A DNA stretch of 64,000 nt from an uncultured Chloroflexia bacterium (GCA_963810095.1 CAWEMM010000015.1:1-64000); one strand, 5' to 3'; shown: positions 1-64,000, counted from the stretch's first letter. The notes: generated by a model from the letters alone, not told the origin. Translations and numbers: made by a program.

Positions 1-1698
1 CAGTTCGTGTAACTTCTGCGGCTTCTCCTTCGAGAGGTCGTGGGCCTGCGTCCAGTCGTCGGGCGCGTACAGCTCCCAGACGTCGTCGTCGAAGGCCGGC
101 AACTGGATCTTCAGCCACGGCAGGCTGTGCCGGGTGACGGCCGTCCAGCCCTTGTGGTAGATGCCGCGGTTGACGAACATCTCGAAGTACTGGAGCTCGT
201 GCCGCTCGTTGGCCTGGGCATCGTCGAACGAGTAGACCATGCTGACCCCTTCGAGCGGCTTCTGCTGCACGCCGTGGACCATGACCGGCTCGGGCAGGCC
301 CGCGGCTTCGAGCACCGTCGGCGCGACGTCGATCACGTGATGGAACTGACTGCGGATCTCGCCCTTCGCCTTGATGCCGGTCGGCCAGTAGACGATCGTG
401 CCGTTGCGGGTGCCGCCCCAGTGCGAGGCAACCTGCTTGGTCCACTGGTAGGGGGTGTCCATGGCGTGCGCCCAGCCGACCGCATAGTGGTTGTAGGCTT
501 TCGGCGTGCCGAATTCGTCGATGTGCTCGCGCACGTACTCGGGCGCCATCAACGCTACGATTTCCGGCGTGGCGCTGTTGAGCGTGATCATCTCGTTGAA
601 GCTGCCCTCGGGCGTGCCCTCGGCGCTGGCCCCGTTGTCGCCGATGATGTAGTAGATCAGCGTGTCGTCCAGGATCTCCAGGTCCTCCAGCGCGTCGATC
701 AGGCGGCCAACGTGGGTGTCGGTGTGCTCCAGGAACCCGGCGTACACCTCCATCTGCCGGGCCAGAATGGGTCTCTCCTCGACCGGCATATCCTCCCAGG
801 CGGGGATCTGCGGCGGGCGCTTCGTCAGCTCGGCCTCGGGTGGGATGACGCCCAGCGCCTTCTGGCGCGCGAACGTCTCTGCCCGAAGGGCATCCCAGCC
901 CTGGTCGAACTGGCCTTTGTACTTGTCCGACCACTCCTTCGGCACGTGGTGCGGCGCGTGCGTCGCGCCGGGCGCGAAGTAGACGAAGAACGGCTTGTCG
1001 GGCATGAGCGCCTTCTGCTGGCGCACCCAGTTGATGGCCTTGTCGGTCATGTCCTCCGTGAAGTGATAGCCTTCCTCCGGCGTCTTTTCTGGCTCGACCG
1101 GATGGGTGCCTTCGTAGATGCCGGGGTAGTACTGGTTGGTCTCGCCGCCGATGAAGCCGTAGAAGTACTCGAAGCCGCCGCCCGGGCTGGGCCAGCGGTC
1201 GAATGGGCCCATCGGGCTGGTCTCCCACACCGGCACCTCGTGGCACTTGCCGAACTGGGCCGTCGAGTAGCCGTTCAGCTTCAGCGTCTCGGCCAGCGGC
1301 GCGCAGGTATTGGGCCGCATCGAGGTGTAGCCCGGCGCAGAGGTGGCCATTTCGGTGATGCAGCCCATGCCGGCACTGTGGTGGTTGCGGCCGGTCAGCA
1401 ACGCCTGGCGGGTGGGCGAACACAGCGCAGTGGTGTGAAAGCGGTTGTACTTGAGCCCATTGGCCGCCAGGCGCTCGGCCGTGGGCGTGTGGATCGGGCC
1501 GCCGAAGGCCGACGAGGCGCCAAAGCCGCAGTCGTCGATGAGGATGAGGAGCACGTTGGGGGCGCCCTCAGGCGGCCGCAGCGGCACGATCGGCGCATAC
1601 CTCGTATCCGGGTCCTTCGCATCGTAGGTTGTCAGCCCGACGGGTGGAACGTCGGGGATCGGGAGGATCTCCCGCTGGATCTTGTCTTGGGTGTTCAC
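1..1698 (-). CDS. Arylsulfatase (Cys-type), 3' end runs off the window
   Basis: Minus strand reads GTG-NTQDKIQREILPIPD...APNVLLILIDDCGFG...HTTALCSPTRQALL (CxPxR sulfatase motif). GAGGAGAGG-type RBS upstream. Missing from the ORF track because it has no stop inside the window. Confidence 0.9.
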   Translation of the reverse strand, partial: MNTQDKIQREILPIPDVPPVGLTTYDAKDPDTRYAPIVPLRPPEGAPNVLLILIDDCGFGASSAFGGPIHTPTAERLAANGLKYNRFHTTALCSPTRQALLTGRNHHSAGMGCITEMATSAPGYTSMRPNTCAPLAETLKLNGYSTAQFGKCHEVPVWETSPMGPFDRWPSPGGGFEYFYGFIGGETNQYYPGIYEGTHPVEPEKTPEEGYHFTEDMTDKAINWVRQQKALMPDKPFFVYFAPGATHAPHHVPKEWSDKYKGQFDQGWDALRAETFARQKALGVIPPEAELTKRPPQIPAWEDMPVEERPILARQMEVYAGFLEHTDTHVGRLIDALEDLEILDDTLIYYIIGDNGASAEGTPEGSFNEMITLNSATPEIVALMAPEYVREHIDEFGTPKAYNHYAVGWAHAMDTPYQWTKQVASHWGGTRNGTIVYWPTGIKAKGEIRSQFHHVIDVAPTVLEAAGLPEPVMVHGVQQKPLEGVSMVYSFDDAQANERHELQYFEMFVNRGIYHKGWTAVTRHSLPWLKIQLPAFDDDVWELYAPDDWTQAHDLSKEKPQKLHEL

Positions 1699-1828
1699 TG
1701 TGTGTTCCTCTCCTCTTTCGTTTGTTCCTGATCGTGAACCGTCTCCTTCTGACATCTCTTCCTTCAAACGGGAAGGGATGTCAGAAGATCGCAGCTACGA
1801 TGCACTGGCTCTAGTTTGCCTGGACGTC

Positions 1829-2917
1829 CTACTGGTCGCCGTGGATCTCGGATGCCTGGTAACACTCTTCAAAAGACCCAGTCTCCTCATAGTGCTCGAC
1901 GCGCTTGTCGCCCTGATAGCGATCTAGGCTCACAGGCCCTGAGAAGCGGAGGTATCCCCCGGGGTACCTGAGGAGCTCGGCTACGAGCTTTTGCACGCCT
2001 GTGGCCAAATCCAGGAATTTCTGAGTCACGAGGGTCTTCTGGCGCGAGTAGGTCAGTACGTAGCGCGTGTCCCCATCGCGATAGTCGAAGCAGATCGCAT
2101 CCGGGATGGGTTTGCCGGTGTGTTCGTCGATCTGGCTTCCGCTCCTCGAAAAAGCCACCTTCGTGCCATCGTCCGCAATCACCTTGCCGTCGCGGGCGAG
2201 CATATAGAGGGGAAAGGTCGTGTAGCCGTACTGCTTGGCGGCCGTGATGTAGGCCGTGACGAACGAGTAGGGGCCGACCTGCCCGCGCCCCCAGTACCAG
2301 TGGTCGACCAGGTGCGAGAACCCCTTGTTCATCCAGTTGTGGTCGTGGTAGCCGGTGCCCGTAGCCTCGTGAACCTCCGAGCCGATCCGGTAGGTGGCCT
2401 TCACGTTACCCATGGGCACGAAAGGCGTCCAGGCGAAGATCGTTTGACCTTCGGGCCCGAAGACCATGTGGCCTGTCTCCGGGCGCCATGGCTCCGTCGT
2501 CGCCTCGAGCCGGACCTCGGCCGAGAGATCCTCGGCCGCAGCCGTGATCGTATAGTCGTGCAGGTCGCCGACGAAGCGATACTTCCCGATCTGGACGTCA
2601 CAGCCATCCTTAGAGGCCTCAAACTCAGCCGCTTTGAACCTGCCGTACTTCATGAACCTCCGCCCGTCCGGCAGGTCCAGGTCGATCTCGATCACCGGCT
2701 CAAGGGGCTGGTGGGGCCGGGAGGCGTCCTTTGTGCAAAAGACCACCGCCAGGTTGGCGCCGTCGTCCAGCAGGCAGTCAAAGTACCACCACTCAATGTT
2801 CGGTGCGCCGGGGTCGAGACGGAGGCCGTCTTCCCACTGCTGAATGTGGCGCCTCTCGAGGTTGAAGCGCGCATAGTCTTCGGGCTTGTCAGCCAGCCTG
2901 GCCGGTTCGGGATGCAT
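1829..2917 (-). CDS. CrtC/hydroxyneurosporene synthase-like (lipocalin/AttH-like) protein
   Basis: EWWYFD, GTGYHDHNW and WYWGR motifs; ATG preceded by AAAGGAGA. Confidence 0.7.
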   Translation of the reverse strand: MHPEPARLADKPEDYARFNLERRHIQQWEDGLRLDPGAPNIEWWYFDCLLDDGANLAVVFCTKDASRPHQPLEPVIEIDLDLPDGRRFMKYGRFKAAEFEASKDGCDVQIGKYRFVGDLHDYTITAAAEDLSAEVRLEATTEPWRPETGHMVFGPEGQTIFAWTPFVPMGNVKATYRIGSEVHEATGTGYHDHNWMNKGFSHLVDHWYWGRGQVGPYSFVTAYITAAKQYGYTTFPLYMLARDGKVIADDGTKVAFSRSGSQIDEHTGKPIPDAICFDYRDGDTRYVLTYSRQKTLVTQKFLDLATGVQKLVAELLRYPGGYLRFSGPVSLDRYQGDKRVEHYEETGSFEECYQASEIHGDQ

Positions 2918-3173
2918 GGTCGTTCTCCTTTCTTTCTGACCGGGTGTGTTCTTGAGCAAGCACGCAAGATGCGAGTTCTGCTTCCATGTGCGCCGCGACC
3001 TCTGGCAGGGAGACGCAAGTGCGGCGGGGCGCATTGGCATCCGCCTGCTGCACGGTGAAGCGCCAGGCGGCCGCGCCATCTGGCCCGGCGCCTTCCTCCA
3101 GCCTGCAGCGGATCAGGAAGCACCGGTAGGGTTGCCGCTTGCCGGTTTGACCCGTTCTTTCCCTGGCACCCAT
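2889..3173 (-). CDS. Small hypothetical protein divergent from the SARP regulator
   Basis: YRCFLIRCR...WRFTVQ...RRTCVSLPEVAAHM resembles a small conserved family I recall next to BTAD regulators; GGAGG RBS. Confidence 0.5.
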   Translation of the reverse strand: MGARERTGQTGKRQPYRCFLIRCRLEEGAGPDGAAAWRFTVQQADANAPRRTCVSLPEVAAHMEAELASCVLAQEHTRSERKENDHASRTGQAG

Positions 3174-3225
3174 ATCGCCTCCACTCGCCGTCTGCTTTCG
3201 CCTGCGCAACCATTTACCACACGGC

Positions 3226-3256
3226 CGTGACGACGCCGTCACGACGGTGTGACCAC
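3226..3256. promoter_or_regulatory. Candidate operator: inverted repeat CGTGACG-N4-CGTCACG overlapping 11-bp-spaced direct repeats
   Basis: tgacgacg (3228), tcacgacg (3239) and tgaccac (3250) lie in the divergent intergenic region. Confidence 0.45.
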
Positions 3257-3281
3257 AGATAGCTGATTTCAGGCGTACCCC

Positions 3282-3310
3282 TTGGCAACGTCTGTGGCAT
3301 CTGGTATAAT
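3282..3310 (+). promoter_or_regulatory. Sigma70-type promoter of the SARP regulator
   Basis: TTGGCA-17 bp-TATAAT with TG extended -10. Confidence 0.55.
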
Positions 3311-3356
3311 GTGCTTGTCGCGCGTCCTGAGGACATCACGTCGGAGCGTCCTCCCC

Positions 3357-6300
3357 ATGACAAGGCTTGTCGTGCGTCTGCTGGGGGGCTTCCGTGTCGA
3401 AGTGGACGGGGAAGCCGTCTACGGTTTCGAGACGGACAAGGCCCGCGCGCTCTTCGCTTACCTGATTGTGGAGGCCGATCGTCCGCACCGCCGGGAGACC
3501 CTCGCCAGCCTCCTCTGGCCCGAGCGCCCCGACACGATCGCACGAGCGAACCTCCGCCAGGCGCTGGTCCGCGTGCGGCGGGCGCTCGGAGACTACGTGT
3601 CGCCGAGCGACGGTGCGTCGCCCGGCGACGGCGACATCCCGCCTCCCAACCACGGGAGGATCGGCCGGTCCCCGCCTTTTCTCTTCGTCACACTGACCGA
3701 CGTGCAGTTCAATGCCGCCAGCGACTACTCGCTTGACGTCGCGGCGTTGGAGGCGTTCGCGCGCCCATTGGCCGGAGGACCAGGGCGGCGCTTGCAGCTT
3801 CTGCCCGAGGCGCTGTGCGCAGACTTCCTCGCCGGCTTTGCGGTGCCCGACAGCGAAACGTTCCAGGCCTGGGTGCTCAACAAGCAGGAGTACTATCACC
3901 GGCTCGCCCTCGACATCCTGGAGGACCAGAACGCGGCCTTCGAGGCCGCGGGCGACTTCGAGCACGCGGTGGCCGCTGCCCGGCTGCAACTCCGCATGGA
4001 GCCCTGGCTGGAGGAGGCGCACCGGCGCTGCATGCGCGGCCTCGCGCTGGCCGGGCGCCGGGACGAGGCGCTCCACCAGTACGAGCTGTGCCGTCTCGCC
4101 CTGGACGCTGAGCTGGGAGCCGAACCCGCGCCGAGCACGGAGGCGCTCTCTGCCGCCATACGCGCCGGCCGGCTCCTTCCAACGCTGCATCCGTCACGCC
4201 CAGCCGGCCAGGCGCGTAGTTCGGGCCGATCCCCCCCGCATGACGCCCCGTCCGCGCAGCCCCTCCCCTCCCTCCAAGACAATCCACCCGCCGCGCTGGT
4301 CGCGCGCGAGGATGAGTTGGGACGGCTTGGACGCTATCTCGAAGCGGCGCTGGCAGGTGAGACCGGGGTGGCCTTCGTCAGTGGCGATGCGGGCAGCGGC
4401 AAGACGGTGCTGCTCGAGGCCTTTGCCGCATTGGCGATGACAGGGCACCCTGATCTGCTGGTGGCCGGCGCGCGCTGCAGCCCGGGTGGCGGCCTCGACC
4501 CCTTTGCGCCCCTGCGCCGGCTTGCAGATATGCTCTTCGGGGATCTGGCCGGCGAGACGGCCTGGCCGCTGCATGGTCGTACGGGGGCCGGTCGTTTGCA
4601 GGATGCCACGACACTCGTGATGTCCGCGCTGGCCAGGCAAGGCGATGGACTGGTCGAGGTGCTCGTTCCGGCTGCCTCGATTGCCCGCAGAGCCGGTCAA
4701 TCCACGCCTCTGGCCGCGCCGAGTAGTCGGCCGGGCTCGCTGCCACTTCGCGGGCGCCCTGTCGCAGGGCGCCCTGTTCGACCAGTTGATGCGGACCCTG
4801 GCCGCGATCAGCCGGGAGCAGCCCCTGCTCCTCCTCTTCGACGACCTGCACTGGGTGGACGATGCGAGCGCGGCCTTTCTCGCCCACCTCGGCCGAGAAC
4901 TGAGCCGCAGCCGGCTCCTCGTTCTCGGCGCATACCGCACCGCGACCGTCAGCCTGGGGCGCCGCGACGCCCGCTCGGGCGAGATGACGCGCCACCCGCT
5001 CGCGGCCGTCGTCAATGAGCTGCGCCGCGAGAAGGGCGACATCGTGATCGAGCTGGACCGGGCGGACGGCCGGGCGTTCGTCGAGGCTTACGTGGACACC
5101 CAACCCAATCGCCTGGGCGCCCCCTTCAGGGATGCGCTTTACGCACAGACGGGTGGCCATGCCCTGTTCACGGTGGAGTCACTGCGCAACCTGCAGGATC
5201 GCGGGGAGCTGTTCAAGGACGAGGCGGGCCGGTGGGTCGCGCGCGAATCGCTCGACTGGGGCGAGCTGCCGGCGCGCGTAGAGGCTGCTATCGCCGAGCG
5301 CATCGAGCGCCTGCCGGAAAACAGCCGGCGCTTTCTCTCCGCAGCCAGCGTGCAAGGCGACGACTTCACCGGCGAGCTTGTCGCCGAGCTGACCGGCGAG
5401 CCGGTGGGTGAGGTCATTGCGGCGCTGAGTGGCAGCCTGGCGCGCCAACACCACCTGGTGCGATCCGAAGGTCTACAGCAGGTGGGCAGCGACAAGCGTT
5501 CGGTGTACCGGTTCAGGCACCACCTGTTTCAGAAGTACCTCTACGACGAGCTCGACCGGATCGAACGCGCGCGGTGGCACGCCGCGGTGGCCTCCAGCCT
5601 GGAGCGGCAGGTCGGGGAGGATCCAGCGGAGCGCGAGCGCTTCGGCGCGCGGCTGGCCTGGCATTACGAGTCAGCGGGCCTGCCCGTGCAGGCCGCTCGC
5701 TCGCTGCTCGACGCCGGCCGGCAGGCCACTCGAATGTCGGCCTTTCGCGAGGCGCTCAACCTGTTCGATCATGGGTTGGCGTTGCTGCACGCGGTGGACG
5801 CAACGCGCCCGGCGGACAGCGTGTCCGCCGAGCCAGAGCGGGTCCAAATCGGACAACTCCTGCAAATCGCACGGTTGGTCCCGCAACGTAGCCTGAGTGG
5901 GTCGGGCGCTACGGAAGTGGAGGTCACTCTGGCGCAGGTGATTGAAGCCGGAGCAGGGCGACCTGCAGGACCGGACAATAGCTGGCAGCCCTCGCGGCAG
6001 AAGCAGACCACTTGATTGCGCGCGGCCAGTTCGCGGAAGTCCTGGAGATCGCGCGAGCGGATGCTCGATCTGGCGACGCGCTGCGGCGACGACGCCTTTG
6101 AGGCCCTCGCCCATTTCTGGTTCGGCTTCATCTACCACTTACTGGGCGAGCCCCAGAAGGCAGATGGCTATTTCGAGTGGATCTTGGCTCGACACACGCC
6201 GGGCCGGTGGGCCGAGCTCCGGGCGCTGGTCGGTTTCGACCTCTTGCCACACTTGCTCACGATTTCAGCCATCAACAAGCTTTCCTTGGGGTACCCTGAC

Positions 6301-7113
6301 GAGGCACTGGCGCGCAGCGCCCGGGCGGTGACCACCGCCCAGGAGCTGGGGGACCAGTACGGCCTGGCATTCGCCTCAGCGATCGGCTCAATGACGCTTT
6401 TCCTGCTGCGTAGCGATCCACGAGCGCTGCAGGAACGCAGCGAGCTGTGTTGCCGGCACTGCGAGAAGCATGGTTTTGCCTGGTGGCAATATTACGCTGC
6501 GGCCTTCCTGGGTTGGCTGATCGTCATGCGTGGCGAGCCGGATGAAGGCATCGAGCGCATGCACAGTGCGATGGCCGCGTGGCAGGCAACGGGCATGCTG
6601 CTTGGACCGGACAGCCTTGGCATCGTCCTGGCGGACGCGTACCTGGAGGCGGTCCGGCGGCGCCCGGAGGGAAAGGATCCCCTTGCGGATAACGGCCGCG
6701 CCGGCCTTCTCACGGAAGGCCTGGCAAGGATCGACGCCGTGCTGGCGCCCAACAGCCTGTGTGGGCAATGCTACCAGGCCGAGCTCTACCGCATGCGAGG
6801 GGAGCTACTTCTGGCGCGCGACGGCCTGGCCGCGGCAGGCCAGGCGTTGGCGTGCTTCGAACGGGCCATGACGCTCGCACGGGAGAAGGGCGCGCTGGCC
6901 TGGGAGCTCCGCGCGGCGATGAGTATCGTGCGGCTCCGCCAACGACAGGGCCAGGAATACACCGAGGAGCTGGCAAAGGCGCGCGCTTGCCTGCGCAGCA
7001 TCTACGCGCGGTTCACCGAGGGGTTTGCCTACCCCGACCTGGAGGAGGCTGCGGTATTGATCGGACCTGATTCAGTTCAGGTCGCTGCCTTCTCGGCCGG
7101 GCAGCCGAGGTGA
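3357..7113 (+). CDS. SARP/AfsR-like regulator: wHTH-BTAD + AAA ATPase + TPR (frameshifted near 4740 and 5955-6055)
   Basis: VRLLGGF, KARALFAYL, EPWLEEAHRRCMR (BTAD), GDAGSGKT (Walker A), LLLFDDLHWVD (Walker B), and C-terminal ELRAAMS...YARFTEGF. Spread across ORFs 3282, 4645 and 6016. Confidence 0.88.
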
Positions 7114-7424
7114 GGACCGCTGTGACGCTGTCGGGTTGCTCGTGGCCGCGTGTGAGGGCGCAGGGGATGCCGAAGGCGGCGCGATGATCTGAAGGGGAGG
7201 CGGGACAAGCGCCGACACGGTCGGGCAGCAATTGGTCTCTCAAATGCGTTTTGGTTGAGCGAAAGCCGAGAAGGCCTCCTCGTCATTTGGGGGGTAAACT
7301 AGCTTGACATAACAAGAATGCCCCCAAGGGGGTTCGTATTTTGCGCTGGTATAACCTGCTGAATCTTCCTTCCGAGGCGTGCGGCCGGGAGTATTGCCGC
7401 ACCTGCAACTCAGGCGTGCCGTCC

Positions 7425-7630
7425 ACAACGCTCAGGAATGGCAGGATTATCTGCTCGTGCTGGATCGGAGCAAAGCCCGCTTACCGGATGTAGTCGGCGC
7501 CCAGGCCGAGCCACTGGTAGGCCTGGGCGTTCAACGTGTACGTCCGGCCGCGCGTGGCACCGCGGCCTTCAATCAGGCCAGCTTCGACCAACCGTTCCAG
7601 CACCGCGCGGGCAACTGACTTGTTCTTCTG
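7425..7630 (-). pseudogene. C-terminal relic of an AlbA_2/RecG-C-type wHTH protein
   Basis: ARAVLERLVEAGLIEGRGATRGRTYTL...YIR*AGFAPIQHEQII; premature TAA where a Gln would fit; no N-terminus. Confidence 0.55.
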
Positions 7631-7676
7631 GATCTGGAGGTGCCTGAATTTTGCGACAAGCTCGCCATGAAAGGTA

Positions 7677-7845
7677 GCCCTGGGAGACCTGGCCGGCGCC
7701 CTCGCCTTGCTGGATAAAGCGGAGCGCCTGCAAGTCCGTGTCGCTGAATACCGTGCGGACCCATACCAAGAACATCTACGGCAAACTCGGGGCGAACAGC
7801 CGGCGGGCCGCCGTCCGGCGCGCTGAGGAACTCGGTTTGTTGTAG
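7677..7845 (+). pseudogene. Internally deleted MalT-like LuxR regulator relic
   Basis: ALGDLAGALALLDKAERLQV (TPR-like part) is joined out of frame to VSLNTVRTHTKNIYGKLGANSRRAAVRRAEELGLL* (LuxR HTH end). Confidence 0.7.
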
Positions 7846-7866
7846 CGAACGGGCCAACACCCATCC

Positions 7867-7890
7867 GCCCCGGCGCGCCGGGGCTTTTTT
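7867..7890 (+). terminator. Rho-independent terminator
   Basis: GCCCCGGC-GC-GCCGGGGC followed by TTTTTT. Confidence 0.75.
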
Positions 7891-7930
7891 GTTTAACCCT
7901 CGGCCGCCCGACGGGCCGTTCACCCCATCA

Positions 7931-7948
7931 ATCACCACATGTGGTGAT
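7931..7948. promoter_or_regulatory. Perfect 18-bp palindrome ATCACCACATGTGGTGAT, probable LuxR/MalT-type operator
   Basis: Palindrome with flanking half sites (cacccca, ctcaccaca) upstream of the 8046-9773 operon. Confidence 0.6.
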
Positions 7949-8045
7949 GACGCCTCACCACATTGTCCGGTATCCTCTGGGCGAAGCTAGAGAACAACGT
8001 CGCCACGCGGAAGTCCACCCGTGGAGCAGGGGCACGAGGCGCAGC

Positions 8046-8318
8046 ATGAGTGAAATACACACAGCAACTGACGGTCAGGATGAGCCCGGGCTTTACGTAA
8101 TCTGTATCAAGGGACACCTGGATGCGCGGTGGGCCGATCGCTTTGGGGGCATGACCATCACGCTGGCCGAGAACGGCGAGACGCTGCTCACCGGCCCGGT
8201 GATCGATCAGGCTGCGCTGTACGGCTTGCTCAAAAAAGTGCGTGATTTGGGTCTGCCATTGGTCTCCGTCAATCCGGTTCGACCGAGCCTGGCAGATGCC
8301 GCAGATGATAAACCATAG
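8046..8318 (+). CDS. Conserved small hypothetical protein
   Basis: YVICIKGHLDARWADRFGG...TLLTGPVIDQAALYGLLKKVRDLGLPLVSV, a family I recall downstream of MalT-like LuxR genes. Confidence 0.75.
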   Translation: MSEIHTATDGQDEPGLYVICIKGHLDARWADRFGGMTITLAENGETLLTGPVIDQAALYGLLKKVRDLGLPLVSVNPVRPSLADAADDKP

Positions 8319-8331
8319 AAGGAGATAGGCT

Positions 8332-9051
8332 ATGATGAAAGTTTGCATTGTCGGGGCCTCCGGTAAGCTCGGCCGGTACATGGTGCAGCACACGCTGGAC
8401 CGGGGCTACAAAGTGGTGGGCGTCTGCCGGGAGAAGAGCGCCGGCAAACTCGACGGGTTCCGCGGGCGCATGACGGTCATACCCGGCGCGACGAATGACC
8501 GCGCGGTGATCGAGAAGGCGGTCGCAGGGTGTGACGGCGTGCTCACCGTGCTGGTGCCTTGGGGCAATCAGCATTACGCGACGGGAACCGCGCAAGCCGT
8601 ACTCGACTACGCGCGGCCGGGCGCACGCCTGATCTTCTCCTGCGGCTGGCACATCACGCGGGACGGCCAGGATGTGTACCCGCCCTCCCTGAAGCGAGAA
8701 GAAGTGCTCGCCCGCTGGCTGGGGCGGCTGACCCACTTTATCGATATCGATGACCAGGTGGAGGCGTGCCGGCGGATCTTTGCCAGCGAGGCCCGGTGGA
8801 CGGTCGTGCGCGGGAGCGACCTCGAAGAGGGGGAGAGCGAGGGCCTGCCCGTGTGGAGCCGGCACGTGGGCGATCCCATCCTCCAGAGCAACAGGACGCG
8901 CCGCGTGGATTACGCCCTGTTCATGGTCGAGGCCCTGGTGAACGACGGCTTGATCCGCGAAGCCCCGGCCATCGTCGGCTGCCGCACACCCTCGGCGCTC
9001 GCTCATCCGATGCCTGAAACGCAACTACATCTTTTCACAAAGGGAGTCTGA
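8332..9051 (+). CDS. NAD(P)H-binding protein (NAD_binding_10 / flavin reductase-like)
   Basis: VGASGKLG Rossmann motif, WTVVR; AGGAG RBS. Confidence 0.85.
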   Translation: MMKVCIVGASGKLGRYMVQHTLDRGYKVVGVCREKSAGKLDGFRGRMTVIPGATNDRAVIEKAVAGCDGVLTVLVPWGNQHYATGTAQAVLDYARPGARLIFSCGWHITRDGQDVYPPSLKREEVLARWLGRLTHFIDIDDQVEACRRIFASEARWTVVRGSDLEEGESEGLPVWSRHVGDPILQSNRTRRVDYALFMVEALVNDGLIREAPAIVGCRTPSALAHPMPETQLHLFTKGV

Positions 9052-9053
9052 AC

Positions 9054-9773
9054 ATGAACAACTTGCAGAAGTGGGGTGGCATTGCGGCACTGGGTCACGC
9101 CGCAGCCTACCTGGTGGGCCTGGTCCTGGGGCTGATCCTGATGTTTCCCCTCCTGAACGCCGCGACCGAGCAGTACCTGAAGTTCCTGGCCGAGAACCAG
9201 GCCCTCGTGTACGTGTGGAACCTGATCAGTTATTGGGGGTCCGCCGTCACGTTGGTGATCATGGTGTTGGCGCTCTACGAGCGGTTGAAGGGCCGCTCAC
9301 CGGCGTTGATGCAGACGGCCACTGTGTTCGGGTTGATCTGGGCGGGGCTGATCATCGCCAGCGGCAACCTCATGCTCCGTAACATCAGTGTCGTCGCAAC
9401 CCTTTACGGCAACGATCCGGCGCAAGCGGCGACTGCCTGGACCGCGCTCGAGGCGGTGGAAACCGGGATCGCGAGCGGGAACGAGCTGGTCGGCAGCCTC
9501 TGGGTTCTGCTGTTGAGCGTGGCCGCTTTGCGGACGGGCGGGCTGACCCGAGCCCTGAACTACCTCGGCCTGGTTCTCGGCGTCGCGGGCATCCTCACGA
9601 TGATCCCGGCTGCGGTGGAGACCATAAGCATGGTTTTCGGGACAGGCATGATCGTATGGTCTGTCTGGGTGGGGATCATCCTGCTGCGCGGGAGCCGGGT
9701 CGCGGCGACGCAACAGGAGCGGGCGCCGCACAGGACACCAGGCCTATCACCGACGCCGGGGACAACCACCTGA
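9054..9773 (+). CDS. DUF4386-like membrane protein
   Basis: Multiple TM helices; starts LQKWGGIAAL; GNELVGSLWVLL. Confidence 0.7.
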   Translation: MNNLQKWGGIAALGHAAAYLVGLVLGLILMFPLLNAATEQYLKFLAENQALVYVWNLISYWGSAVTLVIMVLALYERLKGRSPALMQTATVFGLIWAGLIIASGNLMLRNISVVATLYGNDPAQAATAWTALEAVETGIASGNELVGSLWVLLLSVAALRTGGLTRALNYLGLVLGVAGILTMIPAAVETISMVFGTGMIVWSVWVGIILLRGSRVAATQQERAPHRTPGLSPTPGTTT

Positions 9774-9892
9774 GAAGCAAGATACGAGACGTGAGGTTTC
9801 TCCTCCTGAAATTCGTGAGATATATCCATGGGCGGTGCGCCAGCCTCCGGGGGTCGAGGGCTGGCGCACCGTTGCGGTTACACCGCCAACAC

Positions 9893-10415
9893 CTACTGGA
9901 TGAAAGTCAGATGTTGCGCCGGATCGTTCGAGTGGATTTTGTGAAAGGCCTTTCGCTGCTGCTTCTGCCATGGCATCCAGGATGGGGGTCGGCTCGAAGT
10001 TGGTGACGAGCAGGATATACCCGCCCGGATCGAGTTCGCCCAGCAGTTCGTTGACCCTGCCGAGCGGCACTTCGCCGCGCTGGAGCAGCGCCGTCCCGTC
10101 GATGGTGAACTGCGGCTCCCCGGCGATCCATTCGGGGTCGCCGGCGAGCCGGGGGACTTCGACCACCAGACCGGCTGCCGCCGCTGTCTCAAGCTCCGGT
10201 TGCCCCACCGCCCGGCGTAGGGTGTTGACCAGATTGTTCACGTCCATGCCGCCGATTTGGGCGACCTTCTCCAGAGTGACGATCCGCCCGACCGTCCGGC
10301 GCAACACCGGGTTCTTCAGGTTCTGGAAGGGCGGGGCGATCTTGATGATCTGCGCCTCCAGTTCCGGGTGGGCAGCCAAAACATCGTACAGTTTGCTCTG
10401 CGAGGTGATCTCCAT
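9893..10415 (-). CDS. DUF1858 domain protein (frameshift near 9965)
   Basis: KLYDVLAAHPELE...APPFQNLKNPVLRRTVGR; C-terminus (TNFEPTPILD..FHKIH) is split across two frames. Confidence 0.75.
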
Positions 10416-10418
10416 CGT

Positions 10419-11664
10419 CTACTCCGCGCTGTCGATACGTCAACAGGCGGCGCTCGCCTTCCAGCGCGCGGACCTCAGTCAGGTCCTGCGTCACCTCGAG
10501 CGTGCCCAGGTACCCGCCCTGGGCGTCGCGCACGGCGTAGTAGCAGATGTAGATCAGCCGCCCGCCCATGTTGATCCAGAAGCGCGCGCGGTCTTCTTTG
10601 CCGGCCTTGAAATCCTTCACGATCTGGTTGACGATATGCACGCTCTTCGGCGGGTGGCAGTATTGCACCTTGCGGCCCAGAATCGCGCGCGAGCGGTCGA
10701 ATACGCGCTCCTTGCCGGGGGTGAAGTAACGCACCGTGTCGTCCTTGTCCACAAAGGTCATGTCGAAAGGCAGGGCGCTGAACGCGGCGATCAACTCATC
10801 GAGGGAGAAACTGCCGGTCGGCATCTGGACGCGCCCGCCCGCCGCCGCCGGCTTCCTGATCTCCTTGTGGATTCCCCCTTCGGGCATCCACTCGAACTGC
10901 GGGGCGTACAGGCAGTAACCGTATTCGTCGCTCTGGAGGTAGATCTCGTACCAGTCCTGCTCGGTCAGCAGGTTGAGCGCGGTCGGGAACAGGATCTTCT
11001 CTTCCTTGAAGACCATGTCGTCGAGCGCATCGAGGGCCGGGGTGACGGTGAACAGGTTGTAGGCTTTGGCTTCGGCGGCGGTCATGCGCTCGACCTGCTG
11101 CAACCCGGCGATCGTCTCCTTGAGCAGGTTGCGGGCCTCGTCGTGTTTGCCCCACATCACCATCGGTGGGCCGGGCAATTGGTTTTTCTCGAAGAAAGGA
11201 AAGAGCAGATATTCCTTGCGGCGGTAGTGCTTGTCCACATCCATCAGGTTGTTGAGCAGCCCCTGAATGGCGCGCATCGGCTCGGTGGCATCCTGGTCAT
11301 CGGCCAGGGTTTCCAGTCCCAGCATCTGCAGGCGGATCTGCGCGGTGGTCTTGGTCAGTTCGCGGTTTTCCCGGACAAAGGTGTTGACCGGGTGGCCGGG
11401 CAGCGTTTCAGGAGTTTCGCTCAGGTCGAGGTGCTTTTTCAGCACGCGGGTGTGCGAGTCGCACAACGCCTGGATTTCTTCCGCCGGGATGCCTTCCTGC
11501 ACCAGTTGAACTTCCATCAGGAAGACATCGCTGTAGTCGGCCTCGTCGAGCATCGTTTCGAGTTGATGCTTGACCTGTTCCTCGGCTACGCCGTTGTGCA
11601 GTTGGCGGACCAGGCTTTTCATGATGCCGATGCGCTGCTGGCGGTTGTTGATGATTTCGCTCAT
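10419..11664 (-). CDS. DUF438 + hemerythrin + PAS domain protein
   Basis: IQALCDSH, PGHPVNTF, HYRRKEYLLFP, VMWGKHDE, YCHPPKS, GTLEVTQD. True stop is probably the TAG at 10419-10421 after a 1-nt error. Confidence 0.88.
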
Positions 11665-11848
11665 GGAGATACCCTTTCGTTGGCAGATAGTTTGTAACCC
11701 AAATTATCCACAGAAACGAGGGAATTTCTATGACTTTTGTCTCCGAAATAGCGAGATCGGCAAGGATCGCTCCGATCAGGCGGCGCAGATCGTCACGCGT
11801 CGCGTCCGCCGGCGATTCCTCCTGCACATGAAGAGGTTCGCTGAGCGA

Positions 11849-11975
11849 AATCATGTGAAAACTGTACACCTTGCTGATTCTCGGCCTCATTTCCTGGGGT
11901 CTGAGCAGAAACGCAGGCTCAAGCTGGCAGCCTGTCTGCCATTTTCGCCCCTGCCGGCGTCGGAGTCAAGGGGGG
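11849..11975. repeat. Direct repeat copy 1 (decayed promoter/leader/gene start of 14463-14810)
   Basis: Near-identical to 14781-14907; start codon ATG>ATC and RBS mutated in this copy. Confidence 0.85.
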
Positions 11976-12003
11976 TTTAAGGGCAATGCCTTCTCAAACA
12001 AGG

Positions 12004-12054
12004 CCGGACTGGAGCCTTTAGGCGGTTTCCCGCCGGCTAAAGCCTCGATTCCGG
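12004..12054. repeat. REP-like palindrome
   Basis: ccggactggagcctttaggcgg...ccggctaaagcctcgattccgg, an imperfect inverted repeat. Confidence 0.5.
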
Positions 12055-12200
12055 ATCGCTATCGGATGCGATATAGGCCACATGGCCAATGCGCGGATTC
12101 GACCGGCGTCTGATGCGCCCGGGGCATTGCCGTCGTATGCTGTACGTGTATCGTTATCAAGGCGGCGGATCGGACCCTGATCGATGGGCCGGGTGCACTG

Positions 12201-12434
12201 ATGAAAAGTGCGCATAGAGGTTTCACTTTTATCGTCTCAGGAGTCATGATGGCAACCCTGTACCTGACCGCCCGCACGCCGGCGCAGGCGCCCGCGTCCA
12301 ACAGCGACCAGGCCATCACAGGCGTAGCCGTGGTGGACGTGGAGAAGGGGATCGTCCTTCCCGATCAGACGGTCATCACCGCCAATGGCCTGATTCAAGC
12401 GATCGGTCCTCGCGCCGGGCTCGCGGCGCCCTGA
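12201..12434 (+). pseudogene. Amidohydrolase N-terminal fragment
   Basis: Signal-peptide-like start, then AITGVAVVDVEKGIVLPDQTVITANGLIQAIG; stops before the HxH motif. Confidence 0.6.
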
Positions 12435-12476
12435 ACGCGTCATGTCCGGCTGCCGCCACATGCGATGAGGTGTAAC

Positions 12477-13166
12477 ATGGAAACCAGCCGCACCATGCCG
12501 TCCGGGTTGGCAAGGAAGGTCTATGGCCGCGCCCTGCTGGCCGTGCCGGTGCTGTGGGCGATCCTGTTCGTCCCGGCCGGCACGCTCGCCTACTGGGAAG
12601 CCTGGGTCTACCTGGCCATCCTCCTGATCCCGATGTTCTTTGTGTTTCGCTATCTCCTCAAGAACGATCCCCAGCTTCTGGAGCGCCGGATGCAGATGCG
12701 GGAGCGGGAAGTCACACAACGGCGCATCATCGGCTTCTCCTCTCTCTACTTCCTGCTGGCCTTTGTGCTGCCGGGCCTCGACAAGCGGTGGGGCTGGTCC
12801 GACGTCCCCCCGCCGGTCGTGATCGCGGCCGATCTCCTGGTCCTGTTGGGCTACGGCCTCTTCGTCCTGGTCCTGCGGGAGAATCAGTATGCCTCCCGCA
12901 CCATTCAGGTCGAGCGGGGCCAAACCGTGATCAGCAGCGGTCCGTATGCGCTCGTGCGCCATCCAATGTACCTGGGCGTGGCGCTGATGTACCTGGCGTC
13001 GCCGCTGGCCCTGGGTTCCTATTGGGCGCTGCTCCCGGGGCTGTTGATCGTCCCCATTCTCGTCGCAAGGATCATCAACGAGGAGAAGGTGCTGGCGCGT
13101 GACCTGAACGGCTACACCGCGTACACTCAACAGACGCGCTACCGGCTGCTGCCGGGGGTGTGGTAG
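12477..13166 (+). CDS. Isoprenylcysteine carboxyl methyltransferase family protein
   Basis: ENQYASRTIQV...VISSGPYALVRHPMYLG...RIINEEKVL...Y...RYRLLPGVW. Confidence 0.9.
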   Translation: METSRTMPSGLARKVYGRALLAVPVLWAILFVPAGTLAYWEAWVYLAILLIPMFFVFRYLLKNDPQLLERRMQMREREVTQRRIIGFSSLYFLLAFVLPGLDKRWGWSDVPPPVVIAADLLVLLGYGLFVLVLRENQYASRTIQVERGQTVISSGPYALVRHPMYLGVALMYLASPLALGSYWALLPGLLIVPILVARIINEEKVLARDLNGYTAYTQQTRYRLLPGVW

Positions 13167-13198
13167 CCACTGCGACACGGAGGCGCTTCGCCTCCGAT

Positions 13199-14191
13199 CT
13201 ACTGCGGCAGCACTTTGAACGTATCGATCACCTGCTCGGCTGCGTCCTGGCAATTGCTGTTGCCCCGGCCGGAATACGCCTCGGGCAGCAGCACCCCGAA
13301 GATCCAGGTAATGTCCCCCTGCGCCGATGAGTACTGGATGATGTTCGACTGCACCTGCGAGAGGGTCCACTCGCGTTCGGCCTTCCACGTCATCGCCATC
13401 TGCGTCGCGCCCACCGGCCCGGCCCGCAGCCAGACGGCGCAGCCCGGCAGCGAGCGATGCTTCAGTTGGCTCTGCCGGCCCGAGCCGTCGTCCGCCACGT
13501 ATTCCCACACGGCCGTATCGTAGGCCACGTCGAAGGCGGGCGTGGCGCGGTAGGGGTTGGGACCTTGATAATGCGCGACACCGGCGACAGTGGACGCCAC
13601 GGGCGTCGTCGCGGCCGTCGACGTCGCGGCCGGCGACGTCGCCTCGACGGTTGCCTCGCCGGTTGGCAGAAGCGCGGGGTCCTCGGCCGGCGGCTGGCTG
13701 GATGGCGAGGTCACGGGGACGCTGAACGTGGTCGTCGCGCCGTTGGCGGTGACCGTGTATTGGCCTTCCGGCAGCTCCACCACGTTGATCGGGATGGCGA
13801 TGCGAAACGGCAGGCCGAGGAAATCGGGGGGGCAGGCGGGGTCGGCGGCCGTCGCCAGCAGGGTGATGTCGAAGGTTTTGCCCGCATACCGCTGCGTGAC
13901 TTGCGCCAGTTGCGCGCAGAGGTCGGGCCACTCGCCGCTGACGAAGGCGTCGACCGGGATGGGGGAGCCCACGCCGACATCGACGGCCACGCTCGCGACC
14001 GTAAGGGGGCGCAGGCCGGCCGCTGCCGGGGTGCTGAGGCCGGTTGCAGGCTCGGTCCGGACCACAGGCGCGCCCGGGACGCCGGTCGCCGGCTGAGAAC
14101 TGCTGCTCGTGGACACGGGGACGCAGCCCCCGGCAGTCAAGAGCACAAGAACCATGAGTGCGATCAGGGGCAGACTTTTGCGGAAGAACAT
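13199..14191 (-). CDS. Putative lipoprotein
   Basis: MFFRKSLPLIALMVLVLLTAGGC lipobox-like signal; Pro/Ala/Thr linkers; paired Cys; AGGAGAG RBS. Confidence 0.7.
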   Translation of the reverse strand: MFFRKSLPLIALMVLVLLTAGGCVPVSTSSSSQPATGVPGAPVVRTEPATGLSTPAAAGLRPLTVASVAVDVGVGSPIPVDAFVSGEWPDLCAQLAQVTQRYAGKTFDITLLATAADPACPPDFLGLPFRIAIPINVVELPEGQYTVTANGATTTFSVPVTSPSSQPPAEDPALLPTGEATVEATSPAATSTAATTPVASTVAGVAHYQGPNPYRATPAFDVAYDTAVWEYVADDGSGRQSQLKHRSLPGCAVWLRAGPVGATQMAMTWKAEREWTLSQVQSNIIQYSSAQGDITWIFGVLLPEAYSGRGNSNCQDAAEQVIDTFKVLPQ

Positions 14192-14462
14192 CTTTCTCTC
14201 CTGGAAGTAAGTTGGCCTGGACCAAAAGAAAAGACGCACGGAGACGGTTGTTTGATCCATCGTTTTCCTGGGGCTGTTGAAGACGGCGCATCCGCTGTTC
14301 TCGGCATAGCCGATGACGCTCGCGTTGCCGGCCCGAGAATCCATGCCCGCCAGCCGGTGCAGGATCGCGATATGTCACGGCCGCCAGCGATTCCTCCCAT
14401 TAATGAGAGGTTCGCCGGCGGCCGTGCCGGTGGGCGAGGTAAGCCGGCATCCCGGCCCGTGT

Positions 14463-14810
14463 CTACACTTCCCGATAGTCCGTATAGATCACATCGATCG
14501 GGGTTGCGTACTCGTCCCACTTCGCCAGGGCCGGACCCTGGACGCCCATCCACTCCATGAACTCGGCCGATCCCTGCCGGGCCGCCGGGCCGGCTTCCGG
14601 GAAGAGCTGGTTCCGCCGCTCCACGCTGTCGAATTCGAACATCACAAGATACTTGCCCTCGCGGTCGCCCCGATCACCCTTGAGCAGCCGCATGGCCATC
14701 CCGCTCAGCATCGTCCAGGACTCGAGAATCCCACGGATGTACCGCTCGAAGTCCGGCCCACTCGCGCCTGCCTTCAGCGCAATCATGTGGAAACTGTACA
14801 CCTTGCTCAT
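14463..14810 (-). CDS. Hypothetical protein (possible dimeric alpha/beta-barrel)
   Basis: AAAGGAGG RBS; LLKGDRGDREGKYLVMFEFDSVERRNQLFP. Confidence 0.75.
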   Translation of the reverse strand: MSKVYSFHMIALKAGASGPDFERYIRGILESWTMLSGMAMRLLKGDRGDREGKYLVMFEFDSVERRNQLFPEAGPAARQGSAEFMEWMGVQGPALAKWDEYATPIDVIYTDYREV

Positions 14811-14907
14811 TCTTGGCCTCCTTTCCTGGGGTCTCAGCAGAAACTCAGGCTCAAGCTGGCAGCCTGTCTGCCATTTTCGCGCCGGCCGGCGCCGGCGTCA
14901 AGGGTTT
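14781..14907. repeat. Direct repeat copy 2 (intact promoter/leader of the 14810 gene)
   Basis: Matches 11849-11975. Confidence 0.85.
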
Positions 14908-15091
14908 TCGGATGTTGTGCCGAAAAACGCCCCGCAACGGCCGCCGGGTGTTCGTCCAGGCATCTGTCACCGGTGGACAGAACGTTCTTGCGCGAAACCG
15001 CACACCGGCTGAGCCTTCGGGCGTCTCCTGTCAATTCGTGGCCGCTGCCGGCCGGCAGCATGGATCACGAAGGGCCTGATCGCAACGTGAG

Positions 15092-15121
15092 TTGCATGAT
15101 TCACAAAGCACCGTGTATAAT
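15092..15121 (+). promoter_or_regulatory. Sigma70 promoter of the helicase operon
   Basis: TTGCAT-18 bp-TATAAT. Confidence 0.65.
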
Positions 15122-15151
15122 TTGGCAAGCAACTCTTTGGAGTCTGTCCGC

Positions 15152-18100
15152 ATGAGCCAACTCGAACAACTGCAACCCAACGCCGCATTGTGCGGGATTC
15201 TGCCCGATGCCCCGGTGACGGTGGTCAGTGTCCAGTGGTTCGGCTCGGAAGCGCTCGAGCTCACGTACAAGACGCCGACCGGCAAGGTGGCGAATGAGCT
15301 GCTGTATCGCCACGACGAGGCACGCCTCGATGTCGTCGAGCACGGCCGCCCCTGGAGCTTTGACGGCGACGGCGCGCTGTTCCGCCTGGTCTCCGAAGCA
15401 CAGCGCATCCGGCTGGCGCACCTCTTCGATCCGGTGCTGGCGGTGCATACCTCCATCGTCGAGCCGCTACCGCACCAGATCACGGCGGTTTACGAGACCA
15501 TGCTGCCGCGCCAGCCCCTGCGCTTCCTGTTGGCGGACGACCCCGGCGCCGGGAAGACCATTATGGCCGGCCTGTTGATGAAGGAGCTGATCGCGCGCGG
15601 CGACCTGCAACGCTGCCTGGTGGTCTGCCCGGGCAGCCTCGCCGAGCAGTGGCAAGATGAGCTTTACCGCCGTTTCCACCTGCCCTTTGAGATCCTCACC
15701 AACGACAAGCTGGAGGCGGCCCCCTTCGGGCCGGCAACTGGTTCCTGGAGACCAACCTGGTAATCGCCCGGCTCGACAAGCTCGCCCGTAACGAAGATGT
15801 GCAGCAGAAGCTTCAGGCGCCCGATGGCCGTTGGGATCTGATTGTCTGCGATGAAGCGCATAAAATGTCGGCCTCGGTTTTCGGCGGCGAGCTCAAGTAC
15901 ACCAAACGTTACCGGCTGGGCCAACTGCTCTCGACGCTCACGCGGCACTTCCTGTTGATGACGGCGACGCCGCACAACGGCAAGGAAGAGGACTTTCAGC
16001 TCTTCATGGCGCTGCTCGACGGCGACCGCTTCGAGGGCCGTTTCCGCGACGGCGTGCACGTGACCGACGTTTCGGATCTGATGCGCCGCATGGTGAAGGA
16101 GCGGCTGCTCAAGTTCGATGGCACGCCGCTCTTCCCGGAGCGCATCGCTTACACGGTGCCCTACAAGCTCTCGCCGCCCGAAGCCCACCTCTACAAGGCC
16201 GTCACTGACTATGTGCGTGAGGAGTTCAATCGCGCCGAAGCGCTGCAGAACGACAAGCGGGCCGGCACGGTCGGCTTTGCGCTGACGATCCTGCAGCGGC
16301 GGCTGGCTTCCTCACCCGAAGCGATCTACCGTTCGCTGCGCCGCCGCCACGAGCGGCTGGAAAAGCGACTCCGCGAACTTGAACTGCTGCAGCGGGGCGC
16401 GGTGTGGGTATTCGACAGGATTTACAGGATTTACAGGATTTTATTTTCTCCAAAAGTATCGACTTGAATCCTGTTGATCCTGCTAATCCTGTCAAATCTC
16501 TCCTCGGCCCTGAGGACATCGAAGATCTCGAAGAAGCGCCCGAAAACGAGGTTGCCGTCGTCGAGGAGGAGATCCTCGACCAGGCCACGGCCGCGCGCAC
16601 CATTGACGAACTCAAGGCCGAGATCGCCACCCTGAAACACCTGGAAGCGTTGGCCCTCGGCGTCCGGCGCAGCGGCACGGACACCAAATGGCGTGAGCTG
16701 GCCTGCCTGCTCGGCGAGATCTTCACGCCTGCCGCCATAGCCAACCGCCTGGCCGAGGAGCGAGCGACGTACACGCTTGGACAGGATAAACAGGATTTTC
16801 AGGATGAGCACGAAAAACATCCTGTTCATCTTGTCAATCCTGTCCCACATCCGGTCTCCTCGCCCCGGCAGAAGCTGGTGCTCTTCACCGAGCACCGCGA
16901 CACGCTCACCTATCTGGAGAACCGCATCACCACGCTGCTGGGCCGCTACGAGGCCGTGGTCGTGATCCACGGCGGCATGGGCCGCGAGGAGCGCATGAAG
17001 GCGCAAGAGTCCTTCCGCCACGATCCCGAGGTGCAGGTGCTGCTGGCCACCGACGCGGCGGGCGAGGGCATCAACCTCCAGCGCGCCCACCTGATGGTGA
17101 ACTACGATTTGCCGTGGAACCCCAACCGCATCGAGCAGCGCTTCGGCCGCATCCACCGCATCGGCCAGACCGAGGTGTGCCACCTGTGGAACCTGGTGGC
17201 CGAGGAGACCCGCGAAGGCGACGTCTACCGGCGGCTGCTGGAGAAGCTGGAGCAGGCCCGCCAGGCCCTCGGCGGCCAGGTCTTCGACGTGCTGGGCAAG
17301 CTGCAATTCGAGGGCAAGCCCCTGCGCGATCTGCTCATCGAGGCGATCCGTTACGGCGATCAACCCGAGGTGCGCGCCCACCTGACGACCGTGCTGGACC
17401 ACGCGCTGGACCGAGAGCAGTTGCAGAACCTGCTGGAAGAGGGGGCGCTCGCCCACGACGTGATGGACGCCACGCGGGTCTATCGCATCCGGGAGGAGAT
17501 GGAACGCGCCGAGGCCCGCCGCCTGCAACCGCACTACATCGAGTCGTTCTTTCTGGAGGCGTTCAAACGCCTGGGCGGCACGGCCAAACAGCGCGAGCCG
17601 CGTCGTTTCGAGGTGACCCATGTGCCGGCCCTGATTCGGAACCGCGATCGCCTCATCGGCATCGGTGAGCCGGTGCTGCCGCGTTACGAGCGCATCGCCT
17701 TTGAAAAGGAGTTCGTGGCGCCGCCCGGCCAACCACCGGCCGCCTTCGTCTGCCCGGGCCATCCGCTGCTGGACGCGGTGCTCGACCTCACCCTCGAACG
17801 GCAGTGTGATCTGCTCAAGCGCGGCGCGGTGCTGGTAGACGAGCGCGACCCGGGGACGCAGCCCCGCGTCCTCTTCTATCTGGAGCACGCCATCCAGGAC
17901 GCCAGTCTGACACGTAGCAACGAGCGCCGCGTCATCTCCCAGCGGATGCTCTACGTTGAGCTTAGGGCCGACGGTACGGCACGCCACCTGCACTACGCCC
18001 CCTATCTCGACTATCGCCCCCTGGCTGAGGGCGAACCCGGCGTGGACGCGCTCCTCGACCGGGCTGAGTGCGCCTGGATCTCGCGGACGTTGGAACAGCA

Positions 18101-18870
18101 GGTGCAGGGCTACGCCATCGCCCACGTCGTGCCGGAGCATCTGGCCGAAGTGCGTGCCCTCAAGCTGGCGCTGATCGCCAAGACCGAGGCCGCGGTCAAG
18201 GATCGGCTGATCAAGGAGATCACCTACTGGGACCAGCGCGCCGAGCAGCTCAAGCTCCAGGAGCAGGCCGGCAAGCCGAACGCCAGGCTCAACTCGGCGA
18301 GGCGCGCAAGCGTGCCGACGGCTTACAGGGGCGGCTGCAAAAGCGGCTGGAAGAGTTGAAGCTCGAAGCCCAGATCTCGCCGCTGCCGCCCGTGGTGCTG
18401 GGCGGGGTGCTGGTGGTGCCGATGGGGTTGCTCGCGGCCATGGCCAGCACGCAAACAGTGCCGGCGGCCCTGATGGCGGCGCGCCAGGTCGATACGCAGG
18501 CTGCCGCCGCCCACGCTCGGGCTATCGTGATGGCGGTCGAGCGCAGCCTCGGCTTCGAGCCGACCGACCGCGAGTTCGAGCAACTTGGTTACGAATCGAG
18601 AGCCGCGTGCCCGGGACGGGCAAGCTGCGGTTCATCGAGGTGAAGGGGCGCATCACCGGTGCCGAGACCGTGACAGTCACCAAGAACGAGATCCTGTATT
18701 CGTTGAACAAGCCGGACGATTATGTCTTGGCGATTGTCGAGTTCCTGAGCGATAATGAGCACCGGACCCACTACCTGCGCCGGCCCTTCCAACGTGAGCC
18801 GGATTTTGGGGTGACCAGCGTGAATTACGATTTCGCCGGGCTGCTGGCGCGGGCAGAGGCGCCAAGATAA
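15152..18870 (+). CDS. SNF2-family helicase with C-terminal DUF3883/NOV domain (DrmD/RapA-like), multiply frameshifted
   Basis: [66 protein letters not shown]...VTVTKNE. Confidence 0.9.
16410..16497. repeat. Palindromic element inside the helicase CDS (3x CAGGAT ... 3x ATCCTG)
   Basis: gacaggatttacaggatttacaggatt...aatcctgttgatcctgctaatcctgtc; AT-rich within a GC-rich gene. Confidence 0.85.
16779..16845. repeat. Second palindromic element inside the helicase CDS
   Basis: ggacaggataaacaggattttcaggatg...catcctgttcatcttgtcaatcctgtcc. Confidence 0.85.
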
Positions 18871-18895
18871 AGCTCAAACCAAGAGGCAATCCACT

Positions 18896-20104
18896 ATGTT
18901 GAGCCAAGAACAACTCCAAACCATGCTGTTCGAACTGGAGTCCGATCGCGTTGAACGCACTGTGTCTGTCAATAACACCGACAAATTCGGACAGGCCATC
19001 TGCGCCTTCGCAAATGATTTTCCCAATCATCGCCAGCCCGGATACCTCATCGTTGGCGCAAGCGACGACGGGCGCCCCAGCGGTCTTTCTGTCACCGATG
19101 ATTTACTTCAGAACCTCGCCGCGTTGCGCTCCGACGGGAACATTCAACCGCTCCCGGCCATCACGGTGAGCCGACACTCCCTGCCCGGTGGCGATCTGGC
19201 GGTGGTCGAAGTTCTGCCTTCGGATCTGCCCCCTGTGCGCTACAAGGGCAAAGTCTGGATTCGTGTTGGCCCGCGTCGCGCAACCGCCAGCGAGCAAGAG
19301 GAGCGTATTCTCAGCGAGCGACGCATTTCCTACGCCAGGTCTTTCGATGCCCTGCCTTGCCTGGAGAGCACGCTGGCCGATCTCTCCCAGGAACGCTTCT
19401 ATCTTTCCTATTTGCGACGCGCCGTGGCCGAGGAGGTGATCGTCGAGAACCAGCGTCCGTTCAAGCTGCAACTGGCCAGCCTGCGTTTGTTCGATCTCAA
19501 GCAAGATTGTCCCACCCATGCGGGTGTCCTGCTCCTCGCAGATGAGCCTACCTACTACTTGCCGGGGGCTTACGTTCAGTTCGTGCGGTATGCCGGCGGT
19601 GATATGAGCAGTGATGTGATTGATGAAAAGCGGGCGATGGGAGATTTGCACACGATCCTGAAGACCCTCGACCTCCTGATGGATGTCAACTTGCGCCAGT
19701 ACCCTGTGCCGGTGAGCGCGTTGCGTGAGGCTATGATCAGCGACTACCCCAAGGTTGCAGTGCGTGAACTTCTTATCAACGCGATCATGCATCGCAATTA
19801 TCAGTCGAACGCGCCCGTGCGTTTCTACTGGTTCCCCGATCACATCGAGATCAACAACCCAGGCGGGCTTTATGGCGAGGCGTCTCCGGAGAATTTCCCG
19901 TATGCTGTTGGCTATCGCAATCCGGTCATTGCTGAGGCTATCCGCGTCCTGGGGTATACAAATCGCTTTGGACAGGGAGTGCTGCGCGCACGCAAGGCGC
20001 TCGAAATCAACCAGAACTCCGCAGCCAGGTTCACCTTCGATCCGCACTGGTTCTCCGTACGGATCGAAGCCCGTGTCGCCGACGGCGTCCCGGGCCAGGA
20101 ATGA
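18896..20104 (+). CDS. AlbA_2/Schlafen domain + HATPase_c_4 (RecG-C-like) protein
   Basis: ESDRVE, AICAFAND, GYLIVGASDDG, VRELLINAIMHRNY, IEINNPGGL, YRNPVIAE, NRFGQGV. Confidence 0.85.
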   Translation: MLSQEQLQTMLFELESDRVERTVSVNNTDKFGQAICAFANDFPNHRQPGYLIVGASDDGRPSGLSVTDDLLQNLAALRSDGNIQPLPAITVSRHSLPGGDLAVVEVLPSDLPPVRYKGKVWIRVGPRRATASEQEERILSERRISYARSFDALPCLESTLADLSQERFYLSYLRRAVAEEVIVENQRPFKLQLASLRLFDLKQDCPTHAGVLLLADEPTYYLPGAYVQFVRYAGGDMSSDVIDEKRAMGDLHTILKTLDLLMDVNLRQYPVPVSALREAMISDYPKVAVRELLINAIMHRNYQSNAPVRFYWFPDHIEINNPGGLYGEASPENFPYAVGYRNPVIAEAIRVLGYTNRFGQGVLRARKALEINQNSAARFTFDPHWFSVRIEARVADGVPGQE

Positions 20105-20157
20105 CGCATTTAGGCGCCGGCCAGGCTTGGGGCTGCCAGCATCGACTACGCCTGTGT

Positions 20158-20190
20158 AGGCCTTTAGGGCCTGCGAGACCCTAAAGGCCT
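20158..20190. repeat. Intergenic hairpin (REP-like or terminator)
   Basis: AGGCCTTTAGGG-N9-CCCTAAAGGCCT. Confidence 0.6.
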
Positions 20191-20214
20191 GAGGGAACCG
20201 TGAGAGGATCCGCC

Positions 20215-20304
20215 ATGACTAGCAAAGCCAACAGACCACTCCGTTTGACAGCGGTGCATCTTGAGAATTGGCGCAACTTCACGCTGGCCCATGTTGCGCT
20301 GCAA
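20215..20304 (+). pseudogene. N-terminal 30-codon stub of an SMC/AAA_21-type ATPase
   Basis: GAGGA RBS, then MTSKANRPLRLTAVHLENWRNFTLAHVALQ; similarity is lost before the Walker A motif. Confidence 0.6.
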
Positions 20305-20308
20305 CTGG

Positions 20309-20719
20309 CCGAACGGCAAATATGCCGGGCAGGCGCTCACCGACGGCAGCCTGTCGGCGATGCCCGGCACCGACGTCAACGGACCGACCGCGTTGGTGAT
20401 GTCTGCGGCGAAGAGCCAGGATGCCATCAAGTACACCGCAACGCACATGAACATGAAATTCCCGCCCGATCAACTGAAGACGCGCAAGGGCCGGGATAAC
20501 GTGCTGAGGCTCGTCAAGACCTACTTTGACAACGACGGCTATCACATCCAGTTCAATGTCCTGGACACCAACATTCTGAGGGACGCACAGAAGCACCCGG
20601 AAAACTACCGTGACCTCGTGGTCCGGGTAGCCGGTTTCAGTGCCTTCTTCACCAAGCTGGCCCCAGGCGTGCAGGACGAGATCATTGCTCGTACCCTGCA
20701 GAGTTTCGAGCAGGCATAG
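20309..20719 (+). pseudogene. C-terminal glycyl-radical domain of a GRE (5' part missing)
   Basis: TDGSLSAMPGTDVNGPTAL, NMKF, YHIQFNV, AQKHPENYRDLVVRVAGFSAFF..QDEIIART. Confidence 0.9.
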
Positions 20720-20730
20720 GACATCGCGGA

Positions 20731-20767
20731 TCCGGTGCGGCGTGGCCCTGCGTCACGCCGCACCGGA
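20731..20767 (+). terminator. Strong hairpin after the GRE stop
   Basis: TCCGGTGCGGCGTG...CACGCCGCACCGGA, 14-bp stem. Confidence 0.6.
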
Positions 20768-20881
20768 AGTCCCTTGCTGAGCGCCCACGCGCGTTTGGCA
20801 CGCAATACTACAAAGACAGAACTGAACGCGTTAACCGATTGTGAATCGAAAAGCCCAATCGACTAGCTGGAAAGGTGCAAT

Positions 20882-22126
20882 ATGATTACACATGTTGGAC
20901 ATGGAGGCATCCTCAGACGCATTGGCATCAATGTGGGTGCCGGATACGTTCCCGGAATAAATGCTGTGATTACAGGAGCAGCCCAGGCAGCTGGCCTCAT
21001 GGGATGGGAAATTCTCGGCATCCGCGATGGATTTGAGGGCTTGCTGCACCCTGATCGCTACCCTGAGGGCGGACTGATTACCCTCAGCCCGCAACTGATC
21101 ACGGACCTCAACGCCTTCGAAGGAGGTATCCTTGGCCAGTCGCCCAGGGTCGATCCATTTCATGTCGCCACCGTAAATCAAGCTAATGAGGTGGAGGAAG
21201 TGGACGTTTCAGATGAAATTCTGAAACGGTTGAAGGAAGAAAATATCGATGCATTGATCTCAGTCGTAGGCGGCCGTGGGCTGGGTATTCTCCATAAGCT
21301 CCATCGCAAAGGGCTCCATACGGTGTGCATTCCAAAATCGATTGAGAACGACATAGCCGCTACTTCGATATCCTTTGGGTTCAACAGCGCCCTCAGCTTT
21401 ACCATCGAAATGCTGATGCGTGCCAAACAAGCGGCCAAGTCGGCCCGCAAAATTGCCGTAGTGGAGGTCATTGGAGCCCAGGCAGGATGGTTGGCGCTGC
21501 AGGCCGGCATAGCCGTTTCTGCCGATGCGGTACTGCTGCCCGAAATTCAGTGCAATCTTAACCTGTTGGCCCAAAGGTTGGAGGAAAAGATTTCAAGCAG
21601 GAGACCCTACGGGTTGGTGATCGTGGCTGAAGGCGCGAAACTCCGCAAAAAACCTCTACAAGAGGAAATCACATCTCCCCATCAAGCGGTTCTAACCCCC
21701 CAACATCGAGCGGCCCTATCCCTCAAAGCCTCTCTACCGCCACAGGCATTGGGTGAGGCAAGCGAGCAGGTCATAGTCCCGCCAGATAAGGCAGCCGAGA
21801 CAGTGGCAAACGAGCTCCGGTTGCTGTTAGCCATGGAACCCTATCCGCTCGTTGTCGGACCTTGGGCGAGGGGGGGAGACCCTACTGCCGTGGACCTTCA
21901 ACTGGGAATGGCATACGGGGCCGGGGCGATTCAGGCGCTGAAAAGCTCCAAGAATGGCGTAATGGTTTCTTTTGTTCCGCCACAAATTGCATACGTTCCG
22001 CTGGCAGAAACAATCGATACAGTCAGAACGGTGCCTGCTGACTGTGAATTTGTAAAGATCGCCGAATCGCTTGGGATTTATTTGGGGAAATTCACTGCGA
22101 AAGACGGAATGCAGTCAGACCATTGA
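20882..22126 (+). CDS. 6-phosphofructokinase-family protein with degenerate active site (copy 1)
   Basis: PGINAVI, GIRDGFEGL, GGILG, PKSIEND, FGFNSA, VAEGA, ARGG; GGD motifs absent. Confidence 0.8.
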   Translation: MITHVGHGGILRRIGINVGAGYVPGINAVITGAAQAAGLMGWEILGIRDGFEGLLHPDRYPEGGLITLSPQLITDLNAFEGGILGQSPRVDPFHVATVNQANEVEEVDVSDEILKRLKEENIDALISVVGGRGLGILHKLHRKGLHTVCIPKSIENDIAATSISFGFNSALSFTIEMLMRAKQAAKSARKIAVVEVIGAQAGWLALQAGIAVSADAVLLPEIQCNLNLLAQRLEEKISSRRPYGLVIVAEGAKLRKKPLQEEITSPHQAVLTPQHRAALSLKASLPPQALGEASEQVIVPPDKAAETVANELRLLLAMEPYPLVVGPWARGGDPTAVDLQLGMAYGAGAIQALKSSKNGVMVSFVPPQIAYVPLAETIDTVRTVPADCEFVKIAESLGIYLGKFTAKDGMQSDH

Positions 22127-22171
22127 GATTCCAAACGATTAGCCCCGTAGCCATCAATCATGGAGGATGCT

Positions 22172-23293
22172 ATGAAAAACACTAGCGAATCAATAGACGT
22201 CTACGAACGCCTGGCTAATGTGCTAGATGCAACGCCTCAAGGCTTTCCCAGGTTGAAATCCGGGGTGGAAATCAAACTGCTCAAACTGGTGTTCACTCCT
22301 GACGAGGTCTCGCTTGCAAGTTACTTAACCACAACGTACGAGTACCCAGCCGATATCGCCACGCGGGCCGGCATTGATGTGGAAGATGCAATAGTGATAC
22401 TGAGTGGTCTGATATCCCGCAAACTTGTCCGCATGCAGGGACCTCCCTCTTATCCCGGCATGCCGGCTCCACCTCCCGGAAAAGATTCGCTGTTCCGGCT
22501 TGGCCCTTTCATGATTGGCTGGTACGAAGCCTGCATGCGCGTGGAAGGCAAGGAATTTGCCGAGCTTTTCCACCAATATATGGTTGAGGGCGGTAGTGAA
22601 AGAATCCTTGCTCCACGGCCCGGCGTGCTGGGCGTTGTCCCGGTGCGGGGCTCGCTAAAGCCGGAATTGATGGCTACGATGGAACCACACCTGGACATCG
22701 ACGCTCATCTAAAGCGGCACGAACGATTTTTGGTGATGGACTGCGTGTGCAAAAGGGAAATGGAGGCTTTGGGGAAAGACGACAGCCGCTATCCGCTGAA
22801 ACGCTGCGGATTTTTAGGGCTACCGGCTAGCGTCCCACTCGGAGAACATGTGCTCAGCCGGGAGGAGGCTGACCAGCTCCTTCGAAAGCTCGAAAAGATG
22901 GGGCATGTCAGTAATGCAGCCTACGGATTTCAAATGGGCGCCGAAAGTCCACAGTATGTCGGCGGCTGCAACTGCGACCGTTATGCCTGTGGGGTATTTA
23001 GCAACCACTACCCGTCGCAGGCATCAAACTACCGCTCGGTGATTGATCCGGAAAAGTGCATCTCTTGTGGCGTGTGTATCGATCGCTGCCCCGTGAGCGC
23101 CATCGCGGCGGATGAGGATTACAAGTCGAAGGTGGAACGGGCTAAGTGTATCGGCTGTGGCGTGTGTGTGATTGGATGTAATGATGAAGCCATTGAATTG
23201 GTACCTGTATCGAAAGAGGAGTGGTTCCATACGCCAGCGAGCATGGAGGAATGGGAAGAGTTGCGCGCGCAGACTCTGGCAGCGACGAAATAA
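22172..23293 (+). CDS. 4Fe-4S dicluster ferredoxin-domain protein with N-terminal wHTH-like region
   Basis: CISCGVCIDRCP and CIGCGVCVIGC, plus CVCK, C and CNC ligands; N-terminal PQGFPRLKSGVEIKLLKLVFTPDE. Confidence 0.85.
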   Translation: MKNTSESIDVYERLANVLDATPQGFPRLKSGVEIKLLKLVFTPDEVSLASYLTTTYEYPADIATRAGIDVEDAIVILSGLISRKLVRMQGPPSYPGMPAPPPGKDSLFRLGPFMIGWYEACMRVEGKEFAELFHQYMVEGGSERILAPRPGVLGVVPVRGSLKPELMATMEPHLDIDAHLKRHERFLVMDCVCKREMEALGKDDSRYPLKRCGFLGLPASVPLGEHVLSREEADQLLRKLEKMGHVSNAAYGFQMGAESPQYVGGCNCDRYACGVFSNHYPSQASNYRSVIDPEKCISCGVCIDRCPVSAIAADEDYKSKVERAKCIGCGVCVIGCNDEAIELVPVSKEEWFHTPASMEEWEELRAQTLAATK

Positions 23294-23308
23294 TCCGTGG
23301 CCCGACAG

Positions 23309-23372
23309 ATCCCGCCGGATCAGCTAAAACACGGAAGCGCCGCGAAGCCGTTCCTAATCTGGTTAGGACCAA
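23309..23372 (+). pseudogene. Short relic of a second GRE C-terminal domain
   Basis: IPPDQL(K)TRKRREAVPNLVRT versus FPPDQLKTRKGRDNVLRLVKT at 20459-20521. Confidence 0.65.
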
Positions 23373-23462
23373 GTACGGGAAGTGCCTTGATGAGCACCAC
23401 AATCTGTAAGGAGGCAAGGCTATGAATACGGATGCAAGATGCAGGAATAAGGGAGGTTTACT

Positions 23463-24640
23463 ATGACCACTGAAACAGGTCATGCCAGTTCCCCAAGACG
23501 GATCGGCATCATGGTGGGCGCCGGCTTCGTCCCCGGCATGAACGCTGTGGTGACCGGCGCGGCGCTGGCCGCGGGCAATCTGGGATGGGAACTCGTGGGC
23601 ATCCGCGATGGCTTTGACGGGCTCCTGTATCCGGATCGCTACCCGGAAGGCGGGCTGGTAACCCTCTCCCCCGACTGGTCGAGAACCTGGATCCCGCGGC
23701 CGGGGGCATCCTTGGCCAATCGGGCCGCGTCGACCCGTTTCATGTCCGCACGATTGACGAAGACGACATGGCTCAGGAAGTGGACATGTCCGACGAGGTG
23801 CTGAGCGCACTGCAAGCGCACCAGATCGATGCGCTGATATCCGTGGTCGGCGGCCGCGGGTTGAGCATCCTCTACAGAATGCATTGCAAGGGGCTGGCCA
23901 GCGTGTGCATCCCACGCTCGATCGAGAACGACGTCGCGGCCACCTCCGTGGCCTTTGGCTTCAACACCGCACTCAGCTTCACGATCGAGATGCTCGACCG
24001 GGCGCGGGTGGCCGCCCAGTCTGCCCGCAAGATCGCGGTCGTGGAGGTCCTGGGCGAGCAGGCCGGCTGGATTGCGCTGCAGGCCGGCATCGCTGCGGGC
24101 GCCGATGCCATCTTGATCCCCGAAATTCCCTGTGACCTCGAGCGGGTGGCCGCGCGGCTGAAGCAAAAGATGTCGCGCCAGCGGCCGTACGGGCTGGTGG
24201 TGGTGGCCGAAGGGGCCAGGCTGGTCGATAACCACAATGGCCACGCGCAGGAGCCATCCTCGCTGAAGGCTTCCCTCTCGCCGTTGGCTACCGGCGATGC
24301 CAGCGACCACGTTATCCAGCGCTCGGGCCGGGCCGCCGAGACCGTCGCCAGCAAGCTGCAACTGCTGATCCCTGAGGAAACCCAGGCGCTCGTCGTAGGC
24401 CTGTGGGCCAGGGGCGGCGCTCCGACCGCCGTCGACCGGCAACTCGGGCAAGCCTATGGCGCCGGCGCAGTACGTGCCATAAACGACGGCCAGAACGGGG
24501 TGATGGTGGCGTTCGTGCCGCCCGACATCAGGTTCGTGCCGCTGGCGCAGGCGATCAACAAGATCAGGACCGTGCCCGTTGACAGCGAATTCGTGCAGAT
24601 TGCGCGCTCGCTGGGCATCAGTCTGGGGAGGGCGCAATGA
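23463..24640 (+). CDS. 6-phosphofructokinase-family protein with degenerate active site (copy 2; frameshift near 23680)
   Basis: Clear paralogue of 20882-22126; stop overlaps the activase start (ATGA). Confidence 0.8.
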
Positions 24641-25599
24641 TCACCCCATCCACCAAATCCGGCGAACTGACCGGCGTCGTTCTCAACATTCAGCGCTATT
24701 GCAGCCATGACGGTCCGGGCATCCGCACCAACATCTTTCTCAAGGGCTGCTCGCTGCGCTGCAAATGGTGCTCCAATCCCGAAAGCATCCAGCCCAAGCC
24801 GGAGCTGGCCTACGCCCCCAACATGTGCACGGGCAAGGAAGCGTGCGGGCTCTGTCTGAAGCAGCCCTTCCCTGAAGGCGCTTTCTACGTCGTCGAGGGC
24901 GACGACGACAAGGTCAGGGTCAACTGGGATCTGGCTTCGGACGTCGGCGAGGAGTTGGTTTCGCTCTGCCCGACCCACGCGCTGGACATGTACGGCAAGC
25001 GCATGACCGTCGGCGAAGTGCTGGCCGAGGTGGAGAAGGACGAATCGATCTACCGCAATTCCGGCGGCGGCATGACCCTCAGCGGCGGCGAGTGCCAGCT
25101 ACAACCCGACTTCGCCGCAGCCCTGCTCAAGGGCGCCCATGAGCGCGGCATCAACACCGCCATCGAGACGGCCTTCAACGTGCCCTGGTCTTTCTGTGAA
25201 AAGGTGCTGCCGCACGTCGATACCGTGCTCCATGACCACAAGCTGACCATCTCGGAGCGGCACAAGAAGTGGACCGCCGTGGGCAACGAGCGCATCCTGG
25301 CGAACATGAAGAAGGCCTACGAGACCTTTCCCAATGCAGACTTCATTGCCCGCACGCCGCTGATTCCCGGCGTCAACGCCGACGAGGAGCACATCCGGGC
25401 CGTCCTGGCCTTCATCCGCCCCTACAAGAACGTGATCGACTATGAGATCTTGCCCTATCACCGCTTTGGGCTGGGCAAGTACGAGAGCCTGGGCGTGGTG
25501 TATGAGCTGGACGACTACAAGACGCCGTCAGACGAGGTAGTCCAGCGATTCCGGGCCATCATCGACGAGGCCTTCGGCCGTACAGCCGAGAGTCAGTGA
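24637..25599 (+). CDS. Glycyl-radical enzyme activating enzyme (radical SAM)
   Basis: HDGPGIRT, KGCSLRCKWCSNPES, GGGMTLSGGE, LPYHRFGLGKY. Confidence 0.95.
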   Translation: MITPSTKSGELTGVVLNIQRYCSHDGPGIRTNIFLKGCSLRCKWCSNPESIQPKPELAYAPNMCTGKEACGLCLKQPFPEGAFYVVEGDDDKVRVNWDLASDVGEELVSLCPTHALDMYGKRMTVGEVLAEVEKDESIYRNSGGGMTLSGGECQLQPDFAAALLKGAHERGINTAIETAFNVPWSFCEKVLPHVDTVLHDHKLTISERHKKWTAVGNERILANMKKAYETFPNADFIARTPLIPGVNADEEHIRAVLAFIRPYKNVIDYEILPYHRFGLGKYESLGVVYELDDYKTPSDEVVQRFRAIIDEAFGRTAESQ

Positions 25600-25776
25600 G
25601 TCTAAGGAACGTCGCCTGATATTGAGCTGCAACGACCCCGGTGGAACGCACGCTGCCCCAAGGTCTTTGTGGATCGCCTCGGGAGGCTGGCTAGGCGTTC
25701 TGTGAGATGATGGGATGCGATAAGAAGAACCGGCAAAACAGCGAAGAAGGAACAATCCAAACCACAAGGAGATGAT

Positions 25777-26163
25777 ATGCGAACGCCAATGAAGGACCTG
25801 CCAGCCCACAAGAGCCCTTTCAGCGACAAGGTGGAGGGAGTTGAGATTTTTTCCGAGGATTGGGGTGACATGACCTGTGGCCTCTACCGTTACCCTAAGG
25901 GGGTGGATTTCACGCCGTATTTCGTTGGCATGCCGGACGATTTGTGCCCGATCCCTCACTATGGGTACTGCCTCACGGGCGCCTTTCATGTCCGCTACAA
26001 GGACGGAACGGAGGAAGTCGTGAGAGCTGGGGAGCTGTTCTACTTGCCCCCGCCCCATACGTTTTGGATAGATGAAGATACCGAGATGATCATGTTCAGC
26101 CCGCTCAAATTGATGAGCGAGGGCACGAAACTCGCACAGAGCAATCTGGGTTCAAAGGAGTAA
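25777..26163 (+). CDS. Cupin-domain protein
   Basis: DDLCPIPHYGY...EEVVRAGELFYLPPPH. Confidence 0.75.
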   Translation: MRTPMKDLPAHKSPFSDKVEGVEIFSEDWGDMTCGLYRYPKGVDFTPYFVGMPDDLCPIPHYGYCLTGAFHVRYKDGTEEVVRAGELFYLPPPHTFWIDEDTEMIMFSPLKLMSEGTKLAQSNLGSKE

Positions 26164-26272
26164 AAGCGGCGCGCCGCACCGTCTACCGTTACCCTAACCC
26201 GGCGCTTGCCTGACAGCTACAAGGACGGGTGAGGGTGAACCATCCATTTTTCAGTACCAGTGGAGGTACATC

Positions 26273-26605
26273 ATGCTACTCATCGGATGTTTGTTCGCGT
26301 TTGCTCTGGCCGTCGCGCCCCGCGTGGTTCTCCTGCTGGCCTGGATCTTCAGCGACCGCTGGCAGATCGTATGGAGTGGACAGTGGTTCTTGCCCTTGTT
26401 GGGGATCGTCTTCCTACCCTTCACGACGGTGATGTACATGCTTTCGTGGAAACCGACGGGCATCCATGGCTGGGACTGGCTGTGGATCGGCCTGGGCGTC
26501 TTCATGGACATCACGAAGTGGGCCCAGATCGTGGCCAATCGGAAAGGCATCCCGGGCTACCCCGCGGGCCAGGCGCCAGCGGGCACCGACGCACTCGTAT
26601 CGTAG
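26273..26605 (+). CDS. Small membrane protein (paralogue of 29775 and 38238)
   Basis: PLLGIVFLPFTTVMY...GWDWLWIGLG; GGAGG RBS. Confidence 0.75.
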   Translation: MLLIGCLFAFALAVAPRVVLLLAWIFSDRWQIVWSGQWFLPLLGIVFLPFTTVMYMLSWKPTGIHGWDWLWIGLGVFMDITKWAQIVANRKGIPGYPAGQAPAGTDALVS

Positions 26606-26694
26606 GCCAGTAGCCGTCGTGCTCATATCAGAGGTGACCGGCCAACGCTGATCGCCTCTGATGCGCGTACGAGCCGAAACGAATAGGAGACAAT

Positions 26695-27741
26695 ATGAAG
26701 GCTATAACTGTCGAACCCAAGACCCCAGGATCGGCGCGCTACGAAGAGATGCCGGAGCCCGATCCACGCGAGGGCTCGGTCCTGCTTGAAGCGATCGCGG
26801 TCGGCGTCTGCGGAACCGACGCCGAGATCGTGTCGGGGAAGTACGGCTGGGCGCCGCCAGGACAGAAGCGCCTGGTGCTGGGACATGAATCTCTGGGCCG
26901 CGTCATCGATCCGGGCGACAGCAAGGTGTTCAAGCCGGGCGACCTGGTCGTCGGGATCGTGCGGCGCCCGGATCCGGTGCCCTGCCCCAACTGCGCGGTG
27001 GGCGAGTGGGATATGTGCACCAACGGCCAGTACACCGAGCGGGGAATCAAGGAGATCCACGGCTTCATGTCGGAACGCTGGCGGAGCGAGTCGGAATACC
27101 TGATCAAGGTTGACCCATCGCTGGGTATCCTGGGCGTGCTGCTCGAGCCGATGACGGTGATAACGAAGGCCATCGAACAGGTCTTCCTTGCGGGTCAACG
27201 CGCCTATTGGGAACCCAAGACCGTGCTGGTGACGGGCGCGGGCCCGATCGGGTTGCTGGCCGCGCTGCGTCTGAGCGTGCGCAACCTGCAGGTGCACGTG
27301 CTCGATCGGGCTGAGACCGGCCTGAAGCCAGAGCTCGTACGCGCCCTGGGGGCCACGTATCATACCGGAAGCGTCATGGATCTCGATTTTGCTCCCGATA
27401 TCATCATCGAGTGCACAGGTGTGGGCTCGGTGATCGTGGACTCGATTCAGAAGGTCAACGCCGGCGGGATCATCTGCCTTACCGGCGTCGGCGCAGGTGG
27501 CGCCAAAGGCCTGACCGTAGCTGACGTCGCGGCGTCGGCGGTGCTGAAGAACAACTTGATTGTCGGCAGCGTGAATGCGAACAAGCGTCACTGGTACAAA
27601 GCGGGCCAGAACCTGGCCCAATCGGACCGCAACTGGCTTAGCCGGATGATCACACGCTGTGAGCGGCCAGAGGATTTCCAAGAGGCTCTCGAGAAACGAC
27701 CGGACGATGTGAAGACGATCATCCAGTTTAGTGCGGTCTAG
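26695..27741 (+). CDS. Zn-dependent glucose 1-dehydrogenase (MDR family)
   Basis: GVCGTD, LGHESLG, VRRP, ERGI, VLLEP, GAGPIG, VGSVNA. Confidence 0.88.
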   Translation: MKAITVEPKTPGSARYEEMPEPDPREGSVLLEAIAVGVCGTDAEIVSGKYGWAPPGQKRLVLGHESLGRVIDPGDSKVFKPGDLVVGIVRRPDPVPCPNCAVGEWDMCTNGQYTERGIKEIHGFMSERWRSESEYLIKVDPSLGILGVLLEPMTVITKAIEQVFLAGQRAYWEPKTVLVTGAGPIGLLAALRLSVRNLQVHVLDRAETGLKPELVRALGATYHTGSVMDLDFAPDIIIECTGVGSVIVDSIQKVNAGGIICLTGVGAGGAKGLTVADVAASAVLKNNLIVGSVNANKRHWYKAGQNLAQSDRNWLSRMITRCERPEDFQEALEKRPDDVKTIIQFSAV

Positions 27742-27771
27742 ACGAGGCATGAAGAAAGGGTAAGCCTTAAG

Positions 27772-29467
27772 ATGAAGGTGATTATCGTGGGTGGCGTGGC
27801 CGGCGGGGCATCCTGCGCCGCGCGACTGCGCAGATTAGATGAGACAGCCGAAATCCTGATGGTGGAACGCGGACCGTACGTGTCGTACGCGAACTGCGGA
27901 CTGCCGTACCATGTCGGGGGTGTGATTGCACAGGAGTCGAGCCTCCTGGTCGCGACGGAGCAGACGTTCCGCGAGCAATTCGCCATCGACGTGCGGACGC
28001 GCTGCGAAGTCGTGGGCATCTCGCCCGAACAGAAGACTGTGGACCTCAAGAACCACGTGACCGGGGAGGTGACGACCGAGAAGTACGACAAGCTCGTCCT
28101 GTCGCCCGGCGCCGCGCCGATCCGCCCGCCGCTGCCCGGCATCGACCTACCGGGAATATTCTCCGTGCGAACCGTGCCGGATGCCCGGACGATCCGCGAG
28201 TGGCTGGACCGGGATGCGGCAGATCGATCCGGTATGAACGCGTACACGGGCTACCAGACCGTGACGCGACCGCAGCGCGCGGTGGTAGTCGGCGGCGGCT
28301 TCATCGGCCTCGAAATGGTGGAGAACTTCGTCCACCGTGGGCTCGAAGTGACGCTGGTCGAGCGGCTCAACCAGGTGATGCCCCCGCTCGATCCGGAAAT
28401 GGCGCGGCTCGTCGAGCGTTACATGGTCAGGCACGGCGTCCACCTCGAACTCAATGACGGGGTGGCTTCCTTCCAGGAGGCAACCGATGGCTCGCTGGAA
28501 GTTATCACCACTTCGGGCAAGTGCCTGCCCGCGGACCTTGTCATCCTTGCGATCGGCGTTCGTCCCGAAACGGCGCTGGCGAAGATGGCTGGCATCAAGC
28601 TCGGGCAGCGCGGCGGCATGCGTGTCGACGAGCAGATGCGTACGAACGTCCCGGATATCTTTGCAGTCGGCGATGCGGTCGAGGTCAAAGACTTTGTGAC
28701 CGGCCAATGGTCTCTCATCGCACTGGCGGGACCGGCGAACCGGCAAGGGCGCATTGCGGCCGAGGTGATTGCCGGCCGCGACTCGCGCTTCCGCGGCACC
28801 CAGGGCACCTCCATTTGCCAGATCTTCGAGGCCGCGATTGCCTCGACCGGCGCCAGCGAGAAGCTACTGAATCAGCTCGGCGATACGGATTACGAGAAGA
28901 TCTATCTCTACCCTAATTCGCATGCGGGCTACTATCCGGGCGCCAAGTACATCGCGATGAAGGTCATCTTCCGGAAGTCCGACGGCAAGCTCCTGGGCGC
29001 GCAGGTGCTCGGTGAGGATGGCGTCCCGAAGCGGATCGACTCTTTCGCGATGGCGCTCCAGGCTGGCTTCACGATTTACGACCTCGAGGAGTCCGAGCTA
29101 TGCTACGCACCGCCTTTCGGCAGCGCAAAAGATCCCGTCAACTTCGCCGGGATGGTCGCGGCCGACGTGCTGCGCGGGGATATGCCAATCAGCCACTGGG
29201 CTTCACTGAACGGGGAGTTCCTCCTCGACGTGCGCAATCCCACCGAGCTGGAGGTCGAGTCTGTGCCGGGTGCGCTCAACATCCCGCTGCACGAGTTACG
29301 CGGCTCGGCTCGGCGAGCTGCCGCGCGACCGCGAGATCCTCGTCTTCTGCCGCTCGGGGCAGCGCGCCTACTATGCGACGCGCATCCTGCTGCAGAACGG
29401 GTTCGCAGCCCGGAATGTGGCTGGAGGCATGTTGTCGCGCTCGCATCTCGCGGGTGGATTGAGCTAG
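27772..29467 (+). CDS. CoA-disulfide reductase / persulfide reductase with C-terminal rhodanese (frameshift near 29305)
   Basis: GGVAGGASCAARLRR, SYANCGLPY, GGGFIGLE, HAGYYPGA, YAPPFGSAKDPVN, FCRSGQR. Confidence 0.92.
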
Positions 29468-29481
29468 AAAGGAAAGATCCA

Positions 29482-29571
29482 ATGACTTTAGGACCCGTCG
29501 ACTTCATCGCACTGGAGTCCCCGGCATCCGGTTCAAGGGTGAGATCCTGCCCGAGCTGCTCGATATCGTAA
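29482..29571 (+). pseudogene. DUF6325 N-terminal fragment
   Basis: MTLGPVDFIALE.PG.RFKGEILPELLDIV* matches the start of the 35652 gene. Confidence 0.7.
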
Positions 29572-29596
29572 GATCTTGGCAGGGTAGGGGCAGCGG

Positions 29597-29774
29597 AAGG
29601 CTTGAAGGTCGTCAGTTCGTTTCTGAGCCCGATGAAGCGCAACGGGCGTCCTCGAGCCTTCTGCTGCGGCGCTGTGGAACGCCGTCTGTCCGCAGCGCTG
29701 ATTCATGGTAGTCGGAGCGGTCTGACACAGGCCGCTTTACCCGATCTGCACTTGGGAAAGGAAAGGGTACCAGA
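29597..29774 (+). promoter_or_regulatory. Candidate structured leader RNA (copy A)
   Basis: Homologous to 38060-38237; stems are retained despite sequence divergence. Confidence 0.4.
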
Positions 29775-30191
29775 ATGCGGAACACCAACAACTCAGGGTG
29801 CTTGACCGCCTTCGTCGCATCGTTCTCGCGCATCGTGCTGCTGTTTGCATGGCTTGCGCGACCCGGGTTGATGAACGCCGCCTTCAGCACGTTCATCGTC
29901 CCATGCCTGGGCTTCCTGTTCCTGCCATTCACAACGCTGATGTACGTCATCCTCGTCCAGGGTGTCGGCAAGATTGAAGGCTTGGACTGGCTGTGGCTGG
30001 TCCTGGCAGCCATTATGGACCTCGCCAGCGTCGGCGCCGCTGGGGCAGCCAACCGCAATCGCATCCCCCAGGGGTATCGTGGCTCGTTCCAGGAGAAGGA
30101 ACTGTATGATCCAGTGACTGGCAAACCGCGTGCGGTCACCCCGACCGCTCCACCCGCACCGGACCAGCCGACGGAATCGAAGCCGCAATAG
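29775..30191 (+). CDS. Small membrane protein
   Basis: MRNTNNSGCL...PCLGFLFLPFTTLMY...GLDWLWL; near copy of 38238. Confidence 0.8.
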   Translation: MRNTNNSGCLTAFVASFSRIVLLFAWLARPGLMNAAFSTFIVPCLGFLFLPFTTLMYVILVQGVGKIEGLDWLWLVLAAIMDLASVGAAGAANRNRIPQGYRGSFQEKELYDPVTGKPRAVTPTAPPAPDQPTESKPQ

Positions 30192-30239
30192 GCTGAGCCC
30201 ACGCGGCGCCGGTGACGTCTGCCAAGATCTGGGCGAACA

Positions 30240-30525
30240 AATTGCCGCACTGGCGGGAACCGCATGACCGGCCCGATCCAGCACAACTCGGTTTAGGACG
30301 TGTACGATGAGTGGTCTCACGAACATCAGTCATGCGACGTTGGTCGTTTTGATGATCCTGAGCCTGATCATTATTCCGAGGCCGCAAGCTCGGCAACTTC
30401 GGCGGATTGGTGTCGCCTCATCGCGATCTGTGCCTCGACGTCAATGACTTCGACGAGACGCTTCCCGATCCCTGGAAATGGGACGTGAAAAGGCTGGCCT
30501 CCAGCCTGCAGATGGAGCGCTTGGT
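30240..30525 (+). pseudogene. DUF2252 relic
   Basis: HWREPHDRPDP and GNFGGLVSPHRDLCLDVNDFDETLPDPWKWDVKRLASS fragments. Confidence 0.65.
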
Positions 30526-30595
30526 CCGGGAACAGGTGGGCGGCAACGAATAGAACGTGCGTAGCAGCAATGTGCGGAACGAAGGGAGTCAGCGC

Positions 30596-32725
30596 ATGAG
30601 GACTCAGATCCAACCAGGTTCACCCTATCCCATCGGTGCAACACCGGGACCGGGGGGCGTCAACTTCAGCGTCTTCGCAGACAAGGCGGATGGCGTCGAG
30701 CTGCTCTTTTTCGATCGCGTCGACGGCTCGCCAACCCGAGTGATCCGGCTGGAGGGTAACGGGCCTGAGGCCCGCCGGCACCGCACCTACCACTACTGGC
30801 ACGTGCTGGTCCCGGACGCAGCGCCCGGCCAAATCTACGCCTACCGGGCGATTGGGCCGAACGCCCCCGAGCGCGGCTTGTGCTATGACCGAGACAAGGT
30901 CCTCCTCGACCCCTACGGCCGCGCGGTAGCGGTACCGTCGTCATACAGCCGGGACGCGGCTCGCCTGCCTGGCGACAATGCGACCACGGCCATGAAGAAC
31001 GTCGTGGTCGATCCTTCCGCCTATGACTGGGAGGGGGACCAGCCGCTGCGCCGGCCGGTGCCACAGACCGTGATCTACGAGATGCACGTGGGCGGTTTCA
31101 CGCGACATCCGAGCTCGGGCGTGGCGCCCGATAAGAGCGGCACGTATGCCGGCCTGGTGGAAAAGATCCCGTATCTGCAGGACCTGGGCATCACGGCGGT
31201 CGAGCTGCTGCCGGTACACCAGTTTGACCCCTCAACGGCGGCGCCCGGGCTGGTCAACTACTGGGGTTATCAGCCGATCGCCTTCTTCGCGCCACACACG
31301 GCCTACAGCTCTCGGCAAGACCCAGGCGCACAGGGTGCACTTGGCGTCCTCGACGAGTTCCGGGACATGGTCAAGGCGCTGCACCGTGCGGGTATCGAGG
31401 TGATCCTCGACGTGGTGTACAACCACACGGCCGAAGCGTTCGGCTGGGCGCCAGGCGGCGCACACGCCACGTTGAGCTTCCGCGGGCTGGCCAACGACGC
31501 GTACTACCTCCTGGACCCGGCCGACAAGTCACGATACGTCGACTGCACTGGTTGTGGCAACACGCTGGATGCCGGCAACCCGGTGGTGCGCAGGCTCATC
31601 CTGGACAGCCTTCGCTACTGGGTGCAGGAGATGCACGTCGATGGCTTCCGCTTCGACCTCGCATCCGTACTGACGCGCGATAGCGATGGCCTGCCGCTGG
31701 CCAACCCGCCGGTGATCTGGGACATCGACTCTGACCCGGTTCTCGCGGGCACGAAGCTGATCGCGGAGGCGTGGGACGCGGCGGGCCTGTACCAGGTCGG
31801 CGCCTTCGTCGGCGATGCCTGGAAGGAGTGGAACGGTCGCTTCCGCGATGACGTGCGTTCATTCCTGAAGTCGGACAACGAGGCGGTCCACAACCTCGCC
31901 CTGCGGCTGACCGGCAGCCCGGATATCTATGGCAGCGTGCAGCGCGAGCCCGAGCGCAGCATCAACTTCATAGCAGTGCACGATGGCTTCACGATTAACG
32001 ACTTAGTATGTTACAATGACAAGCACAACGAGGCCAACGGCGAGAACAATGGCGACGGCAGCAACGACAACCGGAGTTGGAACTGCGGCGTGGAGGGCCC
32101 GACAGACGACCCGGAAGTCGAGGCGCTGCGTAACCGCCAGGTCAAGAACTTCTTCGCGCTCCTGCTCGCGTCGACGGGCGGACCGCTGATCCTGATGGGC
32201 GACGAGGTCCGGCGAACACAGCGTGGCAACAACAACGCGTACTGCCAGGACAACGAAATCAGCTGGTTTGACTGGGAACTGCTCGACAAGCATGCGGACA
32301 TTTTTCGATTTGCCAAGATGATGATCGCCTCCCGCCTCCATTACGGCGAAGGCCGGTCCGAGGCCGATACCCTGCCAGAACTGCTGAAGAGCCTGGGCAT
32401 CGAATTCCACGGCATCACGGGAGGCGAGCCGGATGAGGGCGTCACCTCCCATACGCTGGCCATGCTTCGGCAGACGTTCTCGGGGCGAGAGTGGATCTAT
32501 CTGATGGCCAATGCCTACTGGGAGCCACTGCACTTCGTGCTCCCCCGCGTAGGGGCGCCGGCGGGCGAGGCGACAGAAAAGGAGTGGCAGCTGTGGATCG
32601 ATACCACCTGTCCTTCCCCTGACGACATCCACAGCTGGGACCAAATGCCGCCAGTGACCGGGACATCATATCGGGTTGGCCCACGCTCGGTCGCGGCGCT
32701 CGTGACAAAATCAAGCGCATCTTAG
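30596..32725 (+). CDS. glgX: Glycogen debranching enzyme (isoamylase, GH13)
   Basis: GVNFSVF, IYEMHV, NYWGY, DVVYNHTAE, DGFRFDLAS, AEAWD, HDGFT, GNNNAYCQDNEISW. Confidence 0.95.
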   Translation: MRTQIQPGSPYPIGATPGPGGVNFSVFADKADGVELLFFDRVDGSPTRVIRLEGNGPEARRHRTYHYWHVLVPDAAPGQIYAYRAIGPNAPERGLCYDRDKVLLDPYGRAVAVPSSYSRDAARLPGDNATTAMKNVVVDPSAYDWEGDQPLRRPVPQTVIYEMHVGGFTRHPSSGVAPDKSGTYAGLVEKIPYLQDLGITAVELLPVHQFDPSTAAPGLVNYWGYQPIAFFAPHTAYSSRQDPGAQGALGVLDEFRDMVKALHRAGIEVILDVVYNHTAEAFGWAPGGAHATLSFRGLANDAYYLLDPADKSRYVDCTGCGNTLDAGNPVVRRLILDSLRYWVQEMHVDGFRFDLASVLTRDSDGLPLANPPVIWDIDSDPVLAGTKLIAEAWDAAGLYQVGAFVGDAWKEWNGRFRDDVRSFLKSDNEAVHNLALRLTGSPDIYGSVQREPERSINFIAVHDGFTINDLVCYNDKHNEANGENNGDGSNDNRSWNCGVEGPTDDPEVEALRNRQVKNFFALLLASTGGPLILMGDEVRRTQRGNNNAYCQDNEISWFDWELLDKHADIFRFAKMMIASRLHYGEGRSEADTLPELLKSLGIEFHGITGGEPDEGVTSHTLAMLRQTFSGREWIYLMANAYWEPLHFVLPRVGAPAGEATEKEWQLWIDTTCPSPDDIHSWDQMPPVTGTSYRVGPRSVAALVTKSSAS

Positions 32726-32741
32726 CGAGCAGGAGTTGACA

Positions 32742-35504
32742 ATGTCGACAGAACAGGCAGATACGGGCACTGGGTTCGTGGACGTAACCGAGCAGAAGCG
32801 GCTGAACGATGCCCGGGAGAAGGGCATCCCCTGGAAGAAGTGGGGACCCTATCTGAGTGAGCGCCAGTGGGGCACAGTCCGGGAAGACTACAGCCAGGAT
32901 GGCAATGCGTGGGCCTACTTCAGTCACGACCAAGCCCGCTCGCGCGCCTACCGCTGGGGCGAGGACGGTCTAGGCGGGTTCTCGGACGACGAGCAGAGGC
33001 TCTGCTTCGCTCTTGCGCTGTGGAACGAGCACGATCCAATCCTCAAGGAACGCGCCTTCGGCCTGACCAACAGCGAGGGCAATCGCGGCGAGGACGTCAA
33101 GGAGTATTACTTCTACCTCGACTCGACCCCGACGCACTCCTACATGAAGTACCTGTACAAGTACCCGCAGCGGGCGTTCCCCTACGGCGACCTGATCGAA
33201 ACGAACCAACGCCGGTCGCGGCAGGAGTTCGAGTACGAGCTGATCGACACGGGCATCTTCGACGATAACCGGTACTTCGACGTCTTTCTGGAATACGCCA
33301 AGGCCGGCCCGGACGACATCCTGATCCAGGTCACCGTCCACAACCGCGGCCCGGAAGCGGCCCGGCTGCAACTGCTCCCGACGCTCTGGTTCCGCAACAC
33401 CTGGTCGTGGAAACAGGGGACGCCCAAACCAAGCCTGCGGCAGATTGAGGGTGCCATTCGGGCCACGCATCCCGGCCTGGGCGAATACACGCTGTACTGT
33501 GACGGCGCGACAGAACTGCTTTTCACCGAGAACGAGAGCAACTTCCAGCGCCTCTGGGATCAGCCGAACCCGTCGCCCTGGGTCAAGGACGCGTTCCACA
33601 GGTATGTCGTAGCGGGTGAGAGCGGCGCAGTCAACCCTGCGAAGAGCGGCACCAAGGCGGCGGCCCGCTACATCCTCGATGTGCCCGCCGGCGGCTCGTC
33701 CGTGGTGCGCCTCCGCCTGTCTGCGAGCGAGCAGGAGAAGCCGTTCGGTGACTTCGACGCTACGCTCGCCGCTCGCCTGGCCGACGCCGACGAGTTCTAC
33801 CAGCGGATCACGGCCCGATCGCTGAGCGAGGATGAGCGGCGGGTGCACCGGCAGGCGCTCGCCGGCATGCTGTGGGGCAAGCAGTACTACCTCTTCGACG
33901 TGGACACGTGGCTCAAGGAGCACGACGCGCACCCACTCCTTGGTGGCATGCATAAGGTACGGAACGCCGAATGGTTCCACATGTTCAACGGCGACGTCAT
34001 CTCCATGCCCGACAAGTGGGAATATCCCTGGTACGCGGCCTGGGACCTGGCCTTCCACACGATTGCGCTCGCGCTCGTCGATTTCGACTTCGCCAAGGAG
34101 CAGCTCCTGCTGATGCTGCGCAGCCTCTACTTCCACCCGAACGGCCAGATCCCGGCCTACGAGTGGAACTTCAGCGACGTGAATCCGCCCGTGCACGCCT
34201 GGGCCACCCTCTACCTCTTCAAGGTCGAGCAGACCCTGGGCCGCGAGGACGTCAAGTTCCTCGAGCGGGCGTACAACGGCCTGAAGCTCAACTTCAACTG
34301 GTGGGTGAACCGCAAGGACCCACAGGGGCGCAACGTCTTCGCCGGGGGTTTCCTGGGCCTCGACAACATCGGCGTCTTCGACCGCAGCGCGCAGCTGCCC
34401 ACCGGCGGATCGCTGGAGCAGGCCGACGGCACCGCCTGGATGGCCTTCTACTGCCAGAACATGATCGAAATGGCCCTTATCCTGGCCGAGCACGACCCGC
34501 GCTACGAGGAAGACGCCTTCAACTTCCTGCAGCACTTCATGTGGATCGCGTACGCCATGGACCGCATCGGCGATAACCATGATGAAATGTGGGATGAAGC
34601 GGACGGCTTCTTCTACGATGTCCTGCGCCTGCCCGACGGCTCGGCCACGCGCCTGAAGGTCCGCTCCATGGTGGGGCTGCTCCCGCTGTGCGCGAGCACC
34701 GTGTTCGAGCCGGACTTCACCACCAAGTTCCCAAGGTTGGTGGAGCTGATCAAGCTGTTCAGCGAGCGCTACCCCGAGGTGCTGGCCCAGGTCGCGCCGA
34801 CGCCGGAGGGCTATGTCGGCTACAACGGGCGGCGATCGCTGTCGCCCCTCTCGAAGAAGCGGCTCGAGCGGGTGCTGAGCTACCTCCTGGACGAGAACGA
34901 GTTCTTGAGCCCCTACGGCATTCGGTCGCTCTCCAAGTACCATAAGGACCATCCGTTCATCTTTCATGTCAACGGCCAGGCCCTCGGTGTGTCGTATGTC
35001 CCGGCCGAATCGGACTCGGGCATGTTTGGTGGCAACTCGAACTGGCGAGGACCGGTCTGGATGCCGGTCAACGTGCTCATCGTACGCGGGCTGCTTAACC
35101 TGTACGGCTTCTACGGCGACGACTTCACCGTCGAGTGCCCCACCGGCTCGGGAAACCGCATGACGCTCTTCGAGGTGGCGCACGAAATCTCGCGGCGGCT
35201 GGCCAGCATCTTCCTCAGGGACGACAGCGGACGCCGGCCGGTCTACGGCGGCGCGGCGAAGTTCCAGGAGGACCCGCACTGGCGCGACCATATCCTCTTC
35301 TACGAGTACTTCCATGGTGACAACGGGGCCGGCCTGGGCGCCAGCCACCAGACCGGTTGGACCGGGACCATTGCCCGCTTGCTCGACCTGTTCGGCCGAA
35401 TCGGGCCGTCTGACGTCCTGCTTACGCCGAAGGAACGCGTGGTGGAGCGCCTCATCCGGGAGCAAGTCGGCGGGACAAAAGATGCCAGTGCAGACCGCTC
35501 GTAG
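32742..35504 (+). CDS. GH63 / MGH1-like glucosidase
   Basis: WGPYLSERQWGTVREDYS, MPDKWEYPWYAAWDLAFH, NSNWRGPVW, YEYFHGDNGAGLGASHQTGWT. Confidence 0.92.
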   Translation: MSTEQADTGTGFVDVTEQKRLNDAREKGIPWKKWGPYLSERQWGTVREDYSQDGNAWAYFSHDQARSRAYRWGEDGLGGFSDDEQRLCFALALWNEHDPILKERAFGLTNSEGNRGEDVKEYYFYLDSTPTHSYMKYLYKYPQRAFPYGDLIETNQRRSRQEFEYELIDTGIFDDNRYFDVFLEYAKAGPDDILIQVTVHNRGPEAARLQLLPTLWFRNTWSWKQGTPKPSLRQIEGAIRATHPGLGEYTLYCDGATELLFTENESNFQRLWDQPNPSPWVKDAFHRYVVAGESGAVNPAKSGTKAAARYILDVPAGGSSVVRLRLSASEQEKPFGDFDATLAARLADADEFYQRITARSLSEDERRVHRQALAGMLWGKQYYLFDVDTWLKEHDAHPLLGGMHKVRNAEWFHMFNGDVISMPDKWEYPWYAAWDLAFHTIALALVDFDFAKEQLLLMLRSLYFHPNGQIPAYEWNFSDVNPPVHAWATLYLFKVEQTLGREDVKFLERAYNGLKLNFNWWVNRKDPQGRNVFAGGFLGLDNIGVFDRSAQLPTGGSLEQADGTAWMAFYCQNMIEMALILAEHDPRYEEDAFNFLQHFMWIAYAMDRIGDNHDEMWDEADGFFYDVLRLPDGSATRLKVRSMVGLLPLCASTVFEPDFTTKFPRLVELIKLFSERYPEVLAQVAPTPEGYVGYNGRRSLSPLSKKRLERVLSYLLDENEFLSPYGIRSLSKYHKDHPFIFHVNGQALGVSYVPAESDSGMFGGNSNWRGPVWMPVNVLIVRGLLNLYGFYGDDFTVECPTGSGNRMTLFEVAHEISRRLASIFLRDDSGRRPVYGGAAKFQEDPHWRDHILFYEYFHGDNGAGLGASHQTGWTGTIARLLDLFGRIGPSDVLLTPKERVVERLIREQVGGTKDASADRS

Positions 35505-35542
35505 AGGAGGGAATGATCAACGCGCACGATGTGCAGGTGTTC

Positions 35543-35600
35543 CCTACATCCTTAATGACTCCTTTGGGATCTGCCAGGTTGGCAGCGAATGTCGTATTGT
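35543..35600 (+). promoter_or_regulatory. Promoter with upstream box CCTACATCCTTAATG (copy 1)
   Basis: Ungapped 58-bp alignment to 37511-37568; CTGCCA-18-TATTGT. Confidence 0.55.
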
Positions 35601-35651
35601 TACAGTAAGCCTCATCGAACCCAACGAGAGAGGCCCGAAAGGAAAAATCTA

Positions 35652-36086
35652 ATGTCTCTAGGTCCTATCGATTTCATCGCACTCGAGTTCCCGGGCAACC
35701 GTTTCAAGGGCGAGATCGTGCCCGACCTGCTTGATCTCGTGGAACGTGAGGTTATCCGGATCTATGATCTGGTGATCGTCACCAAGTACGCGGAGGGGAA
35801 GGTCGAGGTGCGCGAGCTCCAGGAGCTCGATCCGGCGGAGCTGTCGATTGTCGATCCATTCAAGGCCGAGGTCAGCCACATGATCACGGAGCTCGACATC
35901 CAGGCGATCGCGGAAAAGCTCGACAACAACAGCACCGCAGCGCTAATGCTGATCGAAAACCTCTGGGCGAAGAAGACCAAGCAGGCGATGGCAGACGCCA
36001 ACGGCAGGCTGGTGCTGTTCGAGCGCATCCCGCATGACGTGGTCGAGGAAGCCCTCGCGGACATCAAGGCACTCGCAACAGCATAA
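35652..36086 (+). CDS. DUF6325 family protein
   Basis: LGPIDFIALEFPGNRFKGEI..DLV...IRIYDLV...STAALMLIENLWA..ERIP. Confidence 0.8.
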   Translation: MSLGPIDFIALEFPGNRFKGEIVPDLLDLVEREVIRIYDLVIVTKYAEGKVEVRELQELDPAELSIVDPFKAEVSHMITELDIQAIAEKLDNNSTAALMLIENLWAKKTKQAMADANGRLVLFERIPHDVVEEALADIKALATA

Positions 36087-36167
36087 GTAAGGCATCCCAC
36101 GCACTCGCTACGGTGGGTGCCAGGGCCGTTTTGCGGCCCTCAGTGCAAGTCACAGGAGTGTAGCATC

Positions 36168-36527
36168 ATGATGAGACGACGCGGAAGACCGGTAATGCGC
36201 ATGGCAGCCACGACTGCAGTTGTTGCAGGGACGGCGGGTGCGGTTCACCATCACCAGAATCAGAAGTATGCCCAGCAAAACGCGGCCGCCCAGCAGCAGA
36301 ACGCTGCCGCGCAAACGGATCTGGATGCCGCACAACAGCAGGCCTACGAACAGGGTTTGGCCGATGCGCAGGCGCAGCAACAGGCGGCCTTGCCGCCCCC
36401 GCCCGCGCCTGCCGCTGCGAGCCCTGACCTCACTGCGCAGCTGCAGCAGTTGGCGCAGTTGCACGACTCGGGCGTGCTCGACGACGCAGAGTTCGCAGCG
36501 GCCAAGCAGAAGCTGCTGGCCGGCTGA
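36168..36527 (+). CDS. SHOCT domain protein
   Basis: MMRRRGRPVMRMAATTAVVAGTA, Q/A-rich linker, LQQLAQLHDSGVLDDAEFAAAKQKLL. Confidence 0.88.
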   Translation: MMRRRGRPVMRMAATTAVVAGTAGAVHHHQNQKYAQQNAAAQQQNAAAQTDLDAAQQQAYEQGLADAQAQQQAALPPPPAPAAASPDLTAQLQQLAQLHDSGVLDDAEFAAAKQKLLAG

Positions 36528-36636
36528 GGAACATGTGGTAGTTCGCGTGCGCCGGGCACGACGACATAGACACGGGGGCCGGCAGACCGAGATAGACCGT
36601 CTGGTGGCTCCCTATCAAGACCAGGGGAGAAAGTAA

Positions 36637-37137
36637 ATGGGTAATCAACTCGTACTCGCCTTCTTCACCAACGAAGATGAGGCGGAATACGCCGTGGGCC
36701 AGATCAAGAATTGGGATAAGGCGAGCAAGGAAGTCAAGCTCGGCGCGATCGGCGTACTGGTTAAGGATGAAAACGGCAAGATCAAGACGCACAAGCTGGG
36801 CGCACGCAAGGGCAAGACCGGCGCGGTGCTCTTCGGGCTGGCCGGCCTCTTGAGTGGCGGCATGACCGTCCTCGGCGGTGCGGTGCTGGGCGGCATCCTG
36901 GGCTCCCTCTTCCACAAGGGACTGGGGATGTCCAAGGAGGACCTGGCCCGCATCGACGGCGACCTGAACGGCGGCAAGGCCGCTGTGGCCATCCTGGCGA
37001 CCGCGGATGAGGCACCCTTGGTCTCTGCCAAGCTGGCCGAGCTGGGCGGCGCTCCGGAATCGCACGAAGTTACCGACGAAGCGGTCCAGGAAGCAACTGC
37101 GGCCGTCGAGGCGGCGCCGGAAGAGCCTGCTGCCTAG
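36637..37137 (+). CDS. DUF1269-like protein
   Basis: VLVKDENGKIKTH, Gly-zipper GAVLFGLAGLL..GGAVLGG. Confidence 0.7.
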   Translation: MGNQLVLAFFTNEDEAEYAVGQIKNWDKASKEVKLGAIGVLVKDENGKIKTHKLGARKGKTGAVLFGLAGLLSGGMTVLGGAVLGGILGSLFHKGLGMSKEDLARIDGDLNGGKAAVAILATADEAPLVSAKLAELGGAPESHEVTDEAVQEATAAVEAAPEEPAA

Positions 37138-37510
37138 GCTATCGTCACGGAGGGCTGGAAGACGCCCGCCAATTGCTTCTTGTATCAGTCCGGTGTGCGA
37201 ACTCCCTCGCGGAGCTCGCACACCGCCCCCCAGCAGCAAGCGACTCCCGGGCATCGCTGTCCCCACGAACCAGCCTCGAGCCTCGTCAGCACTTTGAAGT
37301 CTCCCGACACTCTGGCGCTCAGCTACTTGCCAGTCATAACCATGGTCTCGCCGTCGAAAGCGTCAGGGTCTCTTAGTCGGTTCAACCGCCTGGTGCCCAG
37401 CGAACTTGTACATGTGGCAGTTCGGCGGGTGGGCCCTGCCGGTGCCCACCGGTTTACAGCCTCCGGGGGGTGGTGATTGGCACAGCCTGGAAGCGCCCAG
37501 AAGTGAAGGA

Positions 37511-37568
37511 CCTACATCCTTAATGGCTCTTAGAGAGCCTGACAAGCCGATAGCAAGAGTCGTATGAT
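37511..37568 (+). promoter_or_regulatory. Promoter with upstream box CCTACATCCTTAATG (copy 2)
   Basis: CTGACA-18-TATGAT; aligns with 35543-35600. Confidence 0.55.
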
Positions 37569-37681
37569 TTGAGAGCCGGGGCAGCCCACAGCCCGGCACG
37601 GGAGGTTCGCTGCAGCGGGCGGACACGCTTCGTCGGGATCCGCCTCAGTGGGCACAATCGAGAACACAGGAGAGCAACATC

Positions 37682-38050
37682 ATGATGAGAAGACGAGGAA
37701 GACCGGTCATGCGTGCCGCGGCTACGACCGCTGTCGTGGTCGGGACCGCCGGTGCGGTTTCACATCACCAACAACAGAAGTATGCCCAGAAGGATGCGGC
37801 GGCGCAGCAGCAGGCTGCGGAGCAAGATGCGGCCGCGCAGCAGCAGATGCAAGCGGCGCAACAGCAAGCTTACGACCAGGGCCTGGCCGACGCTCAGGCG
37901 CAGCAGCAGGCTGCGGTGGCCGCAACACCTGCATCAGCAGCGGCGCCTGACCTCACTGCGCAGCTGCAGCAACTGGCGCAGCTGCACGATGCCGGCGTGC
38001 TGGACGATGCCGAGTTCGCAGCTGCCAAGCAGAAGCTGCTGGCGGGCTAA
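37682..38050 (+). CDS. SHOCT domain protein (paralogue of 36168)
   Basis: Same N-terminal and SHOCT motifs; AGGAG RBS. Confidence 0.88.
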   Translation: MMRRRGRPVMRAAATTAVVVGTAGAVSHHQQQKYAQKDAAAQQQAAEQDAAAQQQMQAAQQQAYDQGLADAQAQQQAAVAATPASAAAPDLTAQLQQLAQLHDAGVLDDAEFAAAKQKLLAG

Positions 38051-38059
38051 GGGCGCCTG

Positions 38060-38237
38060 AAGGCTTGAGAGTCGCCAGTCGCCGTCTAGGCTCGTTGAAA
38101 TCCAACGGGCGTCCCTCAAGCCCTGTTCCGTGACTCCATCGAACGGCGCCCGGCAACGGAGCAAATGCAAGGTGATCGGAGCGGCTCACCCATGCCCCTC
38201 CCGCACATCTTAACGCCGGAAAGGAAAGGGTATCCGA
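38060..38237 (+). promoter_or_regulatory. Candidate structured leader RNA (copy B)
   Basis: Homologous to 29597-29774. Confidence 0.4.
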
Positions 38238-38655
38238 ATGCGCAACACCAACAACTCAGGATGCTTAACCGCTTTCGTCGCATCGTTCTCGCGCATCACG
38301 CTGCTCTTTGCGTGGTTCGCCCGGCCGGCGTTGATGGACGCGGCCTTCGGGACAGTCATCCTCCCGTGCCTGGGTTTCCTGTTCCTCCCGTTCACGACGC
38401 TCATGTACGTCATTCTCATTCAGGGTCCGGGCAGGATTGAAGGCCTGGATTGGCTGTGGCTGCTCCTGGCAGCCATTATGGACCTCGCAAGCATCGGGGC
38501 TGCCGGGGCTGCAAACCGCAACCGCATCCCTGCTGGCTATCCCGGCGTCGTATGCGGAGAAGGAACTCTATGATCCGGTGACCGGGCAAGCGCGCACTGC
38601 GGCGCCGGTCGCTCCATCTGCACCGGACCAGACGACGGGAACGAAGCCTGAATAG
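38238..38655 (+). CDS. Small membrane protein (frameshift near 38545)
   Basis: Paralogue of 29775; tail EKELYDPVTG lies in the second frame. Confidence 0.8.
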
Positions 38656-38690
38656 ACTCGGAATGCTCCGCCATTGAAAGGAGACACTGG

Positions 38691-41058
38691 ATGGCCATAA
38701 AGACTTACAAGGACGGGACCCCGTTTACCGGCGTGATCGGACGCACCACGGAAGAGTCCTCGCCTGCCTGGCCCGAGCCGCCGCGCTCGCCGGAGGGCGC
38801 GCCCAACGTGCTCTTCTTCGTGCTGGACGATGTCGGCTACGGGCAGTTGTCGAGCTTCGGCGGGCTGGTCGAGACGCCCGTGCTGGACAGCCTGGCGGCG
38901 AACGGCCTGCGCTACACCAACGTGCACACCACCGCGCTGTGCTCGCCCTCGCGCAGCTGTATCATGACCGGGCGCAACCACCACTCGATGGGGCTGGGAA
39001 CGATCGCCGAGACCTCCACCGGTTATCCTGGCTACAACGCCATCCTGCCCTTCAGCAAGGGCATGCTCAGCGAGATGCTGCTGCCGCAGGGCTACAACAC
39101 CTTCTGCCTCGGGAAATGGCACCTGTCGCCCCCCGAACACCAGACGGCCGCCGGCCCCTACGACCGCTGGCCGCTCGGCCGCGGCTTCGAGCGCTACTAT
39201 GGCTTCCTCGGCGGCGACACCAACCAGTGGTTCCCCGAGCTGGTCTACGACAACCATTCGGTCGAGCAGCCCAAGCAGCCGGAAGAGGGCTACCACCTGA
39301 GCATCGACCTGGCCGACAAGGCGATCGAATTCATCCAGGATGCGCACGTCAACGCGCCGGACAAGCCGTTCTTCCTGTATTACGCCACGGGCGCCGGCCA
39401 TGCCCCGCACCATGTTCCCGACCGAGTGGGCGGACAAGTACAAGGGCAAGTTCGACATGGGCTGGGACAAGTACCGCGAGATCGTCCACCAGCGCCAGCT
39501 CGAGATGGGCATCATTCCGCCCGGCACCGAGCTGTCGCCGCACGACCCGGACGTGCCGGTCTGGGACACGCTGCCGGATGCAGCTAAGCGGCTGTATGCC
39601 CGCATGATGGAAGTCTACGCCGGGTTCGTCAGCTTCACCGATTACCACTTCGGCCGCATCCTCGAGTTCCTGAAAGAGATCGGCGAACTGGACAACACGC
39701 TGATCATCATGATCTCCGACAACGGCGCCTCCTCCGAAGGCGGTCCGTTCGGCTCGCTCAACGAGATGTGTTTCTTCAACAACGTGGCCGAGACCCTCGA
39801 GAACAACGTCAAGGAGATCGACAAGCTGGGCGGCGTGGACGTCTTCAACCACTATGCCTGGGGCTGGACCAACGCCGGCAACACGCCGTTCCGCCGCTGG
39901 AAGCGCGAGACCTACCGGGGCGGCACCACGGACCCGATGATCGTGTCGTGGCCCAAGGGCATCCAGGCGCGCGGCGAGCTGCGGCCCCAGTACGCTCACG
40001 CCATCGATCTCGTCCCGACCGTCCTGGAAGCGCTGGGCACCGAAGCGCCCGAGAGCATCCGCGGCGTCAGCCAGGAGCCGATCGACGGCATCAGCTTCGC
40101 CCACACCTTCAACGAAGCGGCTGCGCCCAGCAACCACCACACGCAGTACTTCGAGATGTTCGGGCACCGCGCGATCTACCACGACGGCTGGCGGGCGGTG
40201 TGCCCGTGGCCGGGCCCGAGCTTCACCGAAGCCGCCAAGAAGGGCCGCAAGTTCGGCAGTCCCATTTCTAACGAAGTGCTCGTGGATATCGAGTCTCACG
40301 ACTGGGAGCTGTACCATATCGACGAGGACTACGCCGAATGCCATAACCTGGCTGCCGAGCATCGCGACAAGCTGATCGAAATGATCGGCCGCTGGTGGGC
40401 CGAGGCGGGCAAGTACCAGGTGCTGCCGATCGACGGCACGGCCCTGCCACGTATGAATGTGGAGCGCCCGACGATCGCCAGGCCGAGGAACAAGTTCGTC
40501 TACTATGCCGGGCGGGTCGCCGGTGCCGTTTACTGCCGTGCCCAAAGTCCTACAACCGGCCCTGGAGCATCACGGCCGACGTCGTGATCCCGCCGGGTGG
40601 CGCAGAGGGGGTGCTGCTGGCGCAAGGTGGCCGCACAGGCGGCTTCACCTTCTTCGTCAAGGACCAGAGACTCCACTTTCTCTACAATTTCCTGGCCATC
40701 GACAGGTTCTGGCTGCATTCCAACGCGACGGTGCCGGAAGGTGAAGTCGAACTGCGCTACGAGTTCGAGCCGACCGGCAAGCCCGACGTGGCGCAAGGGA
40801 AAGGCGTGCCGGCCCGCGGCCAGCTGTACATCAACCGCAAGCTGGTGGCCAGCATCGACATGCCCCACTCGGTCCTGAATCTCTTCGGAACCGAGGGCCT
40901 GACCTGCGGCTACGACGGCGGCGATCGTGTGGCTGCGGAAGAGTACAGCGATGCGTTCGCCTTCACCGGCACGCATCAAGCGCGTCACACTGGATCTGTC
41001 CGGCGAGTTGATCCAGGATACGGAAGCGGACATGAAGATCGCCATGGCGCGCCAGTAG
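38691..41058 (+). CDS. Arylsulfatase (Cys-type), several frameshifts
   Basis: APNVLFFVLDDVGYG, HTTALCSPSR, GKWHL, SDNGAS, TQYFEMFGHRAIYHDGW, C-terminal ConA-like domain. Confidence 0.92.
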
Positions 41059-41066
41059 TCATCGGC

Positions 41067-41098
41067 GCCCGAAGGGTTCCCATCAGGACCCTTCGGGC
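41067..41098 (+). terminator. Hairpin after the sulfatase
   Basis: GCCCGAAGGGT...ACCCTTCGGGC; no U tract. Confidence 0.45.
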
Positions 41099-41123
41099 CT
41101 CACTCAACGAAAGGAGTCAGACA

Positions 41124-41577
41124 ATGTTTGACCTTCCACTGGAATACGCCCTGATCGCGTTTCCGAGCTGCCAAAGTGTCGGGCGAGATCGTGCCCGAGC
41201 TACTGGATCTCGCGAACCGGGGCGTCGTGCGCTTTGTGGACATCGTGTTCCTGCAGAAGGCCGCAGATGGCACGACGCAACACGATCGAGCTGAACGATC
41301 TCGACCCTGCGCGTGTACGAGATGTTCGTCCCCATCGGCGAGCACGTTTCCAGCCTGTTCACAAACGATGACCTCGAAATCGCCGCAAGCAAGCTCGCCC
41401 CGGATTCGTCGGCGGCGCTCTTGCTCTGGGAGAATCTGTGGGTGGCCAATCTCCGCAAGGCGATCGTGGATGCCGGCGGCGAGCTGCGTGGAGCGCGTGC
41501 AGATCGCTCCCGAAGTCGTCGAGGAGTTCGTGCAGGGGCTCGCGAGCGAACAAGAAGGACAGGAGGCAGCATCATGA
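41124..41577 (+). CDS. DUF6325 family protein (frameshifted)
   Basis: PLEYALIAFP..SGEIVPELLDL..GVVRFVDIVF...SSAALLLWENLW. Confidence 0.75.
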
Positions 41578-41802
41578 GAAGAGGACCGAATCCTCCCGGA
41601 CCTGTCGGCGGCGTGGGTGCCGGGAAATCCCCCGGGACCTGTCGGCGGCGTGGGCCGCGGGCCAAATCCCCCCGGACCTGTCGGCGGCGTGGGTCGCGGA
41701 CCTAATCCGCCCGGCCCGGTTGGCGGCGTTGGTCGCGGACCCAATCCGCCCGGCCCGGTTGGCGGGGTCGGCCGGCGCAACGGCGTCGGGTTGATGCGCT
41801 AG
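41574..41802 (+). CDS. Small Gly/Pro-rich tandem-repeat peptide (GPNPPGPVGGVGR x5)
   Basis: AGGAGG RBS; ATGA overlap with the DUF6325 gene; repeats differ mainly at third codon positions; one indel in copy 2. Confidence 0.6.
41583..41775. repeat. 39-bp tandem repeat, about 5 units
   Basis: ggacc.aatcc.cccgg.cc.gt.ggcggcgt.gg.cgc unit. Confidence 0.9.
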
Positions 41803-41816
41803 TTCATGCGGACAAC

Positions 41817-41860
41817 GGCCGCGCGTCACCTTCGCGAAGCGTACGCGGTGACGCGCGGCC
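41817..41860. terminator. 14-bp perfect inverted repeat
   Basis: GGCCGCGCGTCACC...GGTGACGCGCGGCC. Confidence 0.5.
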
Positions 41861-41913
41861 AAGTCCGCTAGGGCAGCCTCGGAGGATTGCGAACCTCTTC
41901 AGGAGGCCTATCC

Positions 41914-43196
41914 ATGATTGATCCACAGGCCCGGCTGGGAGCCTACGTCAGGCTCCTGGCGCTTGTCGTCGTGCTGGGATTGCTCTGCGCCCTGATCACC
42001 TTCGGGTTCATGGCCCTGGTCCACGGTGGCACCGTGCTGATCTGGGAACAGGTTGCGGCCGCGCTGGCGATCGACCCTCGCCTCCTGACCCTTATCATTT
42101 GCACGCTGGGCGGTCTGCTGGTCGGGTTGCTGGTGAAGCTCTTCGGCGATCACAACGCGATCTTCGCCGAGCTCATGCTCGAATTCGGCAAGACCGGGCG
42201 CTTCAACTACCGTCACGCGCCGGGCATCGTGATCACGGCTTTTGTCTCGCTGATCGCGGGCGGGGCGCTCGGGCCGGAAGCGCCGCTGGCCGATGCCTGC
42301 GGCGGCATGGGCACCTTGATGTCGGACAAGCTCAAGCTCGACGAGCAGGGCACCCGCACGATGGGCTACTCGGGCGTCAGCGGCATGCTGGCCGCCTTTA
42401 TCACGTCGCCGTTCAGCGGTGCGATCCTCGGCCTCGAGTCGGCGCAAGGCGGGTCGGGCGGGAAGACCGCCTATTTCTGGGTGCTGTTTCCCAGCCTGGT
42501 GTCCTCGGCCGTGGCGACGGTGATTTTCGTCCTGTTGAGCGGGAATTTCTTCGAGACGCTGTACAAGTTCCCGTCCTATGCTCCTCGACTGGCGGACCTG
42601 ATCTACGCCGCGCCCCTGGGCCTGGTCGGTGGCGCCGTCGGCCTGCTGTTCATGTGGTCGCTCAGGCACCTCCAGCGCTTGTTCCAGCCCATGAAGGGGC
42701 ATGTCGTCTTGCGCGGGATGCTCGGCGGGCTGGGCATGGGGATCATCGGCGCGCTCCTGCCGCTGACACTGTTCTCGGGCGAGGAGCAAACCGCCGAGCT
42801 GATCCACGGCGCAGCCGAGATCGGTGTTGCTGATGCTGATCGTGCTGGCGGTGGCCAAGCTGTTCGCCTCGTCCGCTGCTCCTGTCGACGGGCTGGAAGG
42901 GCGGCTACATCTTCCCCATCATGTTCTCCAGCGTCGCCCTGGGCCTGGCGGTGAGCCTGCTATTTCCCGCGATTCCGGTTCCGGTCGCGGTTGCGGCGAC
43001 GATGGCGGGCGCGCTGGTCGCGGCGCTGAAGGCGCCCCTGTTCGCGGCGCTCTTCACGACGACCCTGGTGCAGAAGGAGACTGCGGCCGTGATTGCCGCC
43101 GCCGTTGTTGCCGCCGCCTTGCTCTCGGCATTGCTGGCGTTGCGCGCCGCCCGCCGCGCGGCTGAACAGGCGGCAGCCATCCCCGCGCTGGAATAG
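41914..43196 (+). CDS. ClC/voltage-gated chloride channel family protein (frameshifted)
   Basis: SLIAGGALGPEAP, TLFSGEEQ, GWKGGYIFP, many TM helices. Confidence 0.8.
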
Positions 43197-43218
43197 CCCA
43201 GGAGATTAGGGGGAGCAC

Positions 43219-44584
43219 ATGAGAACCCGCGCCGAACGAAGAGTCGCAGCCCGTTACCGTTGGGATCGCCTGAAGGTGAGCTTCTGGTTCGCGCCCGCGA
43301 TCATGGGGCTGGCAGCGGTTGTGCTGGCGTGGGCGATGTATCGGTTGGACGGTCTTGTTCCCAACGAAGCTGCTCGCGAGCAGCCGCTTCGTGCTGGCCG
43401 GCTCGCCTGGCGAACTGCGCAGCGCCCTGCTCAACATGGCCGGCACGGTGCTGGCAACCGCCGGGGTGGTCTTCACGCTGCTCACGCTGCCCCTGTCGAC
43501 CGTGGCGGCGCAGTACGGCTCACGCTTGCTGCGCCTTTTCCTCGGCGATCGCACCACTCAGTTGGTCCTGGGCATGTTCGTCGGCACCTTCGTCTATTGC
43601 ATCGCAGGGGCGCTCGCCATCCCCCCGGTAGAGGTGCAGCCCGAACCGCCTCAACTAACTGCCACGGTGGGCTTGTACCTGATCCTGGGGACCTTTGCCT
43701 CGTTGATCTGGCTGGTCCAGCACATCAGCACTATGCTGCAGGCCCCGAACATTGCGGCCGCGGGGGGCGCCGAGCTGCTGGATGCGGTCAGCGCGAGCCT
43801 CCCCGGTGAAGTAACGAGCGGCGCGGATCGGGCTGCCGAGGCTGCGCCGGCGGTGGACTGGGCCGAGGTGGAAGCCAAGGGCTTCCCGGTTCGCGCCAGG
43901 ACGACAGGTTACATTCAATACGTCGATCCGGACATCATGCTGACGCTGGCCCGCGAAAGGGACCTGGTCGTCCGGCTGCTGCGCAAACCGGGTCACTTCG
44001 TCGGGCGCGGCGCGGTGATTGCTTCCGTTTGGCCTGCGAGCCGCGTCGACCCGCGCTTGGAGAAACAGATGCGGCGGGCCTTCCAGATCGGCAACATGCG
44101 CACACCCACCCAGGATGTCGAATACGCGGTCCGGCAGCTCGTCGAAATGGCCGAACGTGCCATGTCTCCGGCGATCAACGACCCCTATACGGCCATGACC
44201 TGCCTGGATTACATCGGCGAAGGCCTGGCGCTGTTCATCCGGGAAACCGAGCAAGGCGCCCGCTTCTTCGAGCTCGATCCCCGGCTCAGCCTCGCGGTGG
44301 AGCCGGTCACTTTCGCCGAGCTGCTTGACACTGCGTTCGACATGCTCCGCCACGCCAGTTGCGACAACGCCAACGTCCTGACGCACATGCTGGAGACGAT
44401 CAAGAAGATCGCTGTCGAGACGAAATCGTTGGCGACGCGCGGGGAGCTGGCTCGTCACATCTGCCTCATCGAGGCGGAGGCACTGGCGGGCGACTTGATC
44501 GAGCAGGACCGGCAGGCCGTCCAGCGAAGCGGTGAAGCGCTGCTCGTGACGTTGATGGATTCGGACCAGGCACAGAAGGAGTAA
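43219..44584 (+). CDS. DUF2254 membrane protein (frameshifted)
   Basis: SFWFAPA, QYGSRLLRLF, GMFVGTFVYC, GYIQYVD, RTPTQDVEY..RAMSPAINDPYTA. Confidence 0.88.
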
Positions 44585-44588
44585 CGCC

Positions 44589-45409
44589 ATGGCAGCTGAA
44601 AAGGCTGAGCCTCGGAAGCGCAGCAACTCCTATAACATCTTCATCCTTGTTCTCACAATTCTTTCCCTGGTCGTGATGGTGTGCCTTCTGCTGCCGCTTT
44701 CGGAGCAGACCCTCACGCTGCTCAGGTTCTATGACAACGTAATCTGCGTCATCTTCCTCATCGACTTCTTCCTCAACCTGAAAAACTGCGCGGAAGAAGT
44801 CCGACTATTTCATCCGCGAACGCGGCTGGCTCGATCTGCTTGGCTCGATGCCTTCGCTCGGGCTATTCAGGTTCGGCGGCCTCTTGCGACTGGCCCGCTT
44901 GAGCCGTCTCGCGCGTATCACCCGCCTGCTGAAGGGCGAACAGAAAAAGGCGCTGGTCAAGGACGTCCTGACGAACCGGAGCCAGTACGCGGCGTTCATC
45001 ACCATCTTGCTGGCGCTCATTGTGCTGACGGTTTGCAGCACGCTCGTGCTCCAGTTCGAGAGCAAATCGCCGGATGCGCACATTACCACGGGGTGGGACG
45101 CGTTCTGGTATTCGGTCGTCACCATCACCACAGTGGGCTATGGCGACTACTACCCGGTGACCTTCTGGGGCCGGATCACGGGGATGTTCATTATGTTCGC
45201 GGGCATCGGTATCATCGGCGCTCTCGCCAGCATCCTGGCGAGCGTGCTGGTCGGCGGGTCTTCTGCTCAGGAAGAAGTGGAGAGCCCCGGTGGTTGAGCC
45301 GGCCAGGACCGTAGAGCAGGAACTCGCCGGTATCAGGGAAGAGCTCGCCCTGCTGCGCCGGATGTTGGACAAGCAACGAGGATGGCATTCGCGTTCCTTG
45401 AACCGGTGA
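44589..45409 (+). CDS. Voltage-gated K+ channel / ion transporter (frameshifted)
   Basis: S4 RLARLSRLAR, pore WYSVVTITTVGYGD, C-terminal coiled coil. Confidence 0.88.
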
Positions 45410-45489
45410 AGCGTCCGAGACGCCCGCTGAGGAAGGCCACTCGGTTGGAGTGGTGACCGGAATCCCCGGTCTGCAAAGGCAAATGACAC

Positions 45490-47278
45490 ATGCTTGACGA
45501 GATACGCCACGGTAAACGCGTTACGCGCTACCTTCCGATTATCGGCTGGGCTCGAACGTATCAGCGCGCGTGGCTGCGCGACGACCTGGTCTCCGGCGTC
45601 GTCGTCGGCGCGATCATGGTTCCCGTCGCCATGGCGTATGCCCAGATGGCCGGCGTGCCGCCACAGGCCGGGCCTCTATTCGGCCATCGCCGGTATGGCG
45701 GCGTATGCGCTCTTCGCCACCAGCCGCCACCTCAAGATCACGACCAGCTCCACGATGTCAATCATGTCGATCGCGGTGGTGGCGCCGTTGGCGGCCGGCG
45801 ATCCGGTGGCCTTCCTGGCGCTCTCGGCCGCGCTGGCAATCACGGTCGGCATCATCATGCTGGTCCTCGGCTTCATCAAGCTCGGCTTCATCTCGGACTT
45901 CCTGGCCAAGTCGGTCATGACGGGGTACATCTTCGGCGTGGCAGGTCTCATCGCGATCAGCCAACTGCCAAAGGTGTTTGGCGTCCCTGGCGGCAGTGGC
46001 AGCTTCTTCGAGCAACTGTGGCAGTTCATCCTCCACCTGCCGGAAACGAATCCCTATTCTCTGGCGCTCGGCGTCGCCACCATCGTCATCATCCTGGTGA
46101 TCAAGCGGTTCAAGCCGCTGATCCCTGGTGCGCTGGTCGCTTTGGTCCTGGGAATTGTGATATCATCCCTGCTCAAACTGAACGAGCTGTACGGTGTCAG
46201 CATCGTCGGCGTCATTCCTACCGGAATGACATCGCCGGCGTTCCCGCACATCAGCCTGAGTGCGATTCCGTTCCTGATTGGCGGCGCCGCCGGCATCGTG
46301 TTCCTTGCGGTCGGCGAGACTCTGGGCACGGCGCGCACATTCGCCGCGAAGTACCGCTACGAGGTGGACGCGGACCAGGAGCTGCTTGCCATGGGCGCGG
46401 CCAACGTCACGTCAGGCCTGTTCCAGGGCATCACAATCGACATGAGCCTGTCCAACACGGCGAGCGGCGAAGCTGCCGGCGAACGCACCCAGCTCTCGTC
46501 CCTTGTGAGCGCGGGCCTCATCCTGGCCGTCGTCCTCTTCCTGGCGCCGCTGCTGCGCAACCTGCCCACGACCGTGTTGGGCGCCATCGTGCTGACCTCG
46601 ATCCTGGGCCTCTTCAACGTCGCCGAGTTCCGGCGATACTACCGCGAGCGCAGGACCGATTTCGTCCTGGCACTCGCCGCGCTGGCGGGTGTCGCATTCA
46701 GTGATGTTATGACGGGCCTGGCCCTTGCGGTTCTGCTCTCGCTGGTCATGCTGCTATACCGCGCCAGCCGGCCGTACATCGCGATCCTGGGCCGGCGCCC
46801 CAACGGTGAGTTTGGCGACACTGGCCGGCACGCCGACGCCCGGCCGATTCCCGGGCTCGTGATCTTGCGGCTCGATGCACCGCTGTACTTCTTCAATGCC
46901 AATGTCGCCCGCTCGGAGATTCTGCAGCAGACGAGCAACGAACCCCGACCGCAGGCCATTTTGTTGGACCTTGGCGCCAGCGCCGATTTCGATATCGGGA
47001 CATGCGACATGCTGCGCGATCTGATCGAGGGACTGCGCCAGGATCACATCGACGTGCTACTGGCCCAGGTGCGCGGCTCGGTACGACAGCGGATGCAAAA
47101 AACGGGGTTGTCGGACCACATCGGCGAAGGTTGCATGTATCCCAGCGTGGTCACGGCTGTGCGCGAGTTTGAGCAGCAGGTGTCACTGCCTGATGCGTCA
47201 CGAAGTGACGGTTCACTTCGTGACGGCGGGGCCCTGTCGACAGAATTCGGTGACGACTCTAGCATGACTGTTCAGTAG
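45490..47278 (+). CDS. SulP/SLC26 anion transporter with STAS domain (frameshift near 45670)
   Basis: MAYAQMAGVP, DADQELLAMG, RLDAPLYFFNA. Confidence 0.92.
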
Positions 47279-47313
47279 GAGAATGACGATGAACGAAGGG
47301 CAGGCGTTGAGGC

Positions 47314-47973
47314 GTGCGCGGCTCGACGACGCCGCGCGCTGCGGCAGTCGCGGGCGTTTTGTTTTCAGTCCTTCTTATTGCCGCCCTGGTGCTTATCCGG
47401 ATTTCGATCCCTTCTGATCCGAAGGGCGCCGGCGACTGGCTGGTCACTAGCGGGAAGTCTGTCACGCTCGCGCTCAACCTGGTGCCGTTCGCAGGCATTG
47501 CTTTTCTCTGGTTTATCGGCGTTGTGCGCGATCGCCTGGGCGACTACGAAGACAGGCTCTTTTCCACGGTCTTTCTTGGCAGCGGCCTGCTGTTCCTCGC
47601 CATGCTGTTCGTATCGGCTGCCATTGCCGGTGGCGTCATCATCGCATACGACGCGGGTCCGACCCGATTCGCCGACTCTGGAGCGTATGGATTCGGGCGT
47701 GCCGTCACCTTCGTGTCGTTGAACACCTACTCGATGCGGATGGCAGGCGTGTTCATGATCTCGACCTGCACCATTTTCGTCCGGACCGGTGTGATGCCGC
47801 GCTGGATGGCCTGGCTCGGCTATGCGTTGGCACTGGTTCTCCTGCTGACCATCAGCTCCTTCAGCTGGGTGTCCCTGGTTTTCCCGGCGTGGGTGTTCGT
47901 GATCAGCGTGTATATTCTCTTCGAAAATCTGCGCAGCAAGCCGAGTGCCATGTCTCTGGGCACGCCGCAATAG
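47314..47973 (+). CDS. Conserved membrane protein
   Basis: TPRAAAVAGVLFS, LVPFAGIAFLWFIGVVRDRLG.EDRLFSTVFLGSG; start codon uncertain. Confidence 0.75.
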   Translation: MRGSTTPRAAAVAGVLFSVLLIAALVLIRISIPSDPKGAGDWLVTSGKSVTLALNLVPFAGIAFLWFIGVVRDRLGDYEDRLFSTVFLGSGLLFLAMLFVSAAIAGGVIIAYDAGPTRFADSGAYGFGRAVTFVSLNTYSMRMAGVFMISTCTIFVRTGVMPRWMAWLGYALALVLLLTISSFSWVSLVFPAWVFVISVYILFENLRSKPSAMSLGTPQ

Positions 47974-47989
47974 AACGGAGAAGGAGTAA

Positions 47990-49949
47990 ATGAGCGCTTC
48001 GCGCAATGTACCGACAAGCGGAAAATCGAGTTCTTCCTTGAGTCGCACGCTGCCGATCTTTGGCTGGTTGCCGAAATACAATCGCCAATGGCTGCGGTTC
48101 GACGTGATCGCGGCCATTACCGTCGTGGCCCTGCTCGTACCCGAAGGCATGGCGTATGCCGAGCTGGCCGGGATGCCGCCGGAGACGGTCTTTTACGCCG
48201 CGCCGGCCGCCCTGCTGTTGTACGCGATCTTCGGGACATCCCGCCAGCTGGTGGTGGTCGTCTCGTCGGTGCAGGCGGTCATGTCCTTCTCCATCGTGTC
48301 CGCCATCGTCGCGCCGGGCTCGACCGACTTCATCCTCATGACGACTGCGCTGGCGGTCGCGGCCGGCCTCGTGTCCCTTCTCGCCGGCCTGCTGCGCCTG
48401 GGTCGCCTGGCCCAATTCTTTTCGGCGTCGGTGCTGGCCGGCTTTGTATCGGGCCTCGCTACGGTTGTGGCCGTCAAGCAACTTCCCAAGATCTTCGGCA
48501 TCGAGTCCGGCTCGGGCAATGTGTGGCAGCGCCTGTATGACCTCGTCATTCACCTGCCGGAGACCCATCTCCTGACGTTGCTCGTCGGCCTCAGCGGGAT
48601 CCTCATCATGGTGCTCATCGAGCATTACGCCCACCGCATCCCGGCGGCCCTCGTGGCCATGATCTTCGGGATCGTGGTTTCCGCGGTCTTCGGTATGGAG
48701 GCGCTCGGCGTGCACGTCGTCGGCGCGGTGCCCTCGGGCCTGGCGCCGCCGAAACTGCCCGGCATAACGCCAGAGCAGTGGCTCGTCCTGATACCCGGGG
48801 CACTGGCGCTCTCACTCGTGAACTTCGCCGAAGCCATTGGGCCAGCAAGAAGTTTCGCGACGAAATATCGCTACAGCATCAACCCCGACCAGGAATTGGT
48901 GGCTCTCGGCGCCGCGAACGTGGGCGCCGGGCTTTTCCAGGGATTTCCTATCGGCTCCAGCCTGTCCAAGTCGGCGGCCAACGAGGCCGCGGGCGCCAAG
49001 AGCCAAATGTCGGGTATCGTGGCGGCCGGGCTGACGATCCTCGTCGCGCTGTTCCTGACGCCGCTGTTCGCCCCGCTGCCTGAGGCCACCCTGGCGGCTA
49101 TCGTCGTGGTGGCCGTCTACGGCATGTTTAAGTGGCGCGAGATCCTGCGGCTCTACAAGCTGCGCCGCGTGGATTTCGTCCTGGCGATCGTCACGTTCCT
49201 CGGTGTGTGCACCTTCGCCGAAGCGCTGTGGGCGCTGCTGTTGGCTGTCGTTCTGTCGCTCGCGGCGCTCGTCTGGCGCACCAGCAAGGGCGAGGTCAGC
49301 GAGCTGGGCATGACTCGGGGAAGGCTCAGTTTCGAGCCGGTTGCCCCGGCGCCGGCCGCCGGTTCAGAGCCCATGTCCATTAAGCGGCTCCTGATCTTTG
49401 CCCCGGAGGAGAGCCTCTTCTTCGCCAACGCGGACACGATCCGGACACAGATCACCAATCGCCTCGCCGCAACTGCAGAGCAGGAGGCCGCCAGAGGCAA
49501 GGTCGATGCGGCTGACAAGATCGAGCGGGTCATCCTGGACCTCGAACTCACCAATGAGCTCGATGTGCCCAGCGCGGACATGCTCGAAGAGCTTCATGCC
49601 GACCTTCGTGCCTCGGGCGTGGGTTTATCGCTGGCGCGCGTACGCCCGGCTGTCCGCGACCTGCTGGACCGCAGCGGCGTCACGGAGAAAATCGGCGGAG
49701 AGCACATCCATACAGCGCGTGTTGGAAGGGGTCCTCCTCCACTTAACTGCTTCCGAGGGCCAGGCTGACTCCCTGCTTGGGCTGTCGGGTACTGCGTTAA
49801 AGGCCCTGGAACAGGTTGTCGGCGAGATGCTGCCGCGTGCGCAAGGCGAGCAGCAAGTGCAGCTGAAGGCGCTCCACGCCCGCTTGACCCGGGCCATCAG
49901 GGCATTGCCGGCCGAGACGGAGCCCGGCCAGACCGGCCAGGTCCGGTAG
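47990..49949 (+). CDS. SulP/SLC26 anion transporter with STAS domain (frameshift near 49712)
   Basis: VPEGMAYAELAGMP, NPDQELVALG, SSLSKSA, LFFANA. Confidence 0.92.
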
Positions 49950-50037
49950 GTCGTGGCGCGCCCCGGTGTGGACGCTTTCGACGTAGTCGGGGCAACATCT
50001 CAGACCTGGCTCGGTCTATACAGGAGAATGAACCGAT

Positions 50038-51348
50038 ATGGTTGTAGCGAATGAACTGACCTTTGATCCCAGCGACCGGATCCTGATCCTCGCGCCGCAT
50101 CCGGACGACGAAACCATCGCGACCGGTGGCGTTATCCAGAAGGCCGTGGCGATGGGCCTCCCCGTGCGCCTTGTCTACCTCACGTATGGCGACAACGCGG
50201 AGACCGCATTCATCGTCTACCGGAAGCGCGCGGTCGTGCGCGGGAAGTCGGTCCAGCAGATGGGCCTCGTGCGGCATGCTGAGGCCCTCGCCGCGGCAAG
50301 GGTCCTCGGGCTAAATCCCGACCAGGTTACGTTTCTCGGCTATCCCGATTTTCGCACCCTGACGATCTGGGCCGAGCACTGGGGCGACTGCGAGCCGTGC
50401 CAGAGCATGTTCACCCAAACCAGCGTGGTCCCGTACGAGAACGCCTTCCGCCCCGGCACGCCTTATCGGGCAGACGAGATCCTGGCCGACGTCGAAGGCA
50501 TCCTTCGCGAATTCAGGCCGACCAAGGTTTTCATCTCGCACCCGGCCGACCACAACCCGGATCACCTGTCGCTCTACCTGTTCACCCGGGTGGCGCTCTG
50601 GAACCTGAGTGGCGAGCTCCAGCCGCAGCTCCTCCCAGTGCTCGTGCACCATCCCGAGTGGCCGCAACCGGATGGCCTGAACCCTGAGCTCCCATTGGAC
50701 CCGCCGGCCAGGCTTGAAGAAGGCATCTCGTGGCACGTGAGCTCCCTCGCGCCGGCCGAAAACGAGCGGAAGCTCGCGGCGCTGCAGAAGCACCAAACGC
50801 AGTACAAGATGAGCGCCGAGTATCTCAATTCATTCATCCGCTCGAACGAGCTGTTCGGCGACTATCCCGACGCGGCGCTCCAGTCGAATAGCCTGCAGGT
50901 GTTCAAGCAGGGCCTGGACTACCGCGCCGCTGCTCCGGCGATCCCGCGGGAGCTGACCAACGCGGAGCGTGCCAAGTGGGTTGGTGTAGAACGGCGATCG
51001 GTGTGGCTGGAACGGGGGGCTTTCACGTTCGCGGTACAGTTCTCGCGGCCGCTGGGACCGAACGTGGGCGCGGCCGTCTACATATTCGGCTACCGGCATG
51101 ACCGGCCATTTGCGCAGATGCCCAAGCTGAGCGTGGTGCTTCGTGCACTCACCTACGACGTTCGGGATGGGTCTCGCAAGCTTCCGAAATCTGCAGTGGA
51201 TGTGGCACGTGGGCCGAATGGCTTCGTGATTCGGGCCCCCCTGGAGCTTCTGGGTAATCCCGAATGGATCATGGGCAGCGCACGCACCTACGCCGGCAAG
51301 ATGCCCCTGGATTGGATCGCCTGGCGCGTGATGCGCGTGCCGGCCTGA
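50038..51348 (+). CDS. PIG-L family deacetylase
   Basis: APHPDDE, LTYGD, R.AEA, FLGYPD, DHNPDH. Confidence 0.88.
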   Translation: MVVANELTFDPSDRILILAPHPDDETIATGGVIQKAVAMGLPVRLVYLTYGDNAETAFIVYRKRAVVRGKSVQQMGLVRHAEALAAARVLGLNPDQVTFLGYPDFRTLTIWAEHWGDCEPCQSMFTQTSVVPYENAFRPGTPYRADEILADVEGILREFRPTKVFISHPADHNPDHLSLYLFTRVALWNLSGELQPQLLPVLVHHPEWPQPDGLNPELPLDPPARLEEGISWHVSSLAPAENERKLAALQKHQTQYKMSAEYLNSFIRSNELFGDYPDAALQSNSLQVFKQGLDYRAAAPAIPRELTNAERAKWVGVERRSVWLERGAFTFAVQFSRPLGPNVGAAVYIFGYRHDRPFAQMPKLSVVLRALTYDVRDGSRKLPKSAVDVARGPNGFVIRAPLELLGNPEWIMGSARTYAGKMPLDWIAWRVMRVPA

Positions 51349-51387
51349 CAGCTTCCCTGTGGAATCATTTGATCGAGAGAGGACTTC

Positions 51388-53121
51388 ATGACCGTCACTG
51401 CAACGCCTGCCAAATCCCGAGGCAACATCGTCTCCGATATGATTGCCGGCCTGACCACCGGCGTCGCCAATATCCCCGACGCGATGGCATCCGCTATCCT
51501 TGCCGGTGCGAATCCCGTTCAGGGCCTCTATGCCCTGATGGTGGGCACGCCGCTGGCGTCGATCTTCGGCAGTTCGGCGTTCATGAACGTTTCGGCGACC
51601 AGCGCGCTGGCCATCACCGCCGGCGCAGCGCTGACCCAGTATGCCGGCGACCCGGACAGGCATGCGGTGGCGATCTCCACCCTCGCCGTGCTAACGGGCT
51701 TCGTGATGTTGCTCGCCGGGCTGTTGAAGGCCGGCAAGCTGCTGCGCTTCGTGGCCAACTCGGTGGTTATCGGTTTCCTGACCGGCGTCTCGCTCAACGT
51801 CATCCTGTCGCAGCTCGCCGACTTCACGGGCTACTCGAGCGCCTACAGCAACAAGGTGGTCAAGGCGATCGATACGCTGCTCAACCTCGACCAGGTGCAC
51901 CCTCAGACCTTAGCGATCGGCGTGCTGACCGTGGTCGTCATCGTGCTCTCCGACCGCACCCGGCTGCGCAACTTCTCGCTGCTGATTGGCATGGCGGCCG
52001 GCTCGATCGCTCTTATCTTGCTCAACTCGATCGCCGCGGTAGGGTGGACCGAGGTCCAGCAGGTGAGCGATATAGCCGTCATTCCGACATCGTTGCCCCT
52101 GCCAAGCCTCCCGGACTTCACCATGATGCCGGCTCTCCTGCTCGATGCGATCGCACTCTCCATCATCGGGCTGGTGCAGGGCGCTGGCGTGAGCAAAGCC
52201 TACCCGAACCCCGACGGCAACTACCCGAACCCCTCGGGTGACTTCGTGGGCCAGGGCGCGGCCAACATCGGCGCCGGCCTGCTGCAGGGGATGCCCATCG
52301 GCGGCTCGGTAGCCAGCACCGCGCTCAACGTTAGCTCGGGTGCCAGGTCGCGTTGGGCCAACATCTTCTCCGGGCTGCTCGTGGTCGTTGCCGTGTTGCT
52401 CTTCAGCCGGGCCGTGAGCCTGGTGGCAATGCCGGCCATGGCCGCCCTGCTGATCGTCGCCGGCTTCCAGTCGATCAAGATCGAGCGCATCAAGGACATC
52501 TGGGCAACCGGTTGGACAGGGCGGTTGGTCATGGCCGCCACCCTGGCCTTGACGCTCGCCATTCCGCTCCAGCAAGCGGTGTTCTTGGGCGTGCTGCTCT
52601 CGATCCTGGTGCACTTCTTCATCACGGCGTCCGCTGAGGTGCGCGTCGTCCGGCTCATCGTTAACGCCGACGGGACGGTGACAAAGGCGCCGCTGCCGGC
52701 CGAGCTGCCCGGCAACGAGGTGACGCTGTTGCAGGTGTACGGCAATATGACGTTCGCCGGCGCCGAAACGCTCGAGGCGCAGCTGCCACGGGCAACGACA
52801 GCCGAACGCCCGGTGGTCATCCTCAGGCTAAACCAGCAGGAAGGCATCGGCAGCAGCTTCGTCAACGTCCTCGAGCGCTACCAGCAGCAGCTCAAGGCCC
52901 GGGGAGGCAAGCTGATGGTTGCGGGCGTCAATAAGAAGATCAAGGGTCAGCTGGACCGGACCGAGGCGAGCAGCGAGATCTTGGGGCAGGAGAACGTCTT
53001 CGTGTCAACGGACACCCTTGGCGCCGGCACGCGGGATGCGTACGCTGCCGCGCAACGGTGGCTTGCTGAATCGGCGGAGCCCAAGGGTGCGCCGAAGGAA
53101 GCAAGCGAAGCGACAGAGTAG
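51388..53121 (+). CDS. SulP/SLC26 anion transporter with STAS domain
   Basis: IPDAMASAILAG, GSVASTA, YGNMTFAGA. Confidence 0.92.
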   Translation: MTVTATPAKSRGNIVSDMIAGLTTGVANIPDAMASAILAGANPVQGLYALMVGTPLASIFGSSAFMNVSATSALAITAGAALTQYAGDPDRHAVAISTLAVLTGFVMLLAGLLKAGKLLRFVANSVVIGFLTGVSLNVILSQLADFTGYSSAYSNKVVKAIDTLLNLDQVHPQTLAIGVLTVVVIVLSDRTRLRNFSLLIGMAAGSIALILLNSIAAVGWTEVQQVSDIAVIPTSLPLPSLPDFTMMPALLLDAIALSIIGLVQGAGVSKAYPNPDGNYPNPSGDFVGQGAANIGAGLLQGMPIGGSVASTALNVSSGARSRWANIFSGLLVVVAVLLFSRAVSLVAMPAMAALLIVAGFQSIKIERIKDIWATGWTGRLVMAATLALTLAIPLQQAVFLGVLLSILVHFFITASAEVRVVRLIVNADGTVTKAPLPAELPGNEVTLLQVYGNMTFAGAETLEAQLPRATTAERPVVILRLNQQEGIGSSFVNVLERYQQQLKARGGKLMVAGVNKKIKGQLDRTEASSEILGQENVFVSTDTLGAGTRDAYAAAQRWLAESAEPKGAPKEASEATE

Positions 53122-53503
53122 GGGAGAGTCGACCTATCCCCGCCAGATTCGAGCCAGTCCACTCCTGCAGGTTGATGGGCCTTAAGGTTCGAGAGGGCCT
53201 TACGAGCAACAGTTCGGCTCTATGTGCCGCAAGCCATGGCCGTAGGGATCATTCTCGCGTGAGTTCCTCCACTCTGAGCATGGCTGGACCTCCTGACAGC
53301 ACTTGGGTTGACCAACCCATTGTGCCGCAAAGGCATCCAGCTCCCCCAGGGTGGGGAATTCTTAACCCGCGTTATTGGGGAGTTTATCACCCACGTTGAC
53401 ACCGTTGGCGACGCCTAGTGCGGCTGCCCCTGTTTTGTTGTCCAGAATGAGGGAGCGAACGGAGTGTGCGTTAGCGGTGCTGGCCCGTCGACGGAGTTGA
53501 CAC

Positions 53504-53795
53504 ATGACTTCAGAGTAGCGTGAAGTTGTCAGGGCGCCTGTGCCTGGGCCCGACCAAGCGGGCGAGCGAGCTGCGGCTTGGTCGGTCGCCGGCCGGTGTT
53601 GAAGGCGCGCTGCGGCACGTGGACCAGGCCACCGGCGCCCAGTGCCAGATCGAGCTTGGCATGCGGTTCGCGAACCACGGCATCCTTGCCGAGGACCGTG
53701 AAGATATGGAGCTTGCGCAACGGCTCTTCGTGGTAGCGGTGTCGCCAGAGGAGAAGGGTGACCGGAGCTGTGACGTGATCGGAGATCACGCATGA
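53504..53795 (+). CDS. Hypothetical protein, first gene of the phage-derived cassette
   Basis: ORF 53520-53795 ends in an ATGA overlap with the next gene; GGAG RBS with ATG at 53504, probably frameshifted. Confidence 0.4.
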
Positions 53796-54495
53796 TGCTG
53801 GCCGAGTTGCGAGCGCTCTTGCGGTTGACGCTGGCCAGCGTCACGGCCTGGCCGGACGCCAAGCTGGACGGCTGGATCGCCCAAGCCATCCAACTCTACT
53901 CGGTCCACTTCCCGCGGCGCTGGCGTCACACACTGGACCTTATCACGGGCCAGCAGGCCTATGACCTGCCCTGCGAGCACGACCTGGTCAAGGTGCTGGG
54001 CGTCGAGTATCCGCTCGGCCGGATCCCGCCCGAGTTCCTGACGCTGGCGCCAACCTGGTCGCCGCTCTTTCGGCGCCGGTGGCGCCGTGTATGCGCTGCA
54101 GGGCTGCCGGACTCTGACAGCGCGCTTCCGGGCGGAAGCGATAGCGGTGTCGGCCAGATCGTGTTTGCCCCGACGGTCAGCACCGGCGAGCAGGCGGTAA
54201 TCGAGTACCTCGGCGCGCATCAGAGCCGGCGATCGGTGAGGATGCCGCGGTCATCACCGTGCCGCGCGCCCACCTGCAGGCCATCATGGCGTTCGTCGAG
54301 TTCGCGCGCACATCACGAGCTGGAAGCGGACGAGGCGGTGATCGTGGAATCGTCCTCCGTGGTCCTGGCGCATTGGGCGAGGAAAGCCGCAAGGCGTGGA
54401 ACCGGTACAAGGAAGTGCTTGGCCGGTTGACGTGGTTGTCGGACGGCGGGCCGCTCGGGTCGTCCGTCGTAGCCTGGGGCGACCTGGGGCTATAG
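53792..54495 (+). CDS. Phage head-tail adaptor-like protein (frameshifted)
   Basis: M.LAELR...W.D..LD.WI..AI..YS...P......L..GQQAYDLP....V..VEYP pattern typical of phage adaptor proteins. Confidence 0.6.
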
Positions 54496-54507
54496 GGAGG
54501 AAGCGCC

Positions 54508-55847
54508 ATGGGCATGTGGCGGCCGAACAAGAGCAAGGGCTGGGGCCAGCAACAGCGAGTCAGAGCCGGTCAACCGGTTCACGCAGATCCTGCGCACGGT
54601 GCCCGAGGTCATGCCGGGCGGCGTGATCCGCTCCGGCAAAACCCGACCCGATGACGACGCGCATACGGGCTTCTGGCTTGGCGTGACGGCGGAGGGCATC
54701 GCGAAGTTCTCCATCGGGGGGCCGAGGGTTGGCTCAAGTGGGACGGCCAGCATCTGCACGTCCGCGGGGCGCTTGAAACCTTCGTCGGGAATGTATTGGC
54801 CGAACTGGCTGGCCTTCTACGGCGCCGACGGCGAGCCGGTCGGCTACATGATGGGGCACGACGCGTGGGGCCACCAGATCGACATCGCGACGCCGCGGCA
54901 GGACGCGACCGGCGATCCCGGCATGATCACGCTGGAGTGCGATGGCGATTTTGATGCCCTGGTCAGGCTGCGGCTCTATACCGAGCGCGGGGCTGGTGGC
55001 GCCGGCGCGTACATCGACATGCAGATTGGGAATGGGAACACCGTTCTCAAGCTCGAAGGGACTGAGGGCAACGCGTCGGATTCGCGGCGTCGTGAACTGT
55101 GCCGATCCTACCGCAGACACGCACGCCGTGACCAGGCGAGCTGGCGATGCCAGATACGCACGTCTCGTTCACGCTCACACCCTGCTCGATCTGCTGCCAA
55201 GCGGCACGCAGACTGGCGACGTTGTGCGGTGGAACGGAACTACTTGGGCGCCTGCGCCTCCTACTACTGCCGGGACGTCGGATAATGGCGCTCTGATCGG
55301 TCTTGGCGACGACGATCATCCGCAATACCTGAACCAGGCGCGAGCCGATAGCCGGTATGCCGATCTAGATCACACGCACGCGCCGGCCGAGATGCAGCGG
55401 GACGGTGCGGAGACCGGGGATGTCCTGACCTGGAATGGGTCGGTGTGGGTCCCGGCCGACACGCCGGGCGTGACGGCGCACAGCGGGCTGTCGGGACTGG
55501 ATGCGGACGACCATGTCCAGTACCTGAACGCAAGCCGGGGCGACGCCCGCTATGCTGGCCTTAGTCACGGGCACACGCTCACAGCGTTACAAGGGGGCGG
55601 CGCTGCGCCTGGCAACACCCTGATTTGGAACGGCTCGGTCTGGGCGCCGGCAACGCCTCCCTCTGGCGTTACCGACCACGGCGCGCTCACTGGGTTAGGA
55701 GACGACGACCATCTCCAGTATCTCACGAACACGCGGGCAGATGCACGCTACCTCCGCTCGTCCGGCGGTTGGTCCGGTACGATCCCTATCGGCGCCGGCA
55801 AGTCGCTCGCAGTGATCAACGGCCAGATCACCAATGCCACCTTCTAG
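54508..55847 (+). CDS. Phage tail fibre-like protein (frameshifted)
   Basis: IRSGKT..GFWLG..KFSIG segment; 3x [GDVL.WNG..W.PA + HG.L.GL.DDDH.QY..R.D.RY] repeats; C-terminal V.NGQIT. Confidence 0.65.
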
Positions 55848-55871
55848 CCTATCCATTCGGGGAGTGGACAC

Positions 55872-56528
55872 GATGCAGGCAGGCGCACTGGATGCGATTC
55901 GAGTTCTGCATATCGGTCCATCCGCACCCGGCCTGCCTGCGCTTGACTGGGTTTCGGAGCTCGGGCAGATCGCCGACGTGCCTGGCGTGCGGCTCGAGCT
56001 GTGCCTCGGCAAGCAGGCTGTCCGGTCGGCAGTTGCCTCGCGGCTGCACGAGGTGCGCGACTGCGTGCTGTGGTCCGGGCACGGTGCGGCTGGCAGGCTG
56101 ATGTTGGCGGACGGGCCGGTCGGGGCCGACTGGCTGGCGTGCATGTTGAAGCAGCAGTCGCCGGCCGTCGTGGTGCTGGCGGCGTGCTTCTCGGGCGCGC
56201 GACCAGGCGCTGCACTCGATGGCCGAGACGATCAGCCAGGCGGGGATTACCTGCATCGGCATGTGGGCCGAGATCCTGGACCCGGCGGCGGTCGTCTACA
56301 ACGTCGAGTTTGTGCGAGCCTATGCGACGGGCGCGCCCGTGCAGGTGGCGCACCGGGTGGCGTTGGAGCAGCTGGCACTGGAGCATCCGAGCCAGGCGGG
56401 GATCGCCTTCCTCCTGCCCGGGCTGATGAACGGGTACGGGCGGGTTACGGAGGAACTGAAGGGGATCCGGCAGAGGCTCGACGTCCTCGAGCAGAAGGTG
56501 GACGCGCTGGGCGATGATCGGCGCGGCC
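55872..56528 (+). CDS. CHAT/caspase-like domain protein with C-terminal coiled coil (frameshifted, 3' end apparently truncated)
   Basis: LPALDWVSEL, VLWSGHG, VVVLAACFS (His/Cys dyad), CIGMWAEI.D.AA, LKGIRQRLDVLEQKVDAL. Confidence 0.6.
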
Positions 56529-56889
56529 TCACGCGGTCGCCAGTTCGTTCAGCCAGCGGACCTGGCCGACCAGGTCCTCGGCCTCGGCCGTGGCAAGGAC
56601 ACGATCAAGCGCATCGATCAGTTCTGAGAGCGTCCAGCGGCGCTGGGCGGCGAGGATGATGCCGCCATGCCGCGGGTAAGCGGCGGCCAGCGCCGTGAAG
56701 TCGCGGATGTTGAACGTGAAGAGGCAGCGGCCCTGAGCGGTCGCTCCAAGCAACTGCTCTTCGTCACGGGCATCGTCAGCCATCCAGCGCACAAGGCGTG
56801 CGCGTGACGTCGTGGCCCCGGTCGAGGAGCGCCTGCTGGAGCGAACGGATCGAGGTGTCCGCGTCGAGGTGCAGCTTGAGCTTCGACAC
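56529..56889 (-). CDS. DUF5615 PIN-like toxin (frameshifted)
   Basis: KLKLHLDAD, GHDVTR, DEEQL..AT..GR.LFTFN.RDF, HGGIIL. Confidence 0.85.
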
Positions 56890-56891
56890 GG

Positions 56892-57302
56892 TCAGGACTC
56901 GGATTCCATGAACCCTGGTTCGAGCGCTTCCTCTGCAGTCAGCGATGCGTCAATCTCAGTCCGATGCGCGCCGTAGAACGCAAGCGCCTCGCGGATGGCA
57001 CTCTCGGGCTGGCCATACTCTTCGGCGAGCCGTGCCGGCGGCAAATCCCACTGCTGCAGAGCCGCCACGATGGTCTGCACGCGCAGGCCGGTGCCGCGCA
57101 GAACAGGCTCAGGGCTGCCGGCGGCGCCACGGCGGTAGGTGATCTGCGGATAAGCCGGGTCGTCGAGCTGCTGCTTCAAGCTGCCGACCTTCTCCGAGAC
57201 GGCCCATAGAATGAACTGATTCAGCGAGACGCCCTGCTCGGTGGCGAGCTGCTCGGCATCGCGCTTTAGCTGATTTGGCAGGTTCAGTGCATATCGGCCC
57301 AT
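56892..57302 (-). CDS. DUF433 antitoxin with N-terminal RHH
   Basis: LNLP..LK..AE.LA..QGVSLNQFI, PVLRGTGLRVQTIV, IREALAFY. Confidence 0.85.
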   Translation of the reverse strand: MGRYALNLPNQLKRDAEQLATEQGVSLNQFILWAVSEKVGSLKQQLDDPAYPQITYRRGAAGSPEPVLRGTGLRVQTIVAALQQWDLPPARLAEEYGQPESAIREALAFYGAHRTEIDASLTAEEALEPGFMESES

Positions 57303-57519
57303 CGTGATACCCCTCTCACTACTATATCTCCTGCCACATCATATTCGACATCGTCGCCATTCTGTCAATCAATCGCTTCAATCGGATCGAAGTCCAACCA
57401 GCAGGGCTTCTGATAGCGCCTTGATCAGCCCGTGATCCTTGACAAGTAGCACGAATGCGCGGAGAATCCCTAGTGATAATCCCGGTTGACCCAAGTTATC
57501 CTTTCCAGGGAGTAGCATC

Positions 57520-58502
57520 GTGGCCACCGCTCTCTCGACTCCCGTCGTCTTCTCCGACTCGCTCGCGCGCATCGCTCAGGAGCTTGCTCGCGATCCTCGT
57601 CTGAAATCCCCGAACACGCGCCGTGGCTATCTGACGGACCTGGCGCAATTCGAAACCTGGCGCGCCGGCCGCCCCATGACGAAGGTGCTCGTCGAAGGCT
57701 ACGCCGCCGAGCTCGAGCAGGCTGGCCGATCCCCGACCACGATCAATCGCAAGCTCGCCGCCGTGCGCTGGTGGGCACGTCGGCTTGCTGACCTGGCCGA
57801 AGATGATCTCGCCATGCCGTCCGAACTCAAACGGGAAATCGTCAAGCAGGCAACCCGCGTCGCTGCGGTAGGGGACGTGCGCGGTCAACGCGCGCCGAAG
57901 GGCCGGCATCTGGCGGCCGGCGAGCTAATGGCGCTGCTGGAAGTCTGCGTGCGGGAGGGCAGTCCGGGCGGCGTTCGGGATGCCGCCGTATCGCGCGTTG
58001 GCTTGGGCGACGGGGCTGCGAAGGAGCGAGCTGGCGGGGTTGCGGCGCGAGGATTTCCTGCAGACCGGCGCCGAAGAGGGTGACCTTACTGTCCGCGGCA
58101 AGGGTGAAAAGGTCCGCGTCGTCTACCTTTATGACGGCGCAGCGGCTTATCTGCTGGACTGGCTAAAGGTGCGAGGGCCGGGCGAGGGACCGATGTTTCT
58201 GGCGGTGAATAAAGGCGGTGGGATCTGGTCTGATCACGGGGTTAGCGACGAAGCCCTAGCCCAGATGTTGGAGAAGACGGCGCTTACAGGCGGGGTTAAG
58301 GCGGTTGACGTGGCACGACTTCCGGAGGACGTTTGCGGGGAACCTGTTGGACAACGGAAACGATCTGGTCACGGTGCAAAAGCTGATGGGCCACGCGAGC
58401 CCAACGACGACGGCGGCGTATGACCGGCGCGGAGAAGAGGTCAAGCGGCGCGCAAGCAGGAGCTTGCACGTGCCGCACCTCGCTCTTCACGGCTCGGTTT
58501 AG
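57520..58502 (+). CDS. Tyrosine recombinase/integrase (frameshifted)
   Basis: [45 protein letters not shown]. Confidence 0.92.
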
Positions 58503-58661
58503 CGGTCCCGCCGAGCAACTCGCGAACGCGTGGAAACCTTGACGAGGCCATTCAAAGTACACGTATAACTCTGTGCGTCAGATCATCGAAACGGTCAACG
58601 ACCAACCAGCCGAGCAGTTACACGTTGAAAGCAAAGCTACCCTTACAGGGGAGGGACGGCA

Positions 58662-59431
58662 ATGGAACTGACTGATATCAGCAGAAACGATACCCGCTGG
58701 AGGGACATCTACGATTTCCTCGCGGCGTGCGGGAAGGCCCAGAGTCCCAGGAGTCTGGTCGTTGAGATGTTCAACAATCTGGGACCTCTGTGTCCGTATG
58801 ACCAAGCCCTGGCCTATTTCTTTGACGGCAACGGCAAGGTCTGCGGCCAGCATCTCATCAACATCAGTGAGAGCTGGAGTTCCGCCTATCTGGGCTACTA
58901 TGCCGAAGCAGGCAGTCAGAAATACAGCTGTTATGCAGATCAAGGCGATGAAAGGTTTGCCATCGCCCCGAACGTGCTCGACTGGGACAGTGCGCCATCG
59001 GATGAGTTCATTCTCAACTACATCCGCCCTCGAGGTCTCAAATACTCCTGCGGCTTTGCCCTCTTCGACCTGAACGGTCGTTACAGGACCATGATCGCCC
59101 TGGACCGGGTGAGAAAAAGGGCCTTCAGCGATGATGAACTCACTAGCCTGAGGCTGGTAATTCCGCGGCTCAACGATCTGCACAAGAACTTCTTCTACCA
59201 GGGGTTCAGTTCGAACGCGATCAAGCGCGCCACCACGGAGACCCGCGCCTGACCGACAGGGAGATCGAGATTGTCGACCTGCTGTGCCGCGGCCTCTCGC
59301 CTGCCAGCATCGGCCAGGTCCTGCAAATCACCTCGTCTACCACCTACCGGCACATCGCCAACATCTACAAAAAGCTGGACGTTTCCAGCCAGCGCGACCT
59401 GCTGGCGCGCCTGTATCACACGGAAAGCTGA
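58662..59431 (+). CDS. LuxR-family regulator (GAF-like N-terminus; frameshift near 59250)
   Basis: C-terminal LTDREIEIVDLLCRGLSPASIGQVLQITSSTTYRHIANIYKKLDV in the second frame. Confidence 0.88.
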
Positions 59432-59456
59432 ACTCCCCCTCGCGCAACCTCCCGCG

Positions 59457-59524
59457 TACATAGAATTGTGTAGGAAAGTTGCACAATCTGTGCAATTACC
59501 CTCCGGCCTTCCACTTGGCATAAT
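59457..59524 (+). promoter_or_regulatory. Two palindromic boxes plus extended -10 upstream of the SDR operon
   Basis: TACATA-N4-TGTGTA and TTGCACA-N3-TGTGCAA, then TGgCATAAT. Confidence 0.55.
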
Positions 59525-59614
59525 GCCACTGACAGCCTGACGATCATGTGAAGGCTGCACCTTACAGGGGCGCCAACCCCTCTTATCACCCTAATGTGAA
59601 GGAAAGAGCAAAAG

Positions 59615-60514
59615 GTGGATAAAGAGACTCTCTTCTACCTGTCCGCCGACGGGCTGGAGGACGTCGAGCCCATCGGCCGCGTCTTCGACCTGCACGGCAA
59701 GGTGGCCGTGGTCACGGGCACCGTGGGCCTGGCCCTGTTCGTCATCAACCGGCTGGCCGAGTGCGGGGCCAGGGTCGTATTCGGCGGGCGCACCGAGGAA
59801 TGGGGCAGCCTGACCGAGGCAACCCTCATGGAGAAGGGTTACGAGGTGGCCTACAAGCAGACCGACGTGCGAAGACGGGCGGACTGCCAGGCCCTCGTCG
59901 CCTTCGCCGAGGAAAAGTACGGGGCCGTGGACATCGTCGTCCCCGTGGCTGCCGTGTGGGGCCCCCGGGCCTTCGTGGACGTGAACGAGGACGAGTGGGA
60001 CGAGATCCTGGACACCGATCTCAAGGGCCAGTACTTCACCATCCAGGCCGCGGCCCGCAGCATGATCAGGGGCGGCAAGGGCGGCAAGGTGGTCACCATC
60101 GCCTCTGTGGCCTATCGTGGCGACGACATGCGCAAGATGGCCATGATGACGCCCTATAACGCGGCCAAGGCCGGCGTCACCGGCATGACCAAGGGCGTTG
60201 CCAAAGAGCTCAAACAATACGGCATCAACGTCAACTGCGTGGCCCCCGGCGGCATGGTCACGCCGGGCGCCATCATGAACAGCGCCAGGACCTCCGCGCT
60301 CTATGGCCCGGCGTGGGACGCCGCGGTCAAGACCGCCACGATGGGCACGCCCGTCGCGGAGTCGCCCGACCAGGTCGCCCTGATGGTCCTCGCCCTGTGC
60401 ACCGGCGTGTCTGACTTCATGTACGGCCAGATCATCGAGGTGGACGGTGGCAGCGAATTCTCATTCCAGGAGCAGCCCTGGAGCTACACGCTGCAGAGCG
60501 CCCAGCCTGCTTAG
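59615..60514 (+). CDS. SDR family oxidoreductase
   Basis: FDLHGKVAVVTG, VVTIAS, YNAAK, VNCVAPGG, VDGG. Confidence 0.9.
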   Translation: MDKETLFYLSADGLEDVEPIGRVFDLHGKVAVVTGTVGLALFVINRLAECGARVVFGGRTEEWGSLTEATLMEKGYEVAYKQTDVRRRADCQALVAFAEEKYGAVDIVVPVAAVWGPRAFVDVNEDEWDEILDTDLKGQYFTIQAAARSMIRGGKGGKVVTIASVAYRGDDMRKMAMMTPYNAAKAGVTGMTKGVAKELKQYGINVNCVAPGGMVTPGAIMNSARTSALYGPAWDAAVKTATMGTPVAESPDQVALMVLALCTGVSDFMYGQIIEVDGGSEFSFQEQPWSYTLQSAQPA

Positions 60515-60577
60515 TGGCTGGACCCATCACCGGAACAGGTAATGCAGACGTAATCACTCTACAGAAGGAGCATAACC

Positions 60578-60793
60578 ATGGCCATCAATTCCAAGAGCAA
60601 ACTGAAAGAAGTCCTTGCCGATCCCCGCGCTGCGGCGATCATCGAGGAGTACAAGCCCGGCTTCGCAAGTGACCCTCAACTTGGCCCCGTCATGGGAATG
60701 CGTATGAATCTCCTGCTCAAGTTTCCCCAGACGGGTTTCTCCGAAGACCAAATCAGGGATATCACCGACAGGCTCGACGCGCTGGATGCCTGA
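60578..60793 (+). CDS. Small hypothetical protein
   Basis: AGGAG RBS; INSKSKLKEVLADPRAAAIIEEYKPG..DPQL...GM. Confidence 0.7.
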   Translation: MAINSKSKLKEVLADPRAAAIIEEYKPGFASDPQLGPVMGMRMNLLLKFPQTGFSEDQIRDITDRLDALDA

Positions 60794-60856
60794 GCGAGAT
60801 CCAATCTCAAGTCTGCGTCAGAAACCTGATGCAGACTTGAAAAAGGAGTAGACTTC

Positions 60857-61696
60857 GTGAAGAAAGTCAGTGCGATAACCGGCGGCGCAGGCGGCATAGG
60901 TCGTGCCACCGCCATCGAGCTTGGCAAGCAGGGCCCGGAGGTCATCGGCGACCTACTGCAGGCGAATATCGACTATACCGAGAAAATACTCACCTCCCTC
61001 AATATCGAGCACTACAGTATGGTTATGGACGTTCGGGACCGGAAAAGGTGCGATGAGTTCGCCACCTTTGCCACTCAGTACGGCCCGATCTCCAACTTCA
61101 TCAATATCGCAGGTGTCGGCCCCAACACTACCTATACCGAAGCGGAGTTGTCCACCTGCCGCGAAACCTATCACACCAACTGTGTTGGCGCGCTGAACAC
61201 CGTCGAAGCCTTCTTCCCCTACATGGGCGATGGCAGTGTCATGATCCAGACCGCATCGCAGGCATCCTATCATGTTCACATGGATGACAATGCGTGGAAG
61301 ATATACATGAGCTGCTATGAGGATGGCTTCCTTGACAGGCTGTGCACCCTGACGGAAATGTACGATGAGTACGAGGGTAACGGGCAGGCCTACTGTTTCA
61401 GCAAGCGCTTCGTCCTTGAGCACTGCAAGGCAAGCGCGTGGCGCTTTGCCGCAAAGGGCGCTCGTATCGTCACCGTTTCTCCTGGGATGCACTGGACCTG
61501 CCATGTGTGGGATTTAGACGAAGATACCCGCGAGGGCAACCTTGGAATTACTCCGCTGCAGCGCTATGGCCGCACCTCCGATTTGGGCTGCGTGTATGCC
61601 TTCTTGTGTGCAGATACCGCGAGGTACATCACGGGTGCCGACATCCTGGTTGACGGCGGCGGCATAACCACCTTCGGTAAGTGGAAAATAAAGTGA
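60857..61696 (+). CDS. SDR family oxidoreductase
   Basis: TGGAGGIG, NIAGV, YCFSK, VSPG, YITGADILVDGG. Confidence 0.92.
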   Translation: MKKVSAITGGAGGIGRATAIELGKQGPEVIGDLLQANIDYTEKILTSLNIEHYSMVMDVRDRKRCDEFATFATQYGPISNFINIAGVGPNTTYTEAELSTCRETYHTNCVGALNTVEAFFPYMGDGSVMIQTASQASYHVHMDDNAWKIYMSCYEDGFLDRLCTLTEMYDEYEGNGQAYCFSKRFVLEHCKASAWRFAAKGARIVTVSPGMHWTCHVWDLDEDTREGNLGITPLQRYGRTSDLGCVYAFLCADTARYITGADILVDGGGITTFGKWKIK

Positions 61697-62142
61697 ATCC
61701 GCAAGCCAATATCGCTGAAATGGGGGAAGAGGACGCGATACCCGACCAGATCCTGGAGGCCAACGATATCGACGTCCCACAAGCGTTAGTCGATGAAGAA
61801 GTCAGGATGATGGTCCTCGACCTGAATCACAGGATGAAATACGAGGGCCTGGCGACTGGCGCCTACATCAGCCTGAATGAGGACGAAAAGGCCGAGCGCC
61901 TGGAAACCTTCAGAAAAGCAGCCTTCAAGTTAGTGAAAACTAGGCTGGTGCTCAGGAGGATCATCGAAGCAGAGAAGCTCGATGTGACCGAACAGGAGTT
62001 GGAAGAAGAAGTGATCGCGTTGTCACAGCGCCAGCAAATGCCGGCCGAGATGGTGAAGGCTTTTCTTGGCGAGGATCTCACGGCGCTCAGGGAAGATCTG
62101 CTGGTAAGAAAAGCGATCGCTCAAATGAATGCCAACGCCTAA
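61693..62142 (+). CDS. Stand-alone trigger factor C-terminal (chaperone) domain
   Basis: ILEANDIDVPQALVDEEV...A.K.VK..LVL..I.EAEKLDVTE.E; no ribosome-binding or PPIase domain. Confidence 0.75.
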   Translation: MNPQANIAEMGEEDAIPDQILEANDIDVPQALVDEEVRMMVLDLNHRMKYEGLATGAYISLNEDEKAERLETFRKAAFKLVKTRLVLRRIIEAEKLDVTEQELEEEVIALSQRQQMPAEMVKAFLGEDLTALREDLLVRKAIAQMNANA

Positions 62143-62164
62143 GTTGGCCGAAGGAGAAGAAATC

Positions 62165-63043
62165 ATGGCAGAGATCAAATCGGAAGACAAGAATGTCAAG
62201 GGCTCCTTGATGGTGAAGGGCCGCAAGTCCATCGCCTATCTGCAGAAGCTCAAGGACGAGGGCACCCCGATCGTCCAGATGTGTCCCGCGATCAGGGATC
62301 AGTTCTGGGTCATGGCCGCTGAGATGGCCGGCTGTGACGTCTGCCGGCTGACCGTTCCCGGCGACGGCACTGCGAATATGGAATGGCAAAGCCATCTCGC
62401 CGAATGGTGGATCCGCATCGTCCGCAACGCCGCGAAGCTGATCCACATCAACTTCTACATGGATACGACGACCTACGCCTCGAAGGAAAAGGCCGTGGCG
62501 ACTGGCGCCGCCTACATGTATGCCGGCGCGGATTCCCTGCTACCCATGGGTGTGACCAACGAAACTCTGAAGTACATGGCTGATAACTGGTTGGTCGTGT
62601 TCGGCCATGTGGGCGCACTGTCCGGCTGGCAGACGTCCGCCCAGGGCGGCTACAAGCGCCTGGGCAAGACCGCCGAGGACGCCATGAAGGTCTTCCGCAT
62701 GGCGTATGAGTATCAAGAGAACGGCATGCAGGCGATGACCATCGAGCTGACCCCGATCGAGGTTACCAACGCCATCGCCAAGAAGCTGCGCGTGCCCGTC
62801 ATCTCCATCGCGGCCGGCGGCGCCGCCGATGGCTGCGAGATGGTCGACCTCGACACGTTCAACATGATGCCCAACCCGACCTCTCACGCCAAGTCTTATG
62901 CTGACTTCTTCCCGTGGGCCGTTGAAGCCTATGCTGATTGGGCAGAAGATGTTCGCAGCGGCGCCTACCCCGAGGACAAGCACGGCTACCACATGGACGA
63001 GGCGGAGTGCGAGAAGTTCCTCGACGCGATCGAGAAGTTCTAA
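62165..63043 (+). CDS. Divergent PanB (ketopantoate hydroxymethyltransferase)-family protein
   Basis: LQKLKDEG.PI, GHVG, GGYKRLGKT, IELTP, PVISIAAG..ADG, EDVRSGAYP. Confidence 0.75.
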   Translation: MAEIKSEDKNVKGSLMVKGRKSIAYLQKLKDEGTPIVQMCPAIRDQFWVMAAEMAGCDVCRLTVPGDGTANMEWQSHLAEWWIRIVRNAAKLIHINFYMDTTTYASKEKAVATGAAYMYAGADSLLPMGVTNETLKYMADNWLVVFGHVGALSGWQTSAQGGYKRLGKTAEDAMKVFRMAYEYQENGMQAMTIELTPIEVTNAIAKKLRVPVISIAAGGAADGCEMVDLDTFNMMPNPTSHAKSYADFFPWAVEAYADWAEDVRSGAYPEDKHGYHMDEAECEKFLDAIEKF

Positions 63044-63170
63044 GCCCGGCCTCTGGCGGGACTTCTGCTACAATCACCCGAATAGCTTCTAAGATCCGCG
63101 AGAGCCTGCTGCAGCTTCTTGTTCTGCAGCAGGCCCTCTTTGGTTGTGAGGGGGGACTGGAGAAGGTGTC

Positions 63171-64000
63171 ATGCCCACGGAGATCATCTGCAGCGAAGAG
63201 ATGCGGCGAAGGATACTGTCCGGCGCGGACAGGCTGGTGGATGCCATGAAGGGCACGCTCGGGCCGAGAGGCCGCAACGCGGTGCTCGAGCGGCCGCACC
63301 TAGCGCCCCTGGTGACCAAAGATGGCGCGACGATCGCCAAGGATTTCGCGCTGCAGGATCGTTTCGAGAACATGGGCGTCCAACTCATCAAGGAGGTCGC
63401 GGCCAAGACCAACGCCGCGGCGGGGGACGGCACGACGACTGCGATGGTGCTGGCCAGGTTCATCATCCATGAGGGCTTCAGGAGCATTGCGGCAGGCGCG
63501 AACTCGGTCGAGCTGAAAAAGGGCGTGCAGGGCGCGGCCCAGCTGACTGCCGCGGCCCTCAAGGGTATGGCAGCGCCGGTCAAGACACGGGAGGTCATTG
63601 CGCAGGTCGCAGCCATCGCGGCCGGCGACGCGCAAATCGGCGTGATGATCGCGGAGGCCCTGGACGTGCTGGGGCCCGACGGCGTCGTCCTCGTGGAAGA
63701 GGGCGGCGGCGAAACCGTCGTGGATGTGAAGGTAGGCATGCAGCTCGAGCGCGGCTACGTCTCGCCCGCCATGGTCACCGACAGGGAGACGATGGTCGCA
63801 GAGCTCGCCGAGCCGTACGTCCTGGTCACTGACCGGAAGCTTAGCAATCCGCAGGAACTCGTGCCGCTGCTCGAGCAGGTTGTCGCGAGCGGCAAACCGC
63901 TCCTGATCGTCGCCGAAGTCGTGGAGGGCCCGGTCCTCGCCCTGCTGGCCGCCAACATGAAAAGCGGGGTACTCAAGGCCGTGGCCATCCACCCCCCCGC
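63171..64000 (+). CDS. groEL: Divergent chaperonin GroEL/Cpn60 paralogue (runs off the window)
   Basis: TLGPRGRNA, VTKDGATIAK, AAGDGTTTA, GMQLERGYVSP, GKPLLIVAE. Confidence 0.9.
   Translation, partial: MPTEIICSEEMRRRILSGADRLVDAMKGTLGPRGRNAVLERPHLAPLVTKDGATIAKDFALQDRFENMGVQLIKEVAAKTNAAAGDGTTTAMVLARFIIHEGFRSIAAGANSVELKKGVQGAAQLTAAALKGMAAPVKTREVIAQVAAIAAGDAQIGVMIAEALDVLGPDGVVLVEEGGGETVVDVKVGMQLERGYVSPAMVTDRETMVAELAEPYVLVTDRKLSNPQELVPLLEQVVASGKPLLIVAEVVEGPVLALLAANMKSGVLKAVAIHPP

Follow-up and report, generated by a model that had tools for sequence, protein, structure and literature searches.

Two genes in the stretch of DNA analysed here (64,000 nucleotides, hereafter the window) encode phosphofructokinase-like proteins (PFKLs) that retain the phosphofructokinase (PFK) fold while having lost the residues for Mg-ATP binding and F6P phosphorylation. 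These proteins belong to a family linked to the activases of glycyl radical enzymes (GREs) that is apparently undescribed, and literature searches found no association of a PFK-like protein with GRE/activase systems. We propose, with a probability of roughly one half, that PFKLs have no kinase role and would act as partner or regulatory subunits, binding the Fe-S proteins that install the glycyl radical. The genes at the centre of this proposal are as follows.

20306-20719, + strand: C-terminal remnant of a GRE (Gly_radical, PF01228, 7.9e-30), its last ~140 residues (136-152 aa)
20882-22126, + strand: PFKL1 (copy 1), 414 aa, class B; Pfam PFK match of 198.3 bits, 2.2e-58
22160-23293, + strand: FdWH, 377 aa, with Fer4 Pfam families, between the two PFK copies
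23463-24640, + strand: PFKL2 (copy 2), class A (activase-linked); Pfam PFK matches on both frame pieces
24637-25599, + strand: GRE activase (radical SAM); TIGR02494, 307.9 bits against a cut-off of 174.35

Fold and active-site motifs of the PFKLs

Matches to PF00365 (gathering cut-off 30.9 bits) bear out the original prediction of two PFK-fold genes, both of which lie on the + strand. PFKL1 passes the cut-off over profile positions 1-277, and the two pieces of PFKL2 score 32.6 and 175.3 bits; in this copy, the loss of one nucleotide next to a run of five C (C5) at about position 23667 splits the gene over two frames (DNA alignment with three orthologues). The structure model of PFKL1 (pLDDT 79.1) yields TM scores of 0.89-0.91 to the PfkA structures 1pfk, 1zxx and 4a3s.

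Residue alignments with the solved PFKs 1zxx and 4i4i, and with the canonical PFKs of the same genome, confirm the motif changes that had been proposed. In the PFKLs, GGD-APG is changed to AGY/F-VPG, GGDGS to GGRGL, P(G/K)TIDND to P(K/R)SIEND, MGR to IGA or LGE, and GHxQRGG to G(P/L)WARGG. With residue numbers that we take to be those of E. coli PfkA, positions D12, D103, T125, D127, R171, R243 and H249 carry Y/F, R/K/Q, S, E, A/E, Y/F and P/S/L, respectively, in all three PFKL classes, and the replacements at D103 leave this motif without any Asp. The canonical PFKs of the genome keep the catalytic and substrate residues that are replaced in the PFKLs (motif table of 34 PFKL sequences and five canonical PFK sequences, or domains, of the genome in which the window lies). 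As had also been claimed, R72-, E222- and R252-like positions are retained, with E222 found in classes B and C when the classes are compared. A D129-like residue and K/R at 162 are likewise kept, and the PFKLs carry an extra insert with a conserved L-x-A-S-L-S-P stretch.

The PFKLs do not reach the cut-off of any PFK equivalog or subfamily model of NCBIfam, the best scores being those on TIGR02483 (227.4 versus 430.55) and NF002872 (211.6 versus 253). An intact class A orthologue also falls short on both models (252.1 versus 430.55 and 235.5 versus 253, respectively). These scores agree with the earlier view that neither copy is an ordinary glycolytic PFK, and the missed cut-offs together with the replaced catalytic residues argue against PFKLs being functional ATP- or PPi-dependent 6-phosphofructokinases. 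T125S and D127E are conservative changes, and these changes, along with the several functional positions retained, suggest that some altered PFKL catalysis is possible.

Phylogeny and selection

In a tree of 40 PFKL and 15 canonical rows, the two groups are split at 100/100 support by a long branch, and the window's copies are placed inside the PFKL clade, apart from canonical PFKs. The 17 Fd-linked PFKL rows form a single clade (100/98) nested among the activase-linked rows. PFKLs thus form one distinct clade of the PfkA family with a single origin, in which class B (copy 1) is derived by duplication from the older class A (copy 2). The dN/dS values of 18 PFKL pairs range from 0.058 to 0.202, indicative of purifying selection. 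These values and the occurrence of the same replacements in three paralogous classes uphold the argument of the original prediction for selection rather than decay.

Linkage to activase, FdWH and GRE genes

Activase and FdWH genes are present in all 17 related genome loci, and a GRE gene is present in 16 of them. From metagenomes, 580 stretches were confirmed as relatives and 79 loci were kept, comprising 15 with PFKL motifs and 64 with canonical motifs. The metagenome PFKL loci hold an activase in 14 of 15 cases and a GRE in 10 of 15, whereas a GRE, activase or FdWH gene is found in none of the 64 canonical-PFK loci fetched by the same scan. Homologues with PFKL motifs are tied to GRE and activase genes, as originally expected, and canonical PFKs from the same scan are not. 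The outcome named at the outset as a refutation, homologues mostly unlinked to GREs, is thus not what these loci show.

A PFKL gene lies directly 5' of 17 of 18 and 13 of 13 activase genes in the two sets, and directly 5' of 26 of 27 and 1 of 2 FdWH genes. Class A adjoins, on the 5' side, a special activase clade, and class B is located directly 5' of FdWH. The PFKL stop and the activase start overlap or are no more than 13 nt apart at 17 of 17 loci; in the window, the stop codon of PFKL2 and the start codon of the activase share the sequence ATGA, the coupling described at the outset. The loci used for these counts were all retrieved via PFKL itself, with the exception of an activase-side test of 150 other genomes from one family. 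In that test, matches to the activase clade of 441-661 bits occur only in the four genomes with a PFKL, and the remaining 19 activase-bearing genomes reach at most 235 bits. Such matches are also present in the centre genome of this test, and they adjoin PFKL genes.

PFKL-activase pairs accompany at least two GRE types, namely HpsG-like sulfonate lyases (the GRE of locus L042 scores 1012.7 bits on the HpsG model against a cut-off of 1000) and an unnamed GRE. Judging from these loci, the PFKL association does not appear to be tied to a single GRE substrate. At the second locus of L001, all that precedes the HpsG-type activase is a PFKL remnant of 24 residues, which suggests that this system may do without PFKL or receive it in trans. 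A search for proteins in which PFKL is fused to an activase or Fd found none, which is weak evidence. The order seen in the window, GRE-PFKL(B)-FdWH-PFKL(A)-activase, is not shared by any of the 17 related genome loci, where the activase is upstream of the Fd-linked PFKL in 17 of 17.

The PFKL systems reside in an organosulfonate/carbohydrate setting, with genes for HpsG-type lyases, transporters of the SBF and SulP types, glycosidases, a sulfatase and a rhodanese-reductase.

FdWH, activase and GRE

The original prediction overlooked FdWH, which separates the two PFK copies and is the constant neighbour of class B. This protein begins with a winged helix, continues with a domain rich in Cys and His, and ends in a 2x[4Fe-4S] ferredoxin domain with PorD-like ferredoxin matches. 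Cysteines C195, C197, C216, C270, C272 and C277 are invariant in a 38-sequence alignment. In the structure model (pLDDT 68.5), winged helices of the MarR/IclR type are matched by residues 43-117 with Z scores of 8-9.3, and this winged helix could point to a role in binding DNA instead of transferring electrons. In a sample of 400 other genomes of the window's phylum, 14 have distant FdWH relatives without a PFKL, and the genes around these are unrelated.

The activase is a member of TIGR02494 (glycyl-radical enzyme activating protein), with invariant C38, C42 and C45 forming the CX3CX2C radical SAM motif and only four auxiliary-cluster cysteines (C64, C70, C73 and C111). An assignment as HpsH was rejected (NF048010, 342.7 versus 430), yet no other named activase family scores higher.

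The proposed location of the PFK genes between a GRE and its activase holds for the positions and for the activase, but the GRE is a C-terminal stub only. Its glycyl loop, RVAGF, is encoded at 20624-20638 (Gly codon at 20633-20635). Of an 838-aa GRE orthologue, only residues 673-821 match the window (20309-20749, 87%) and residues 1-672 have no counterpart there; DNA likeness begins at about 20306. The window therefore does not hold a complete GRE catalytic subunit, as the Gly_radical domain stands alone without a PFL-like barrel and its Cys loop. The whole assembly (88.5% complete) has no match to PFL-like (PF02901) and two Gly_radical tails. The stub and GrcA/YfiD are of similar size and both carry a glycyl loop, but a GrcA/YfiD cofactor is opposed by the GrcA, GrcA2 and GrcA3 models (71.8, 50.6 and 44.2 versus 158, 145 and 170 bits), and by the alignment of the stub to the end of full-length GREs and its start at a join to a foreign gene.

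The suggested likeness to arylacetate decarboxylases is seen in the tail, for which the indoleacetate decarboxylase model gives the highest score (172.4 bits), but it does not extend to full-length orthologues. A full-length orthologue scores 420.3 versus 1100 on NF033718 (indoleacetate decarboxylase) and 369.2 versus 1150 on NF033715 (HPAD large subunit), and scores slightly higher on HypD (479.9) and PFL2 (476.5). The GRE of the window's lineage thus falls in no named GRE family. Its Cys loop reads G-A-C-V-G and so lacks the Glu that the GCxE motif contains.

Comparison with known systems

Within the PfkA family, PFKLs are nearest to the 'mixed' group III (TIGR02483; GGGDxPGLN, PKTIDND and EVMGRxAGW), with which they share fold, domain order and a TM score of about 0.9. 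They are about 35% identical to the 375-aa PFK encoded in the same genome, and Lys/Arg is present at 124 as in the PKTIDND type. They differ from canonical PfkA by replacement of Asp12, the GGDG Asp, R171, R243 and H249, by Glu in place of D127, and by the extra insert. The alpha subunit of plant PPi-dependent phosphofructokinase is a PfkA-family protein that is no longer catalytic and has a regulatory part within a hetero-oligomer; it partners the catalytic PFK beta subunit in glycolysis, whereas PFKLs are linked to Fe-S proteins of a radical system.

The HpsG/HpsH DHPS sulfolyase resembles the present system in that HpsH is the top-scoring model for the window's activase, and basal PFKL-activase pairs accompany HpsG-type GREs, SBF transporters and SDR genes. 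However, the GRE of the window's lineage represents a separate unnamed family, and the activase is below the HpsH cut-off. To our knowledge, no PFK-like gene has been described in published hpsGH clusters, and literature searches found none in them.

SqiK is a PfkA-family (PF00365) sulfofructose kinase of the sulfo-EMP2 pathway (PMC9594981). Like the PFKLs, it is a PF00365 protein recruited to organosulfonate metabolism. However, SqiK is described as an active kinase that works with an aldolase, whereas PFKLs are without the kinase residues and are encoded beside an activase or ferredoxin-like gene.

The available portion of a June 2026 review on GREs (PMC13450708) lists as accessory subunits only HPAD gamma, BSS beta/gamma and MASS beta/gamma/delta, and the string 'phosphofructo' does not occur in that portion. 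The listed subunits are small HiPIP- or rubredoxin-like proteins on the GRE catalytic subunit, some of which carry Fe-S clusters, possibly for radical installation (PMC13450708). PFKLs and FdWH are also extra proteins encoded with a GRE and an activase. In contrast to the listed subunits, PFKLs are 380-415 aa proteins of the PFK fold whose genes are tied to activase and FdWH, and FdWH (377 aa), with its winged helix and bacterial-ferredoxin-type 2x[4Fe-4S] domain, is unlike the listed types in size and fold.

Proposed role and alternatives

The clade, the motif loss, the selection and the gene linkage described above form the basis on which binding, electron delivery and ligand gating are proposed. 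From these observations we infer a narrower role than the sensor, scaffold or reactivation factor originally suggested, namely a partner of the activase and of the ferredoxin-like protein. Each PFKL would form a stoichiometric complex with its own Fe-S neighbour (activase or FdWH) and would hold or gate electron supply, possibly in answer to a bound anionic metabolite. PFKLs would thereby control glycyl radical installation. Because PFKs are oligomers, an A/B PFKL hetero-oligomer could unite FdWH and the activase. A bolder version, which we offer only tentatively, is that PFK-fold pseudoenzymes constitute a novel accessory-subunit class for GRE activation, in which the A/B hetero-oligomer would dock the one-auxiliary-cluster activase to the multi-cluster FdWH as a ligand-gated electron-delivery machine. 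If true, this machine would decide the timing of radical installation on sulfonate-cleaving GREs and on an unnamed GRE family without the usual catalytic Glu.

A kinase or phosphotransferase retuned to a sulfonated or otherwise unusual pathway substrate, with Glu replacing Asp127 as the base, would fit the precedent of SqiK (PMC9594981), the sulfonate/carbohydrate context of the loci, the conservative T125S and D127E changes, and the retained D129-, R72- and R252-like positions. We nevertheless judge such an enzyme to be quite unlikely, given that none of the three classes keeps the GGDG Asp, R171, R243 or H249 and that all PFK models score below cut-off. Moreover, a pathway kinase would have no need for two to three paralogues, each fixed to an Fe-S protein gene, and the pairing spans different GRE types with C3 and undefined substrates.

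It is unlikely, though deserving of consideration, that PFKLs are metabolite sensors and not structural or electron-transfer adaptors, with PFKL-B/C and FdWH forming a ligand- and redox-sensing transcription regulator of the operon and PFKL-A gating the activase allosterically. The MarR/IclR-type matches of FdWH residues 43-117 point in this direction, but small helical domains often reach Z scores of 8-9. The neighbours of stand-alone FdWH relatives vary, as those of regulators do, and the PfkA effector-site pattern appears to be partly conserved in alignments (R154-, E187- and K213-like positions, in what we presume to be PfkA numbering). However, the loci already hold LuxR-type or sigma-54 regulators, and a 2x[4Fe-4S] domain plus six further invariant Cys is a heavy kit for a repressor. 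That the PFK-like genes are functionless, decaying relics is hardly credible: catalytic residues are lost, and copy 2 and the copy on contig C9 are both frameshifted, but dN/dS is 0.06-0.20, the replacements are conserved across classes, and intact conserved copies are found in many genomes and metagenomes.

State of the window and flanking genes

The system in the window is incomplete, with the GRE stub joined to a foreign fragment and copy 2 frameshifted. Each of these two defects could reflect genuine decay or faulty assembly. The genes flanking the system are as follows.

20200-20305, + strand: 5' fragment of an unrelated ATPase-like gene, 35 codons from GTG, ending at the join to the GRE remnant
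25777-26163, + strand: weak cupin match (Pfam), in a downstream block common to related loci
26695-27741, + strand: GlcDH-like Zn-dehydrogenase (Pfam), in the same common block
27772-29571, + strand: CoA-disulfide-reductase-like protein with a rhodanese domain (Pfam); frame change near 29302
30557-32725, + strand: GH13/CBM48 glycosidase (Pfam)
32736-35504, + strand: GH63/MGH1-like glycosidase (Pfam), syntenic with related loci, 60% identity to the L002 neighbour

The 35-residue ATPase-like fragment has no Pfam match. A public contig (run X3) is identical to the window over 20159-20305 and then diverges, in frame, exactly at 20305, beyond which hand translation gives a Walker-A-like G-P-N stretch. 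We consider the odds to be about even that long-read metagenome assembly created both the frameshifts and the join at 20305/20306, and that the organism has two intact GRE operons whose near-identical 5' GRE parts were collapsed and lost from the bin. Consistent with this explanation, the run X3 contig departs from the window right at the join; contig C9 of the same assembly opens inside another GRE at ~residue 657, 11 codons from the start of the window's remnant; the assembly has no PFL-like domain versus two GRE tails, two activases and three PFKLs; and no piece among the matches listed bridges the join. Frame breaks are also frequent on the contig (HmaA helicase in three pieces, the CoADR-like gene, a sulfatase and PFKL2) and occur in related MAG loci. 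However, the two GRE tails are only 78% identical in DNA, which makes the collapsed upstream repeat an assumption, and the comparison at the join was made from contigs rather than raw reads. The gene order unlike that of all 17 relatives and the difference in GC content between modules (0.54 versus 0.62-0.66) fit a real rearrangement. Downstream of the activase, the block at 25777-29571 has 72% and 73% identity to the L002 and L009 neighbours (tblastn).

Gene content of the locus

Two genes for proteins with the PfkA fold were originally predicted to lie between a gene for a glycyl radical enzyme (GRE) and one for its radical SAM activase. This locus observation is partly confirmed. Both PFK-fold genes are there, but the prediction did not mention a further gene (22160-23293) whose product, termed FdWH, combines a winged helix, a Cys-rich region and two [4Fe-4S] motifs. 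Moreover, the GRE had been taken as whole, but only its last ~140 codons are found in the window; of an 838-aa orthologue encoded in a related genome, residues 673-821 alone have a match there. The locus in the window is incomplete or mis-assembled. We use PFKL for the PfkA-fold proteins that lack kinase residues, and distinguish class A (activase-linked, including PFKL2), class B (encoded just upstream of FdWH, including PFKL1) and a third paralogous class C. The predicted overlap of the second copy with the activase gene is present, as the PFKL2 stop codon and the activase ATG share ATGA.

Genes of the PFKL locus in the window
20200-20305, + strand: 5' part of an unrelated gene, 35 codons (ORF)
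20306-20719, + strand: GRE remnant, last ~140 codons (Pfam Gly_radical, 7.9e-30)
20882-22126, + strand: PFKL1, 414 aa (Pfam PFK, 2.2e-58)
22160-23293, + strand: FdWH, 377-aa Fe-S protein
23463-24640, + strand: PFKL2, spread over two frames
24637-25599, + strand: GRE activase (TIGR02494, 307.9 bits, cut-off 174.35)

PFKLs keep the PFK fold and have lost the kinase residues

Kinase motifs were compared by HMMER alignment to solved PFKs and in a MAFFT table that includes five canonical PFK sequences (domains) from the window's own genome, and in both comparisons the replacements predicted for the two copies hold. Relative to canonical PFKs, GGD-APG becomes AGY/F-VPG, GGDGS becomes GG(R/K/Q)G with loss of the Asp, P(G/K)TIDND becomes P(K/R)SIEN(D/E), MGR becomes (I/L/Q/P)G(A/E), R243 becomes Y/F and GHxQRGG becomes G(P/S/L)W(A/V)RGG. 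Residues resembling R72, D129 and R252 (E. coli numbering) are retained; of the three classes, two also keep E222. The PFKL1 model (pLDDT 79.1) has target-normalised TM values of 0.89-0.91 to 1pfk, 1zxx and 4a3s and predicts an intact PFK fold, with a disordered insert at residues 258-296. Every NCBIfam PFK model scores the PFKLs under its cut-off, and hundreds of database entries called '6-phosphofructokinase' are probably mis-annotated.

About 230 cluster representatives (50% identity) reach E <= 1e-30. The best 150 include 27 with [ST]-x-E-N and 90 with [ST]-x-D-N; no motif could be scored in the other 33, most of which are fragments. No protein of 726-2070 aa representing a fused PFKL form was found at E <= 1e-40, which is weak evidence. 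One 507-aa representative (P0283), a fragment, joins a GRE C-terminus to the N-terminal half of a PFKL and may be a gene-calling artefact.

Placement in a PfkA phylogeny, proposed with the original prediction, was carried out with a maximum-likelihood tree of 55 rows: 33 locus PFKLs (full-length copies only, plus the C-terminal part of the window PFKL2), 7 divergent PFKL representatives and 15 canonical representatives hand-picked from the 90. The PFKLs separate from canonical PFKs as a clade of their own (100/100). Within it, the 17 PFKLs encoded ahead of FdWH group as a single clade (100/98) nested among activase-preceding copies and, with canonical PFKs as the outgroup, this nesting indicates that the activase-linked state is older. 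Pairwise dN/dS is 0.059-0.196 in eight class B pairs, 0.058-0.188 in seven class A pairs and 0.166-0.202 for the C-terminal part of the window PFKL2 against three orthologues, values that bear out the proposal of selection rather than decay. The PFKL clade thus has a single origin and is under purifying selection.

PFKL genes are paired with genes for two kinds of Fe-S protein

How often homologues with these motifs neighbour GRE or activase genes was assessed in genomes and metagenomes. Scanning a single genome for each species yielded 17 loci, all with an activase gene and an FdWH gene, and 16 with a GRE; the remaining locus ends at a contig edge. Genes mostly run in the order GRE, PFKL-A, activase and then one or two PFKL-FdWH pairs. 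In a metagenome scan with a PFKL alignment, 580 stretches were confirmed as relatives, of which the best 79 loci were kept. PFKL-type residues are present in 15 of these 79, with an activase in 14/15 (the exception is 1.2 kb long) and a GRE in 10/15. The other 64 have the canonical residue set, and none of them (0/64) carries a GRE, activase or FdWH gene.

A PFKL gene lies immediately upstream of 17/18 and 13/13 activase genes, and of 26/27 and 1/2 FdWH genes. From PFKL stop to activase start there is an overlap or a gap of at most 13 nt in 17/17 loci. When the search was made from the activase side among 150 other genomes of one family, activase-clade matches (441-661 bits) were found in the 4 PFKL genomes only, adjoining the PFKL genes; such matches are also present in the centre genome of the sampled family. 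Another 19 of the 150 have ordinary activases of 235 bits or less. PFKL genes are thus tightly and repeatedly paired with genes for two kinds of Fe-S protein.

FdWH and the activase

In a 38-sequence alignment, FdWH has three invariant His and 14 invariant Cys, of which two ferredoxin motifs account for eight and the others are C195, C197, C216, C270, C272 and C277. Residues 43-117 of its model (pLDDT 68.5) match winged-helix regulators (Z 8-9.3) and the C-terminus matches PorD-like 2x[4Fe-4S] domains; no structural match was found for the modelled Cys-rich middle domain. Foldseek returned no match in the PDB at E <= 0.001, VIA gave winged-helix and ferredoxin-domain matches only, and the ESM Atlas gave only 'hypothetical/ferredoxin family' clusters. 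Of 400 other sampled genomes of the window's phylum, 14 encode more distant relatives (200-290 bits), with no PFKL and unrelated neighbours.

Activases of the window's lineage have just four invariant auxiliary-cluster Cys (C64, C70, C73 and C111); eight are retained in the activases linked to GREs of the HpsG type at two related loci (L042 and L001). We speculate that the activase might have lost a cluster that FdWH supplies in trans.

A possible role in GRE activation

To our knowledge, the source of the low-potential electron for GRE activases, and the control of activation, are poorly understood outside E. coli. We infer, with a probability of about 0.5, that the PFKLs act as non-kinase partner subunits, binding the neighbouring Fe-S proteins (activase and FdWH), and would organise or gate the delivery of electrons for installing the glycyl radical, perhaps controlled by a bound anionic ligand. 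The interpretation in the original prediction, a non-glycolytic and possibly non-catalytic partner of the GRE or activase, is partly supported by the loss of kinase residues and the pairing with the activase, and is here sharpened to subunits that would partner Fe-S proteins. In this conserved arrangement one catalytically disabled PFK accompanies an activase gene and another a gene for a multi-cluster ferredoxin-like protein, which gives two concrete partners amenable to expression and testing.

Other readings of the same genes were weighed. The winged helix of FdWH might instead make PFKL and FdWH a module of sensor and transcription factor, which we consider possible but unlikely. Somewhat less likely again is a retuned kinase, for which SqiK (PMC9594981) provides a precedent; the replaced kinase motifs speak against it. 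That the PFKLs are relics is highly improbable, as their dN/dS values reflect selection and not decay.

Distribution and literature

PFKL-system genes have turned up in metagenomes from sediment, wetland, soil and wastewater. One match of 44% identity in genome G033 aside, no PFKL was found in the 40 nearest genomes, nor among 400 others sampled from the phylum of the window, whose 10 matches all have canonical motifs. Around a further genome, G439, PFKLs were found in 4 of 150 other genomes sampled from its family and in 0 of 300 others sampled from its class. Judged from these samples, the distribution is patchy which, together with the GC contrast described below, suggests lateral spread of the system.

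Full-text searches of openly accessible articles, main texts only, revealed none that connects a PfkA-like gene with a GRE or its activase. The available passages of a 2026 sulfoquinovose review name only IseG, HpsG and HpfG as GREs of sulfonate breakdown, and the word 'phosphofructokinase' is absent from its whole text. The available passages of a June 2026 GRE review (PMC13450708) give accessory subunits only for HPAD, BSS and MASS, and describe as enigmatic what the known accessory Fe-S subunits do. At the level of the family, the finding looks new and can be tested.

GRE partners and metabolic context

The PFKL-activase pair is tied to more than one GRE. Basal pairs sit with HpsG-type GREs (L042, 1012.7 bits against a cut-off of 1000; incomplete proteins at L045 and L044, 927 and 814 bits). 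The GRE of the window's lineage falls outside the named families, with its best score to HypD (480 against a cut-off of 1100). In this unnamed GRE (L001 4931-7444 and orthologues), the catalytic Cys aligned to the HypD GCVE loop reads G-A-C-V-G. Unlike GRE eliminases, which use the Glu of GCxE, it has no such Glu, a sequence difference suggesting a different chemistry. The finding directs attention to this uncharacterised GRE family.

A conserved ~180-aa ORF without a Pfam family directly precedes the unnamed GRE in at least 12 loci (L009 2138-2677, L040 4718-5257 and others) and could encode a further subunit or regulator. L040 contains two copies and the window none, its corresponding region being missing. 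Neighbours in the window and related loci include SBF and SulP transporters, a CoA-disulfide-reductase-like protein with a rhodanese domain, a GlcDH-like dehydrogenase, GH63-like and GH13 glycosidases, sulfatases and SDRs, with LuxR-type or sigma-54 regulators. These neighbours point to organosulfonate or sulfated-carbohydrate metabolism.

At L001 14932-20386, a second GRE of the HpsG type (990.6 bits against 1000) is accompanied by an SDR, an activase and an SBF transporter, with a 24-residue PFKL-like remnant just upstream of the activase. At L016 4085-5386, a gene resembling the 2-hydroxyglutaryl-CoA dehydratase D-component (PF06050) lies between GRE and PFKL-A.

The GRE remnant and the join at 20305/20306

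The window DNA resembles the GREs of relatives from about 20306 onward, and relatives' contigs have normal GRE sequence left of 20332. A public contig is identical to window 20159-20305 and diverges exactly after 20305, extending the left-hand ORF into a Walker-A-like stretch (translated by hand). No sequencing run contains more than 0.26 of the words, and the contigs compared are short. Among the pieces listed, a minority of all, none spans 20305/20306, so the join may be either real or artefactual. The assembly (6.1 Mb, 16 contigs, 88.5% complete) contains no PFL-like domain, despite two Gly_radical tails. The second tail opens contig C9 at GRE residue ~657, only 11 codons from the start point of the window stub. 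After it come a PFKL gene and an activase gene, each with a broken frame.

An assembly chimera at a collapsed repeat is about as probable as a real deletion or rearrangement. The near-coincidence of the two break points favours an artefact, as does the abundance of frame breaks in the contig (an HmaA-type helicase, a CoA-disulfide-reductase-like gene, a sulfatase and PFKL2, where the break is a 1-nt deletion next to a C5 run near 23667). A real rearrangement is favoured by a gene order unlike that of all 17 relatives and by unequal GC between modules (PFKL1 0.538, FdWH 0.544, PFKL2 0.662, activase 0.617, flanks 0.63-0.64). PFKL1 and FdWH are nearest one set of relatives (80-93%) and PFKL2 and the activase nearest another (75-85%), and window 20882-25599 looks mosaic. 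A GrcA-like 'spare part' was considered for the GRE stub and was ruled out by model scores.

Upstream of the stub is a defence-island-like stretch. Its HmaA-type SNF2 helicase (15092-18359) is split into three consecutive ORFs (PADLOC PDLC00659; 298, 360 and 768 bits) by either a frameshift or an assembly error. A Schlafen AlbA_2 and HATPase_c_4 gene (Pfam; 18896-20104), with weak PADLOC matches to Argonaute-associated proteins, precedes the truncated ATPase-like ORF at 20200. Downstream, the CoA-disulfide-reductase-like/rhodanese gene (27772-29571) shifts frame near 29302 relative to a 73%-identical orthologue. The sulfatase (38691-40587) occupies two overlapping ORFs, 38691-39587 and 39340-40587, indicating another frame break.

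The C9 tail belongs to a second, paralogous locus of the same genome (L028, 1-13100), with the GRE tail at the contig start, then PFKL-A (frame break near 1500) and the frame-broken activase. FdWH and class B PFKL genes are absent from L028, and past its activase lie cupin, PPK2, P-type ATPase, SulP and GH13/CBM48 genes.
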